NCBI GenBank assembly: GCA_002633005.1
Contig: NMRA01000580.1
Span: 62,001 to 126,000 of the forward strand
Reading direction: 5' to 3'
Length of the DNA stretch: 64,000 bases
Source of the DNA: Phoronis australis
Lineage: Eukaryota; Animalia; Phoronida
Shown here: positions 1 through 64,000 of the stretch, one piece after another
Layout of the letters: every line of letters starts with the position of its first letter
Numbering within the stretch: position 1 is the stretch's first letter
Position numbers and translations under genes: made by a program
Notes under the pieces: generated by a model
What the model was told of the DNA's origin: nothing
The model's database searches: none
Seen by the model: the letters and a program-made list of their open reading frames with translations, nothing else

Positions 1-1529
1 TAGAAACTCAAAAACGACGCCTCAAAACTCAGCTGAAGGAGCTAGTTCTTATAATTATTCGCCGCCGGTACCACAGTAAACGATTCCATGTGATTCGAAG
101 TTAGGCCTACTGATTCAGTACTATAATTGGCCAGTGACAGACAAAACCAACTCTGAGTTTTGCGCGCCAACCGGTCCCACGTAATTCTGTTGAAATGTGT
201 GCCTGATATCAGCTCATCCCGGCGTTAAATCTTGGTACATAAGTTTCCTAGAAACAATCCGACAAGGAAGGTGTTGTGATAATATGCTTCGTTGACTGGC
301 TAACTCTTGTATTTTCGTAATAACACTTTCGCGTCTACTGAACCCTCTATTTGATTAAAATTAATAATTGCGTCAGACTGAGTGCCAAATGGATGTTGGC
401 GGAAAGTAAGCATATTGGAAAAAATCTGATAACACTAAATCTTTGGGATACCAGGAAATGCTAAACTACAACCCATTAAGTAATGATTAAAGGAGAATGA
501 CACCCGATATATTTTGTTATTTACCGTCTTAATTGGTCTATATCCACATCACCTAGTATACGGTAGATCTCACTTCGCCGATAGGTATCACTAAACAGAC
601 TGTGTTCGAATCTATGGCGTCATCGGTTAACTTCAGCACCTCCGTCTGCCGTCAGGTGTCAGGTAAAAGAACTGAACTGAAGTTGCTGGTATGAGTGGAT
701 CTACTTGACCTAAATCGATACAAAGTAAGTTGTTTTTTTGGTGGCATTCTCCTTTAAGACCGCAGCTAGTGTAGTGTAATGGGCTATCGAAACATTCCCG
801 TTCTTTCCTTTTTAGTCCACCGGCAAAATATAGCTTAGTCGCGTCGGAAATTACAATAATTTATATGTCAATTTGACCGTGCGTTAAAGAGTGGAACATT
901 TAGATGGTGTGGCAGATTGGCGAAAAAAAAATAAGAAGTGGTACAGTCCACAAAGACCTAGTCAATTGGCAAATACATTGTACGTTGCCAGCAACACGAA
1001 GTACTGGATTGGGTTCTTTTCTAAGGTAAACTTTTCATTTGTTTTAAATTTTATTTCTCCGGTTAAGTTAAGTACTACATTAGTTATAGGTAAAAACTAC
1101 AGAGTTAAATAGTTTTTTTAAACAAATCTGTTTTTAGGTCCTAAACTTTACATTTAGACAAATGAAGCTTCTTTCCGTAAAACAGAGTTACACGATTTTA
1201 ACACCTAAAATATCTTGTTAAAAACCTCCTGGCATGCAGAACGGGAAATTTCAAATGCCAAACTGTCCTTAAAAGGGCAGTTTGTAAGGGCGGCCCAGCT
1301 CTGAAATATGTGGGGCTATGGCCCTACAGCCCTGATATAATTAAGTGGTGGTACAGCTCCCCCCGCCTTCCCCAACCCCCTATATGGTGCGCTGTCCATG
1401 GTTTGGCAAGCTTCGTGTTACAAGATTTGCAGACAGATTCATATGGACCATTTCCTGGGGAGAAAAAGAAACTTGTTGTCCCACATGGCGGCTACAGTAT
1501 TTGCGTTTCTTACAGTGGTACCATGGCAG

Positions 1530-1790
1530 CTAATCATCCACTGGATCTTCAAGGTTCCCATGAAGAGGCCGACACGCCACTTGCCTTCCATTTATCCACC
1601 TCAGATGCCAATGCATTGATCAAGGCCTCTTACACGAATGTTCTTGGAATTGTCATCGGAATGATAACAAATGGAGAGCGGCAGAGAAATGCCTTTCGAG
1701 CATGTAATAATGTACTGCGGATCTGGACATAACCGCACACGTATAGACGTCATCGCTATTGTTCAGACTTTAAAGTCTATACAACATGGT
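1530..1790 (+). mobile_element. Decayed XPG/FEN1-like (PIN) nuclease fragment, as in Academ-type DNA transposons
   Basis: Translates GSHEEADTPLAFHL...ALIKASYTNVLGIVIG then, after a frameshift, MYCGSGHNRTRIDVIAIVQTL. This matches the HEEADT...DTD...GxGxxR pattern of transposon-borne XPG-like nucleases; frameshifted and truncated. Confidence 0.55.
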
Positions 1791-1963
1791 CTCGTCTCGC
1801 ATTTTCTTCATCAAATGTCGTTTGACCATTCGTGCTGCTTTGTGACGCAACGAATCCGGGCCTTGTCGGATTGTAGCAATCATCTTCGTCCTCTATGTAG
1901 TTTTATGCTCTTTCCGACAATCTGCATGTATATCATCCCCCGGCACGTCATTCCTAATGCCAG

Positions 1964-2875
1964 CATTAATGACCGACCAAGTGTCAACATCTGCGCAAAC
2001 GGCCAAACTTATCATCTGGATTGAGGGAAGCGTAACTGACAACACCGGCACGGTATCCTTACATGTAGTTGTGCCTTTACAAACCTCGCAGAGTGACTGA
2101 TTCTTGATATAACTTCTATTTCTAGTTAGATGGGAGATTAAAACCTGAATCCTCGACCCAATGTACGTGTAACCCTTGAACTTGAAACTCGAAAGTTGAC
2201 CAAACACGTAGCATATGCTTCAAGTAAGTTTACTACTTCGTACTCAAATCTCGAGGCGTCACTGGCTAAGCCTGAGTTCGAAGATCAAGTTAGATACTGG
2301 GTCCCTAGCACTGATGACTTACTTTGTAATTGATGACAATGCGATGACGTTTTGAACGTCAGAAGTTCAGTTGATATTGTCATTTTCGTATATGCATCAT
2401 GTCAATGAGCATTCAATCACTTTTGCTAGCAAACTGGTTGGAGTCAGCGACACTCGTCCTAAGTACATACATATGGTGTTCTAGTTATGGTGGCTGTAAA
2501 AGGACAGCATGAGGCATTTTTTCCGGACTATCGATTGAATTATATACATGTAGGTTTGCTGACGTCTAACTCTACAGATGGAGCCTGTAATTAATTTTTA
2601 AGAGGAAAGATATTAAAAACGAAACTTTGGGTTGGAGTCAATATAGGATTCAATTTGATGGCGAACGACACATAGAGGCCAGAGTTTTAAGAGACCGTAA
2701 TTGCAACCGGCGAGTTATCATGTTCGTTAAATTGATCGCGTCAGACCTGAGCTCATGGAAGAAAAGCTAGCATTGATTGCCAAAGTAATTGCGTTACCTG
2801 GTCAGTTTAAGTGTTTAAAGAGCAAATAATCTAATCACCAAACGTGTTTAACGAAAATGGGTAAAATGTTCAGTC
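1964..2875 (+). pseudogene. Two decayed exons (1964-2223, 2578-2875) paralogous to the second Ig-like domain exons of gene A
   Basis: AG/GT-bounded segments with phase-1 donors (A|gtaagt, C|gtgagt). Peptides TAKLII..VVVPLQT..PRPNVRVTL and GWSQY..RVLRDRNC..GQFKC..GKMFS parallel SNKLID..LIVPFDT..SKPNINFIV and GWSSV..YIRDESC..YSFAC..GTVTFS. Internal stops and frameshifts. Confidence 0.5.
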
Positions 2876-3639
2876 GTGAGTGCATATAGTACGTCACAGG
2901 AGTCAATGAGTTGTGGCTTTTGTCTTTGGACACTCTGAAGACAAAATTTCTATACCGGAAACATTTTTGTGTCGTCCTTATGCAGTCACCGTGCCTAACT
3001 ACACTGTACATTTCAACACTACTTTTGTTCATTTACTAAATTTGAGTGCTTCACGTGGTGGGAGCAATGGCAAATTAAGTTTGCACAATCTTTGCCCTAA
3101 AACCTCCATGCATAGCTCATTTCAGGTGCCCCCATTTCGTCTCAACTTATTATGTTTTAAAACCCTTTTATGTAATACTACCCTAGTTTGTGAAGAGCCC
3201 TAACTTTGTATCTTAACATAACAGACACCAAGGAAACTGAATGGACTGTCTAGCCATGCTCGACTGGTTATGTTTTTACTTTCATAGCGTGAGATTCACA
3301 ACATGTGTGCCTAAAAAGCTGCCGAAATATTGAAACCATCTCTGGGCTCCATCTTTGTGTGAGGGGAAATGGGCAACAGTCCAATGGGACTCTTTAGACG
3401 TGGTTGACTGGGGAATCTCAATTCATGCAAGGAATTGTACGATGATACTTTGTTTACATCAAAATCTAATTCTGCCTGGTGATTTGGTAATTGGTCCAAT
3501 TTCGTTGCACACCCAGCAGAATTGATGAGGAACATATTATTGCAACATTAAATAAAAGTTTTAGGTTGTTTCGTCCAATTTTCAAGTATGTTACTAAGGA
3601 AATGAAAACTGCGCGAACCGGATACCACCGACGAGAAGA

Positions 3640-4350
3640 TCAATTTATTACCGACGAAAAAGTCCACTGTGAGATCACGTGACGGGAAGTCAAACTCTGT
3701 TGGTACAAGGACTTCCTACAGGAATCTTCAATGGTGGATATTACGGTGGAGAACGTTCTCTGGGAGATGAAGTTATCACCATATGGAAGAGCCAGTGACA
3801 GAACAACTTACACCTGAGTTAATAGTCCGCGGGAATATAAAATTAATACCGGGTATAAGGTCCAATATGACGGCATCTTACAGGTAGAACGAGTTACTTC
3901 CGCATAGAATGTCCACCTGGAGATCTGCAAGAAAAGTCTCTTGTAAATCAAGTTACTACGGAGAAGAAGGTCCAAGGAGAGATCAAGTCATAACTAGTAG
4001 GAGTAAATAGGAAATCGTGTTATTAGGCTACTGGGGGAAGGTCAGCTGGCTGAACAAGTTTCTATTTCTCAGGTGTTAAGTTCCACCAGGATGTCAAGCT
4101 ATTGGCTTTGGAAGGTTTAATCGGACAACAAATTAGTACTTGGGAGAAAGTTCAATTATTGTCGAGAAGAAGGTTCATTGGGAAAATAAACTACTGTCGT
4201 GGTGACTACCCCCTGGGAGATGAAGTTTTTACTGAAGGGGTCTAGTGGTAGATGTAAATGAAACCATTAACCTGTAGATGATCCGCAGGGGGATCAAGGT
4301 ACTACTGGTATGTCTAATAACTACCCTGACGAGTTACTATTGGGAAGGGC
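3640..4350. repeat. Diverged tandem repeat, about 30-35 bp unit
   Basis: Recurrent gagaaggtcca/ctgggagatcaagttactac-like units. Confidence 0.55.
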
Positions 4351-5478
4351 ATTGGGTAATGTAATGAATTGCGCCCAGCATGATGGTCTTAGTAGTACGT
4401 TTTTTACACACTGGATTAACCATTTATTTTGAATATGTTGCAGAAACGATGGTATTCATTTGTAGTTTGTTACTAGGTGAAGCACGGTTCGTTTTGTAGG
4501 CTCGTTCAGTAGGACCTGTGTTGTCATTGTGCATGGTGTGGCGTTCTGGTAGGCGAATGCGCTCGGAGTTGGCAATGATCATTGGAGAAACAGTCGTGCT
4601 GTCATGAGTGGTGGACGGCGGAGGAGCAACCACCACAGCTGGTATAAAAGTGACAACCATGTATTAATTGGAAGGCCCGGGTTGGAGGCACACTGACGAG
4701 CAGAGTGTGACAACCGTTTGCGCAAAGGACGACAAGCAATTGGAATGTTCATACTGAACCCTGTTGTTGTCAAGAGAATTAACGTATCCATGTGATTTCA
4801 GATGCACATAAATAGTATGTTTAAACTGGCTTTAAGTGGAAATTACGTCGTGCAGCTAAGTCACGTTCGTGGTGTAACTGCCCACTTAAATAATGAAAGA
4901 AATTAAACCTTTTCAGCTGGACTCTCTAGAGCGTCCCACTCCCTTTTTGAGACATGGTTGAATATTTGGAATGGCACGACAGGTGGAGCTTTCCACTATG
5001 CTGCCCTAGATGTATAAAGATATCCATTTCAACATATATTCAGCTAAATGTTTTTTTATAATTTTTTTGTGATTTTGTCTTGTTGATAGCCACTTCGTGG
5101 TAGAATCACAAAACAATTTGATATCTTTTCGAAACATAAGTTTTGGATAATGGCGTGACTTACATTGTACGGAGTTTGCAATAGGGGGTTACGTGGCAAT
5201 ATCAAACAGTTGTTTCTTGTTCAGAGGAGTCCCTATACAGTAGCTGATTAAGTTTCAAGCAGCCGAAAATAGAGAACAGCTTCTGATCGGAAGGGTGGTC
5301 ACCAGGGAGAAAAAATTGGTCCTGGGAGTCGATGAAAGAGGCTTTAATGCAATGTGGGTCACGCCAGTGTAGGCTCTCGGGAACACGTGTCTAAGGTGAG
5401 AATTGCAACGTCTTTACCTACGGCGTTTGGCGTTTCCTTGTTAAAAGTTGCGCTGACCATTAACTTCAACAATTTCAG

Positions 5479-5856
5479 ATTTGATTACTCTTACGCGAGG
5501 AAGGGTTACTCAGATAAAATCCAGTGGAATGGTAATAAATTCTCCGACTCTGGCAGTGATTCGGATACACTTTGACAGTACAAACGGAATAAGGTCTATT
5601 ACGTGGTTTCGGCAATTTGAGAAGGACAAAAGAAAATACGAACCGCTATATGTTGTCGACTTTAATACCAAGAGAGGAACCCCACTGAACGACTACGTAG
5701 GAAGAGTCCACGGTATCGAAATTGTTGATGACGCGATATTCATCACTTTTAAACAGGGATCAATCTCCGCCTGTGATTCCGGAGTATATAATGTCAACGT
5801 TACGTATGAGAATGACACATTTGAAGTATCCCAACAACACATAATCAGAATTGACG
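5479..5856 (+). CDS. Gene A exon: IgV-like domain lacking the canonical disulfide
   Basis: ttcag|AT...G|gttagt, 378 nt, phase 1-1. ITWFRQ (C-strand Trp), YVGRV, and DSGVYNVNV (D-x-G-x-Y-x-C with C replaced by V). Confidence 0.8.
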
Positions 5857-5993
5857 GTTAGTAAAGTTAAAAAGGGTATAAAATTTCCTGTGCCAAACTA
5901 TCAACGAGTTCATAGTGTGATTAAGTTATGCGAAGGAACTAGTTGTTGCCGTAAACATCGACACATCTTGTCGTGCCGGCCTTCACGACTTAT

Positions 5994-7240
5994 ACAGCCG
6001 ATGTCATAAAAGTGGTTTAACAAAACCGGTCTTCCTAAACCTGGTCTAATTTTAGACCTAACTTGCATTTTACCAACTAGGTTCGAAGTATGAATGTCTG
6101 GTTTTGCTAGACCAGGGAGCAGGTTCAGTAAAACCAGGCTAAAGTATCCAAGGCACCGTGCTGCGTCGAAACTGTTGGATTTTTTAATGGAACAGTGATC
6201 ACGTGGGTATCAATGACAACACACAGTTGTAGGTAGAATCGGTGCAGAAATTTCTGAAAAAAGTCTAAAAGCTTTTCTCAGGAGTAAAAATGTTCCCTCA
6301 CAGAACTTATCAGAGAAAAAATAATGTTATAGTGAACAGAAAAACTGGTGCCAAAGTAAGTCGACGTAAGCAGCAGACTTGGAGAGTGTATTGGTTTAGA
6401 CCGCCTGCACAGTTTCCCGTAACCGGAGATATACAACCCACAAACAGTGAATGAGCATCACTCAAAAATGAAGACCAGAAAGAAAATTTCATCAGTAAAA
6501 AATTCCAAAGAAAAACGGTAAGGGGTCCAGTGCCAGACCTAGGATGTCATGAGGGGAGCTTTTTGAATTTGGGGTATCTGCGCCCACAATACACACGGTG
6601 AACACACATTAAAGTACATGCCTATGATTAGCAGCATCATAATAAATATCGTGTCATTTTTATTGTTTATGTTTTGCGACCAAGGGAGGGGGGTAAGACC
6701 CCTGCCCGGCAACCTTAAATCTAGGACCAATAGAGTTGCCGTCTTCAGTCCCGCCCGTGTCGCTTACAACGATGACTTACTGCTCGACCAGTCGTATTCA
6801 GAGGAGTCCGACGGACACCCTGCAACATGTACTGGTCTACATCTGATCTTGTGTCATCGTAAAACTGAAAATCGAAAATAGTCCATTCTCGTTCTTAAAT
6901 TGCGTCGGTGATGCACACCGCGCCGGGCATCACCGACGCTGCACGGATCAGCACACCTGTATCGTGCAAGTCTGCAGTGATTAAAGTGTTAAACCTGGGT
7001 CTGGCCAGGTCTAAAGTTAAATCTGGTATAAGATATCTATACAGCTCTGAGGAATATAGACCTTGTTGGCGAAGTGGAAACTGACCTAAACCAAGTGTGA
7101 ACTGGAGTTAAACCAGGTTTTACGAGACAACTAAAAGTTAAACTACCATTGCGATATGCCAGTTATCGTTAAATCTGGGCTAAAACTAATTTAAACCAGG
7201 TTTAACTTTAAAACACACCTTTATGAAATGTGCCGATGTT
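5994..7240. mobile_element. Non-autonomous TIR element (Harbinger-like MITE family); second partial copy at 40010-40383
   Basis: Starts cagccgatgtcataaa; the copy at 40366 ends tttatgaaatcggctg (inverse). 6840-7230 is visibly homologous to 40010-40380; aaaccaggtt subterminal repeats. Confidence 0.6.
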
Positions 7241-7370
7241 GTCGAGTGCGGCACTGTCACAACACACAGGTTGTGCAAAATTGTTATTAAGTATGAAATT
7301 GGACATTTTTGACAAAGTTGTTGTGTTATTACAGTCTACTTATATGATAATATGTTTGTTTACATTGTAG

Positions 7371-7571
7371 CATATGAAGATACGTCAAACAAGTTAATCG
7401 ACTATTACTACATCAACAAACAAGGGCGTCGCGTTGGTGAAGACGGTAACAAAACAAAACTGATCGTTCCGTTTGACACCATGTTTGTTGTTGTTTGTTA
7501 TTACAATTCTGTGGCCTCCAAACCCAACATCAACTTTATTGTAAAAGACAGCAACAGAGACCAGGAGGCAA
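7371..7571 (+). CDS. Gene A exon: first half of second Ig-like domain
   Basis: tgtag|CA...A|gtatgt, 201 nt, phase 1-1. LIVPFDTMFVVVCYYNSVASKPNINF (B-strand Cys). Confidence 0.7.
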
Positions 7572-10005
7572 GTATGTCTCCGAGTAACTCTAATCTGAAA
7601 TAATCCAGAAGAACGTTCATGAATGCCCTAAAATTTTTGCCTCTGTGATTGTCGCTAATAGCGTGGATCATTCCGTTTGCCATTTTCCCTTGTAATTTCC
7701 CATATCTGCAACTTCCTAAAGCCGTTTTGAAGTGTTGCAGACCCGTGGCATCAGTTTCTAAAATCTATTGGTCTATCTACAGCAACGTCTAACGTATTTA
7801 CACTGGCACGACGTTTCCGTCGGACGTTTCCCGGGTCTTCTTCAGGTGTTACAGGGTTCTCAGAAGAACGCCCAGGTACGATGTACCTAGTAAACAATAG
7901 AGTAATATCATGTAGATCATAGCTTAGTCTAGTACCTGTAGCGAGACTAGTCGGCACCGATCTCTTCTCGCTCATGATGTCGAGTAAGTTCCGGTTGGTA
8001 ACAAAAGCTGTATTCCCAATAAGAGCACAGATTGCCCCCCCCCCCTCTCATAACAATAATTATCTCCGGTTTATATCCGTTGGGTTACGGTAACACCTTT
8101 ATAATCCAACTGTCTGCATATACTGCGCTTGCTTTCGGTGCTGGTTATAGTTTAGGGAATATGCGCTCGCTGGTTACCTGCGTGTTCGCTGGGGGGTAGA
8201 GGACTCGCAGGCATCATTTACACCGGAGTTTCTGATTGGGTAGTCGAATTGTCAACAGGTAGCGCCTTACGCAAGCAAACTAGCTTGACTGATGGGAGGA
8301 CGTGTAAATGTGGATATAGTTTGTAGTGTGTTATACAGGCAAATCGGTGCTTAATTGGGGGTCTTCCACGAAGCTGATTGCGCGCTGAAGTCTGGGACGA
8401 GCCTAGATCAAGACTACACTCCGGTATGGTGGTCAAAGATTGGATTTTTGCATCGCTAATTGGATTTCAAACGCACACTTTACGGGTGTCAGTCCTGAAA
8501 ATTCGCCACTAGTAGAGCAGAGACCCTTTCCAAGAAAACAGACAAATCTTAAATTTCAGTCAATTGAAGATAAAACTTAAATTTGTCTAAAATGGTTTTC
8601 AAGAAAGAGATCTATAAGCTTCACTTAATTTTGACTGACTTACCGGACGTGGAAGTTTCAAAGTTTGGGAGTTGGGACAAAGCTTAGACTTAGGCCTAAG
8701 TCAAAATGAACTTATGTCAGTCATTTTCCCAGAACAGGACACAGTAATTAGGTTATTCGTTTACTTAGAGGATTTTTACATATACTCATATTTTCCTAGG
8801 AAGAATAGTCATATGTCACTTGACTGATCGGAAGACAACGTCGTTTGGTTTCATATGTCTGTGTTCCTTGAACTTCCGTTTAGTCCATTCTATTTCCCTA
8901 TAGAGTTTTAGAATGTTACCCCACTGAATGTTATGCTTTTGGCCGCACGTCGGTACATGTAGTTACACATGATGATGTAATGCTTTCTCTACGGAATTTC
9001 ATATGCACAGTGATCATGGTTTGCAATGGGTGTATGCTTCACCAGCACACGATTTACGAGAGAAGATTTGAGAGATGGCTTTTTCACTACACCTTGTATA
9101 GTCGACTCCTCGTGGCGTACTCCGTTCTCAGTACTCTTTAACACCTTGACAACACCTATACAATGTCGAATTGAAACTCAAAAGTCATTTTAATACTGAA
9201 ACGTTGAACGACCTGGTTTGCTATCTATGTGTAATAACTTTGATAAAAATCCACACTTTATTGACGTCCTCTTTGACATGCTTAGCTACGATTTTGGCTG
9301 ATCAAATGAGTTTTTTTATACTGTACGCACTGACGATGATACAGTTTACTGGTTGTTATAAATGGTTCCCAGGGATGCCGTACGCATTCTTGAAAAGTTT
9401 CATTAACCACACCGTCTTTTTCTTATAAAAAACCTCCTTGGCACTGTCTCTATCTTTGGGAATTTCTCTGCTCCTTTTGTGCTAACTAGAGATAAGTGGT
9501 TATCAGAGTGTGCTCGAATACATAATAATTTAAGCCTATGAGTTTCTAGTCCAAGTTTGGGTTTAAAGACCTTTATATTCGTGCCACAAACGCTGGTAAA
9601 AACTCGAAATTTCGTGTTCAAACTCGAACTTTTAGCCTTGAACTTGGGTTTATCACCTGCAAACTAGGATAAATAAAGTAAGACATTATGTACTCGAGCA
9701 TAGAATAATACACACTTATCTTGAGTTCCCACAAAATTAAAGTAGAAAATGCCAAACATAATTTGGAGTTCCATTTGAAGTAAAAAGACCGCCGGGCCCT
9801 GGGTCGGGTTGCTTAAAACTTCAAATTATCCGCTGGATAAGTTTGATTGTTACATGACGTCAAGTGTATTGTTCAACAATAACAACGTTGAGCGTGATAA
9901 TGCGACTTAATTGTTGCTACACGGCGCGTACTTTTTATGCAACTGGGCAGAAACTTCCGACTATACTAGGGCAACTTTTATTATGTCTTACATTCCTTAT
10001 TCCAG

Positions 10006-10344
10006 AGTACGCCGCTTATACCATTTACAACTACAAAAATGGTGGTTGGTCATCAGTTGTATATGGGCAGTTTCTTCGTCACCACTTCCACGTGCGCTCA
10101 AACATTTTCTATCATTTACAGGGCCAACCCGTATATTATGAGGTGAAGCCTGTCCCACACGTTGCGTACATCCGGGACGAGAGCTGCTTGTACAATGCCA
10201 GCCTGACTGTGACATTACTAAATACACGAAATAACAGTAGACTTCAAAATGCACGTGGCTCTAATTCGAGCAACGTGAGCTACTCCTTTGCATGCGACCT
10301 TGATGAAGAACATGTCATAATGACAGGCACAGTAACTTTCAGTC
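10006..10344 (+). CDS. Gene A exon: second half of second Ig-like domain
   Basis: tccag|AG...C|gtgagt, 339 nt, phase 1-1. YNASLTVTL...YSFACDL...GTVTFS; several N-glycosylation sequons. Confidence 0.7.
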
Positions 10345-11546
10345 GTGAGTACTTGGCAGTGCCATGCGCGCATCCAGGGCGGCGAAGTGGGCAAAAAGCC
10401 CCGCCTCATAGAAACAAAAAAGCCGAGAAAACGAGACAAAAGTCCACTAAAAAGGCGCGAATGCATAATTCATAGCTCTGAACGTGGTACCCCGTTGTTT
10501 TTAGTCCCCCGTTTGTTTTGTTAGTAACAGATCCACATTGTCAAAAATTGGAGCCCCTCTATATTTTAGGCTGTGTGCGCGCATGAGTGCAATAAATGAC
10601 GTGAAAGCAGCACGTGAACTATATAGTCTCGTGCGAATGACAGGCGGTATTTTTGATGCAGCCTGCATTATCATCGTCTCGTTTTCATCATTTGTTATAA
10701 TTGCCCTGGTTAACTATTTCCCATGCATATAATGTGAATTTCTCACATGACCTGGGAAGTGTTACGACACGACTTGTTAATAATACCGAGTACGTAATTT
10801 TTCAAAGTACATGGGCGGATCACAGAGTAGTGCAAAGTAAAAACAGTGCTTTAGTGGTAAAATTTGAGGCGCCCAAAGCCCACCGTATCACCTTGAGCAC
10901 TAAATGTAACTTACGGTTCGTTGGCGCTACATTCAAATGCCAAAAGGTGGTTGGCTGCGCCTACGTGCGCCTACGCCCCACTGCGGCACTGAGTAAAATC
11001 CATACGCTTTACATTTTATCGTCAACAAAACATTAAAACAACCAAACTCGCGCCAACCAGGCAATGACGGAATTCCAAAAAGGTGACAAGGTTATGATTG
11101 ACAAATCGGGTGTCGCAACTGTAAGAACTCCCAGTGGGAAGGACATGCAAATAACTTCTTAACCGGACCCATCGTCGGCGGCGAATTCCATATCCACGTT
11201 CATTCAAATGGAGACGAGCCCCAACTCAAGAAACGCGGCTAGACTGTCTAGCTGTGCTTTCTCAAGGTCACTTCAGTGCTCACGTGCGGGGAAGCCTTGC
11301 TGACTTATTTATCAATTTTTTTAAATTTTAAGACTACAACTTCAAAGACTTCTAACTTGAATACTTGGAACGAAGCTGAATACAATTTACAATTGTTGAG
11401 CTTAAAAAACTATTAATAAAAAGAAACTGAATTCCTTAACATTGCGCAAGCGTGTTTTTACAATAGTTGCGTCGTGTGGTTGAAAGTTTTAGACAGTTTT
11501 TCAGCAAAAAAGGTCGTTTTTACGGTTCATGTGAAAAGCAAAATTA

Positions 11547-11671
11547 ATCCTACACTCGTTTCGAATTTATGACATGGGCAAAACCTCTTGGAAACTTTGG
11601 CAAGCCTGGAGATTTTGATGAAATTTCCATGAGGTTTTGCCCATGTTATAAACCTGAGACTCGTGTAGGAT
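11547..11671. repeat. Imperfect inverted repeat (hairpin MITE)
   Basis: atcctacac...catgggcaaaacctc pairs with gaggttttgcccatg...gtgtaggat. Confidence 0.7.
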
Positions 11672-12989
11672 ACTAAATTCAGACCTCACAAAGAGCGGCA
11701 AGAAATGAAGGCAACTCCATTGATGTATTTCATGAAAAAAGTGATTAAATATTTTTAAGTTTTAAAAGTCAGAAATTAGGCCGTACGCTCTACACAATAA
11801 AGACGTTAATGGTAGTCTCAGAAAAAATCCTACAAATTATTTTTAGACTGTGAATTTTTCAGAATTACTTGAATGTCTAAACGTTCATTTGGCAGCCATG
11901 AAGTTGAAGCGCAAGACCAAATTTATGTTCTTAAGTGACTAAGACTTAGTCGTTTTCATGAAATACGCTTAGAAGATAAACAAATGGACCCAATTGATTT
12001 TCAAAAAATTTCCGAGGTTTTTGAAAAAAAAAATTTCATTAAACAACACCCAATCGCCTGTTTTGTAGAATTGTAGTATGCAATCGACCGACTTTAACGT
12101 TATTCACAATGTCGCCATTTATATAATGATCCTCTTTTTAGGTTTAAAAAACAGTACATTTGAGACATAAATATAACGAAAAACGGAAAACAATCACGCT
12201 TTGCAATGTGATTAAGTGCAGAATGCATTGTTTTAAAAATCTAAAAACAGGCTCGCTTTTAAAATGGCGACTTCGTGAATAGGGTGGGGGTGAAACGCAG
12301 TGTTTCGTTTGATCATGATTATGATTGGTTGCATATTAAATTATGTTAGCAAAGAACATGGCAACTAGACAGAAAATAGGGAAAAAATACTCATCAACAT
12401 TTGCGGCAGACAGTTAAAACATTTTCACTGAAATCTCCTATCCATTCATTCCACTTCACGATCGCTTCCCCTTTCCCTCTCTGGATCAACCATTTCTTCC
12501 GACTTACCATCTAACATCATTGCGGCATAATCGTTTACATGTACATGTACATGTACGTATAAAAACGACCACGTACCAACATGAAGAGACGTGCCATTCA
12601 GCCACAGAATGTGACTATTTTAATAGAGCACATTGGATTGGACATTTCGATTGGAGGAGTGCAGGATTATTACTGCCAAGTGTACGGACACAAAAAGTGA
12701 TGATAAAACTTAATGAATTCCTGTTAAACTGCTACAAGTACAAAACGTTGTTGGTCCCAAGCAGATGGCACAACGTTTTGTGCCGAATTGTTTTATCGAA
12801 GAGATTCAGCGGTAAATGTCATTGAGTGCTTGTATGTGTGTGNTCTTTTACAGATTATTGCCTGTTTCTAAATTATGTTTGGAAATTTATGAGCACCGCC
12901 ACTGAATTTTGGTACAATTTTAGTAGCATACATGTTCTTACTTATATCATTTACCCTGTCATTTATTTTGTATATTTCCCAATTCTTAT

Positions 12990-13057
12990 GCACAAGGGGC
13001 GCACCATAGGGGCTGCGGGGCTATAGCTCCCACTTATTTCAGTGCTGCGCCGCCCAT
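12990..13057. mobile_element. About 70-bp hairpin MITE family (CATGGGCGGCGC...GCGCCGCCCATG); other copies near 1290-1400, 18419-18563, 30710-30852, 37657-37731, 52860-52970
   Basis: The same GC-rich motif (ggggctatagccccc..ttttcagtgctgcgccgcccatg) recurs in both orientations with terminal inverted repeats. Confidence 0.75.
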
Positions 13058-13226
13058 GTTATGTTGTTCGTCTATCTTCATGGTAACAAATAAACAACTC
13101 AAATCAAAATGTGAATGTATGTATTCACGCTTTTGTGTGTAAACATGTGCACATCAATGCGTGATATTTAATGTTCAGGTTGTAGAGCAAACTGTAGCTT
13201 AATGTGCTTCTCAATCTTTATCACAG

Positions 13227-13421
13227 TTGCTTCTCAATGTGAAGTGGAAAGAATGCAAGGTGAATCGCAAAGGGACTTGGTCGGCGTGTTTATTCCCTTC
13301 TGTACTGACAGAGGGTATTACGCGCCAAGGCAATGTTATCCTAGCATTGGACAGTGTTGGTGTGTTGATTCAGACGGCAATGAGATTCCAAACACGCGCG
13401 CTAGATCTAGCGTCATCTGTG
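13227..13421 (+). CDS. Gene A exon: thyroglobulin type-1 domain
   Basis: cacag|TT...G|gtgcgt, 195 nt, phase 1-1. C...FIPFCTDRGYYAPRQC...CWCVDSDGNEI...C carries the diagnostic QC and CWCV motifs with 6 Cys. Confidence 0.92.
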
Positions 13422-16400
13422 GTGCGTACGTATACTATCAAGAGATGAAATTAATGATTTGTTGTTAAGAGCTATTCCACGAGAAAATCAAAAGAAATCA
13501 AAAACCGCTCTAGATCGATCTTGAACTTTGCGAATGTGATCATGGGATGTCTCTGAAAAATCACCAAAATTGCTCTTACTGGCCTCTTATTTTTACGTAT
13601 AGGCCTTCAAAGGTTCACGAAGAAAATGACAAGTTTATATATACCGAAAACAGCAATTTTTTCAATATAAAAAGGTAGATTACATGCAGTGAGAGAAAAC
13701 ATAGAATTGGATTAGGAAGTGGGACATAAGGACTATCAAACAAAATCGATACAAATAATTTCGCCGCATTCGTCACGTGACAGGTGAGATAAGTCCTGAA
13801 GCACTTTTCGTAGTGTTGAAAGTGGGTGTTACTCAAGCGTTTCTGCAAGCCAGTTTGCGGACTGTGGACATTGACAGATACGATATTTTTGGATGTATGA
13901 ACAAATTTAAGCAATATCTCGAATGAGCTTTTTCATTTTTTGGTCTAAAATGCCCCAATACTGCATATTCTACAATTTTTAAAGAAATGTTTTTTTTTAA
14001 ATTCATTGAATTTAAAATGGTTTCACAAAGAAATAATTAATAAGAACAAAGTTAACATTTTAGAGACCATAATGCTGTCTGATATATCCATACACCATTT
14101 CCCCCACTGAGCGTCCATAACTAAATGTGGGTCAGAGGTTACGCAGGCGCAGGCGATAACATATTTACCCCGTGCCAATATCCCAAACGGTTGACGCCCT
14201 CACAGACAATGTTTAGGATGACATGAAAAATTCATGTAATTTTTAATGAAATATTCGGATTCGTGCATTATTTCAAGGCGACTTGACTTTTGTTTTATAA
14301 ACAATTCCTTTGATTTAAGTGTTCGAGATCGTATGAAGCAGAAAAAAGGAAAATAATTGTGTTCACTTTGAAGACAAGAACCTACATGAACATGACAGGA
14401 AAGGCATCGATGTCAAAATCGCATGGTGCGTTCAAAAGTTATCACTATTTATGTGTCAAGACTTGACTCATTTTTTGATCGGGTCGCCCATCTGGGATGT
14501 CAGCGGCATAGGTTACGAGTTGAAAGGTGCATAAAATTATTCTCCAAATATTATGTAATGACACGTATCCTTACCTACTATTCTGTACAATCCAAGAGTT
14601 TATACTAGAATTTAATCACGCAGATGTAACTTATTGAGTGGTTAACGTACTTACAATTCATGCTGGACAAATTGGCAACTTTTGCTGAACTGAAAGGTAT
14701 GTTACCGGCTACATTGTCATTGGTGAACATTTTTAAATAGTTAAAACTATAATACGTTTGTAGACACGCACCTATGAAAAGCAGTTTTGTACGATTTCCC
14801 GTTGTTTGTGCCATAATTATTTCAACGTGAAATGCCCATTCAATTGTCTCTGCTAAAATAGTTCTTTTGAAGTCGTTTTTAGTTCTTCAAGGTATGATTA
14901 TGTGCCACAATGTGATACGTATTTTATTAATTTCATGCATAAATTGTGCTTTTGATTTTTGTTTTTAACTAGTTACTTTTTACCTCAGGATATATCAAAG
15001 GAACAAAATGTGTGTGGAAAATCTATTTACAGAAATAGGTTCGAACATTATTCGTATCCTTCAGCCTCATAGCATCGTATTTTATTATCATGCTTGTCAA
15101 ATTCTAGTTTAGTAGGAAAGCTTTTAAGGTTCTCAGTTGCCATGGTAACAATTATGCATGACCACTTTCATATCGTGATTTTGGTTCAGCATGTGTTTCT
15201 GAAATTCTAAGTTACTTAATGTGGCAAAAGGTAGGATCATTTAAGTTTACATGTTAATCTGTACTGAGATCACTTTGATAGATGTAAACCTTAGCTGCAA
15301 TGACAGTTTGAAACCTGTGCGGCCAATATTTTTAGAGAAATCATTTTTATCTCTTATGCCAGTGTGACAACAAGTGACAAAATCAGTTTTGGATGGAATC
15401 GGTTAAACGGTTAGCATCTTGGAAAATTGACCAAACTCAGATTACCAAGGCACAGCATCAGAGGTAGCAGCTGACAGGTGGGGGGGGGGGGGNGGGGGCA
15501 CATGATAAACATATAAACGACTTCCAATATGCTGGTTATGTTACTGGTGGGGCAGCAATGGTTAGCATTATTCGACACATGCATGAAAATAATGTTAGTT
15601 TTTGGCGAAATTGGAAGTTTGAAGTGGAAAACAAGAACGACGCTAGAGTGTGCAGCAAGTATAGGATGATTTGATATTAATCAAAAGTCATGCCTGTGCT
15701 ATTGTTTCTTCGATGGAAACGCTTTGGCCAAGTTTAATGAAATTTCACCAAAGAAATCTGGTTACAGAATCTGCCACCAGGGGGCAAGCAGTAGTAAAAA
15801 CATCTAAAAATTGATGTCGACTGATTTGATCACCATGGAAATATATTTGAAAAAATAATGAAGCACCTCTATGAGGTATACAAGATACAACTGCTTACTG
15901 CTCATAGTCAAACACTGTAAAATACGCAAGGGTGTACCTTTTCTATCGGTTGTTGCTTGAAAACAAATAAAAATCCCAGTTTTTATTTTTGTATTTTCTT
16001 ACTCAAACAACAAACTAATGGAAATGTTATTGGAAATCAGCACCACCCCGCAAACTTCCACCCAGATCACACCAAAAATGACTAAAAATCAAATACACAA
16101 AATTGGACAAAATTTGTCGGATTTTGAGAGTCCAGTGAAGCTTAATGGTAACTCCTTTAAAAATTCGAAAACTGTCTTCTGATAGGGCGGTTCAATGTCT
16201 ACATAAAAATTTTTTCGTTCCGTTCTTCTAAGCCCTTTTAAAACATTTTCACAAACTGAACGTTTTTACCTTATCTGGGCTATTTTGGGCCAAAATATTC
16301 AGGATGCTCCAACTTAAAAAGTAATGGCCCAAAATTTTCAAAAAACATTTTGAACATAACTCTCCAGGATGTATGAACACTCAATTTGTTTTTGAGATCC

Positions 16401-17039
16401 GAGTCGGTGACCCTAGAGTCGACCTTTTAGTATCCAAGCCACTAAGTCGGTGCCATGGAGGTTGGACTTGGGTGGTGCGCTCAATGGAATACATTTAGGA
16501 AACAGGGACGTTTTGAGTCCACCATTGTGCTATAAATGCTTCAATTTTGTATATTCTGTCGGAATAGGTCCTCGGGCTTAAAAGTGACTTAAAACCCCTT
16601 TATAAGCTCCGCCATGGTGGGTCTATGTATGTAAACATAGATGGACTCACCTCTATGTATGGAATCTAGAGGCGGGTACACCTATATAGGTATAGGTCTA
16701 ACTGCCAAGATGGGGTTCTTCCTAATTCCTTTACATGTGCCCGCCGGCGTGGGTCCGTCTGTATTTACATAGTTGGATTCGTCCTGCCAGGGATGACCTT
16801 GATGTCATATTTTAGTGTAGTCACTCACAAACACAGTCTTGATTGATCGTCCTTTATTGTCACAGGTGTCCACTTATGATCACATTTTATTGAGAAACTC
16901 ATATACTTGCACGAGTTTTTGACCATGGAAAGCAAAAACTCAGTAGTCAATAGACTGGTATAGGTGTATGTAATGGGAGATGTAGTGGTTTGCTCCAGGG
17001 TAGGAGACGAACGGTATAGAAGACGTGATACACTCACGT

Positions 17040-17500
17040 GTATTAAGACATGACGCTAGGGTATCCTAGGGGAGGAGTCTCGAGGTGTCAGTTGTGGCAT
17101 AGTCAGGTTTCTTGCGGCAAGAGTTATGCAGTGTTTGAGGAATGAGATGCAGGTACTTCTCTTGGGGTATGACTCTTGAGGCGCCTGTGGTATGAGAAAT
17201 TCATGTTAACTAGGGCAGGATTCGTGCAATATATGAGGTAGGAGATACAGCCGGGTGTCAGTGCTAAGAGAAACATTCATGGTTCCTTTAGTAGGAGTCA
17301 TGCAGTGTCTGAGGTAGGAGATACAGCCACGTGTCTTAGGTTATGACTCTTGGGGTGTCTGTGCTAGGAGAAACAATCATGTCTCATATACTAGGAGTCA
17401 TGCAGTTTTTGAGCTAGGAGATACAGCTGCGTGTGCTGGGGATGTGACTCTTGGGGTGTCTGCGATAGGAAAACAGTTATGTTTCCTGAGGCAGGAGTGA
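17040..17500. repeat. Diverged tandem repeat, about 80-110 bp
   Basis: Repeated aggagtcatgcagtg..gaggtaggagatacagc..tgactcttggggtgtc units. Confidence 0.6.
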
Positions 17501-17747
17501 TAAAGACTGTCACTTGTCCTACACTAGTACACTGTGGTCACCAAGTTCGTTTACACTTGGCGCCCAACGTGCACGTTTATTTCTATATTATGGAAACTAC
17601 AAAAACGATAAATACAATATTGAAGTAGGGAAGGCACTGTGAAGGACAGTCATTTGTCTTAGGGTAGGGCGCGTACTTAGATGCCGCAATTAGTTGTCGT
17701 TAGCTTGAATGCAGTGCCCGTCCTTGTTCACGATTGCAACTTTTCAG

Positions 17748-17813
17748 GCGGACTCACCACTGAGGCTGGAGGCCTGAGAACCAGTACCACATACGTGTCT
17801 TCAATGATTGAAG
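17748..17813 (+). CDS. Gene A 66-nt Ser/Thr-rich microexon 1
   Basis: ttttcag|GC...G|gtaatt, phase 1-1; GGLTTEAGGLRTSTTYVSSMIE. Confidence 0.7.
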
Positions 17814-18346
17814 GTAATTTACAGCACAAGACATCCCCGTATATTGTAAACCCTGATGATTACGTTACTAGATTGTCGACATTGTTAGGTACATGTAACT
17901 TATAGTGGAATCATCCTCGTCTCTGTCATAACTGAATAAAGGTAGGTAATAGCATTCTCATAAAACAAATACTTAAGGTCTTAAGGACATAATTAGGGGG
18001 TACCATGCTTTGGATGAGAATTTGAAAAAAGCAGCATTCAGTATCTGGTGAGCTCAAATAAGACTTTTTCAAACAGCGAAACCTCCCTAGTTCATACTTC
18101 GTAGAGTTACCGAATTATATTTGGATTCCGTTTAGCCGATAGGTTTCGGAATGTATCAAGTTACATGTATTCAAATAATTTTCTCCATTTTAAGGGTCTA
18201 ATAAAAGTGTGTCAACATTTTATCTCTAAAATGCGTTCTCGACATCGCTCAAAAAGTTGACTAAAAAGTAATCCTGGGCAAAACTGACTTTGTGCATTTT
18301 TGAAAAAACTTGTTGTCAGTTCGAATAAAGCATCATTTTTTTGCAG

Positions 18347-18412
18347 AAGGGGTGACGAGTCATTCTAAAGAGATCATAACCTCTGCAATTTCCATGTCGT
18401 CTAGGAGCCAAG
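18347..18412 (+). CDS. Gene A 66-nt Ser/Thr-rich microexon 2
   Basis: tttgcag|AA...G|gtaaac, phase 1-1; EGVTSHSKEIITSAISMSSRSQ. Confidence 0.75.
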
Positions 18413-18972
18413 GTAAACCCATGGGCGGCACACTATAAGGAGCTGGGGGGGCTACATTGTATAGCCCCCAATTTTTCAGTGCTACGCCCCACATGGTCTA
18501 TAGACGGTGCACCACGGGGGCTGAGGGCTTTAGCCCCCACTTTTTCAGTGCTGCGCCACATATGAAACGTCTGCTGCTCGCAATGTGTAGATGTTTGTTT
18601 TATAGTTAATTTGCTGTAAATACCCATTGCCGTTAACAAGTCTTTTCTCTGAATATATGTGTATTAAGTTTCAACACACAAGAGCACACCCAGGCCAGTT
18701 CTACAGGCCTATACGCCCGTGTGTTGTATATACCGCTGATAAGGGTATAGGAGGGACGATGCACATCTCCAAAAATCCTTACTCTACGCCCGTGAAGTGT
18801 GTACAATCTGTAGGCTATATAAAGACGGTTGCTTTTAGCTTCGCAGTCCCACAAAGCTATCATTAGGTCAAGCCGTGTAATTAAGAACGCCAACTAGCCG
18901 TAGAACAAAGCAAACAAGTGCATTTCTGATTGCTTTTGTCAGTTCAGGAAAAACATATTTATCTTCTTTCAG

Positions 18973-19038
18973 AAGGCATCACGAGTCACTCCGGAGAAAC
19001 TGTTAACACTGCAGTTTACATGTCTTCTAAGGAGCAAG
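18973..19038 (+). CDS. Gene A 66-nt Ser/Thr-rich microexon 3
   Basis: ctttcag|AA...G|gtaaat, phase 1-1; EGITSHSGETVNTAVYMSSKEQ, a clear paralog of microexon 2. Confidence 0.75.
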
Positions 19039-19729
19039 GTAAATGCTGGCGTTAATTAGCACCCTAGTAGGCCTACTGTATTAATTCATCCGTTCTAATG
19101 TTGAATTACACTAAGTGCTAACATTTGTTACCAAAAATTTTCTATTGAGGTATTACATGTACTTTTCAACACACGAAATCACATATGCTTGGATTTCAAA
19201 ATTGGCTTACGCACAGATGAACCTTACATTCCTCAAGTGTACCCCCGTGTATCGTACACACCCACTTGTCAAGCTGTCTGCGTCTACGCCTGTGTATTGC
19301 GTGCATCACTAATCGGGTTACATGGGCAGGGCCGTAGAAAGCAGGGAGAGGGTGCACATGTCCCGCAATAATGTGCCGGCCTCTGGATGATCTCCGGGTG
19401 GCAACTGGCATAGATGATTGTGGAAAACGAATAAGTTGTTAGGGTTTAGATTATTTTTAATACATGGGTGTGGTTAAAGTACGCAGATGTGGAATTCGTA
19501 CCTCCGGTTTGGTGTTCGCTCCAGGACTTGCTGGTGTGGGGGATGTGCGTTCAATTTTGAATTAGTTTATTGAAAAATTAAGCTTAGAGACTTTGCAAGG
19601 ATTTTTTAATCCGCGAAAATGGGTCAATCTAGCCCCAGTCTCGTCTAATATCGGGTCATCATTAAGCTTTAACTTTGATCATAGCTGCAATTGTTTGATT
19701 TGTAAAACCTTTTCATTTAATTCATTGAG

Positions 19730-19804
19730 GCACAACTCTGACAACACCACAAGAAAGAATTCCCGGAATAATTGACTTTAGAGGAATTACTTCTGCAAAG
19801 ACAG
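19730..19804 (+). CDS. Gene A candidate 75-nt stalk microexon
   Basis: cattgag|GC...G|gtactg, phase 1-1; GTTLTTPQERIPGIIDFRGITSAKT. The GAG acceptor is atypical. Confidence 0.4.
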
Positions 19805-21799
19805 GTACTGTATTTTACGTGTCTTAAATTAAAATCAAGTTTAAGTGATTCAACAAGTCACTGTATCCAAGGACGAATCCATGGTTCAAGGAGTGAGCGG
19901 TGATTATTCAATAGGCCGAGAAGCATATGTTACAAAGCGACTAACACTGTGATAGATGTTCCAAGTATCCTGCCGAACACCAACCTCATAACTGAAGGGA
20001 TATTTTTCGATACTTGCGAAAAAAAATTGACCATTGAAGGCAAATCCACCAATTGTATTTCTCGGCTGGTAGAAAAGAGGCAATGGTGTATATATATTGA
20101 CGTGTTTTTAAAATCCCATTTCACCTCACTAAAATATGCCATCAAATGGTATCGTGTTTGGGCACGCTTAACAGAAAAGTCACCTTTTCATGGAATTTCC
20201 GTGGTTCCTTACTAACCATGAATCAGTCAGCATGACAAAACTGCACATGAGTCATTGACTGTTTGGTTTTACTCATCAATGCTAATGCGATATTGCTTTA
20301 CTCAAGTCTCAAAACAACACACCTGCAGTTGCTGTATGTTTTAATATTTAATTGGATTACCCGCATGTCTGCGAATCAACATTATATTAGACAACTTCAT
20401 CTTTTTACACACACCTCTGCTGTATCCTTGATAACGGCCAGATTATACACGTTGAATACAATTAGTTGGGTGGTAGCAATTTTACATAAAAGCTGCCAAA
20501 AAGAACTGACTGTTCATCGCTGCGCTTTAACTTTTGACCATTTCTTTTTGTTTGTTACAGTTGGTTGTACTTTAGAATAGGTGTTTTTTCGTTAGCAGTG
20601 TGAACAGTCAACACTTTTTCGGGGTTCTTTCCCTTATTTTTGGTTTGACGCATAAAATTCAATAGACCCGTCCCGTCCACTCTCATTCTAAGGTATTTAC
20701 CAACAATTCAACACATGTGTATAGTATCGCTCAAGTGTATTCACATGCAAATGTACTAGTCACTGTATCACATCCTAATCATGACGCAATTCGTCACTAC
20801 AGCAATGCAGACAAACTTGTATCATTGCAATGCTGAAACAATTAATAGATGAAAACGTAGATACCAGTGCTAGCTAAGGAGTACCTGACATTTTGAGATG
20901 CAGATCAGTCATGCAATGCACTTTTCTACCTCAAAAACACGTGTGTAAATAATTCAACTGAGAACGGGCATAATTTTTGAAGTCATCTCGATGTAGCACC
21001 CTAGACTCTCTCGTACTGACAGTCAGTTTCTTCAAAACATGCGTGGGCTCTCAATTCGTGATCTTCATGTACTATTTGTAGCACATGTCCTTTTTGGTCT
21101 CCATATTTGAACTGTTCAAACGTCTACGCGTACATCGAACGAGCACCAAAAAGGCGTACACACAGACATTCAGTCAAATTTCTCCTCACTTAGTCCATAA
21201 ATATGTTTTACAATGCATCAATTTGCGTTTTTGTCATGTTTTACAACTCTGTTGTTACAAATAATCACAAACTCGGCGTTTATGAGAAATTCGCAACCCG
21301 AGACAGTTGAAACGTGGTGCAGAATGAAGGAGTTGACGTAGTAGTGGTAACACAACTCATTGTTCTTCACAAGTCTTTGGAGACTTTTAGGCGAAACCAA
21401 AAATGGTGGGGAGTTGCAAGATTACTTAGAAGAATGTGTTAATGACTTGGAAAGATATAGTTCGCGAGAAAACAAGTGAAAATATTTGTGGTGTATCGTT
21501 TATTTCATATCTTTTCTAACTTTCACGAACTAGCTAGACGCGAATAGACAGCTATTAACGTTGATTAGAAGTTTCCGTAAATTCTGTAGTCGGCACAACT
21601 TTTCCTTTCATGACATACGGTTGAGCCCGTCATAGTGTGACTGTAGGGACACGTACGACATACATGTATGGTTATGTTCTACTTCTGGTGTTTCTGTACA
21701 CATGTAGGTCACAATTGACGTTGAGGATTCTTCTAGAATACATGGTTATGTTTTCTGATATAACGAAATGTTCTCTCTAAACAGTCACATTTGTTACAG

Positions 21800-21844
21800 A
21801 GCAACCAAAAGTTTCTAAACCTCTGACTGGCAACAATGTTTATG
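21800..21844 (+). CDS. Gene A candidate 45-nt microexon
   Basis: ttacag|AG...G|gtaaga, phase 1-1; EQPKVSKPLTGNNVY. Confidence 0.6.
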
Positions 21845-22139
21845 GTAAGACAACTACTGTGGTGGATGTACTTGCGATTACTTCTTTGTTCAATACCTGT
21901 CCAGGTTAATTCCGATATACTTTGAATTTTTCTTCAAGAATAATTAATGACTCGATGTTGCAATATAATATAGTTTTGCTAATGGTATCCGATGAGCAAC
22001 ATATATTATTGTTTAAAGGTGATACAAAATTAGGATGAGTATGGACAGTTGAAATTCAACGGCGGCCATTGTTTGTCACCTATTTCTCCTGTCGACTCTC
22101 TCCATGGGAGCCATCCATGCCTCCCTACCTGCCATCACC

Positions 22140-22900
22140 CTCGGATACACCTAATACTGTACCTCCCTCATTACTTCACACACCACTGTGACCATCTAAT
22201 ATTCCCCTCCTGACGTCACTCTACCCGAAGACCATTTAATTTTCCCTCTTCACATCAATCTCTCCGGTTACTATGTAATTTTCCCCTCCTATCGTCAATC
22301 TCTTCACGGACTATCTAAGATTCCCTGACGCCTCTCCGTTGACCATCTGATTTTGCCTCCTGACGTTACTCTCTTCGGTGACTGTCCCCTTCTGACGTCA
22401 GTCTTCTCGAGGACTATCTAATCTTTCCTCTTGCCGCCACTCTCCATAAGGAAATCTAATCTTCTCCCCCTGACGTCACTATCTTCGCAGTCCATCTAAT
22501 TTAACGCTTCCTGACGTCACTCTAACCGAAGACCATCTAATCCTCCACTCTCCCCATGACTATCTAATTTATCCCTTCTGACGTCACTCTCCTCGAATTT
22601 CATCCAAGTTCCCCCTCTTGATGTCATTCTCTCCGGTTTTCCCATACCGACGCTACTGTGCCCGATGACTTCCTGATGTCATTTTTTCCGAATACCATCT
22701 AATTGTCCCTTCATTGCGTCACACTCCGAGAAGACCATCTAATTTCCCTTCTCACGAAACTCTCCCAGAAGACCAGCTAACTTCCCCCCCTGACATCACT
22801 CTCCCCGAGGTCAATGTTACTTTCTCTTCCTGACGCCACTCTCCCTGGTGACTATCTAATTTTCCCTACCCTCTATCCTCTAATTTCCACCTCCTTTTGT
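22140..22900. repeat. Diverged tandem repeat, about 40 bp, pyrimidine-rich
   Basis: Many ctgacgtcactctc..gaagaccatctaatt..ccct units. Confidence 0.8.
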
Positions 22901-23034
22901 TACTCTGTCCACGTGTTCGCCATACTGCCACTAACAGTTGACCTTTAATTGACGCCAAATTTGGCAACAGTTGGAACATAATGTAAGGGTGACATTTGGC
23001 AGATACCATCAGTCTCAACAATGTTTACTTGTAG

Positions 23035-23211
23035 ACTGCATAGATGGAGAAGGTACGATGTATAAGTCAGTCCCTTCAAACTGTAGGCTCTACATAGTCA
23101 CGACGTCTTCAGGAATAGCTAAGATTGAAGCTTGTCAGGACCCAGATCCATATTTTAATCCTAGAGCGTGTGCCTGTCAGCTGTTCGTTGGGGAACGTAA
23201 CTGTACAAAGG
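23035..23211 (+). CDS. Gene A exon: chitin-binding type 2 (CBM14/peritrophin-A)-like domain
   Basis: tgtag|AC...G|gtgagt, 177 nt, phase 1-1. DCIDG..PSNCRLYIV..EACQD..YFNPRACAC..NC has CBM14-like Cys spacing and aromatic residues, but the usual third Cys is Thr. Confidence 0.7.
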
Positions 23212-23495
23212 GTGAGTTATTTCGGTATATCATTTTTCTTAAACTATTGCGCTGTGTTCTGATCTCTTTTAGAATACATCTAGGTACTCTAATATGCAGC
23301 TGACCTACACCTTCACAAAGGTTTCATGTACACTGTAACATAATATCTACTATACTGGACATACCGCCCACAGCATTGAACACAAATGCACGAGGTACTA
23401 GCATCTGACCACAAGAGCATCTGCAGGGCAACCCAGGATACATAGATTTCAGTCTGTCTAGTAGGTGTGTGGCCTTTGACGCAGGGCAGTCTTAA

Positions 23496-24060
23496 AGGGG
23501 AAGGTAACCTGTTTTCATGTCATTTTTAGCAAAACTATGGTTCATTGATTATCCCAGTCATATTTTTTACTTAATTATAGCTTTTGGAAATTTAATTAAT
23601 AATTCGTCCTCTACTCCGGAAAAGACGTTTTGGAAGGCAAGAATTTCGCGCAACTCTTAGAGCTGTCGAGTCAGTCATTGTTCTACCTCGGTTGTGATAA
23701 GTTCGGTCGTCGTTTGCTTTTGTTTACGAGTCAGTCAACAGGCCACACTGTTGCTGTGTACTAATTATCGCCCATAGCCTGTAAGCAGCCCTGCTGTGGT
23801 GTTGAGTAGTGGGAGTGAATACAGGCCCAGTTAGACACCGATTGTCGTCCAATGCACAGATCGGTGAACCAAACATAGATAAGTTTATTGTGGACTTGTA
23901 TAAAGTATTGGAACTGTTCAGAAGGTACCAGGTGTGTGGCGAGGGTGTCACACGGCGGAATGTAAGCAGTTTGTGTGCTCAGGTAGCCATCCAGTGGGAG
24001 TGTGTAGCGGGACACTCGGGCAAGTGGGACAGTTGTTCCTCTGTCCGTGAGATGATAATG
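23496..24060 (+). mobile_element. Decayed Kolobok-type DNA transposon: left TIR plus transposase fragment
   Basis: ttaa|agg end, diverged from the TIR at 27168. Peptide DKFIVDLYKVLELFRRYQVCG..WECVAGHSGKWDS resembles the KFIV..LLELF..C..C..C..GH..W.S region of Kolobok transposases. Confidence 0.6.
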
Positions 24061-24089
24061 AGTACATCCCGGCACGCAACAACAGTGTG

Positions 24090-24436
24090 GCCATCAACTA
24101 CTACTACCACCACCACCACCACCACCAACTACTACTACTACTGCTAAAACCACCTCCACCACCAACAACAACTACCCCTACTACTATTACCACCACCACC
24201 ACCACCACCAACTACTACTATTACCACCAGCTACTACTACTACTACCACCACCGCCACCAACTACTACTGCCACTACCACCACCACCATCACCACCAGCT
24301 ACTACTACTTCCACCACCACCACCACCAGCTACTGCTACCACCACCACCAACAACAACTACTATTACTACTACCACCACCACCAACTACTACTACCACCA
24401 CCAACACCACCACCACCACCAACACCACCACCACTA
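24090..24436. repeat. Compound trinucleotide microsatellite (CAC/CTA/CAA)n
   Basis: Direct inspection. Confidence 0.95.
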
Positions 24437-25224
24437 AGCTATTAACACCGATCGGTGACTACCTGCACCTACCCATCCACGGGGTAAACCGTGGGAGTGT
24501 TTTGTTAACTGCTGCTACTCTTTCTTGAACATATCCCAATTCAGCACCCATTTGTCGACTGCACCACAAACTATACACACATTTAAACTTCCTCCACCGG
24601 CCATGTCGGTGTTTTTACGTATAAACGTTTTCCTTCAAACAATTCGACCAGCCAATCAGAAACGCTGGTGTAAACATTTTTCCCCGAGGAAAATTAAATG
24701 AAACCTTCGTGGCCCCTTCCACTAAGTGGGCACAAAAGGAACCAGTGAGCAACTAATGTTGATTGGCTTTAGAATTGCACTCGTGCACTTCTGTGTTCGT
24801 GAGTCCGTCTTGGTGCCCGTGAGACTCTGGGAAAGTGTCGGATCCTCTCAGTACCCATGTATTTGTGAAGATCAAACAATCACTATATACTTCGTAAGCT
24901 GCACGATCATCCGTCATGACCGTTAACAATGAATGAAATTAATAAAGTTTTGTCATTCCAGCGACAGGTCTCACTAACGGTAAGTTTTGTACATGTATAC
25001 CTGAATGACATACCCCGCCCTCCGTTGTATGTCTGGGGGACATTACTTTGTTAGAGGGTTAGCCCCGTTAAGTCTATGTCGTGCATAGCTTTTTACGCAA
25101 TTCGAGCAAGTTAAAAACAAAAAAAGCGATTGACTTTAAAATTTTAAATATCTTTGTCATTTTGAAATACTGAACAACTTATTTTCAGTCGCGCGTTGAT
25201 CTTCTGAATAATTCTGCGTGCCTA

Positions 25225-25610
25225 GGATTCAGAATGCTGTTCAGTCTTTGAAATCTGTGTGGACTAAAAGTCTTGGCTAGTCTGTTAATACTGTGTGAAC
25301 TAAGGGTATTGTCCAGTCTGTGGACTACAAATGCTGTTCAGTTTGTCAATATTATGTGGACTAAGAATGCTGTTTAGACTCTCAGTACTATGTGGCCCAA
25401 GAATAGTGTTCAGTCTGTCAATACTGTTTCGACTAAGAATACAGTTCATTCTGTAAGTATCGTGAAGACTATAAAATGATATTCACTCTGTCAATACTGT
25501 GGGGAAAAAGAATGGTTTTCACTTTGTCAATACTTTGTGGACTACGAATTCTGTTCAGTCTGTCAATACTGTATGGACTAAGGACATTACTCAGATTGTC
25601 AATACTCTTT
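25225..25610. repeat. Diverged tandem repeat, about 36 bp
   Basis: tgtggactaagaatgctgttcagtctgtcaatac units. Confidence 0.8.
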
Positions 25611-27088
25611 AGAAGTCACTTTTCTTCACAGGATTATCAGTGAAATTAACCAGCCGAAGTCTCCTAGCAGACCTGAGATGTCTTCCTAGCGTGGTGCTGA
25701 TGGTGACGTGCCTTATTTAGCTGGTGTTTATGTCAATTACAGACCTTCACCTTAACTAATTCTTGCAAAATTTGATGTTCGATATCGATTGTGGAGTTAT
25801 AAGTCTAATTACAATAACATAAAATATTTAAACGTATCTCATACAACCAATATTTAATGGAAATGTGCGTTAAACCTGGGGAAACGGGCATGTTTTGTCT
25901 AACATAAAACGACAATCAACTAAAAGAAATGACAGAAAGGGCTGTGGAGAAACGACTTTCAGAAAAAATATACTTCACGAGCTCCTAGAACCAAAAGAAT
26001 GTTCCAACAACTGGAACCAAAAGGGGTGGATGAGCCAAAAAGGGATTAATAACGCCTGACTGAATCATTTCAAAAGTGTGCCATGGGGAGAACGTGTTTG
26101 CAAAACTAAGCCAGCATACTACGAAGTTGTTTCAAAAATGTGGAGACATAGAATCCCAATGGAAGCTGAGAAGCGGGACCTGAAGTAAATCAATAATTGG
26201 ACGGTATAATTACAGGCAAAATCAGATGGAATGAAGAATGTTATAATCCGAGACAAATTTTGGTTTCAACATGGGGCATTAATTACTGATATGCTTTGGG
26301 GAGATAGTATTTAATCTCAAATATCTACTGACCCAAAATCGCTAACAAGCATCGCATAGAAAATTGTAATCACGATCTTTTAAAAATCAATATCGGATTT
26401 GAGCAAGTAAAGTGTATCTTTTAATTTACTAGGTTGTCATCTTGATTAACAATGATAACAAACTAGCAATGATTACAGGATGACAGGGAGTACAGACTGA
26501 CAATTAGTGTGGACTGGTAGTGAGTACGGACTGACACTGAGTACAAATTGGCAGTGAGTGCAGATTGACACTGAGTACAGATTGGCAGTGAGTACGGACT
26601 TACAGTGTATATCGACTGGTAGTGAGTACCGATAGACATTGAGTGTGGACTGGCAGTGAGTACAGAAAGTTAGTGAGTACAGACTGATAACTGATAATGA
26701 GAACAGATTGGCAGTGGGTACAGAATGAGAGTGAGAACAGAGTGACAGTGAGTAAAGAGTGGCAGTCAGTTCTGACTTACCGTGAGTACACACTGGCAGT
26801 GAGTATTTTCTGACAGTGAGTACAACAGTGGTGGATCTAGGATATCACAAGGGGGGGCCCAACATTTTGTCCGGCTGTAAGCATTTGCGCAAACTGAACC
26901 ACGATTGTAGATGCGCATAGCACCGAATGGGGGGAGGTCGGGAGGGGGGGTTTGCCCCCCTCTCGCCCATGAAATTTTTCAGTTTTTACCTCTAAAAATC
27001 AAGCATTTTCCTTGATTCTTGAAGTATTATCCAAGAAAAAAAGGAAAAAAAAAAACACGGAGAACGTGTCAAACAGGAAAAACTACAA

Positions 27089-27154
27089 GTATCAAAGACT
27101 CGAACTCACGACTTGTCGGATAAAGCGCGCGTGCGTTACCACTACACCACCACG
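27089..27154 (-). other. tRNA-derived sequence (pseudo-tRNA/SINE head)
   Basis: Reverse strand gtggtgtagtggtaacgcacgcgcg...gagttcgagtc has Pol III A and B boxes, but the acceptor stem does not pair. Confidence 0.55.
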
Positions 27155-27167
27155 ATTTAACTATTAA

Positions 27168-28497
27168 AGGCGAAGTCAACCCTTTTCCATGTCATTTTGA
27201 GCTAAAATAAGGTGGGTTGGTTATCCTAGACATATTTTCCACTTAATTACAGCTTTTCGTAATTTTATTAATTACTCGTCCGCTACTCCGGAAGTGACGT
27301 TTTAGGAGGCACGCGTTTCCCGCCACTTGGTTTTGCGTTGACTTTACCGTGCGAATCTGTTCTATTCTACTTTTGTTTTGTGCTGTTTTTCAACAATTTT
27401 CGCCACCACTTTCCATCGGCGAGTATTCTGCGGCAAGATAGGTTAGCAGACAACTCAACTACGTTGGATTTAGGGATTGTTTAGTGTGTTGTAAGCTGAA
27501 AATGGCTGGAGTCGATGACCCGTATCACAGTGACAGTAGTGTGAGTGACGGAGACCTTGTTCACAGCAGTGGTGACGAGGAATTTTTTCACGGACATTCA
27601 GTGGGTGGGTACATGTTTGAGCCNNNNNNNNNNNNNNNNNNNNNNNNNNNNNNNNNNNNNNNNNNNNNNNNNNNNNNNNNNNNNNNNNNNNNNNNNNNNN
27701 NNNNNNNNNNNNNNNNNNNNNNNNNNNNNNNNNNNNNNNNNNNNNNNNNNNNNNNNNNNNNNNNNNNNNNNNNNNNNNNNNNNNNNNNNNNNNNNNNNNN
27801 NNNNNNNNNNNNNNNNNNNNNNNNNNNNNNNNNNNNNNNNNNNNNNNNNNNNNNNNNNNNNNNNNNNNNNNNNNNNNNNNNNNNNNNNNNNNNNNNNNNN
27901 NNNNNNNNNNNNNNNNNNNNNNNNNNNNNNNNNNNNNNNNNNNNNNNNNNNNNNNNNNNNNNNNNNNNNNNNNNNNNNNNNNNNNNNNNNNNNNNNNNNN
28001 NNNNNNNNNNNNNNNNNNNNNNNNNNNNNNNNNNNNNNNNNNNNNNNNNNNNNNNNNNNNNNNNNNNNNNNNNNNNNNNNNNNNNNNNNNNNNNNNNNNN
28101 NNNNNNNNNNNNNNNNNNNNNNNNNNNNNNNNNNNNNNNNNNNNNNNNNNNNNNNNNNNNNNNNNNNNNNNNNNNNNNNNNNNNNNNNNNNNNNNNNNNN
28201 NNNNNNNNNNNNNNNNNNNNNNNNNNNNNNNNNNNNNNNNNNNNNNNNNNNNNNNNNNNNNNNNNNNNNNNNNNNNNNNNNNNNNNNNNNNNNNNNNNNN
28301 NNNNNNNNNNNNNNNNNNNNNNNNNNNNNNNNNNNNNNNNNNNNNNNNNNNNNNNNCTCCTAAAACGTCACTTCCGCAGTAGCGGACGAGTAATTAATAA
28401 AATTACGAAAAGCTGTAATTAAGTGGAAAATATGTCTAGGATAACCAACCAACCTTATTTTAGCTCAAAGTGACATGGAAAAAGGTTGCCTTCGCCT
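27168..28497 (+). mobile_element. Young Kolobok-type element with TIRs of at least 140 bp and TTAA TSD, spanning the assembly gap
   Basis: TTAA|AGGCGAAG...CTTCGCCT|TTAA; near-perfect inverted arms 27168-27308 and 28357-28497. Internal ORF MAGVDD...GGYMFE(P) runs into the Ns. Confidence 0.8.
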
Positions 28498-29959
28498 TTA
28501 ATCTTATACTAAGAGACCTACTTGTTTATGGTCCACAGCGTTTGCGCGCGAAACCTACTTCTTTTTGTAATGCTTATTACACGTTTTATATTTTGTGCCA
28601 TCAATTCTTAACAAATTTGTCATATTTAAAATAGTCTTCAAATGCCCAAAAGACCAAATCCGTTTTTCGTGTTGTCAATAATGACGGCATTGCTTTGGAA
28701 ATCGTCTTAAGATAAGGTTTGACAAAGAGAGTATTGCGAGTTTCTGAGTGATTCACTACGGATTCAAATAAAATTCACATCTTACCAGCAGCTTCTGTTT
28801 TTTCATCGTCACTCAGGCTCCACTTTCTTTAAAAAATGAAGTAAATTTTCTTCCTTGCACAGTGGAGCAGACGACGGAAACGGAGTCATAGTGCGCAGCG
28901 CCACTGCCGGTCGCCTGGGATATCGCGGGAGAGCCTATATACTTAACCATAGTTCCGTTACGAATGCGCCGTGTTCCGAATTTGACACTTGAAATTGGAT
29001 TTGAGCCCCCCTCGCCTCCCCCCCCAACACTAAAACTGGACACATTTAAATCTTTTTTCATCCGTACAATTTTAATTACCGAGGTTTATTAATAAACTCA
29101 ACATTTCCCTACGCTCTTGCTGTTTTATTTTTTTGCGGCAGCCAAGGGGGGGGGGCCTGACCCCCCCTAAATCCGCCTATTGAGACAGGCAGTGAGAACA
29201 GACTGGTAGTGAGTACAGACTGGCAGTTAGCATAGACTGGCAGTAAGTACATGTAGGCTTACAGTGAATACAGACACACAGTGGGTTTGGACTGAGTACA
29301 GCCTGTACTAACTAACAATGAGTACACACTAGCAGTGATGCGGAAGGCACTTAAATAATAAGATCCCCCAGGAGACGCAGGATACTCGAACACTTCCAAA
29401 CTGTGCAGGTACCACCATCTTTCTCATGGAAATATTTTTTGTCAAATTCCATGAACATCTATCAATGAGGTTGGTGCATATTGAATCACACGCTACTAGG
29501 GGAAGCTACAGAAGTCAGATTCTACCCAAAATCAACACCAGGTGTGCTATTCAAAAGGAACCCATAAACCATATTTCATGTAGATCCATCATCAGACTTG
29601 GTAGATATTGAAATAGAAACAAAAGTTAAAATATCCTAAAGGTGTTCATCGCTGGTCAATTCTTAATGCCACTGTCTGCAATTTTTCTCCTCAATATGAA
29701 CACACCTACCAAATTTCATAATGCTCCTTAGAGTGGTTTGCATCTAGAGAATCAAACGCGAAAACAGACGGAAACATTAGCAAATATTAGAGTAACTCAG
29801 AGCGTTGATAAACGACCACCATGCACATTGGAAAAAGTAAGAAATGGGCGTGATCACTTTTTAAAATGCTTTCATCGTAAAGTGGATCCAATCGAAAATC
29901 AGTTGCCAAGGCTCTCCTGATCATGAGGAACACATACCAGCGCTCAACACTGTCGAAAA

Positions 29960-31075
29960 TCTACGCTCGTGAAATACAAGTGACTACATCTCTACCACTC
30001 ACATCAATGACATCGACAACAACATCAAGTTAACTGTGGAACCTGAGGTAGATGGCAAACTCACGTTCTCGGACTTGTGCGTTCACATTAAAGATGACGG
30101 CTCCAGAAGAAACACCATGTAAGGAAACCGACACACACTGACAGTATCTAAACTTCGCCTCCAACCACCCGATCCAACACAAACAGTCACTCGTTCGCAC
30201 TCTTCTCAACAGGGCCACGAACTATGTCACAAGACCCGAGGATCGCCAGGCTGAGATTAAATACGTCTGGTCAGCACTCAAATTCAACCAGTACCAGGAG
30301 TGGGCATTCAAGACATCCCAACGTCGGCCTAGGGGAACTCCCCCTGTGCACCAAGAAAAGAAGAAATCGCCCTCAGTCTCTATTCCCAGAGGGGGCTCTA
30401 AGAACGTCTGCGTCGAGTGTACAAGTCTTATGATATCAACACCTATATGAAGCCCGTTCACACCATGAGAAACCAGCTAGTCCATCTTAAGGACGCCACC
30501 CCTCGATCGCCAATGGTGTGTCATATAACAACTGTCATGCACTGAAGATCCGTCTTATACCTACATGTACACATTGGCGAGACTAAACGATCCCTGGATA
30601 CCAGTATCAAAGAGCACAACAAATTGGACAAGTTTACTGGCGTTGCGGAAATATCTAGGAATCTCCGGCTACACTGTATCAGGCAAGTATGCCAAGATCC
30701 TGGCTAACGCATGGGCGGCGCAGCATAGGGGACGTAGGGACTATAGCCCCGACTTTTTTCAATGCTGCGCCGTCCATGGTCTATATGCGGTGCACCACAG
30801 GGGAACTGGGGGCTTTAGCACCACCACTTTTTTCAGTGCTGCGCCGGCCATGTAAAGAGGACAACTAGTTATCAAGGAAGGTTAAGGAATCCATATATAT
30901 CAAGACTAACAAGCCTACCATGAATGGGGATCAAGGATTGCAGCTTCCGCCTATCTACGACGTCCAACAGGCAAACCTGGACGTCCCCTTGTCAGTCGTT
31001 GACAAAGGACTGTATAGAACAGTCCGACACGCCTATGATCTCACGACATTTTAGCCTCTGAGTAAGTTGATTCTA
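29960..31075 (+). mobile_element. 5'-truncated, decayed Penelope-like retroelement (RT thumb + GIY-YIG), interrupted by a MITE at 30710-30852
   Basis: Frameshifted peptides HINDIDNNIKLTVEPEVDGKLTFSDL, RKPTHTD/YLNFASNHPIQHKQSLVRTLLNRA, IGETKRSL..IKEH, KESIYIK..MNGDQG..LPPIY. Confidence 0.9.
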
Positions 31076-32161
31076 CTTTACCATGTATATTTCTACTCGT
31101 ATTTCAGGAGTTGAGCTCGTGAAAAGGCCCCCCTCCCACCCCCAATTTGGCGAATTGGACAAAAACAAAAAGGTCCGCCTCAGTGAACAAAATTCCCGAG
31201 TAAACGAGACAAATGTCTACGAAATCCACGGAAGTCGGCGCGGATGAACTGTGGGCCTGAACGTGGTGGTCCCGTTTTATTTAGTCCTCGGTGATTTTTT
31301 TCAGTGAAAAAAACATATCGAAAAATTGGAGCCCCTTACATGTATATTTTAGGCTGGGTGCGCGCATGGAAACACACCTGCCAACTTTGATGATGATCCT
31401 CCTAGGGGTTTAGGAGATACAGCTACTGGCGCCGGACGACGTATAACCATAGGCGGTGATGCAATCTTTGGGGCGTAGAGACGAGAGCAGACTTGTCCAC
31501 CAAGAGATCCTATCATAATGCCACAGCTTTTAAACGTACATGTATTGTGCGTGGGCATGAAATTGCACGTCGTCCACCTGACAAAGACTTGCGGCTTGCT
31601 AAGAAGCTTGAAGTGACCTGACTACTTAGACTAGTTTATCACTACAAAATTGTTTGATCTGGGTCACCGGACGCTCAAACAGAGACGGTAACACTATGCA
31701 CCCAGATATGTCTACATGTATCTTGTGAGCGAATAAAAATAGCCAAAGAATCCGTCGAATTCGTCCGAAACAGAGTTTCTGTTGTCATCACAATAGAAAC
31801 ATTTTTGCTTAATTTTGAAAAATAAAGTTAGCCGCGTAATTGAGTAAATACAGTGGAAACGTAAGCAAATAGAATTTGTCACGAGGCTCACAACAGTGGT
31901 GCAATGCGTCCCAGATTTGCTGTTGCCTGGCATTAGCTTCATACGAACACACCAGCCAAATTTCAAGAATCTTTATCGAACGCCGAACGCCGCCGAATGC
32001 TGGGGCAGAGATGACGGGATATGCACAAACGCTTATGCCTTGGTTTGAGTTGAACAACAAGCGATACGTCATTTGATGACTCCAATAAGCAACGCATGAT
32101 TTTCCCTTTGTTTCAACTTACGTCACAGAAGATCTGTCGTCAAATTGCGACTGACATTGAC

Positions 32162-32240
32162 ATGACTGTATCGTCATATATATTGTTTGTAATTATCGTT
32201 GTTTTCATAATTATGTTGCTGTCACAGACCACAAGCTCAG
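32162..32240 (+). CDS. Gene B first coding exon: signal peptide
   Basis: ATG...TCAG|gtaaga, phase 1; MTVSSYILFVIIVVFIIMLLSQTTSS has a hydrophobic core and small residues at the end. An upstream acceptor at 32128 suggests a 5'UTR intron. Confidence 0.7.
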
Positions 32241-35200
32241 GTAAGAGGTACGCGGTAGTCAAAGTCCCATCGAAAACCAGCTTGTACATTTGCGGATGAA
32301 CGGTCGAACTCGTATTTGTAACCCTCTTGTGCTCAACCTGTTAAATGTACTTAGTTGTCAAAACCACGTTTTGTATTTTCGATAGTGTTAGAATATGCCA
32401 AGAGCCCTCTAGATTTACATATTATGTTGTTTTGCCAAACTGCAGTAATGTTCTGAATTTCCAAAAAATGGGAAAGAAATTACCAATGGCAATGACTCAA
32501 CGGGAATTCAAGTGACATTGCAACAAGGGGATGAGATACATGTATGGGCTATTCCCCACAATGCAATCTACTTTTCGTAGAGTTAGGTCACGGATTAATA
32601 ATCGAATTATCCCAGACAGGTAAGCTGTGAAGCTGTGTGCCCTAAGTGTTTACAGGCACAGAGGCACATGTACGAAACTTCAGGCAGAAACCTCGTATAG
32701 AGCACATTTGACCATAATTTTGTAAATCAAATCGTCTGCTGCTGCACAGAATTGTCCAATGAAACAAAAGATAGCAAGCCAACTTTTCACTAAGAAACCA
32801 CTCTATTCAAGTAGTCAGTTGGCAAAATTTACAGGCAATTATGCAATTCTAACGATCAGTCCTCAGCGGTCTGCGCTTCAACCTTTAATTGATGGGCCCA
32901 CATTGCAAATGACATCAGCTTGCAGATATGATTGTGGTATTAAGCGTCTCATTGAATCCGTCGGAATACACCCGTAGACGTAAAAATCGTCCCGAGGTGA
33001 CTCCACGGTAGTTTGACCAGCTCCAAAATCAGCGTCAACCGTGTTTTCTCAGTTGGAGAACATCTGCCAAAAATGACCATTTGAGCGGTTTGGTGAACAC
33101 AGAGGCGGGCGCTCAACAAATTGCTCAGTATACATGTCGAATCCATTCGAGAATGGTAAGGGAGCTGTAGCCCTGGAATGCCAACTTCAATCTCACGCTG
33201 CTGAGGTTGCGCCACGTATGCGTGGCATTTGTTTACATTCATTTGTTCAGGTGTTGGTTATTCCTGTGGAATTTACTGTCACTAAAAGTTTTCGAAACTC
33301 TGCCGTTTTCCAACAGAATTATATAAAAGTCACATCCTCAGGAAGCCTTTTTGTCATTTCATGACGGTGTATCATTATATCAGATTAGCAAGCGATAAAA
33401 AATTAATTACAATTTCTGCGCATACCTGACAGGTTTAAAAATGTATTTACCAAAATGCAAAAAATAACAGGGTCAAATAATAAACATAGAAGGGAAATGA
33501 ACCAAAGGGAATTAATTAAACCAGCAGAATAATAAGTTCAATAATTCAAAAGATGTATTCACTATCAATTGAAAGATTTTAGAATGTGGATCCCCAGTTG
33601 CAGTGAAGCCTAAGTCAGGCATTCATCCAACAGACGTTCATTTGTCTCTTTGTAATCATATGGATATTGTTATTTTCCAGATTGCAATTTCTTTGGGAAC
33701 ATACAGCCCTAAAAATGTGTTCCAATGTCTCTTGTTTACGGTACATACACTAATTTTTCACTTTATGAAGAAAGAGTTTATTTTCAAACCACATGTGCTG
33801 TGGAATGTCTTACACTGCAGCCTATATGTATCACTGGCAGTCCTGTTATCATTATAATGTCCCTGAAACCGCGAGTTATGTCCAATAAAAACCGTGGATA
33901 TTTAAATTTGTAACAAGCGCCACCTATTGACTTCCTGGAGAACTGTGTGTACAAGAATAATCAGGAAAAACAATTTGTAACTAATACACTTGAAAACAAG
34001 CGTTAACATATAAGTAACCCAATTACAAACATTTGCGCAATCGTTATTTGAAAATGAAATAAACAAATATTAAAATCTGTGCCTTGTTTTATTAGGGTAA
34101 CGACAGTGCTGTAGGGGTCTCCCAGTCCCATGTCCTAAGAAATGTGGACGAGAAGTGTGTGCAAAGTGGCGTGATGTTGAATACTGTCCAAGGTGGTGGC
34201 AAAATGAAATTACAGAACGAATGCTTTCATTGTGGTCAGTGTGATGAGTGCTGACTAACAGCCAGACCTCAGCTGTTTATGGCCGGCATCGGGTGTTCGG
34301 TGCCATGATGAAATATTACCATACTCATTTACATAAAATTGTGTCGCAAAATGAGACTTTCCCGAGTTTGTAATGGTTAATGGTTCTCAGATGGTTTGCG
34401 ACACACTGGAGGAACTGGGGTTATTTGTAAATTTTAAAATACTTCATTTGCATATTCGCAATTTAAGGAGACGATGCATCTTTAAACGCTGCATAAGGTT
34501 ATGAGGGACCTTGTCGACAATTTTGTACATTTAGCCAAATAGGAATATCTACAAAAAATATAGAGTTTAACTCAGCAATATATGCATTTGTGCTGAAAGT
34601 AGAAATTTCGTAAAATTTTAAATTTTGACTTCAAACCATTCATGCTATTAATTAGGTCACGTGACCTTGCTTTTTAGGATTGTTAGCAAACAAAGAATTG
34701 TACATTCATGGCAAAACAACCGGCACAATAACATGCCTAAATTTCCTATGACATGAATGTTCAACATAAAAACTCAAAAACGGCAGTGGCGGATCTACAT
34801 GGTGGGTGATTCAGGGGCGTTAACCCCTGCCTTGGGACAGGATCAAAAAAAATAAAAAAATAAAAAAAACGTCACCAGCAAAACGAAAACGGCACCGCCA
34901 GCTTTGGTGAACCCCGAAAAATATAATTTTTTTCACATTATGGTTTGCTATAATCTCGAAAAGCAACGCATTTCGAGTTTTCGTGACTCATTGGCAAGTC
35001 GCGCGGTGTTCAATTTTGAGGGCGCTTCCGTCAACACTTCTGGCGTAGCCAAACACTTTGCATGTACATGTACATGGATCCATTGCGTAAAAAGCAAAGC
35101 CCTACAGCTGATTTTTTAAGGTAACTAGCGTCTTTTATCTAAGATATATTTTGATATGATAAGAATACTGCAACACTGATAGTCAGGTGAATCGACATGC

Positions 35201-35679
35201 AACGTTTTTACCTCATCTGTCATGTTCTTACATTCCGCATGTTTCTAACTTAAATTGGACTGGTGTATAATAAAATTATCTTGCTCATTAAACATACACT
35301 GTACATGTAATGTAATGTTTATATAAAAAACGAACAACTCATTTCCGAAGTAGTGTTTAGTCCTCTGTAGGGGCCGTTGTGGCGGGTGGTGTGGTTTGGT
35401 CGCGAGTCCGTTTCAAAATACACCCTAGCAAGTTAGGCCTATACAAGGAATGATCCCAAGGGGCACTCATATTGACAAGGTGATCGCATTCGCAAACAGT
35501 GTACAGTGGCATAAGTTGCGGGAAGGCTGTACTTTCTTAGCCTTGAGGGACTGGCGCGGTGTTCAAATAGCCATAGTTCTGACCTCAGCGTTGACCGTCT
35601 TCCGACCCGCAATAAGAATCAATCACTGCCCTCTAAAATAACGGGAATTTCCACAGAAAGGCCCATCCGATGAAACCAC

Positions 35680-37030
35680 CATGACTATGGGCGCTTATTT
35701 AGTGATACAACTTCGGGTTTCAAGTGTTCAGACATTGGAACGTCTATTCGGAAAATTGCAAGAGATGCAAATTGGTTCTGGGACACATCGTCTTCGCCAA
35801 AACGCAACGTTTGAAGCACTCCATGATGAACGTGTCAAACATAGTTATGCTTGTAACTCTTTTGAATGGACTTGACAAAATCAAGGGGTTTAGTGCCAAT
35901 TAAGATGCAAAACGAGATGCTGACATTGTAGAGGCTTACAAGCTCATTAAGACAGCAGTTGACGAAGTACTAGCATTAAGAACAAACATCGAAAATCTAT
36001 GTCTGGGGAGAATGGTTCCAAGACGCGCAAACTACACGTATAGCTGAGATTCAGAACATTGGATCCGATATTCAGATTCTTCGGCAGTCCAGACACCGGA
36101 AGCCGAGGGCTAATGTTCCTGCAGAAACACCCAGGTAATAAATTCCACGCATTTTTGTACTTAATGTCGGTTTTCTGACTTACTTTTAAATTTGCTGCTT
36201 GAGTACATTGAAAAGGAATTTGGAAATATTTTCGGACATACCAAATCCACGCAGTAAACCACACAGTCTACGAGCGCACAGAAACTGAATCAAATTTGTA
36301 TTTCCATTTGGTTCTTTATCCCCTTCATAACCACAATCTATGGCAAATGCTGCGTAGTGAAATTTGTTGTCAATACTCGTTTCTTCAAGTGAGTACTACA
36401 GAACAGTGGAAATACCCTTCCTAGACAACCTCTCACAGAGGTGACCACCACGTTTTCGAAAGACAAAAGGCTGGTGGAAGCTATCATTTCTTGTACCATT
36501 AGCAGAATGAGGGATGCAGACTTAGGCTCACTGGAGGATCGGATGCATTTGTGGGACATAGACTTTCCATCACCAGATTTCCTGAAGCTGACTGTCCCAC
36601 TTCTGGCTATCGGCATTTTGAGTGAAACGTTTTGTCTCCTTTTAAATTATCAATTGCTCTATGTAATTGTAGAAACATAAAAAGTATCGATATCTTTTGC
36701 TTGTATTTCAGCGAGAGCTCCGACGTTGTGACGGTCCTTCTGAAATGCTCAAAGGCCAGAAGAATGGCCAAGTAACTTGCGTTCTACACTCAAGCACGCC
36801 CTCGGACGGCGACATCTTTCCAGACGTTAGGGAACTGATATTGATAGAATGTGTACCCTCTCTTGGATCCTGTGAGGTTCAGAGATCAATTTCTGTGCTC
36901 AGGCATGTAAAGACACATTTGGTGGCTACTATATCTGAGGAAAGGGTGGGTGGGTTAGCACTGATGACCATGCATTAGGAAAAAACGAAAAGACTAGACA
37001 CGCCACTGGTAGTCAATTAAAGCTCTTTCA
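35680..37030 (+). mobile_element. Decayed hAT transposase (C-terminal dimerization domain)
   Basis: FPDVRELILIECVPSLGSCEVQRSISVLRHVKTHLVATISEERVGGLALMTMH matches FP.+..L..+..T.P..S.E.ERSFS.L+.+KT.LR.TM.EERL..LAL..+H; upstream DADIVEAYKLIK fragment. Confidence 0.8.
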
Positions 37031-38614
37031 ACAGAGCAAACCAAGGCGTGTGTTTTGCAACTGTGTGTTGTTTGACTGAACGTGTGCCACGTTTTGCCAA
37101 TGAGCAACAGCAAGATGAATTAAATACGTGTATGAGGAACCACTGGGGATCAAAAAGTATCTAAGGGAATAGTTTTCAATTCAGATACTTTGCACAGTGC
37201 CCTTTTGGTCTGGCGATGGACCAGGCCAACTTACATGTATTTATGAACCTCTTGTCAGTGTATTTCTGGCCTCTCGACAAACTGGTCTTGTACAGTATAT
37301 CTTTTCACCACGTTGGTCACGTGGATTTTAGGTGATACGTTTCTCAATTGTTGCGACACACAGTAGCTCAATAATCAACGTGAAAAAGCTTAATAAAGTG
37401 AATCGCAAGTGTTCATTGTCGCTTTAAACAATAGACTATGCGCTGAGATAACCATCGTTTGTCATTTTTTTCCTGTAACGAGACAGAACATCCGTTTATT
37501 TCCGGCCATAAAAATTCCAGTCTTCGTTCTTAAACAACTAGGGGATGCTGTCATCTGATCATCTGAGTGATAATCAAGTGCTGGATTCTTACGTGGCCGT
37601 CGGTGCTCCTTATGCTGTTGAACATCTTGTACATGTAGTTGTTTAAACCACTGTTCATGAGCAGCGCAGTACTGAAATAAGTGGGGAGAGGGGGGTTATA
37701 GCCCCTCCTCCCCCTATGGTGCGCCGCCCATGTGTATACACACTACAGCTTTCAGAATACGACTTTTTGTATGTGTAGACAGATGTTCTAACTGGTGGCA
37801 TGACTCATACAAAGATGTGCACAAATATGGCTTTATGAAACTTAAAAGCCGATTTCATGAAACGAAACCGAGAAAGGTTTTAAATCATCTTAAGAAAAAC
37901 TCTAAAGACACTTTAACTGCCACAAACTCGCCAGGATGCATGGAAATTACACTATTTGACTACAAAAACAAAGAGTTCTCTTAGACGAGAGGGGAAAACC
38001 CAATTCCCGACCTTCCCCCGCACTCGGCGCTACGCGCCTTGGAATCGTGCTTCTAACCCCTAGACCGGTCACTGAAACACTGTTATAGTGTTCTAAATTT
38101 ACGTTCTGTTTTTGTTTTATGAATTTTTACTTTTTTGTACAATCACATTATTCCTATTTTGATAATCCTTCACGCAAAAGTGGAACAATTTAAAAACAAT
38201 TCGTATCAGCATTTTAAAGAACATTCTAGAAAATACTTGAAAGTTCGCAATTTATGAGATACGATGTCCCAAAGTAGGCCAAAATTAGACATTTTAAGGC
38301 TCTACATAAACTTCAATCGGTCACTTTCGTAATTTGGTTTTTGATAGTATTTGTGTCTTGAAACTATCATTTTGTATTGAGATTGACACTGCCACACCAC
38401 ACTGACCTTAAGTCAAATAAGGCGCATTTGGTTTAGCTCTCTATTTTTGAAAATCGAGTCGGTGGTAGGGCGTTCTTTCTCATCGTTTGACAATGATGCC
38501 GCTTCAATCCTTGCTTACCCTTGTTTACATACATTCACGTGCTTTTGAGCAGACCTTGAAAGCAAATGATGCGGGTGGATATACGTACAGAATACTTTTT
38601 GCTTCTCGTGGTAG

Positions 38615-38890
38615 ATATTGATCAACCAAGACAACCAATGGCCTGGCGAGGGCGCATAAATAATGCATTACTGGTTCGTTTCTGGAGTCATTACGACGTA
38701 CCAACGGACATTTCTCTCACGTGTTTTGCTAATGGCACCAACGGGAACTTGGTGAAAGGACGCGTAGAGAGAGCGGAGCTACCCCCTTGGATGTTTGGAA
38801 CCTGTGAAAATCTTCTTCCAGACCTAGACTACGAAATAGAAATTAATGAAAGACTTAGAGCTGAATCGATACAAGAAAAAATAATATATG
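38615..38890 (+). CDS. Gene B exon: FN3-like domain 1
   Basis: ggtag|AT...G|gtgtgt, 276 nt, phase 1-1; LLVRFW..LTC..GTCENLLPDLDYEIEI. Confidence 0.75.
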
Positions 38891-39058
38891 GTGTGTAATG
38901 AGAGTTTCCGAATCTTGGATTTACTTTTGCACTTGTTTGAAACTGTGTAAAGTGTCTATCTAAACGAACCATGTGCGTCTTTCAAATTGTTAGTCTTTTA
39001 AGTAACATCCCAACAAACCTATTCAAACTTCTGATTAGATTATTATATAATATACCAG

Positions 39059-39361
39059 GTAAATCTCACATCCTCAACATTCAAGCAGCAACGGACGCTT
39101 TCATTGTCACGTGGTCCCCGCCTATTACCGATGTTACTAATAGAAACGTTCTTGAATGTTCTCTGGACGACTCATTCAGTTCGATCGAAAAGCCAAAGAT
39201 TGGGCAGAGCGAGGTGAAAGAATATTACAGTAACGAGAACGACAAGTTAGTGAAAGGCCACTGCTCCAATTTGATTGCTGGCACTAGATACCGAGTGTCC
39301 GTTGTCACCCATTCAAGGTTCGACGGAAGTGAATTTCGCTCATTTCTGCATGCAAGAACCG
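39059..39361 (+). CDS. Gene B exon: FN3 domain 2
   Basis: accag|GT...G|gtacgt, 303 nt, phase 1-1; AFIVTWSPP..LEC..HCSNLIAGTRYRVSV..ART. Confidence 0.85.
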
Positions 39362-41470
39362 GTACGTAGGATGCAGATATGACGCGAGGGTTCGACAGTT
39401 TGCCAAAAAGCAATATTTGTTTTACGACATGAACTAAGTTAGAGAACATTTGAATATGATCTTTAATGAATAGAACAGATAATTACGTTTGAAAAAAGGT
39501 TACATTTGCAAGAGTGCAAGAGTTTTTGTTATTTTGGCATTTAATACAAGCACATGACCTCAAATTCCACAATTGCGTCATACAAAATAATAGACAATTG
39601 CAAGCAGACAGTGCAGTACATGTGACTTAACTAAAAACACCCATTTTGAACTTGAAGAAACATTTTGTCTTAGATGGTTCACGTCAAATTAATAGTATGT
39701 TTATAGATGGACCAGGCAGAGGGTGACAAAAGCCATGTCACAGATTTCCTCTATACTATCTGTGTGTGTGATGAGCCTGGGCCCACCGTCTCCAGACTAA
39801 ATTAATTTTTTTCAAAACACCCCCTTTTGGTTTCCATGGATACCATTTGTTTCTGGCCAGTTGTGAACCTAGCGGCAGTTGAGTTTTAGCAAAATTTAAA
39901 GAGTTAGCTTGAGCAGTGGAAATTACGTTGAAATATTGAACTTGTGTTACCGAGCAGTGTGTCCTTGGCCGACCTGACCCCTTAAAAATCCTGGATCCGC
40001 CCCTGCTACGTTTGATCTTGTGTCGGCGTAAAACTGCCAATAGTCCATTTTCGCTCTAAATCTGCGTCGCAAATGCACACCGCGGCATCATTCAGTTGCA
40101 CCTATATCATGCAAGTCTGATATATTTAAAATTTAAACATGGTCTGACAAAGTCTAAAGTTAAACCTGGTTTAAGATCTTAATACTGATCTAAAGAATAT
40201 AAACCTCGTTGGTGAAATGAAAACTGAATTAGACCAGGTCTAAACTGGAGTTAAACCAGGTTTTACCTGACCACTGGTCTAAAAGTTTCACAACCTTTGT
40301 GAAATGCAGATTATCTTTAAACCTGGTCTAAGTCCAGTTAAAACCAGGTTTAACTTTAAACCAACTTTATGAAATCGGCTGTAAGTGTACTGAATGGCCC
40401 TTGGCTATCCTAGACTCCAACGACGGCCACTTGACCGGTTTATCATTCGACTTAGCAACTCAAGACTATTCATTAGTTTTCACAGTTATGCAGGCCTACT
40501 GAATTTCACCACTGGGCACAATAAAAAGCTTTGTCTCTATACTGTTCAAAAACAAGTAACACTGCTGGTTGACATATGTTGTTACATTTTTATAATACGT
40601 GCATGTTCAGATAGTTTGTGAATTTCCGGAAAAGAGAACCAGTTACTTCCACAGCATGATATTAGCTACGGGGGGGGGGGGGGGCCCCNTCCAGACATAT
40701 GGATGTTAAGCTGGGAAACAATAGAGTGGCTAGCCTCGATCATTGAGAATTTGTCCGAAGTTGTGGCACATGTCGCCCCCCAATTTCGGCATCTGCCCAC
40801 CAATGGGCGGGCGAGCGGGCTGCTGGATAATACCCTGACCCTATTCCTCAGAACTTCCCAACCACAACAGAAAAAACTCATTTAATGCAGTGGAGGCAGT
40901 CGGTAGTATATGCAAAACTGTTAACATTTTCCACACACGAGGCTTGCTCTCCATGCTGCCATCTTGTCTCTGAGCTATATTGCCGCAAGCTGATGTGATT
41001 TGTGAAAAGATGCAAACAGTTAGCATAGTGACCTAGTTTGTACTTCAATGCCATTGGTTCATTTAGAAACGGGACCTACCCATGAGATCTTAATATGGCG
41101 GAACCGAAAACAGACGTCGAAGTCTCTAATTTTGAGGTGGTCCTTTTTATCGACAATTTAAGTTTCTCGAGTTTTGGGTTGCTAATGCTAGTGGAGGAAA
41201 CTTGAACAGTAATGCAGGTATCCTTTTTAACTACTGTGAAGGTCGCACATTCCACATTTCATCAAATTGCTTTGACAACCACCGTTAGCAAAAACTGCAA
41301 GCAAAGCCACCACATGTGAAATGCAGTGATTGGGTGTGCCAGGTGCTTAGCAAAGATACACTTGCATGTTCTCTTAGTTTGTACATTGTTACATACATCA
41401 ATGCCATGTATAGTGACCGGTAGGCCCGTATCACTAAAGACCTTCTATCTGTCATTTAATCCATTTCAAG

Positions 41471-41731
41471 TGTTGTCCATGGTTTCAAACGTCGTGGTGA
41501 AGGAACAGAGTGAATACTCCATCAATACTTCGTGGGTCGCTGCTGAAGGCAACTTCAAAGAATATGTTGTGTCATGTAAGAGACGATTGGAGTTGCACGA
41601 GCTGGTCGTTCGTAATGGGACGTCAGCTGTATGCGACGGACTTGTGCCACCGCTAAGTTTGTACCAAGTTTGGGTAATAACCCGGCGATACGGGTGGAGC
41701 AACGTCACCAGCAACATTCATGATGTATTAG
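41471..41731 (+). CDS. Gene B exon: FN3 domain 3
   Basis: ttcaag|TG...G|gtacgg, 261 nt, phase 1-1; SINTSWVAAEGNFKEYVVSC..CDGLVPPLSLYQVWV. Confidence 0.85.
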
Positions 41732-42039
41732 GTACGGAGACTAGAAGCCGTTCTCACTTCATAAATAGCAGTATTCATGATCGGTCGAATCAGAACATTG
41801 TCACCAACCCTCACGAGAGGCTTACCAAGCAACCGCTGTCTATAATGAGATGCTTAGGGGTCAACCAGGATTGTTGGTGACTTTTATAAGCAATCCGACA
41901 AAGTTAACGCGCCATGGCTTGCAAACTGCCATATTGGTAAGATGTAACCTGTCTGCGAGCGTTGCCACTTTTTATTGTCGGAAAACATTGCCAGGTACAT
42001 CACTAGCACAAAAAAGATAATGTTTTTAACGGTTTTAAA

Positions 42040-42605
42040 AACGAAAAATTTCACCCGTAATTCAAGTGGGTCAATCAATAACTGGTCGCCGGGACTTCAA
42101 AACCACTTGCCCGAACTTCAGAACCACTAGGCTGGACTGCAAAACTAAATCACCGGGTATCAAACTTGTTGTCCGGACGTGATTGCCTCACCCCAAAAAA
42201 TAGTTGGCTGGACCCCAAACACGATGGACGTTGCTATTATAACCAGTTGGCAAGTGATCAAACACGACGGTCGGACTTTTTCAGAGACTCGCATTGAATA
42301 TCTCGAAGGATTCAAGTGACATCTAGTGCTTATTTTTCAAACCACTTTGTCTTGTTCAAAGTCGGCGATTTGTTCGACCATTGTGTTTGAGCACCGGCCA
42401 ACCCGTTTTAGGTACAGCCAATCAAAATTTTGGATGCTGCCATCTGCTTTTGAGGTACCGGTAAACATGTTTTGAGGTCCGACCACCAAGTTACAACATC
42501 TGCAATTGGGTTTTGCAATAAAGCCAGATGGTTTTGAAGTCCGGGCAAGTGGTTCTGAAGTCCGACCAGTTGTTGACCCTCCCCCTTGTAATTGGTAGTT
42601 TTTAT
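42040..42605. mobile_element. MITE-like element with inverted subterminal tandem repeats
   Basis: ggacttcaaaaccacttgcccg units on the left are mirrored by cgggcaagtggttctgaagtcc on the right. Confidence 0.65.
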
Positions 42606-44167
42606 TGCTGACTAATTCAGCGTGACCTCACTATTCAAGTAGATCAATCTTGTATCTTAATATGCTCCCGCAGATTCAGACGGCGCACTGTGTCATTTAT
42701 AAAGTAACAAAGGAAAACTATTTATGATCAGCATTTCCCATGTAAATAAAAGTTGTGGCGGCTCGCCACGCTTCTTTTTTGGCGCCGCAATTTGTACTTT
42801 CTCCCAAATTGACCGCCACCCACCTCAGAATCCTGAGGGGAAAACTTCACCGCTACGCAAAAATCTCTAGTTGAAATGAGCACCCATTATACACATCTTA
42901 CAAAGCTACTGTCGATATTTGTGGACTAAACGTGAAAAACAAGTATTTAAGATCGGATTCTGAACCTCCGCTTGTTAAACATAATAATATTATCACGGTT
43001 ACTCTTCTTCCTCACGTTGCTTAATGACCGGGGCAACATACAGTACTCACCTGATAATGAGCAAGAATATGATAAATCATTTCAACGGAAGTTTCATTGT
43101 ACAGGTTAGTTAATCGAGTCTAAACAGTTCAAATATTTTTCGTTCCATGCACGTACCTGGAGCCGGAGAGTTCAATTTTAACTAGTAGCCTGAAGCCCTG
43201 TCCTGGCGTGCCCGATTCCTGCCCCAATTAAATTGGCAATTCAAATACGTTAAATTGATATAAAAGTCTACACTATAATGGCGCTCGTTCACCTGATTGA
43301 AAAAGCGTCTGTGTCTCATTCTGAGAGGATAACTTTTTGAGTGAGGGAAAAAATTTTCCCACAGTCTACATCAATAGCACCCCACCTTTTTCGCTAGCCC
43401 GCATAGGCTCTGTCTCAAGTAGCCTGTGTGAATTAAAAGAAAGTCGAATATTGAGGGGAATTTTTTTATCACTTGGGGGAATTTTTGAGCCTCACGAGGG
43501 GAAATTTTCGCGCTATAGTAAAATATTATTCAGAGGGGAATGGAGCCGATATTAAGCTCCAAAATTGAGGGTTTGAGGGCCCTAGACCGAGATCACACAG
43601 TGATTCTTTATTCGCTCCGTATCCGCTGCCACCATTCACCATCACCTAGGCAATGGGGGGATCCCATTTCCCATACTCACGTGACGGGATTTGTATCCCA
43701 CTGGACCATTTACCACCACACTCCTTTCCAAACCTAGAGGAAACACTGAATGATGTTCGTGTATTTTACAAATACGTTTCTTCAACTTTGTTTATTGCGC
43801 AATAAATGCATGGGCAAGTCTTACTAGGAAATAATTATTTGGTTCATGGCTGACTACTATATGGTAATTACCGACAGAAAAGCTAAACGTACGCTCAGGC
43901 GCGTTTTTGGCTATGAAGTAAACACGTTTAACCAAAATCATCGCCAATCTATACCTTAAATGACGAAATATAAAAGAACCTCAAAAGATTGAGCAGAAGC
44001 AAAACTTGATAACGGAAGCCACAAACATACCGGCCGGCTTCTTCTGTACATACATGTAGTGTTTTTCGAAACGACGCGTCAATAGACATTGTGCTGTTTG
44101 AAACAGTTGTCAAGTGGTCGAATATACTACAAGGTTCCAAAACTTACCTGTTACTTGTTAATTTCAG

Positions 44168-44227
44168 GTAACGAGTTCGCCTTCAATGAAACCTATGACG
44201 CGAGGAAACAAAGAACTAAGTTTAAAG
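44168..44227 (+). CDS. Gene B 60-nt juxtamembrane microexon
   Basis: tttcag|GT...G|gtaggt, phase 1-1; GNEFAFNETYDARKQRTKFK. Confidence 0.65.
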
Positions 44228-44399
44228 GTAGGTCTTCTAATTCGCTTGACCCCCAATGTATTACTGATACTTAAATCAGTTTTTGGCCGCAATAAGATTA
44301 AAAACCGGACGATCGCCACGCAAATAAAAAAGTTCATGTTCAATTCAACGTTTTGTCTTTTCATTAGACACCATCAGGATCATAATTGCAACAATTTAG

Positions 44400-44426
44400 G
44401 ACAACAAGTGCCAACGTACAGCTCAG
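44400..44426 (+). CDS. Gene B candidate 27-nt microexon
   Basis: atttag|GA...G|gtaaca, phase 1-1; GQQVPTYSS. Confidence 0.35.
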
Positions 44427-45504
44427 GTAACATCCATAGAGGGAAGTGATGGATACATAGATTATAGTCAGTAGCTGGTCATTACCACAGTTGCAGGGTC
44501 ACTGAGCTCTGCATGTTATTCAGAGAATCAGTGGCATGCTGGTTCTGAATGGCCAATAACTCTTTAAATGTACAGTAACTCCTTATTAGGTTCTCTGCAG
44601 ATAATACTAACAGAGTTGGCTTGGTGATTGTAGCTAATACAATGCCTATATAATTATGTTACTTTGCTCTGAGGTGTGATGTTCTTTCCACCTGTCACAG
44701 AGGCGTCTCTGTGTGAGTCCTATATAGAATTCCTTACAGTTGTCACATTCAACCTTATACACAACATTGCTCTTGTTCAATAAAGGGATGGGTGACTTCA
44801 GTTTACACAGCATATTGGAAAGTTTCCGAAAGGGTTTGAAAACAACTATCAGGTCAAACTGCTGGGTCTATGCAATTGATATGGAGAGATAATTGACGTT
44901 TCAATTTTATACTACTTGGCCCGGTGTAACCAAGAGAAAAGAAAACTTAATTTTTCTCGGGTCCAATAAAAGCTACCTTATCTGCCTCATTCATTTTTGA
45001 AAGAAAGTGCCTTTTACAGCTATTCAGAAAATTGAGGGTAACCATTGGCACGTAATAACTGGAAAATCATAGCTACGTCACTATCAAAATTTAAATTGGT
45101 GGAGCAGATTTTCCAGACACGGTCAACAAGCAATTGACTATACCTCTCTTGTAGTGGATAGGCCCAAAACTATCAAATCTAAGATAAAGCCCAGAAAAAC
45201 TGCGGCGATCATCCGGTTTTTAATATTACTGATACTTCAATGTATTAACAGTACATGCACAACAATCACATCTCTGCAGGCTTTGTATGCAGATAGGGTG
45301 CACGACTTCAACATCGTCAGTTTACGTAACGAATAAGGAACACGTCTCCAACATCACAACTCTGTTCTCGAGTTCTGTATCCAAACACGGCCAATAAGTC
45401 TCATACAAAGTTCAGAATTCACGAAAAATCGGGCGTACAAAGCGCACTTTGTCAGCTTGAGTTGATGTCCGTGTATCCTGTTAAAGAGTGAGTTTATATG
45501 AACG

Positions 45505-45652
45505 CATTTACATATACATTTACATATACATTTACATATACATTTACATATACATTTACATATACATTTACATATACATTTACATATACATTTACATATA
45601 CATTTACATATACATTTACATATACATTTACATATACATTTACATATACATA
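45505..45652. repeat. Perfect 12-bp tandem repeat (TACATTTACATA)n
   Basis: Direct inspection; explains the CKCI/YIYI/TFTY ORFs. Confidence 0.95.
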
Positions 45653-45969
45653 CCAGCGCTTTTCCAGTCATCTGTTGTCACGACCGTCCATAGACGCCGT
45701 TTCTTGTCTGTTGTCATGACCGTCTGTAGACGACATTGATGGTCAGTTGCTATGACTACGGATTTACGGCGTTACCGTTAGTGAGTTGTCATAATTGCCT
45801 AAAGATGCTCGTCTTTCAGCCACACAACTTCCAAATGAATTGATTATTTACTTTGGGTGTATGCGTATAGTCAATTACAGATAATTTCGAACTTGATATT
45901 TTTTTATTCTATGATGGCCACACGCCGTTTAACCCGAAACGTGGCTTTCAAAAGTGAACACTTTTAAAA

Positions 45970-47750
45970 CGAGTGTCTTGATAACGCAGATCAAGAAACC
46001 GCGGACATAAAAAGCGAAAACTCTAGAAAACGCAGAACTAAAAATCGCTGACTCTTATAAACGCTAGAAACCAAAGTCCCTAGAAAAAACAACCCCAGAA
46101 AACGCAGACCTAGAAACAGCTGTCCATAGAAATCGCTGATTATAGAAAACGCAGTCCCAGAAACCACAGTCCTTAGAAAACGCAACCCCAAGTAACCGCA
46201 GACTCTAGAAAAAGCAGACCCATGAACCAGAGTCCATAATCCCCAGATCCTAGTAAACGCAAATATGTAAATCACAGTCATTAGAAAACAAACGCAGACT
46301 TTGAAACCACAGACGCTAGAAATGCATTTCGTATTGGAAATTTTGTCAATGATAGAATGAACTGTATGGTAACAACAATTAAACATTCGTCTCAGTACAC
46401 AAGTAGGCCTACGTTATCACGTAGACCATTACATTATACACTGTACCAGCTGGAACCCGTGCTACATGTAGTGCTTTCGCTGTGTTTACGCTAGACACGG
46501 GAAGTTGCTATGGTGATACATGTTTAAGTTAGGGAACAAAAATATCACGTAAAGGCTCTGCTGTTATCATTTCTGTTTAGGCATTATTTGTTAGTGTCGT
46601 CAATTTGTGTTTTTAAATATCGCGTTTCATTTTTCTTTGAACGTCCATTTTTATAGTTATTTCACAGTACACAAATGTGATGGTGATAATCCACGAAGTA
46701 CATACACGCAACGTGTACCTCAAATGCTTATGTACAGATAAATTATCTTGGTACTATTCCCATCATAGTAGAGCTTGGAGTGGGTTAGCTCTGCGAACAG
46801 ATTGTGGCAAAGAGAGTCCGCAGTGGCCTTGACTTCCGGATTACAGCAGCTTCTGTGCGACACGTCTCACACTGTCATTGTCTTCCAGCAAAATGGAGTC
46901 TAATACACGTCTATTTTAACCTATCCAGTACTTGATCATGTTCTGTTGTAGCAGATCTTCAAATGATGTTCTACCGGGTCAGTACGTGGAAGAGTACTGT
47001 TCGTGGGCTGAAAAGTTCGAGATTTTTAATCAGTTATTTACAAAGAGGTATTTTCAATCTTGTTTTTTGTTGTAAACGGTACCTGTAAATGAGAAAAAAC
47101 AACGTAAGATGATTAAGTGCAACTGGCAGCCATTTTAATATATCAGTGTTCACCGCGACTAGTTTTAACCTGTCGCTTTGTGTTTGCCCATAACGAAAAA
47201 TGGCTGCCAAGTCTAGTCCAGTTACATGTATGATGGTCTTTACTCTTTCCAATAAGTTTGGATTTTCAGTTGACTGGAGAACACTGACTGTAGCATGTCA
47301 CATGAAGGCGCAGTGAAAAATTGTGTGTAAAATGTCATTGACAATACAAAGTTAGAGAGTTGCGTGATATCGGCAATGGATTGTGGGACATCGATAGTGC
47401 AAGCAGAATGAAACCAACCATTGCAACCAGAGAGCAAACATCAAGATTTTCTGTCAACAGGTGGTGAGGAAAATATATATCCCTCAATTCTATTACCACA
47501 AGATCCATGACGGAGACCTTCGTGTCGGGTAAAAATAAACGTCCATCTCGGACTAAGCTCTTCCAAAAATGTCAATTTAACTTAATCTAAAATTAACAGT
47601 GCAATATAACTTCATTCCACATGATTTGAAAAATAGCGTAGACCTCAGAAATCGCGTAAAATGACTGTGTCAGCATTTCTATGGTCTGCGGTTTCTAGGT
47701 TTGCCTCTCCTAAGTTCTGTAGTTTCTAGGTGTGCATTTTATAGGGCCTT
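45970..47750. mobile_element. Putative DNA-transposon remnant with inverted subterminal repeats and a PHD-like fragment
   Basis: ctagaaaacgcagac repeats at 46000-46320 are mirrored by ggtctgcggtttctag at 47680-47730; minus-strand GCNGWFHSAC resembles a PHD finger half. Confidence 0.5.
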
Positions 47751-49107
47751 CGATGAGTGCGAAGTCTTCGGCTTATGGATCAAACCTTTTTTGAGACAGC
47801 CAGAATAGGCTGAAGTTTTTGTTTCGACAGCTGACTTGTTAGACTTTGACAGACAATCGCTGACAGGCTAGTGTACTAATGAAACTCGGAAATAGAATGT
47901 GCAGACATTCCCACAGTGATCTTTATGAACATCAAAATAGTTTAAAGGATATTTTTTTGCTGATTTACAAGAGTTTGGGCACTATTTCTTTACTTTCTGT
48001 TATGTTTAATGATTTGAGCGTGCATAGTTCCATGGATTGAAAATGAGATCAGTATGACCCTTGACCTTGGTATCAAAGTCTCAGCAGAATGTAGTTAGTA
48101 CTCATCTCATGACTATTAAGATATCGAAATGTTATATTCCTGAATTCTAATTTCGTGTAAAATTGCACCGAATAATAAAACTGTCCTTACGTTGTTCTTA
48201 AGCTCCCGAGGACGGCGAGAATGGAGATGGTAAGACTAACTGCTATTTTGCAACGTCTGTTCATGTAAATTGTTATCATGATTTTTACAACGCTAGTGTA
48301 ACCTGTGAACATTTGAAAAGGATCATGTATAGGAGAGTGAGATTCTAGTCTAAGCTTGAGTAACAAAACACCTTGTTGAATAGGATGAGGGATAACATAA
48401 TTCATGTACAGTGTACATTTACTAATGTAATCCCCATTGTTGTGTCTGAACAAGATTTTTTAGTAGTTTCCCGAAATGTTGAACATTTCTTATATATAAC
48501 CCAAACGGCCATAGACTTTCCGTACGTGGTAGGCCGACTATGCCCGGCTGCATGAAACAATACCAACTGGGGTCTCAGCAATGTCCCTTGACGTTTTAGC
48601 GCATTTGTGGAGTTGTGAAAACTCTGATTCTCTTTTCTTAGACTGTTTTGTTTTCATTACCAAGACTGGATTTAGCTTTGATACACTCTGAGAGCGAACT
48701 TACGTATACATTGAATTCTCGATATCAGTGAAAATCAATAGCCAGGACTTTTTCAGTCAACCCCTAATTTAAGGACTGAGTCCCTACTTATTTTCATTAA
48801 AATAAAAGCTCGGTTTTATTAGAAAATGGCATTGAGTCGAAGAGGGGCCCGTGATAAAGATAAAATCATAGAAACACATAACTCGGGCGAGTAAACAAAG
48901 ACACAAATACGTTGAAGATTCAGTCGGGACTGTTTCATGCAACGATAGCCACTGCGATACATACACAGTACATACTCATGCAACTTTTGGATTTTGGAAT
49001 TGATTTACGTGTATGTCACAGTGGTGGGAAAGTAAGAAACATATTTCTCTTTTTAATGTTTATTTGTGACAACTTTACATTGCAAAATGTACCTATACTC
49101 GCTACAG

Positions 49108-51317
49108 ATACGAGCAAAAGACACAGGCGCAGTGTATTTGTTTGGTTAACGCCCTTAATCATAACGTTGGCAGTATTGGTCATCTTGATTGTTTGTCTGA
49201 TCGCGCGACGCAAAGTCGGGAAACTTAGGAAGACGCCATCTATGACACAACTTTCACAGCTGCCGGAGACTACCGATAATACGGAAGGGCTTAAACTTCA
49301 AAACGAGGCGTTGCAGAAGTCGTTCGAAAGTGCCGTTGCCCAAGGCAACCACCAATCACTGAAGACAATGCTTGGAGCGTATAAAATATTCTGCAAAACT
49401 AACGTCCATTTACCCGATGATGTTAAACAAGATTGTGATAACAGTATGTCCGTATTAGAAAAAATGCTCAGAGAACAGTTGGAGCAAATCTGTGCGAAGG
49501 AGAAAGACAAACTACTGGACGCTATTTCAACAAAAGATGGATACACTATTATTTCTGCTTTATACGATTACGAATGTTTCATGGCGACCTGCAGCAAATA
49601 TATTGAAGCTGATAGAGAGCTGATTGAGACATCACTGAAGGCAATAAAAGAGTGGGGATCTGAGGCCAAGAGGCAGGCAATGTTGGACGAAGTTGGAACA
49701 TTGGAAAGAAGGCTATCAGAGACATTGCATTCAAATCATTTGGTCTTGGCAAGAAGTCAGTTGTTGGTTTTTGAAAGCATTATTATGGAGAATAAGTTAG
49801 ATGTCAACGACTATGAAATAATTGGCAGAGCCACGGATACTCTGAAAAAAAGAGAATCGGAAATCGAAACCTCGCAATTGCAAGAAATGATATTTCATGA
49901 CCATGTGGTTCTCCTTTCTCAGCTTCATTTAGCAATAGATTCAAAAACCTTGGCAAACCTAAGCGTACTTCTGAAGGAGTACACGAGCTTCTGCGAAGCA
50001 AACCGGTCTTTTATCACACCAGACGATAAAGTGATTGAAGCTGCAAACAAAGTTATTGAGTTCTATGACCAAACAAACTTATCCTTAAAACAAAACATAT
50101 CGGAGGCTGTTGATGCCAAACGTTATGATGAGCTTTCGTCCTTAATTAAACAGTATCGAGATTTTTGTGAAAACCTTTCACCTATCTTTACTGTGGACAC
50201 GTCAATTATTATAAACGCTCAGAGAGCGATAGGTGAACACGAAAAGCATATAAATGACACACACGAACAATTGAAGGTGCTGGGAAAACAACTCGAACTA
50301 GCAATTGAGACTGGGTTAAAGTTAAACATTGAACAAGCTCTTATGTTGTACACTGAGTTTGTCCATGAACACGCTGATCTGCTAGAAGTGGACCCGGAAC
50401 TTGTGTCAGCAGCACACCACGTTATGCAACGTATTCAGGAACAGGAAGGAATACGGACTGAATTCAATTACATCACAGCTTCTTTGAATAGTGCCTGTGA
50501 ATCGGAGTGTGAATATCGCATTAAGGAGATATTGGATTTCTATAAGGTGTTTGCTGAAAAGCACCGCGATACGGTAGTTATCGACGATTCGGTTTTACGG
50601 AAGGCAGAGGAGGCTATGGAACTATGTAGGATGGTGGAAAAGATTCGTGACGCCGTTGGAAATAGAGACCGTAAAGCTTTACTGGAGATAATACAATTAG
50701 CAGAGGCGGATACAAAGCGGAAGAAAAAGCTCTCAATAGAAATCGGTAAGGCAAAATGCTTGCAAGATCATCTGGACAACGTTGACCAATTGACACATGG
50801 CATTTTGAATTTAAACCGAATGACAATGTTGGAAATTCGTGACTATAGTCATCCTCCACCCGTAGTTCACAAAGTTATGATGGCGGTAATGCTGATCTTG
50901 GGTGACCCGGAATGCATCACAAAGGACTGGAACACATGTCAAAAATTGTGTGTAGCCATACGCTCTCCAACCTATCCCGGACTGTTTTACAGAATAAAGG
51001 GATACGAGTTGAAGCTCTTGAGACCTGAGATTGCTGTTCGAGCGAAGAATCTCCTTGAAGGACTGACTGAAAGTATAGTACGGGACATCAGTAAAGGTGC
51101 GCTCGCGTTTTACAAATGGGTGAACGGAATATGCGATCAGTGCTTGCTCTTTGTCGATACTTGGCCTCAAGAGGCAACTGGAGAGAGGCAGATTTGTATG
51201 TTACGAAACATGTCCGAACGAATGTCCACGGACCTGAATGAAAAATTTCAAATAATGGAAGAAATGGTAAAGAGATGGTCCAGTGCACGTTCGTCACACA
51301 ACAATTCAGATGCCTAA
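49108..51317 (+). CDS. Gene B terminal exon: furin-like site, TM helix, about 8 helical repeats, dynein MTBD-like C-terminal domain
   Basis: ctacag|AT phase 1, open 2.2 kb to TAA. RHRR|S, then TM VFVWLTPLIITLAVLVILIVCLIA followed by RRKVGK. LNRMTMLEIRDYSHPPPVVHKVMMAVMLILG..DW..VRDISKGALAFYKWV near the end; AATAAA at 51410. Confidence 0.9.
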
Positions 51318-53339
51318 AAGTAAGGTACACCTATGTACTTTGAACATCGAGAACAATGTAACCCGGACGAAAGACGAAATTTAAATCTAAATCATCGTTT
51401 TGGTTAAGGAATAAAAGGTAGTGCGTGAATGTATTAAATGTTTATTCATGTTTACCAACATTATGATAAAGCGTGCGGTTATATTACGTGTGGTCAGTTA
51501 AGGAAAAAATCGTATTCATTTTGAAGACATTGCGAAGGTTTGACTATATAGTATAGTTCCCTTGCTCAGTTCCAAACTTGTGCACCAAGGTTATCTGTTT
51601 TTATGCTAATGGGACCAGTTTAACGTCATTCGAAATTGAAAAGTAACGCAGTAGAGTAAACACGTTTAATACTCATGCAATAGTTTGACTTCCCTCCACG
51701 TTCGTTGTTATCCAAAAAGCAGATACTTACTAAGTACCACACCCAGTGACAGACGTTCGAGACCCAAGAACCTTGTAATCACACAAGATTTCACGAGATA
51801 TCCCCTTATACTACAATATTACAAACAACTAATTCTACGTGACCACAATAATTTCCTTTGCAAAATTCTGGTGTCTATGGAACACAGCTTAGATCTTTTT
51901 TGAACTATCGCGTGTTACGAAATCCTGCGCAATCATGTAGGTCTGCGCAAAATGTACTCGCCGGTTGCCTAGCTTGCCTATAATGTTGTGCATACACGTA
52001 AATGAGCTATTTGTAGGACTCCGCTGTTTCTGCTGGTTGAGACTATAGTGCCACTCATCAATCTTCAAATGCCAGTTCCTGCATGTCTTTTCCATTTCCA
52101 ATATTTGGACATCGAAAAATCGTGTTTAGCTGAACCCGGGCAGTCTCTGCAATGACATATTTTTCACGTTCAGGTTTTGAAGATGAATGCTGTTGGCTAA
52201 AAATGTCATACAAATTAAGCTGCACTGTGACTACAGAAATTACAATAGGCTAATGCCTCGCCTGTTGCAGGAGATGAGAAATAAACGATGCTCCACAGAT
52301 ATATCCACTTGCCTAGTTGAATGTTTTTCGAGAACTATAACATTATAAATCAACAAAACTTCCTTGTTGATCTTTCGACTCTCGGACATTTTTGTTTATA
52401 CCTGAAACCCCTCACGGATTTGTGAAGAACTGTTGTATTATTACATCAGCCTTAATGCTTTCCGGTAATATGCAGAAGACTACTATTACATTGTGGTTCA
52501 TTAATTTAAAAAACAGAGGGATAAATTCCGATGCCATTGTTTGATTAGGTTGAGTTTAGTAATATATTTTGGCTTTAGACGTCGGCTGGGATGCAAATTC
52601 ACTGTCCATTCGGCCGCAGTTCTTCGTAGTGGGGAATGTATGGAACATGACGTCCTTCATCCATAGGTTTTACAACAGGTTTTGCCTTTTTCCTTAAGTC
52701 ATTAGTATATGCTTCTGTATATCAGTGAAAATTTGCCGGCATTATGAAAGCAGGAAAGGTTTTAAAATGCTGTTAGGTTGAAAACGCTAGTCCAAATTAC
52801 AACAGATTTGTAGGTGGCGCTGAACGCCTGTTCACCAAAGACATGATCGCCGCCTGGTGCATGGGCGGCGCACCATAGGGGGCTGGGGGTATAGCCCCAC
52901 TTATTTCAGTGCTGGGTCGCCCATGGAATCCATGGGAGGCGCGTTATAGGAGGCTGGGGGGCTATAGCCCATATGATGGAATAGTGAATTTCAATATGGC
53001 GCGGTAATTTCGAAGTCAGATATTGTCTTGTGAGGGACACTGCTTGGAAAATCTAGCGAATTTATGATAAAGGCAGGTTTTGTGACTATCTGAGATAGCA
53101 TATTTACAGGACGTGGTTCAAACAAGTATATTTCAGTGTATTGTGGAACATATCTAAAGACATAGTGAAGTGGAATTTGACGGATTATCTATGCCTCTGC
53201 TGTGCTTTAAAGTTGTTGGATGAAGAAGTATTCCTATAGCCTAAGGGGTAAACACGGATGTGTGTTGGAGGCAGTGTGAATTTTGATGTGAGAGAAGTAA
53301 TATAATGAAAGATATGGTTGCTGCAGTGCGAAATAATAC

Positions 53340-53835
53340 CTATTTATGACTGGCATCAATCCGCATTATGTCTGACATAAATCCAATTTATGTCAGACAA
53401 AAATCGGAATCATTTCAGTCATGAATATTCATGTCTGACATAATTCTCGAATAATATCGTTCATATACATTATTCATTAATATCCACCATAATGCTATAT
53501 ACATCAGACGTGAATAACATTAATACCCGCGGCTGTTCTATTTATATTTTGCATAAATTATATTTATGTCTGACATAAATTTTAGGTTGGGTGCGCGCAT
53601 GTGGTGAAATTCTGGTTGTTCTTGTGCCGTGCCCCTCCCCCTAACTCAAAATCCTGGATCCGCCCCTACCACCAGGCATTATTTATGCCTGACTTAATTT
53701 TGATTTATGTCAGATATAATTCACATTTATGTTAGACATAATTCGGATTTATGTCAGACACAATGTGAATTTAAGTGAGACATAATTCTGATTTAGGTTA
53801 AACATAATTTGGATTAATGTGAGACATAAGTCGGA
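53340..53835. repeat. Element built of direct and inverted atgtctgacataa motifs, with a nested GC-rich MITE fragment at about 53580-53672
   Basis: Repeated tatgtctgacataa / ttatgtcagaca. Confidence 0.6.
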
Positions 53836-56800
53836 ATTATTTTGCTTTGCGCCAACTATAGACGGACATGTTGATGTGTGACTTTCGTAAACAGCAAGCC
53901 AAACATATAATGGCTTGCAAACAGCAATATTGACAAAATTTATCCTGCCAGCTAGCCTTACTGGTAAACAACAAAAATCCACTCAGTTATGTAGCATGGC
54001 CGGAAACTTTATCAATATAAAAATCGGATAAGGACGCCCTTTAAAGGAAACAATCCACCCACTATAAGCATTTTTTTACAGTGCCGGGTTCAGCGTGACC
54101 TCTCTTTCTAAGGAGGTTAATCTTCTTTTGGTATGCTTTCTCTGACGAGGAAGGCATACAAGTGTCATTTATCTATATGACACAAATCTAAATAACTTAT
54201 GAAAGTAACAAAAGGGATACGTTGTTTTTAATCTTTGTGTTCATATATTTTTTACAAACTTGAAATACGCGACTCCAACTGAATTTTTTTATTAATGGTG
54301 TAATGAATGCATGGGTGATTAGTTTGAGCCAGGTGTAATTTAGTTGATGATGGATTACGTAGGATGATTAGGGAGATATAAGTTAACCTCACTTTCCATA
54401 TTTCGCGTGCCCTTCCCGTGAGTGTCAAGCTCTAGAAGTTCGAAACGGTCTAGCGGTAAGCACACTGAAGCTCTTTTCTTAACTTTCAGGATTGGCCGAT
54501 AGATGGCGGTCCAGAGTTGCACACGCGACCCGCTGCTGTACTTCGACTTTGACAACTTCAAACAAGCGCTGTGGGTAAAACCGAAAGTAATTGTCGGGTT
54601 AGTGGTGTGAATTAAAACTGTTTCTGTGTGAAAGTGGGTTTGCAACAGGTTTTTTTGTCTTGTACTTTCCCTCACAACAATTCATTATGTCTTAAATTTG
54701 CTTTTTAGTGTGAAAATATAAAAAACACTGTGCGGTTTTGATTTAATGCAAGTTTTGGAATTATTATTTACAGTATGCCCCCATATGAACACCTTATTTC
54801 ATTGTTTAAGCTTGTTCTATTCCATGTGTAATTTGAAGTTTAGCCTAATTTAAAAGTCAAATTTCATGGAAAGGTGCAAATGTAAATATTGGGTTTTTTA
54901 TGATACCAAAATTGTCCCCCCATAACAATGGTCGCAGCAATATAAACAAGCCTCTTGTGCCCGAGGTCTATTAGGGCCTCAAAAACCTAACTTGGTCCTC
55001 TATTTAATGCCTCCTAATACGGGGTTTAGATGGTTGTAGCAAAAAATAGAGGCTGGCACATGATGTAATTATTTCCATCCCTTGTAAAAGGACCCGATCC
55101 GCGTCTTTCACCTTGACCTCCAAGGCTGACGGTAGTTTCTGGTGGTCAATAATAGGTGTCGCTAAGACAATCATACTTGTTCGGATTCCGTAAGAAATAC
55201 CAATGCTTTTGAAAATACTAGTTAACCTGACTGCAGTGCTGTAGTGGGGCGTAGGCGCATACAGGCGCCGCCAACCACCTTTTGACATTTGAACGTAGCG
55301 CCTACGCACTGTAAGTTACGTTATAGTTGGGCTTAGGCTCACGTAGGCGCAGCCAACCATCTTTTTACATTACGGAAGACTTCCTTGCAGTACAACTGAA
55401 TGTGAGCATGGATTCAGCGAAATGAACCTGATAGTCAACCGACTCCCAAAGGACCCCGAGGACACACCCCACGGGCGACTGAAAACGCCGCCAACATATC
55501 GTTCCTGGGCGTTACGTGCCTACTTTCTTTTATTATTGTGTTTGGGCCCCTTCAGAGAAGTAAGGTGCTTGGAATGCACGCAGACCTTCTTCTTTGACTT
55601 TCTATGTGTGGATGGGCCCCCTTTCTGCGACATCCTAGATTCGCCACGACAGACTCGAAGTATAATACCCGGCCACTCGTGAGTCAAAAATAGGCCTACA
55701 TGTTTGTGAAGTTTTGCTTATTCAAAGCATTTTTAAAATTCAGTGCTCAAGGTGGGCTTTGGGCGCCTACTTACCTCTAATTTTACCACTACAGCACTGC
55801 CTGACTGTGAACAGTCGACAAAGTGATTGCACCCACAAGACAAAGCTAGGTACATTAATTGTTCTTTTTTGGGCGGTATATGTTTGTGAACCGTACTCAT
55901 TGACGAATGCGTATTCCCAACCTTTTGATTTGGTCTTCTGCGCGGATTTGACACTTTCGGAATTATTGCACATTTTTGTCACTGTTTGGAGTAGTTGATA
56001 AGCACCAGGGTTACAAGGTAAGCACGGGAATTGCAGTAGCAAAGGTGGACCCATGGGAGGCCGGGGGTTCGCTCGCCTTTATTGCCTCTCAATAAGTGAT
56101 CTTTGACCCCCACTGTATAAAAAGTCACCAAAACGCTGTTATGTAAAGGACACGTGTGGTGTGGAAATCTTTGAGTGTTTATATTAGGAAATGCCGCCTC
56201 AGAAGGACGTCATATCTGGGCTAGCATTTTGGAACAAATCTAATAAAAAGTTGTTTTTCAACAACATGTTTTCGAGCATCCTTTGATTTTTCTTCACCGG
56301 TTTCTCAAACGTCTCGTAGACGCACCTGTCTACCCCGCGGGGGGTCTGTGACCACCAATTAAGATTTCTGAAATTTTCGCCAATCAAAACTGATTTATAG
56401 TAATTCAATTTCTTCCAAAAACTTTCCCTCGGCTGCGGGAATTCCGCGTCTCGACTGAAAATTTAGTCAGCGTTCATTCGTATAATTCATATATAACAAG
56501 ATAAACGAGTTAATACCGTTAAAGGGGTTTGGTTTGAATTAGCGATGTGCCCTCTCTCATTGTTTTTTCCTTTGATATTGAAACACCTGCCCGTCCGGAA
56601 TGACCTCTGCCACCAAATCTGCTCAAAAGATTTTTTTCACTTTTGCCGTGCACAAACAACGTATTTTGTGACAAAAGTAGCGTAACTTTTCATTGAGTGC
56701 AACAAGCATTTGTATCAGTTGGCCTACAATGTAACAGTGGATGGTAACAATAATGTATAAAAACAAACTAATAAAATCAATTACATTTTAACCAACAGTT

Positions 56801-57749
56801 CTTATATTCATGTAACTAATTTTTGAAAAATGACCTGTAAAATATTTATTATGTAAAACTCAAATCGTTCAGCCCATGCCACTGATCGCCCCGTACTTGC
56901 AACCATGCGTAGCAGCGTAACATTTAATTTTTAAAGCGACACTATGGTATGTAATGGCGTTTCGCAACATTAGGTAGCGACAAAGTCAGTATAGACGCAA
57001 AATACAAACGCTTGTATACGTGAATAATTGAGATACCCAAGCTAAAATATCGGGGCATCATTAGCGTACATGTAACTGCTTATTCGTGAATTTGCACGTT
57101 TGTGAACCAGTTCTCAGTGGAACTCAGTAAGAGATGAATAGTTTGAATGACTGCAGTGTTTGTCATTCTTAAATGAACTCTTTTAAATGTTAAAACATTT
57201 CACTTGTATTTACTTGGTGTGGCTTAGTGTGATCCACCAATCGGCCGGAACAACTCTTGCTCATTAAGACGCATTTATTTTTTTAGACCATCCAATGCAC
57301 GCTTGACTTTTCCCGCTATCTGTTTTGAGTTAAAAAGACAAATTTTGGACGTGTTTCCTAAACAAATACGGCGACATGATACGCCATTTATACAGGTATC
57401 CGTTGACAAGTTAATTTCTAGGCTAATCGACACCACCTTTGCGGGTTTACTTCCATGCATGATCAGTCAGCACGAGCGCTGATATTTCTGGTACGCAAGT
57501 TAACGTATGCGACCTACTGTGACAAACGGAGATTCTAAGGTGTTTCACGTTTTAGAGTCGGAATGAGCAAGCTTGAATATCGAAAGTAAATAGTCGGAGG
57601 ATGTGTGTGGTCCTACAGTGTTCAGGTTAACGTTCGTAATAACTGATTTCCAGAGGCTAAAAATATGAAACACCCTAAAGACCGCAGAAAGTTAGGCAGG
57701 CAGGGGCGTACATGCAGTTAAAAACTTAAGGTAGATATATCATGGAAGG

Positions 57750-58110
57750 ATAGAGGGAGGGAGGGAGGNATATTGATATGTAGGCAGGCACGCGAGTTGA
57801 AGGTAGATGTGTTGTTAGGTAGGTAGGTAGGTAGGTAGGTAGATAGGTTGGTAGGTAGGTAGGTAGGTAGGTAGGTAGGTAGGTAGGTAGGTAGGTAGGT
57901 TGGTAGGTAGAAAGGTAGGTAGGTAGGTAGGAAGGAAGATAATTAGGTAGGAAGGTACATTATAGATAGATAGATAAATAAATACATAGATAGATAGATA
58001 TATTGATAAATATAGATATATAGAGGTAGATAGATAGATAAGTAGGTGGGTTGGCTGGTGGATGGGTGGATGGGTAGGTAGCTAGATGGATATCAAGATA
58101 GACAAACAGA
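57750..58110. repeat. (TAGG)n/(GATA)n microsatellite
   Basis: Direct inspection. Confidence 0.95.
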
Positions 58111-58558
58111 CGGCAAGTAGCTAGATGAAAATTTTTGTTAAAGTAACATATTCCACAATGTAATAATCATTTAATTTCATATAAAGGTACCCAGCCCTGT
58201 GCAGTCTTAGAAATCACTACATACAGATGACAAACACTGAGCAAAGTAATAAAACACGCGGTAAAATTAGTAGAAATACATGATGGAGTGTCGTTGTTAA
58301 AAATCGAATTAACTAATCTATTACATAGTCAATATCAGCATATATTATATTTCTGTAAATTGCTGCAGTTTCTCTTATTGGAAATTTTATATTAAAATGA
58401 AAACTGAAGCTCGTCTTCAGCCTGACGATTACACAAAATATGTAGTTGTTGGTTCCGGTGAATTTCTGCAATATTTCCAAATTTTCGTCTGGATTTCAAA
58501 TAAAATAAAAATGTCTAACGAAAATACTCGTTACTTAAAATGTTGTTATGCACGGAAA

Positions 58559-58710
58559 ACAGCTTATTATTTAAAATGACTTATTCTTATTAAAATGACA
58601 TAAGCAAAAAATTGAATTTCGAGGCCCCCTATATTAATATAGGAGTCCGAAATTCAATTTTTTGCTTATGTCATTTTAATAAGAATAAGTCATTTTAAAT
58701 AATAAGCTGT
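58559..58710. repeat. Near-perfect 152-bp palindrome
   Basis: 63-bp arms 58559-58621 and 58648-58710 are exact reverse complements; the loop contains the palindrome cctatattaatatagg. Confidence 0.9.
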
Positions 58711-58788
58711 TGGAAGTAATATTTTTCAATAAAATAATTTTAAATAAAGTAAAATTAAATGAAATTCTAATACTATGGCGTGTGGGTT

Positions 58789-58945
58789 TGTCATGCAAGG
58801 CCTCCATTCATTCGCTCTATTACACTGTCGTGCAAGGCCTCCATTCATTTGCTCTATTACACTGTCATGCAAGGCCTCCATTCATTCGCTCTATTACACT
58901 GTCGTGCAAGGCCTCCATTCATTCGCTCTATTACACTGTCGTGCA
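58789..58945. repeat. 37-bp tandem repeat, 4.2 copies
   Basis: tgtcrtgcaaggcctccattcattygctctattacac head-to-tail, no spacers. Confidence 0.95.
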
Positions 58946-61900
58946 TGATAAATCTGAGTGGAAGATCATTAACTTGTCAATTTAGAGAACACTCAAAATT
59001 TTAGTTTTAAACAAGGTGTTAATTTTTTGTTAGTTGATTGCAAGGCGATCGCCGTGTTGTTAGCCTTTCCAATTACATCCTAAAACCATTTATTCGTATT
59101 TTGAAACCCAGTTAAATGTGTAATTACTCTCACTCAATTAAAGTGGGCAAACACACGTGGTTTTGCTTTTCCACTTTTAGTTACGCGGTTTCACTTGGTT
59201 TTGAGCAGTCAAAACACGCATTTTCACAAGTGGATACAGTGTGCACTGGGAATAGAGGGGTTATGAATACAACGATGGTCCTCATTACAGACCTAATTGA
59301 AACCAGTGTTGAGCGGACATTATTAATCAAGCTTTATTGACGTCCAACAGTGAACACTGTTTACTAATCTTAATATTGGTCAATTGACAGAGTGGAACGA
59401 ACCCAAGTGATTCAATCTGGGTCACCTCACGTGGGCCTTCCAAACCGGTGCTCATTGCATTTCTCTTTGGGCCGGCAATGATTCGTGACCTTCCTTCACA
59501 CCCGGCGCACGGCCGCAGTTGTTTCGTCTGGTGGTCATTTTGATGAAAATTGACCTAGGCTGCCTCGTTCATCCCAAAATCTTGTGTGAGTACACTACGG
59601 TCAAATGGCACGAAAAGTGTACAACTCATTTCCACTGCTTGAGATTCTTTCCCGGCCACGAAGACTTAAAGGGACAATGACGCTAAACCCACGCCTTCGG
59701 TCAAAAAACAACTTATGATTTAGACCACTAGGATTATAAAATCGGCTCCATCAGAAAAAAATGCCTACGTTTGAGATTAACCGACAGGTAGTTATTGCTT
59801 CAAGTCATACCTACTGAAATGTTTGCCACAGCGGGTTAGTTTCAGTCAAGGCCTTCAGAGAGAAATTCCAGGCAATTTAATGTAGCCACGATTCAGACTA
59901 AGGATTACAACGTGACGCCGAAGCTTCTGAAGCTGAAGATGACGTTCTAACCCCATAATATGTATTTTTGTGACTTTAAACGTGATTTTTCACTACATAG
60001 ACTACCGCTACTCGGCGAACGCTGCTAAACAATTTTAGTTACAATACACCGCAGCATGTTCCGAGAATATTTTAAAGCCATTCTGATTTCCCCTACGCCT
60101 ATGGTTGTTTGACAGCTTATGCAAAGTAACATGTCCCCATGAATAAGTGTTTATGTGTACGACCAAGTGTTCCGTGCAACATACTGTCAGTGTGTTGTCG
60201 GCATGGTTGTACGTATGGGCAACACATGGAGTGCTCAACATCTGTTGACGCTGGCTGTTGGCCTTGACTGGCAGGACGTACTTACTGAGAAAGCAATCAA
60301 CGTTGCTGTCTAATACAGGACGGTCTTGCGTTTGCCAGTTTTACGTCTGAGGTTTTACACTACATTTGAACTAGGACCCAATACAATTTAACTGCCGTTC
60401 TATGAATAGTTGTCTTTGGTCGATAGTGGCGGTCTTCAAACTATCGCCCATCTTCGCGGAAGAAAAGGTGATTTAGTTGAACTTCTGTCGCTTTTATGGT
60501 TTCATTTCACTCTCTTCAATGAATAGGAATGTTCGGAAATCCAGAGTCCTTGACGTGGTTGTCTTGTTGCTTTTATCTTACGATCGGCCAGTTTTTAATT
60601 GCAGAGTAAAAGTCCTCTGGGACTGAAAGAAACACTTCCCCAAACTTTTGAGCCGTACAAACGCAAAGTATTTCGACGGAGAGAGCATTCAGAACCGGCT
60701 GATGAATGAGTATAACCTTTGACACATTTGTAGGTTATATAAGCAATTGCAGACTTCCAAACTGTATTTCTTAAAAGGAAATCGACTTTGCAACTAGTCT
60801 TCAGACTTTAAAAAGTGACCTGATTTTTCATGTCCGAATTCGGCAAAGTTACGTCAGGATATGATTATTCCTGTAGTGCGACTGTGAATTCCAGTTACTA
60901 AGTGTAAGCGTCGGCTTGTCTTTACTTACATCTAAACGCTTTCCTTGTCTCTGTGGCTGCACATTTAACATGCAATTGGCAGTTTTGAAAACTGGTATTT
61001 TAAAGACCAAGGTGAAAGGATAACTGATGCATTTTTGTGGCGTCAGCCAGATTACATTAAATCAAGTGATATAACCACCAATATAATCCCAAACATACCC
61101 AAAGTTCTATCTAATAACTCCTTTGCCTAGCTATCAGATAATTAAAGAAAGCCAGTCTCATTAAAAACTTAACGAAGGAAGTTAGGGATATAAAATTGTC
61201 GGATTAGACTTAACATTCTCCAGCTGCTTCTTAATTTTGCTAGTTAAATTTTCTCAATGGGACGCCGGCTGCACTTGGAGCCCGTTCACATGCACCTGTC
61301 TCCTCACGCATATCAGTGGGTTTCGTTATGTGACGTAATTGAATATAAAGTGAATAAATGACGGAGAACGTGGACGCGTTCCTTCACTATAGATGCTCGC
61401 CAGCCACAACTGGTGAGATCACGTGATTCGCTTATCCATACATGGCGATATGTATTGAAGATTTGAAAGATCTTGCGAAACTCTTTCTGATCGCAGGCCC
61501 TTCTATACATAGTCTCCTTGGTTATTACACTTATTAGACAAATAATCCTGTTCTGAAGTAAATATAGGAAGAATTGCTGCAGATTGCCCTCGGTCATCAT
61601 CAGTCTTCGCCGCCAGGTGTAATGACTTTCGCCGCCATATAGATGTTGTTAGCTTCAAGGTAGATCTACAACTCCTACTCAGCAAAGTGATTCAAGATAG
61701 TTTTTCTTGGTGAAGGGGAGCTGTTCCTCCACTTTCTCCAATGCCTCAGTGGCCTGACTATCACAAGTTTGGTCCATAATGTTTGATGAGCAAAATCGGT
61801 ATCAATAAGTGCACAGGTACCTTAAGTGATAAAAAGGTACGTGACTAAATCATCACATTGAACGATACCTTAGATATGCCTGGAAGTACTCGGCGCAATG

Positions 61901-64000
61901 CAATTCGCGAAGGAAGGTTTCGTGAAATGCTGGCCGATGCTGAGCGCCGATAGTGCTGGTTTTCTGGATGCAAAAATGCCGGCTGCAGATGCTGCCTATT
62001 AAAAATTGAAAAAATCCGACATTTACAACCGTTCTCACTCCGTTTGTATAATGCCCGCCTCCACGGCGTTATGTTGTGGCCCGCCCATGCCGTATATTTA
62101 CCACCGACCAGCTGTGATGTTGTAGTGACACACATCAATTCGCGCCAACGGTAATTGCAAAGCAAGAATGTGATCTTATCTCCTAAATGGCGTACAAATT
62201 TGTTTTTACTTTTGTAAAGTTCTCCAAGAACGTGGCTCGCTTCTGTCAGGTGCGGTTGGATGGTAAACATGCGTTAAATGTTTACGACACATTTAAATAA
62301 ACGCCACATAAACAATTGTCATTTGAATGTTCACGCAGCCGTTTAAATTTTCAATCTGTTGGTTGTCGTACTTGCCTCATGTTTAATCAACACATAGCGA
62401 ACATCATAAAACTTGATTCTCCATGACCCATATGCCAAGTTCAATTCATTACAACCATTCGTTATTTAATACACAAAAGCTTGCTCATGATATCCGTGAT
62501 ATCTCATTCAGGAGCACTGGATAAGTTGCCGTAATGAGGAGGGCCCATGAGGAGGACCCATTTGACAGTTCCAAGATATTTCGCCTAAGCTACAAGAGCG
62601 ACAATGTACTGTACATTGTGTTTTTGTTGTAACTCCGTATACGAGATATGTGCAAAAAGTTGTACTTATGATGAAAGAGTGCTTTGAAATGTCAGATTCC
62701 ATAAAGGTGAACAAACGAAGCTCTGCAGGACGGCGGAAGCTCAATCGTCAGGGTTTGACAGTGTGTAAAAAATCTTGTCTCTTGGTGGTGTAAAGGATAT
62801 TACAAACAACCACTACTTGAACCTTTTAAAATGTTCAAACCTGTGACGTCATGTTCACGTGTCTCGAATGAATTTTTGCGCACTTGACACGCACGAGTCC
62901 TGTAACTAAATAATTGAAACAAGGTCGTGCACTGCGTATATTATAGGACATGGGCTGCGTTCTGCGAGAGGTTCGCGAAACACAAGCTTGCGGCGAGCAA
63001 CGTTCACTTATAGAAACGAAGCCGTGTTTGTTCTTCCAAAATTCAACTGAACTTTCCAGCCCCATCGACTAAGCGCCTGAGTGAGATCCACTCCCGTGAT
63101 TTTGCGTGGTCTTGCGTGACTTCACCAAATTCACAAAAAAACTCGCCCTAATGGAACGCACTCATAGACCAAAGACCCTCACGATAACACCAAGCGTGAT
63201 TACTCTCTTCACTTGAAATGCCTAGTGAAATTTTGCGACAAACTTACGCGATTTACGTTTCGAGAGATTTTTACCTTTACGGAACGCGACCCAGGATTGA
63301 CATTACTTACTGCTTACTGCGCTATTGTGAGGCAAATATACGATGGAGCGTAATCAAATATGCAGCAACTTACTCCAATCGTTCTCTTCACGTCACGGAA
63401 CCGAAAATCGCAGAAATGAGACGGTTTCAATTCTTCAGAAAGATCCAATCATTTTCTTCAACGCCAGGAGAATAATTGTAACTAACTGAAAAGGTTTAAT
63501 TTACATTTTTCTCCAGAACTTCACCTGTGTGAATGATATTGTATTGCTGTTATCTACAAAAAAACTGGTGAAGAAACCATTCTGTTAGGAATGCAGCAAA
63601 GCGCATGATTTGAAATTGTTGAAGCAGCTAGTTAATAATCCAGAAACAATTGCAAGTACAAACCAATATGTCTGAACTTTGATAAGAAATACTGCATGTA
63701 TTCTTTAGTTTTGTGATAACTTTAGATTAGTAGTTTCTTGTAACAAGTCAATGGTCACTTAAATAACTTTTAGGAAAACTTTCACAACAAGCAATGCAAA
63801 CCTTTGAGTAATGATAAAAATTCTTACTGTTCAAGTGAGAGGCCAGGTAGCGGCATTTTATCACGGTTATCAGTAAAAGTTGACAAAGCACGCAAACACA
63901 TACTCGAGTTGATCAATTCATGTCTTGCCCATCAGTCCAAACGATAACACAATTACACAAATGCTAACCTTAAACAAGAACAACTATGCGTTTTATCTTT

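What the first reader, a model, noticed from the sequence alone, without database searches (positions are those of the whole stretch)
32162..51317. Single-pass FN3 receptor whose cytoplasmic tail ends in a motor-less dynein microtubule-binding domain
Seen: a signal exon, three FN3 exons and a terminal exon join in frame through phase-1 introns into about 1060-1070 aa: SP-FN3x3-TM-helical repeats-C-terminal domain. At about 50790-51134 the protein reads ILNLNRMTMLEIRDYSHPPPVVHKVMMAVMLILGDP..KDWNTCQKL..LFYRIKGYELKLLRPEIAVRAKNLL..LTESIVRDISKGALAFYKWVNGI. Established: the dynein heavy-chain stalk-head MTBD follows L.K..+.E++S+..PP..V..V+.AV..LLG....DW......FL..+...D............V...S.A...L..WV. No AAA or motor sequence is present here. 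Inference: a cell-surface or adhesion receptor that could tether the membrane directly to microtubules (cortical or ciliary) through a co-opted dynein MTBD. I do not know of a characterised receptor with this architecture. I recall similar stand-alone MTBD-like tails on some invertebrate hillarin/KY-like proteins, but that is unverified.
Basis: partly seen in the sequence, partly recalled or inferred. Interest (0 to 1): 0.92.

Follow-up and report, generated by a model that had tools for sequence, protein, structure and literature searches.

The report
Receptor tipped with motor-less dynein foot
A spliced, expressed animal gene encodes a predicted single-pass membrane protein whose inner tail ends in a copy of dynein's microtubule-gripping domain with no motor, so it would likely tether the membrane to microtubules, but binding is untested and the same tail sits on many other proteins.

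Summary
RNA reads in 2 of 4 runs span five of six junctions; the signal-exon junction was not among the listed rows. The transmembrane helix, about seven ~62-aa helical repeats and the C-terminal domain lie in one exon. That domain is a dynein microtubule-binding-domain (MTBD) homolog: E=3.4e-5 to yeast dynein, family profile E=3.6e-13, confident model (pLDDT 92.6) matching dynein stalk tips at Z 16.5. No motor is present. The FN3 calls are weak (two below cut-off, one by motif only). The tail is not unique: 361 relatives were found, and of 69 long ones 40 are KY/hillarin-like, 8 have predicted membrane spans, and none has FN3. Microtubule binding is unproven. The three helix-1 contacts of yeast dynein are kept, but the helix-6 arginine is aspartate and one helix-3 arginine is lost. 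Best reading: a passive membrane-to-microtubule tether built by domain shuffling (0.5); rival: a repurposed interaction module. Ten literature searches found no description. Earlier scan notes list 20 motor-less MTBD findings, none transmembrane.

The parts
32162..32240 (+). Exon 1: ATG and predicted signal peptide (aa 1-26)
   Evidence: Hydropathy up to 2.9 and GTAAGA donor; low sense-strand depth in bin 31900-32563 in X1/X2, none in X3; junction to exon 2 not among listed joints
38615..38890 (+). Exon 2: FN3-like domain 1 (aa 27-118), assigned by motif only
   Evidence: No Pfam or meaningful PDB hit; similar to domain 2 (8 of 1000 shuffles reach the score) but not to domain 3 (161 of 1000); joint to exon 3 in 4 and 8 reads
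39059..39361 (+). Exon 3: FN3-like domain 2 (aa 119-219)
   Evidence: Pfam fn3 E=0.0032, below cut-off; no PDB sequence hit; joint to exon 4 in 12 and 16 reads
41471..41731 (+). Exon 4: FN3-like domain 3 (aa 220-306)
   Evidence: Pfam fn3 E=0.00034, below cut-off; 8 of 9 weak PDB hits (E 0.27-1.5) are Tencon/Centyrin FN3 scaffolds; joint to exon 5 in 19 and 5 reads
44168..44227 (+).
   Evidence: Joints on both sides in X1 and X2; AG/GT and frame
48203..48229 (+).
   Evidence: Joints 9/6 and 4/8 reads; AG/GT and frame
49108..51317 (+). Exon 7, coding part: membrane span, repeats, MTBD-like domain and stop in one uninterrupted frame
   Evidence: ORF; strand-specific depth 15-23x in X1/X2 and 0 in X3/X4; AATAAA at 51410
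49134..49202 (+). Predicted transmembrane helix (aa 345-367) followed by a basic stop-transfer cluster
   Evidence: Hydropathy up to 3.1; basic residues after the span
49314..50621 (+). Seven ~58-69-aa helical repeats (aa 405-840), acidic (net -29); predicted spacer rod
   Evidence: 6 of 7 repeats beat all 500 shuffles, repeat 3 does not (439 of 500); all-helical but low-confidence single-sequence model, pLDDT 46.7
50622..50777 (+). Family-type helical unit leading into the CC1-like helix (aa 841-892)
   Evidence: Matches a profile of the pre-MTBD unit of 135 relatives' segments, iE 2.9e-6; well modelled
50706..51167 (+). Dynein stalk-tip/MTBD fold with short CC1/CC2 stubs (aa 869-1022; core H1-H6 aa 901-1010, net +5)

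Best explanation
This expressed gene encodes a predicted type-I membrane protein whose cytoplasmic helical rod ends in a motor-less dynein microtubule-binding-domain fold that likely acts as a passive, ATP-independent tether between the membrane and microtubules. Shown: the spliced transcript over five of six junctions, the single exon that carries membrane span, repeats and tail, homology and fold of the tail, and absence of motor domains. Inferred: (1) the FN3-like ectodomain engages a ligand or neighbouring cell and clusters the protein; (2) the acidic repeat rod holds the basic tail away from the membrane; (3) the tail docks at the tubulin dimer mainly through helix 1 and the basic H3-H4 loop, weakly per copy because there is no stalk to switch affinity and the helix-6 arginine is gone, with strength from clustering; (4) the tail was captured from a hillarin/KY-type gene family, possibly as an mRNA-derived copy, since it lacks an intron that seems conserved in relatives.
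For: Homology and fold. Splicing and sense-strand expression in X1 and X2. Helix-1 contact residues kept: R906, E911 and R913 align with yeast K3117, E3122 and R3124 (roles from PMC7042235 passages). The surface glutamate is kept in 151 of 153 relatives' segments and the next basic site in 127 of 153. The core is basic (+5) against an acidic rod (-29); 71% of 124 relatives' cores are net positive, median 5 K/R in the H3-H4 stretch. A membrane anchor recurs: 8 of 69 long relatives have predicted membrane spans and 21 of 69 start with a myristoylation-like motif. A non-dynein chain with this fold sits on a microtubule: 9ya2_L, Z 9.2, 125 aligned, by elimination ICMAP2, whose globular domain binds between protofilaments (PMC12819142 section 8 and Table 1 passage). 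Intron loss: 29 of 36 truncated relatives break with Val (GTN) at the position of D942, against 5 of 114 complete ones.
Against: Yeast R3201 (helix 6, bridges alpha-tubulin E415/E420) aligns with D995; in relatives this column is acidic in 45 of 118 and basic in about 14%, and only 75 of 118 have a basic residue there or one before. R3152 aligns with N944. The R3159 match is alignment-dependent (V951 or R954). The K3117 column is basic in only 20% of relatives. Loss of such arginines lowers microtubule affinity in dynein. The fold also appears in radial-spoke and sperm-axoneme chains (7jtk_C Z 11.6; 9fqr_Xl Z 10.3), where tubulin contact was not checked. Z 9-12 is middling for helical models. 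Conservation counts are biased because relatives were found with this query, and the 21 myristoyl-like proteins are mostly KY paralogs, so not independent. FN3 calls are below cut-off and the signal-exon junction was not seen. No binding or localisation data exist.
Confidence: 0.5

Rival explanations
1. The tail keeps the MTBD fold but has been repurposed across the whole hillarin-type family to bind something other than the microtubule lattice (another cytoskeletal or signalling partner), so the protein is a receptor with a scaffold tail.
For: Charge reversal at the helix-6 arginine and loss of the helix-3 arginine here and in many relatives. A family-specific basic insertion after H3. The module rides on very different proteins: KY/transglutaminase-like, CLCA, EGF, CD20-like, VWA, LRR, SH3, CARD-bearing. 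MTBD-like folds occur in radial-spoke chains. Drosophila hillarin is linked to septins (recalled, no call).
Against: The helix-1 glutamate, described as the only acidic residue on dynein's microtubule face, is kept in 151 of 153 segments, and the neighbouring basic residue in 83%. The domain is nearly always at the C-terminal tip of a helical arm (within 100 aa of the end in 58 of 67), as a reaching foot would be.
Confidence: 0.33
2. The family binds microtubules, but this copy is a divergent passenger that has lost most affinity after capture; the protein works through its ectodomain and repeats.
For: Long terminal branch (0.92) and at most 42% identity to any relative. The family's basic H3-H4 motif is altered and lengthened here. 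No full-length relative was found (searches of limited reach).
Against: The frame is intact and expressed. All five near-invariant family positions are kept, the model is confident, and the core is still net +5 with 4 K/R in the H3-H4 stretch.
Confidence: 0.13
3. The gene model is partly wrong at its 5' end (another first exon, or a join to the upstream Ig-domain exons), or the assembly is chimeric.
For: The 32240>38615 joint was not listed. Intron 1 is 6.4 kb with repeats. Ig-like exons lie upstream at 5.5-11 kb with no clear membrane-span exon found before 32 kb.
Against: Five junctions are read-supported in two runs, and exon 1 has the same X1/X2-positive, X3-negative depth pattern. Only one non-domain-like phase-1 candidate exon of 150 nt or more was found in intron 1, by a filter that recovered all three real FN3 exons. 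Membrane span and tail share one exon, so the core claim does not depend on this junction.
Confidence: 0.04

Closest known systems
Dynein heavy-chain stalk tip / MTBD (Pfam PF12777 MT; PDB 5AYH, 3ERR, 6KJO, 6RZB, 8I3J)
   Same: Six-helix fold with short CC1/CC2 stubs (Z 16.5, rmsd 3.2 A, 145 aligned); H1 E-I-R, PP turn, H3 Trp, H6 Ser and final Trp kept.
   Different: No AAA ring, linker or long stalk, so no ATP-driven registry switch; helix-6 Arg is Asp, one helix-3 Arg is Asn; insertion after H3; preceded by helical repeats and a membrane span.
Hillarin / KY-like transglutaminase-fold proteins of invertebrates (Pfam PF23265 Ig-like_KY, PF01841), e.g. P0151 named as a Macrostomum lignano KY-like protein
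   Same: Same C-terminal module of helical unit(s) plus MTBD-like domain; 40 of 69 long relatives are of this type.
   Different: This protein has no KY or transglutaminase domain; it has an ectodomain and membrane span instead of a myristoylation-like start, an expanded repeat rod, and lacks the apparent family intron.
Uncharacterised predicted membrane proteins with the same tail: P0034 and P0050 (CLCA/VWA), P0130 (EGF repeats), P0092, P0061, P0066 and P0071 (CD20-like), P0144
   Same: Membrane span, helical repeats, C-terminal MTBD-like domain.
   Different: Other ectodomains; none of 69 has Pfam fn3 at E<=0.001. On a weak tree 7 such tails need 4 changes and this tail sits apart, which suggests separate captures but does not show them. 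They are database predictions, unverified.
Toxoplasma ICMAP2 globular domain (PDB 9YA2 chain L, identified by elimination) and radial-spoke chains 7JTK_C and 9FQR_Xl (RSP2 and EFCAB5 are recalled guesses, from no call)
   Same: Non-motor proteins with a structurally similar domain (Z 9.2, 11.6, 10.3); ICMAP2 binds a microtubule as a dimer.
   Different: 8-10% identity, no sequence-level hit among the 60 rows shown of 76, not membrane proteins; the passages read do not liken them to dynein.
FN3-containing receptors reported to contact tubulin or microtubule adaptors, such as DCC with TUBB3, and ER tethers such as CLIMP-63 (recalled, no call)
   Same: Single-pass membrane protein proposed to couple membrane to microtubules.
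   Different: They use unstructured tails or adaptors, not a folded dynein-derived domain.

Membership tests
Dynein heavy chain | AAA+ ring with Walker A motifs, about 4,000+ aa | tested here: not met
   1,071 aa, no Walker A pattern; no AAA Pfam hit in exon 7
Dynein heavy chain | Long antiparallel CC1/CC2 stalk | tested here: not met
   Only short stubs align (model 36-189 to mouse 3262-3409); a helical repeat unit precedes them
Dynein MTBD fold | Sequence homology to solved MTBDs | tested here: met
   E=3.4e-5 single sequence; 3.6e-13 profile
Dynein MTBD fold | Six-helix MTBD structure | tested here: met
   pLDDT 92.6; Z 16.5, rmsd 3.2 A, 145 aligned
Dynein MTBD fold | Pfam MT gathering score (24 bits) | tested here: not met
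   12.2 bits, E=0.094; the model is 344 positions and includes the stalk
Dynein MTBD fold | Six tubulin salt-bridge residues (H1 x3, H3 x2, H6 x1) | tested here: inconclusive
   3 kept, 1 alignment-dependent, 2 lost, one as a charge reversal with Arg one residue earlier
Dynein MTBD fold | Binds microtubules | not testable with these tools
   Needs co-sedimentation, TIRF or cryo-EM
Hillarin/KY-like proteins | Transglutaminase-like core and KY Ig-like domains | tested here: not met
   No such Pfam hit in exons 2-4 or 7
Hillarin-type repeat+MTBD module (undescribed) | Helical unit plus MTBD-like domain with E..Y..P and LG motifs near the C-terminus | tested here: met
Type-I FN3 receptor | Signal peptide, one membrane span, positive-inside cluster | tested here: met
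   Hydropathy only; a prediction, and the exon 1 joint was not seen in reads
Type-I FN3 receptor | FN3 domains above curated threshold | tested here: inconclusive
   18.1 and 21.2 bits against a cut-off of 25; none for domain 1; weak Tencon hits; not folded

The most novel reading that the evidence does not exclude
Invertebrate animals have repeatedly bolted a dynein-derived microtubule foot onto membrane-anchored proteins (FN3, CLCA, EGF and CD20-like receptors, myristoylated KY/hillarin proteins), forming an undescribed class of direct, motor-free membrane-to-microtubule anchors, of which this expressed FN3 receptor is a read-verified example.
Probability: 0.4. Interest if true: 0.85.

Novelty: new variant of a known kind. 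Interest (0 to 1): 0.64.

Why it matters
The dynein MTBD is studied as part of a motor whose affinity is switched by the stalk. A natural, expressed, stalk-less version on a membrane protein would show the domain working as a free module, and would give cells a one-protein link from the surface to microtubules without adaptors. It also gives a testable role to the unexplained tail of hillarin/KY-like proteins. The natural swap of the helix-6 arginine is a ready test of which contacts static binding needs. If it does not bind microtubules, it is still an undescribed repurposing of the fold, but of narrower interest.

Tried and rejected
No genome is held for this window, so paralogs and orthologs in the same species were not examined; within the window the model matches only its own exons. 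Word-based searches with exon 7 found nothing and the profile search for longer proteins gave one hit; these are weak negatives, since the exhaustive search found 361 relatives. The Atlas gave no usable hit for the whole exon 7 protein; for the tail, three unnamed clusters, commonest Mollusca (0.92, 0.89, 0.88) and an MT cluster at 0.82. The single-sequence model of the whole cytoplasmic part was too poor to use (pLDDT 46.7). No RNA holder was listed in the index; the evidence comes from laid raw reads. X3 and X4 show no exon coverage, which may be tissue, individual or depth. Names and sources of the relatives could not be looked up and no metagenome loci were obtained, so taxa and gene models of P0001-P0150 are unchecked. 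The 'MTBD-like' motif of TTLL11 is unrelated to dynein (passages). The C-terminal distances were wrong (offset bug) and were redone. The tree is the quick version on 116 columns with 38 of 75 branches open, and holds no true dynein, so no donor is claimed. The five-exon model was rejected for the seven-exon one. A dynein pseudogene fragment was rejected: continuous frame with a membrane span, expression, and closer kin among non-motor proteins. No complex prediction with tubulin was run, as no tubulin sequence came from a tool. Literature searches returning no relevant description: (open-access library only; figures not held).
Full report
Observation. The + strand ORF at 48882-51317 holds the quoted peptide. 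Raw RNA reads from the same species label were laid on 31900-51800. Runs X1 and X2 cover the exons on the sense strand (15-23x over exon 7 in about a fifth of each run); X3 and X4 do not. Listed GT-AG joints, in X1/X2 reads, are exon 2>3 (4/8), 3>4 (12/16), 41731>44168 (19/5), 44227>48203 (9/6) and 48229>49108 (4/8). This adds two small exons and gives seven exons and 1,071 aa, all introns phase 1. The joint from the signal exon was not among the listed rows (9 rows not shown), so five of six junctions are read-supported. A scan of intron 1 found one candidate phase-1 exon of 150 nt or more, not domain-like, while recovering the three real FN3 exons.

Anatomy. Signal peptide aa 1-26 and one membrane span aa 345-367 are hydropathy predictions. 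Domains 2 and 3 hit Pfam fn3 below cut-off (E=0.0032, 0.00034); domain 1 has no hit and resembles domain 2 only weakly (8 of 1000 shuffles). The cytoplasmic part has seven helical repeats of about 62 aa, six of which beat all 500 shuffles, then one family-type helical unit and the terminal domain. Membrane span, repeats and terminal domain share one exon, so their linkage needs no splice model. No Walker A motif is present.

The tail is a dynein MTBD homolog. All 17 phmmer hits in the PDB are dyneins, best yeast MTBD at E=3.4e-5. A profile of 80 sequences (the query and 79 of the 150 listed relatives, chosen as the shorter ones) gives 44 dynein-type hits of 45, best 3.6e-13. The model has pLDDT 92.6 and pTM 0.85. 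Foldseek ranks dynein chains first and VIA gives Z 16.5, rmsd 3.2 A, 145 aligned to the mouse stalk tip, against 8.6 for the best unrelated fold. Only short coiled-coil stubs are present.

It is one instance of a widespread module. An exhaustive search found 361 proteins at E<=0.001; 150 were listed. Of the 69 listed that are 400 aa or longer, 40 carry Pfam Ig-like_KY, often with a transglutaminase-like core; others carry CLCA/VWA (2), VWA, EGF, CD20-like, LRR, SH3 or tandem MT domains; none has fn3 or a dynein motor domain among the families shown. Eight have clear hydrophobic spans (P0034, P0050, P0061, P0066, P0071, P0092, P0130, P0144), one more looks so by eye (P0044), and four KY-type proteins with weak peaks were not counted. 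Twenty-one start with a myristoylation-like motif. The domain ends within 100 aa of the C-terminus in 58 of 67 proteins scored, this one included. One further relative is named as a Macrostomum lignano KY-like protein, and Atlas clusters are commonest in Mollusca. These are unverified database predictions. On a quick, poorly resolved tree without true dyneins, membrane-bearing tails are scattered and this one is a long separate branch. Twenty-nine of 36 truncated relatives break with Val at the position of D942, against 5 of 114 complete ones, which points to a conserved phase-0 intron that this gene lacks; capture as an mRNA-derived copy is an inference.

Does it bind microtubules? Yeast dynein forms six salt bridges through K3117, E3122, R3124 (H1), R3152, R3159 (H3) and R3201 (H6) (PMC7042235, passages); loss of R3152 or R3201 impairs function (PMC6733598, passages). 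Reading the alignment by eye, these match R906, E911, R913, N944, V951 or R954, and D995, with R994 one residue earlier. In relatives (tandem proteins P0015 and P0110 set aside) the glutamate is kept in 151 of 153 segments and the R3124 column is basic in 83%, but the K3117 column in 20%, R3152 in 37%, and R3201 in 14% with 38% acidic. The core is net +5, the rod -29. So the helix-1 side is kept, the helix-6 side is altered, and the counts are biased towards the query. Non-dynein chains with this fold exist: 9ya2_L (Z 9.2), 7jtk_C (11.6), 9fqr_Xl (10.3). By length and location in PMC12819142 (abstract, section 8, Table 1 passage, supplement search) 9ya2_L is ICMAP2, which binds a microtubule as a dimer. 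The other two names are recalled guesses; passages of PMC11779644 and PMC12423330 did not settle them.

Mechanism. Best reading (0.5): a passive tether. The ectodomain clusters the protein, the acidic rod projects the basic foot, and the foot binds the lattice weakly and without ATP control, gaining strength from clustering. Rivals: a repurposed interaction module (0.33), a decayed passenger (0.13), a wrong 5' end (0.04).

Known and novel. Not a dynein and not a hillarin, but it shares the hillarin-type tail. Ten searches of the open-access library gave no paper describing a motor-less dynein MTBD on a receptor or on KY/hillarin proteins; the six hillarin papers were seen as listing only, PMC12366701 and PMC13071381 as passages. 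Subscription papers, figures and preprint supplements were not seen. Earlier scan notes hold 20 findings on motor-less dynein stalk/MTBD in at least 9 genomes, 8 shown, including an invertebrate repeat-plus-MTBD giant; none holds the word transmembrane, and none matched by sequence or place. These are leads, not support. Verdict: a real, expressed, apparently undescribed architecture built from a known domain; function untested; interest 0.64.

Noticed in passing
window 44168-44227 and 48203-48229: Two small phase-1 juxtamembrane exons (60 and 27 nt), read-supported; being symmetric they could be skipped in frame, but no skipping joint was among the listed rows.
   Followed up: yes
window 50925 (codon 942): Relatives seem to have a conserved phase-0 intron here (29 of 36 truncated ORF fragments break with Val, against 5 of 114 complete); this gene has none. 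Inferred from protein fragments, not from DNA.
   Followed up: partly
window 5457-5861, 7335-7583, 10006-10344, 10701-11036 (+): Upstream exons of a probable immunoglobulin-superfamily gene (V-set E=0.0044); no clear membrane-span exon found before 32 kb.
   Followed up: partly
window 44649-44867 (-): GIY-YIG endonuclease fragment (E=0.00099, below cut-off), probably a Penelope-like retroelement remnant in intron 5.
   Followed up: partly
P0015 and P0110: Proteins made of 5 and 4 tandem MTBD-like domains, closer to dynein at the helix-6 position (basic in 9 of 9) and on their own branch.
   Followed up: partly
PDB 9ya2_L, 7jtk_C, 9fqr_Xl: Non-dynein solved chains with an MTBD-like fold (Z 9.2-11.6). 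9ya2_L is ICMAP2 by elimination; the paper's main text and held supplements do not mention a dynein likeness, though its Extended Data Fig. 3 could not be seen.
   Followed up: partly
runs X1-X3 on window 38540-51155: The gene is expressed in X1 and X2 but has no exon coverage in X3 of the same study: sample-specific expression or absence in that individual.
   Followed up: no
window 27624-28356: Assembly gap of 733 N upstream of the gene.
   Followed up: no
P0014, P0023, P0049, P0060: Relatives whose N-termini look like EF-hand pairs by eye (no Pfam EF-hand hit at E<=0.001), which would suggest calcium-linked versions of the module.
   Followed up: no
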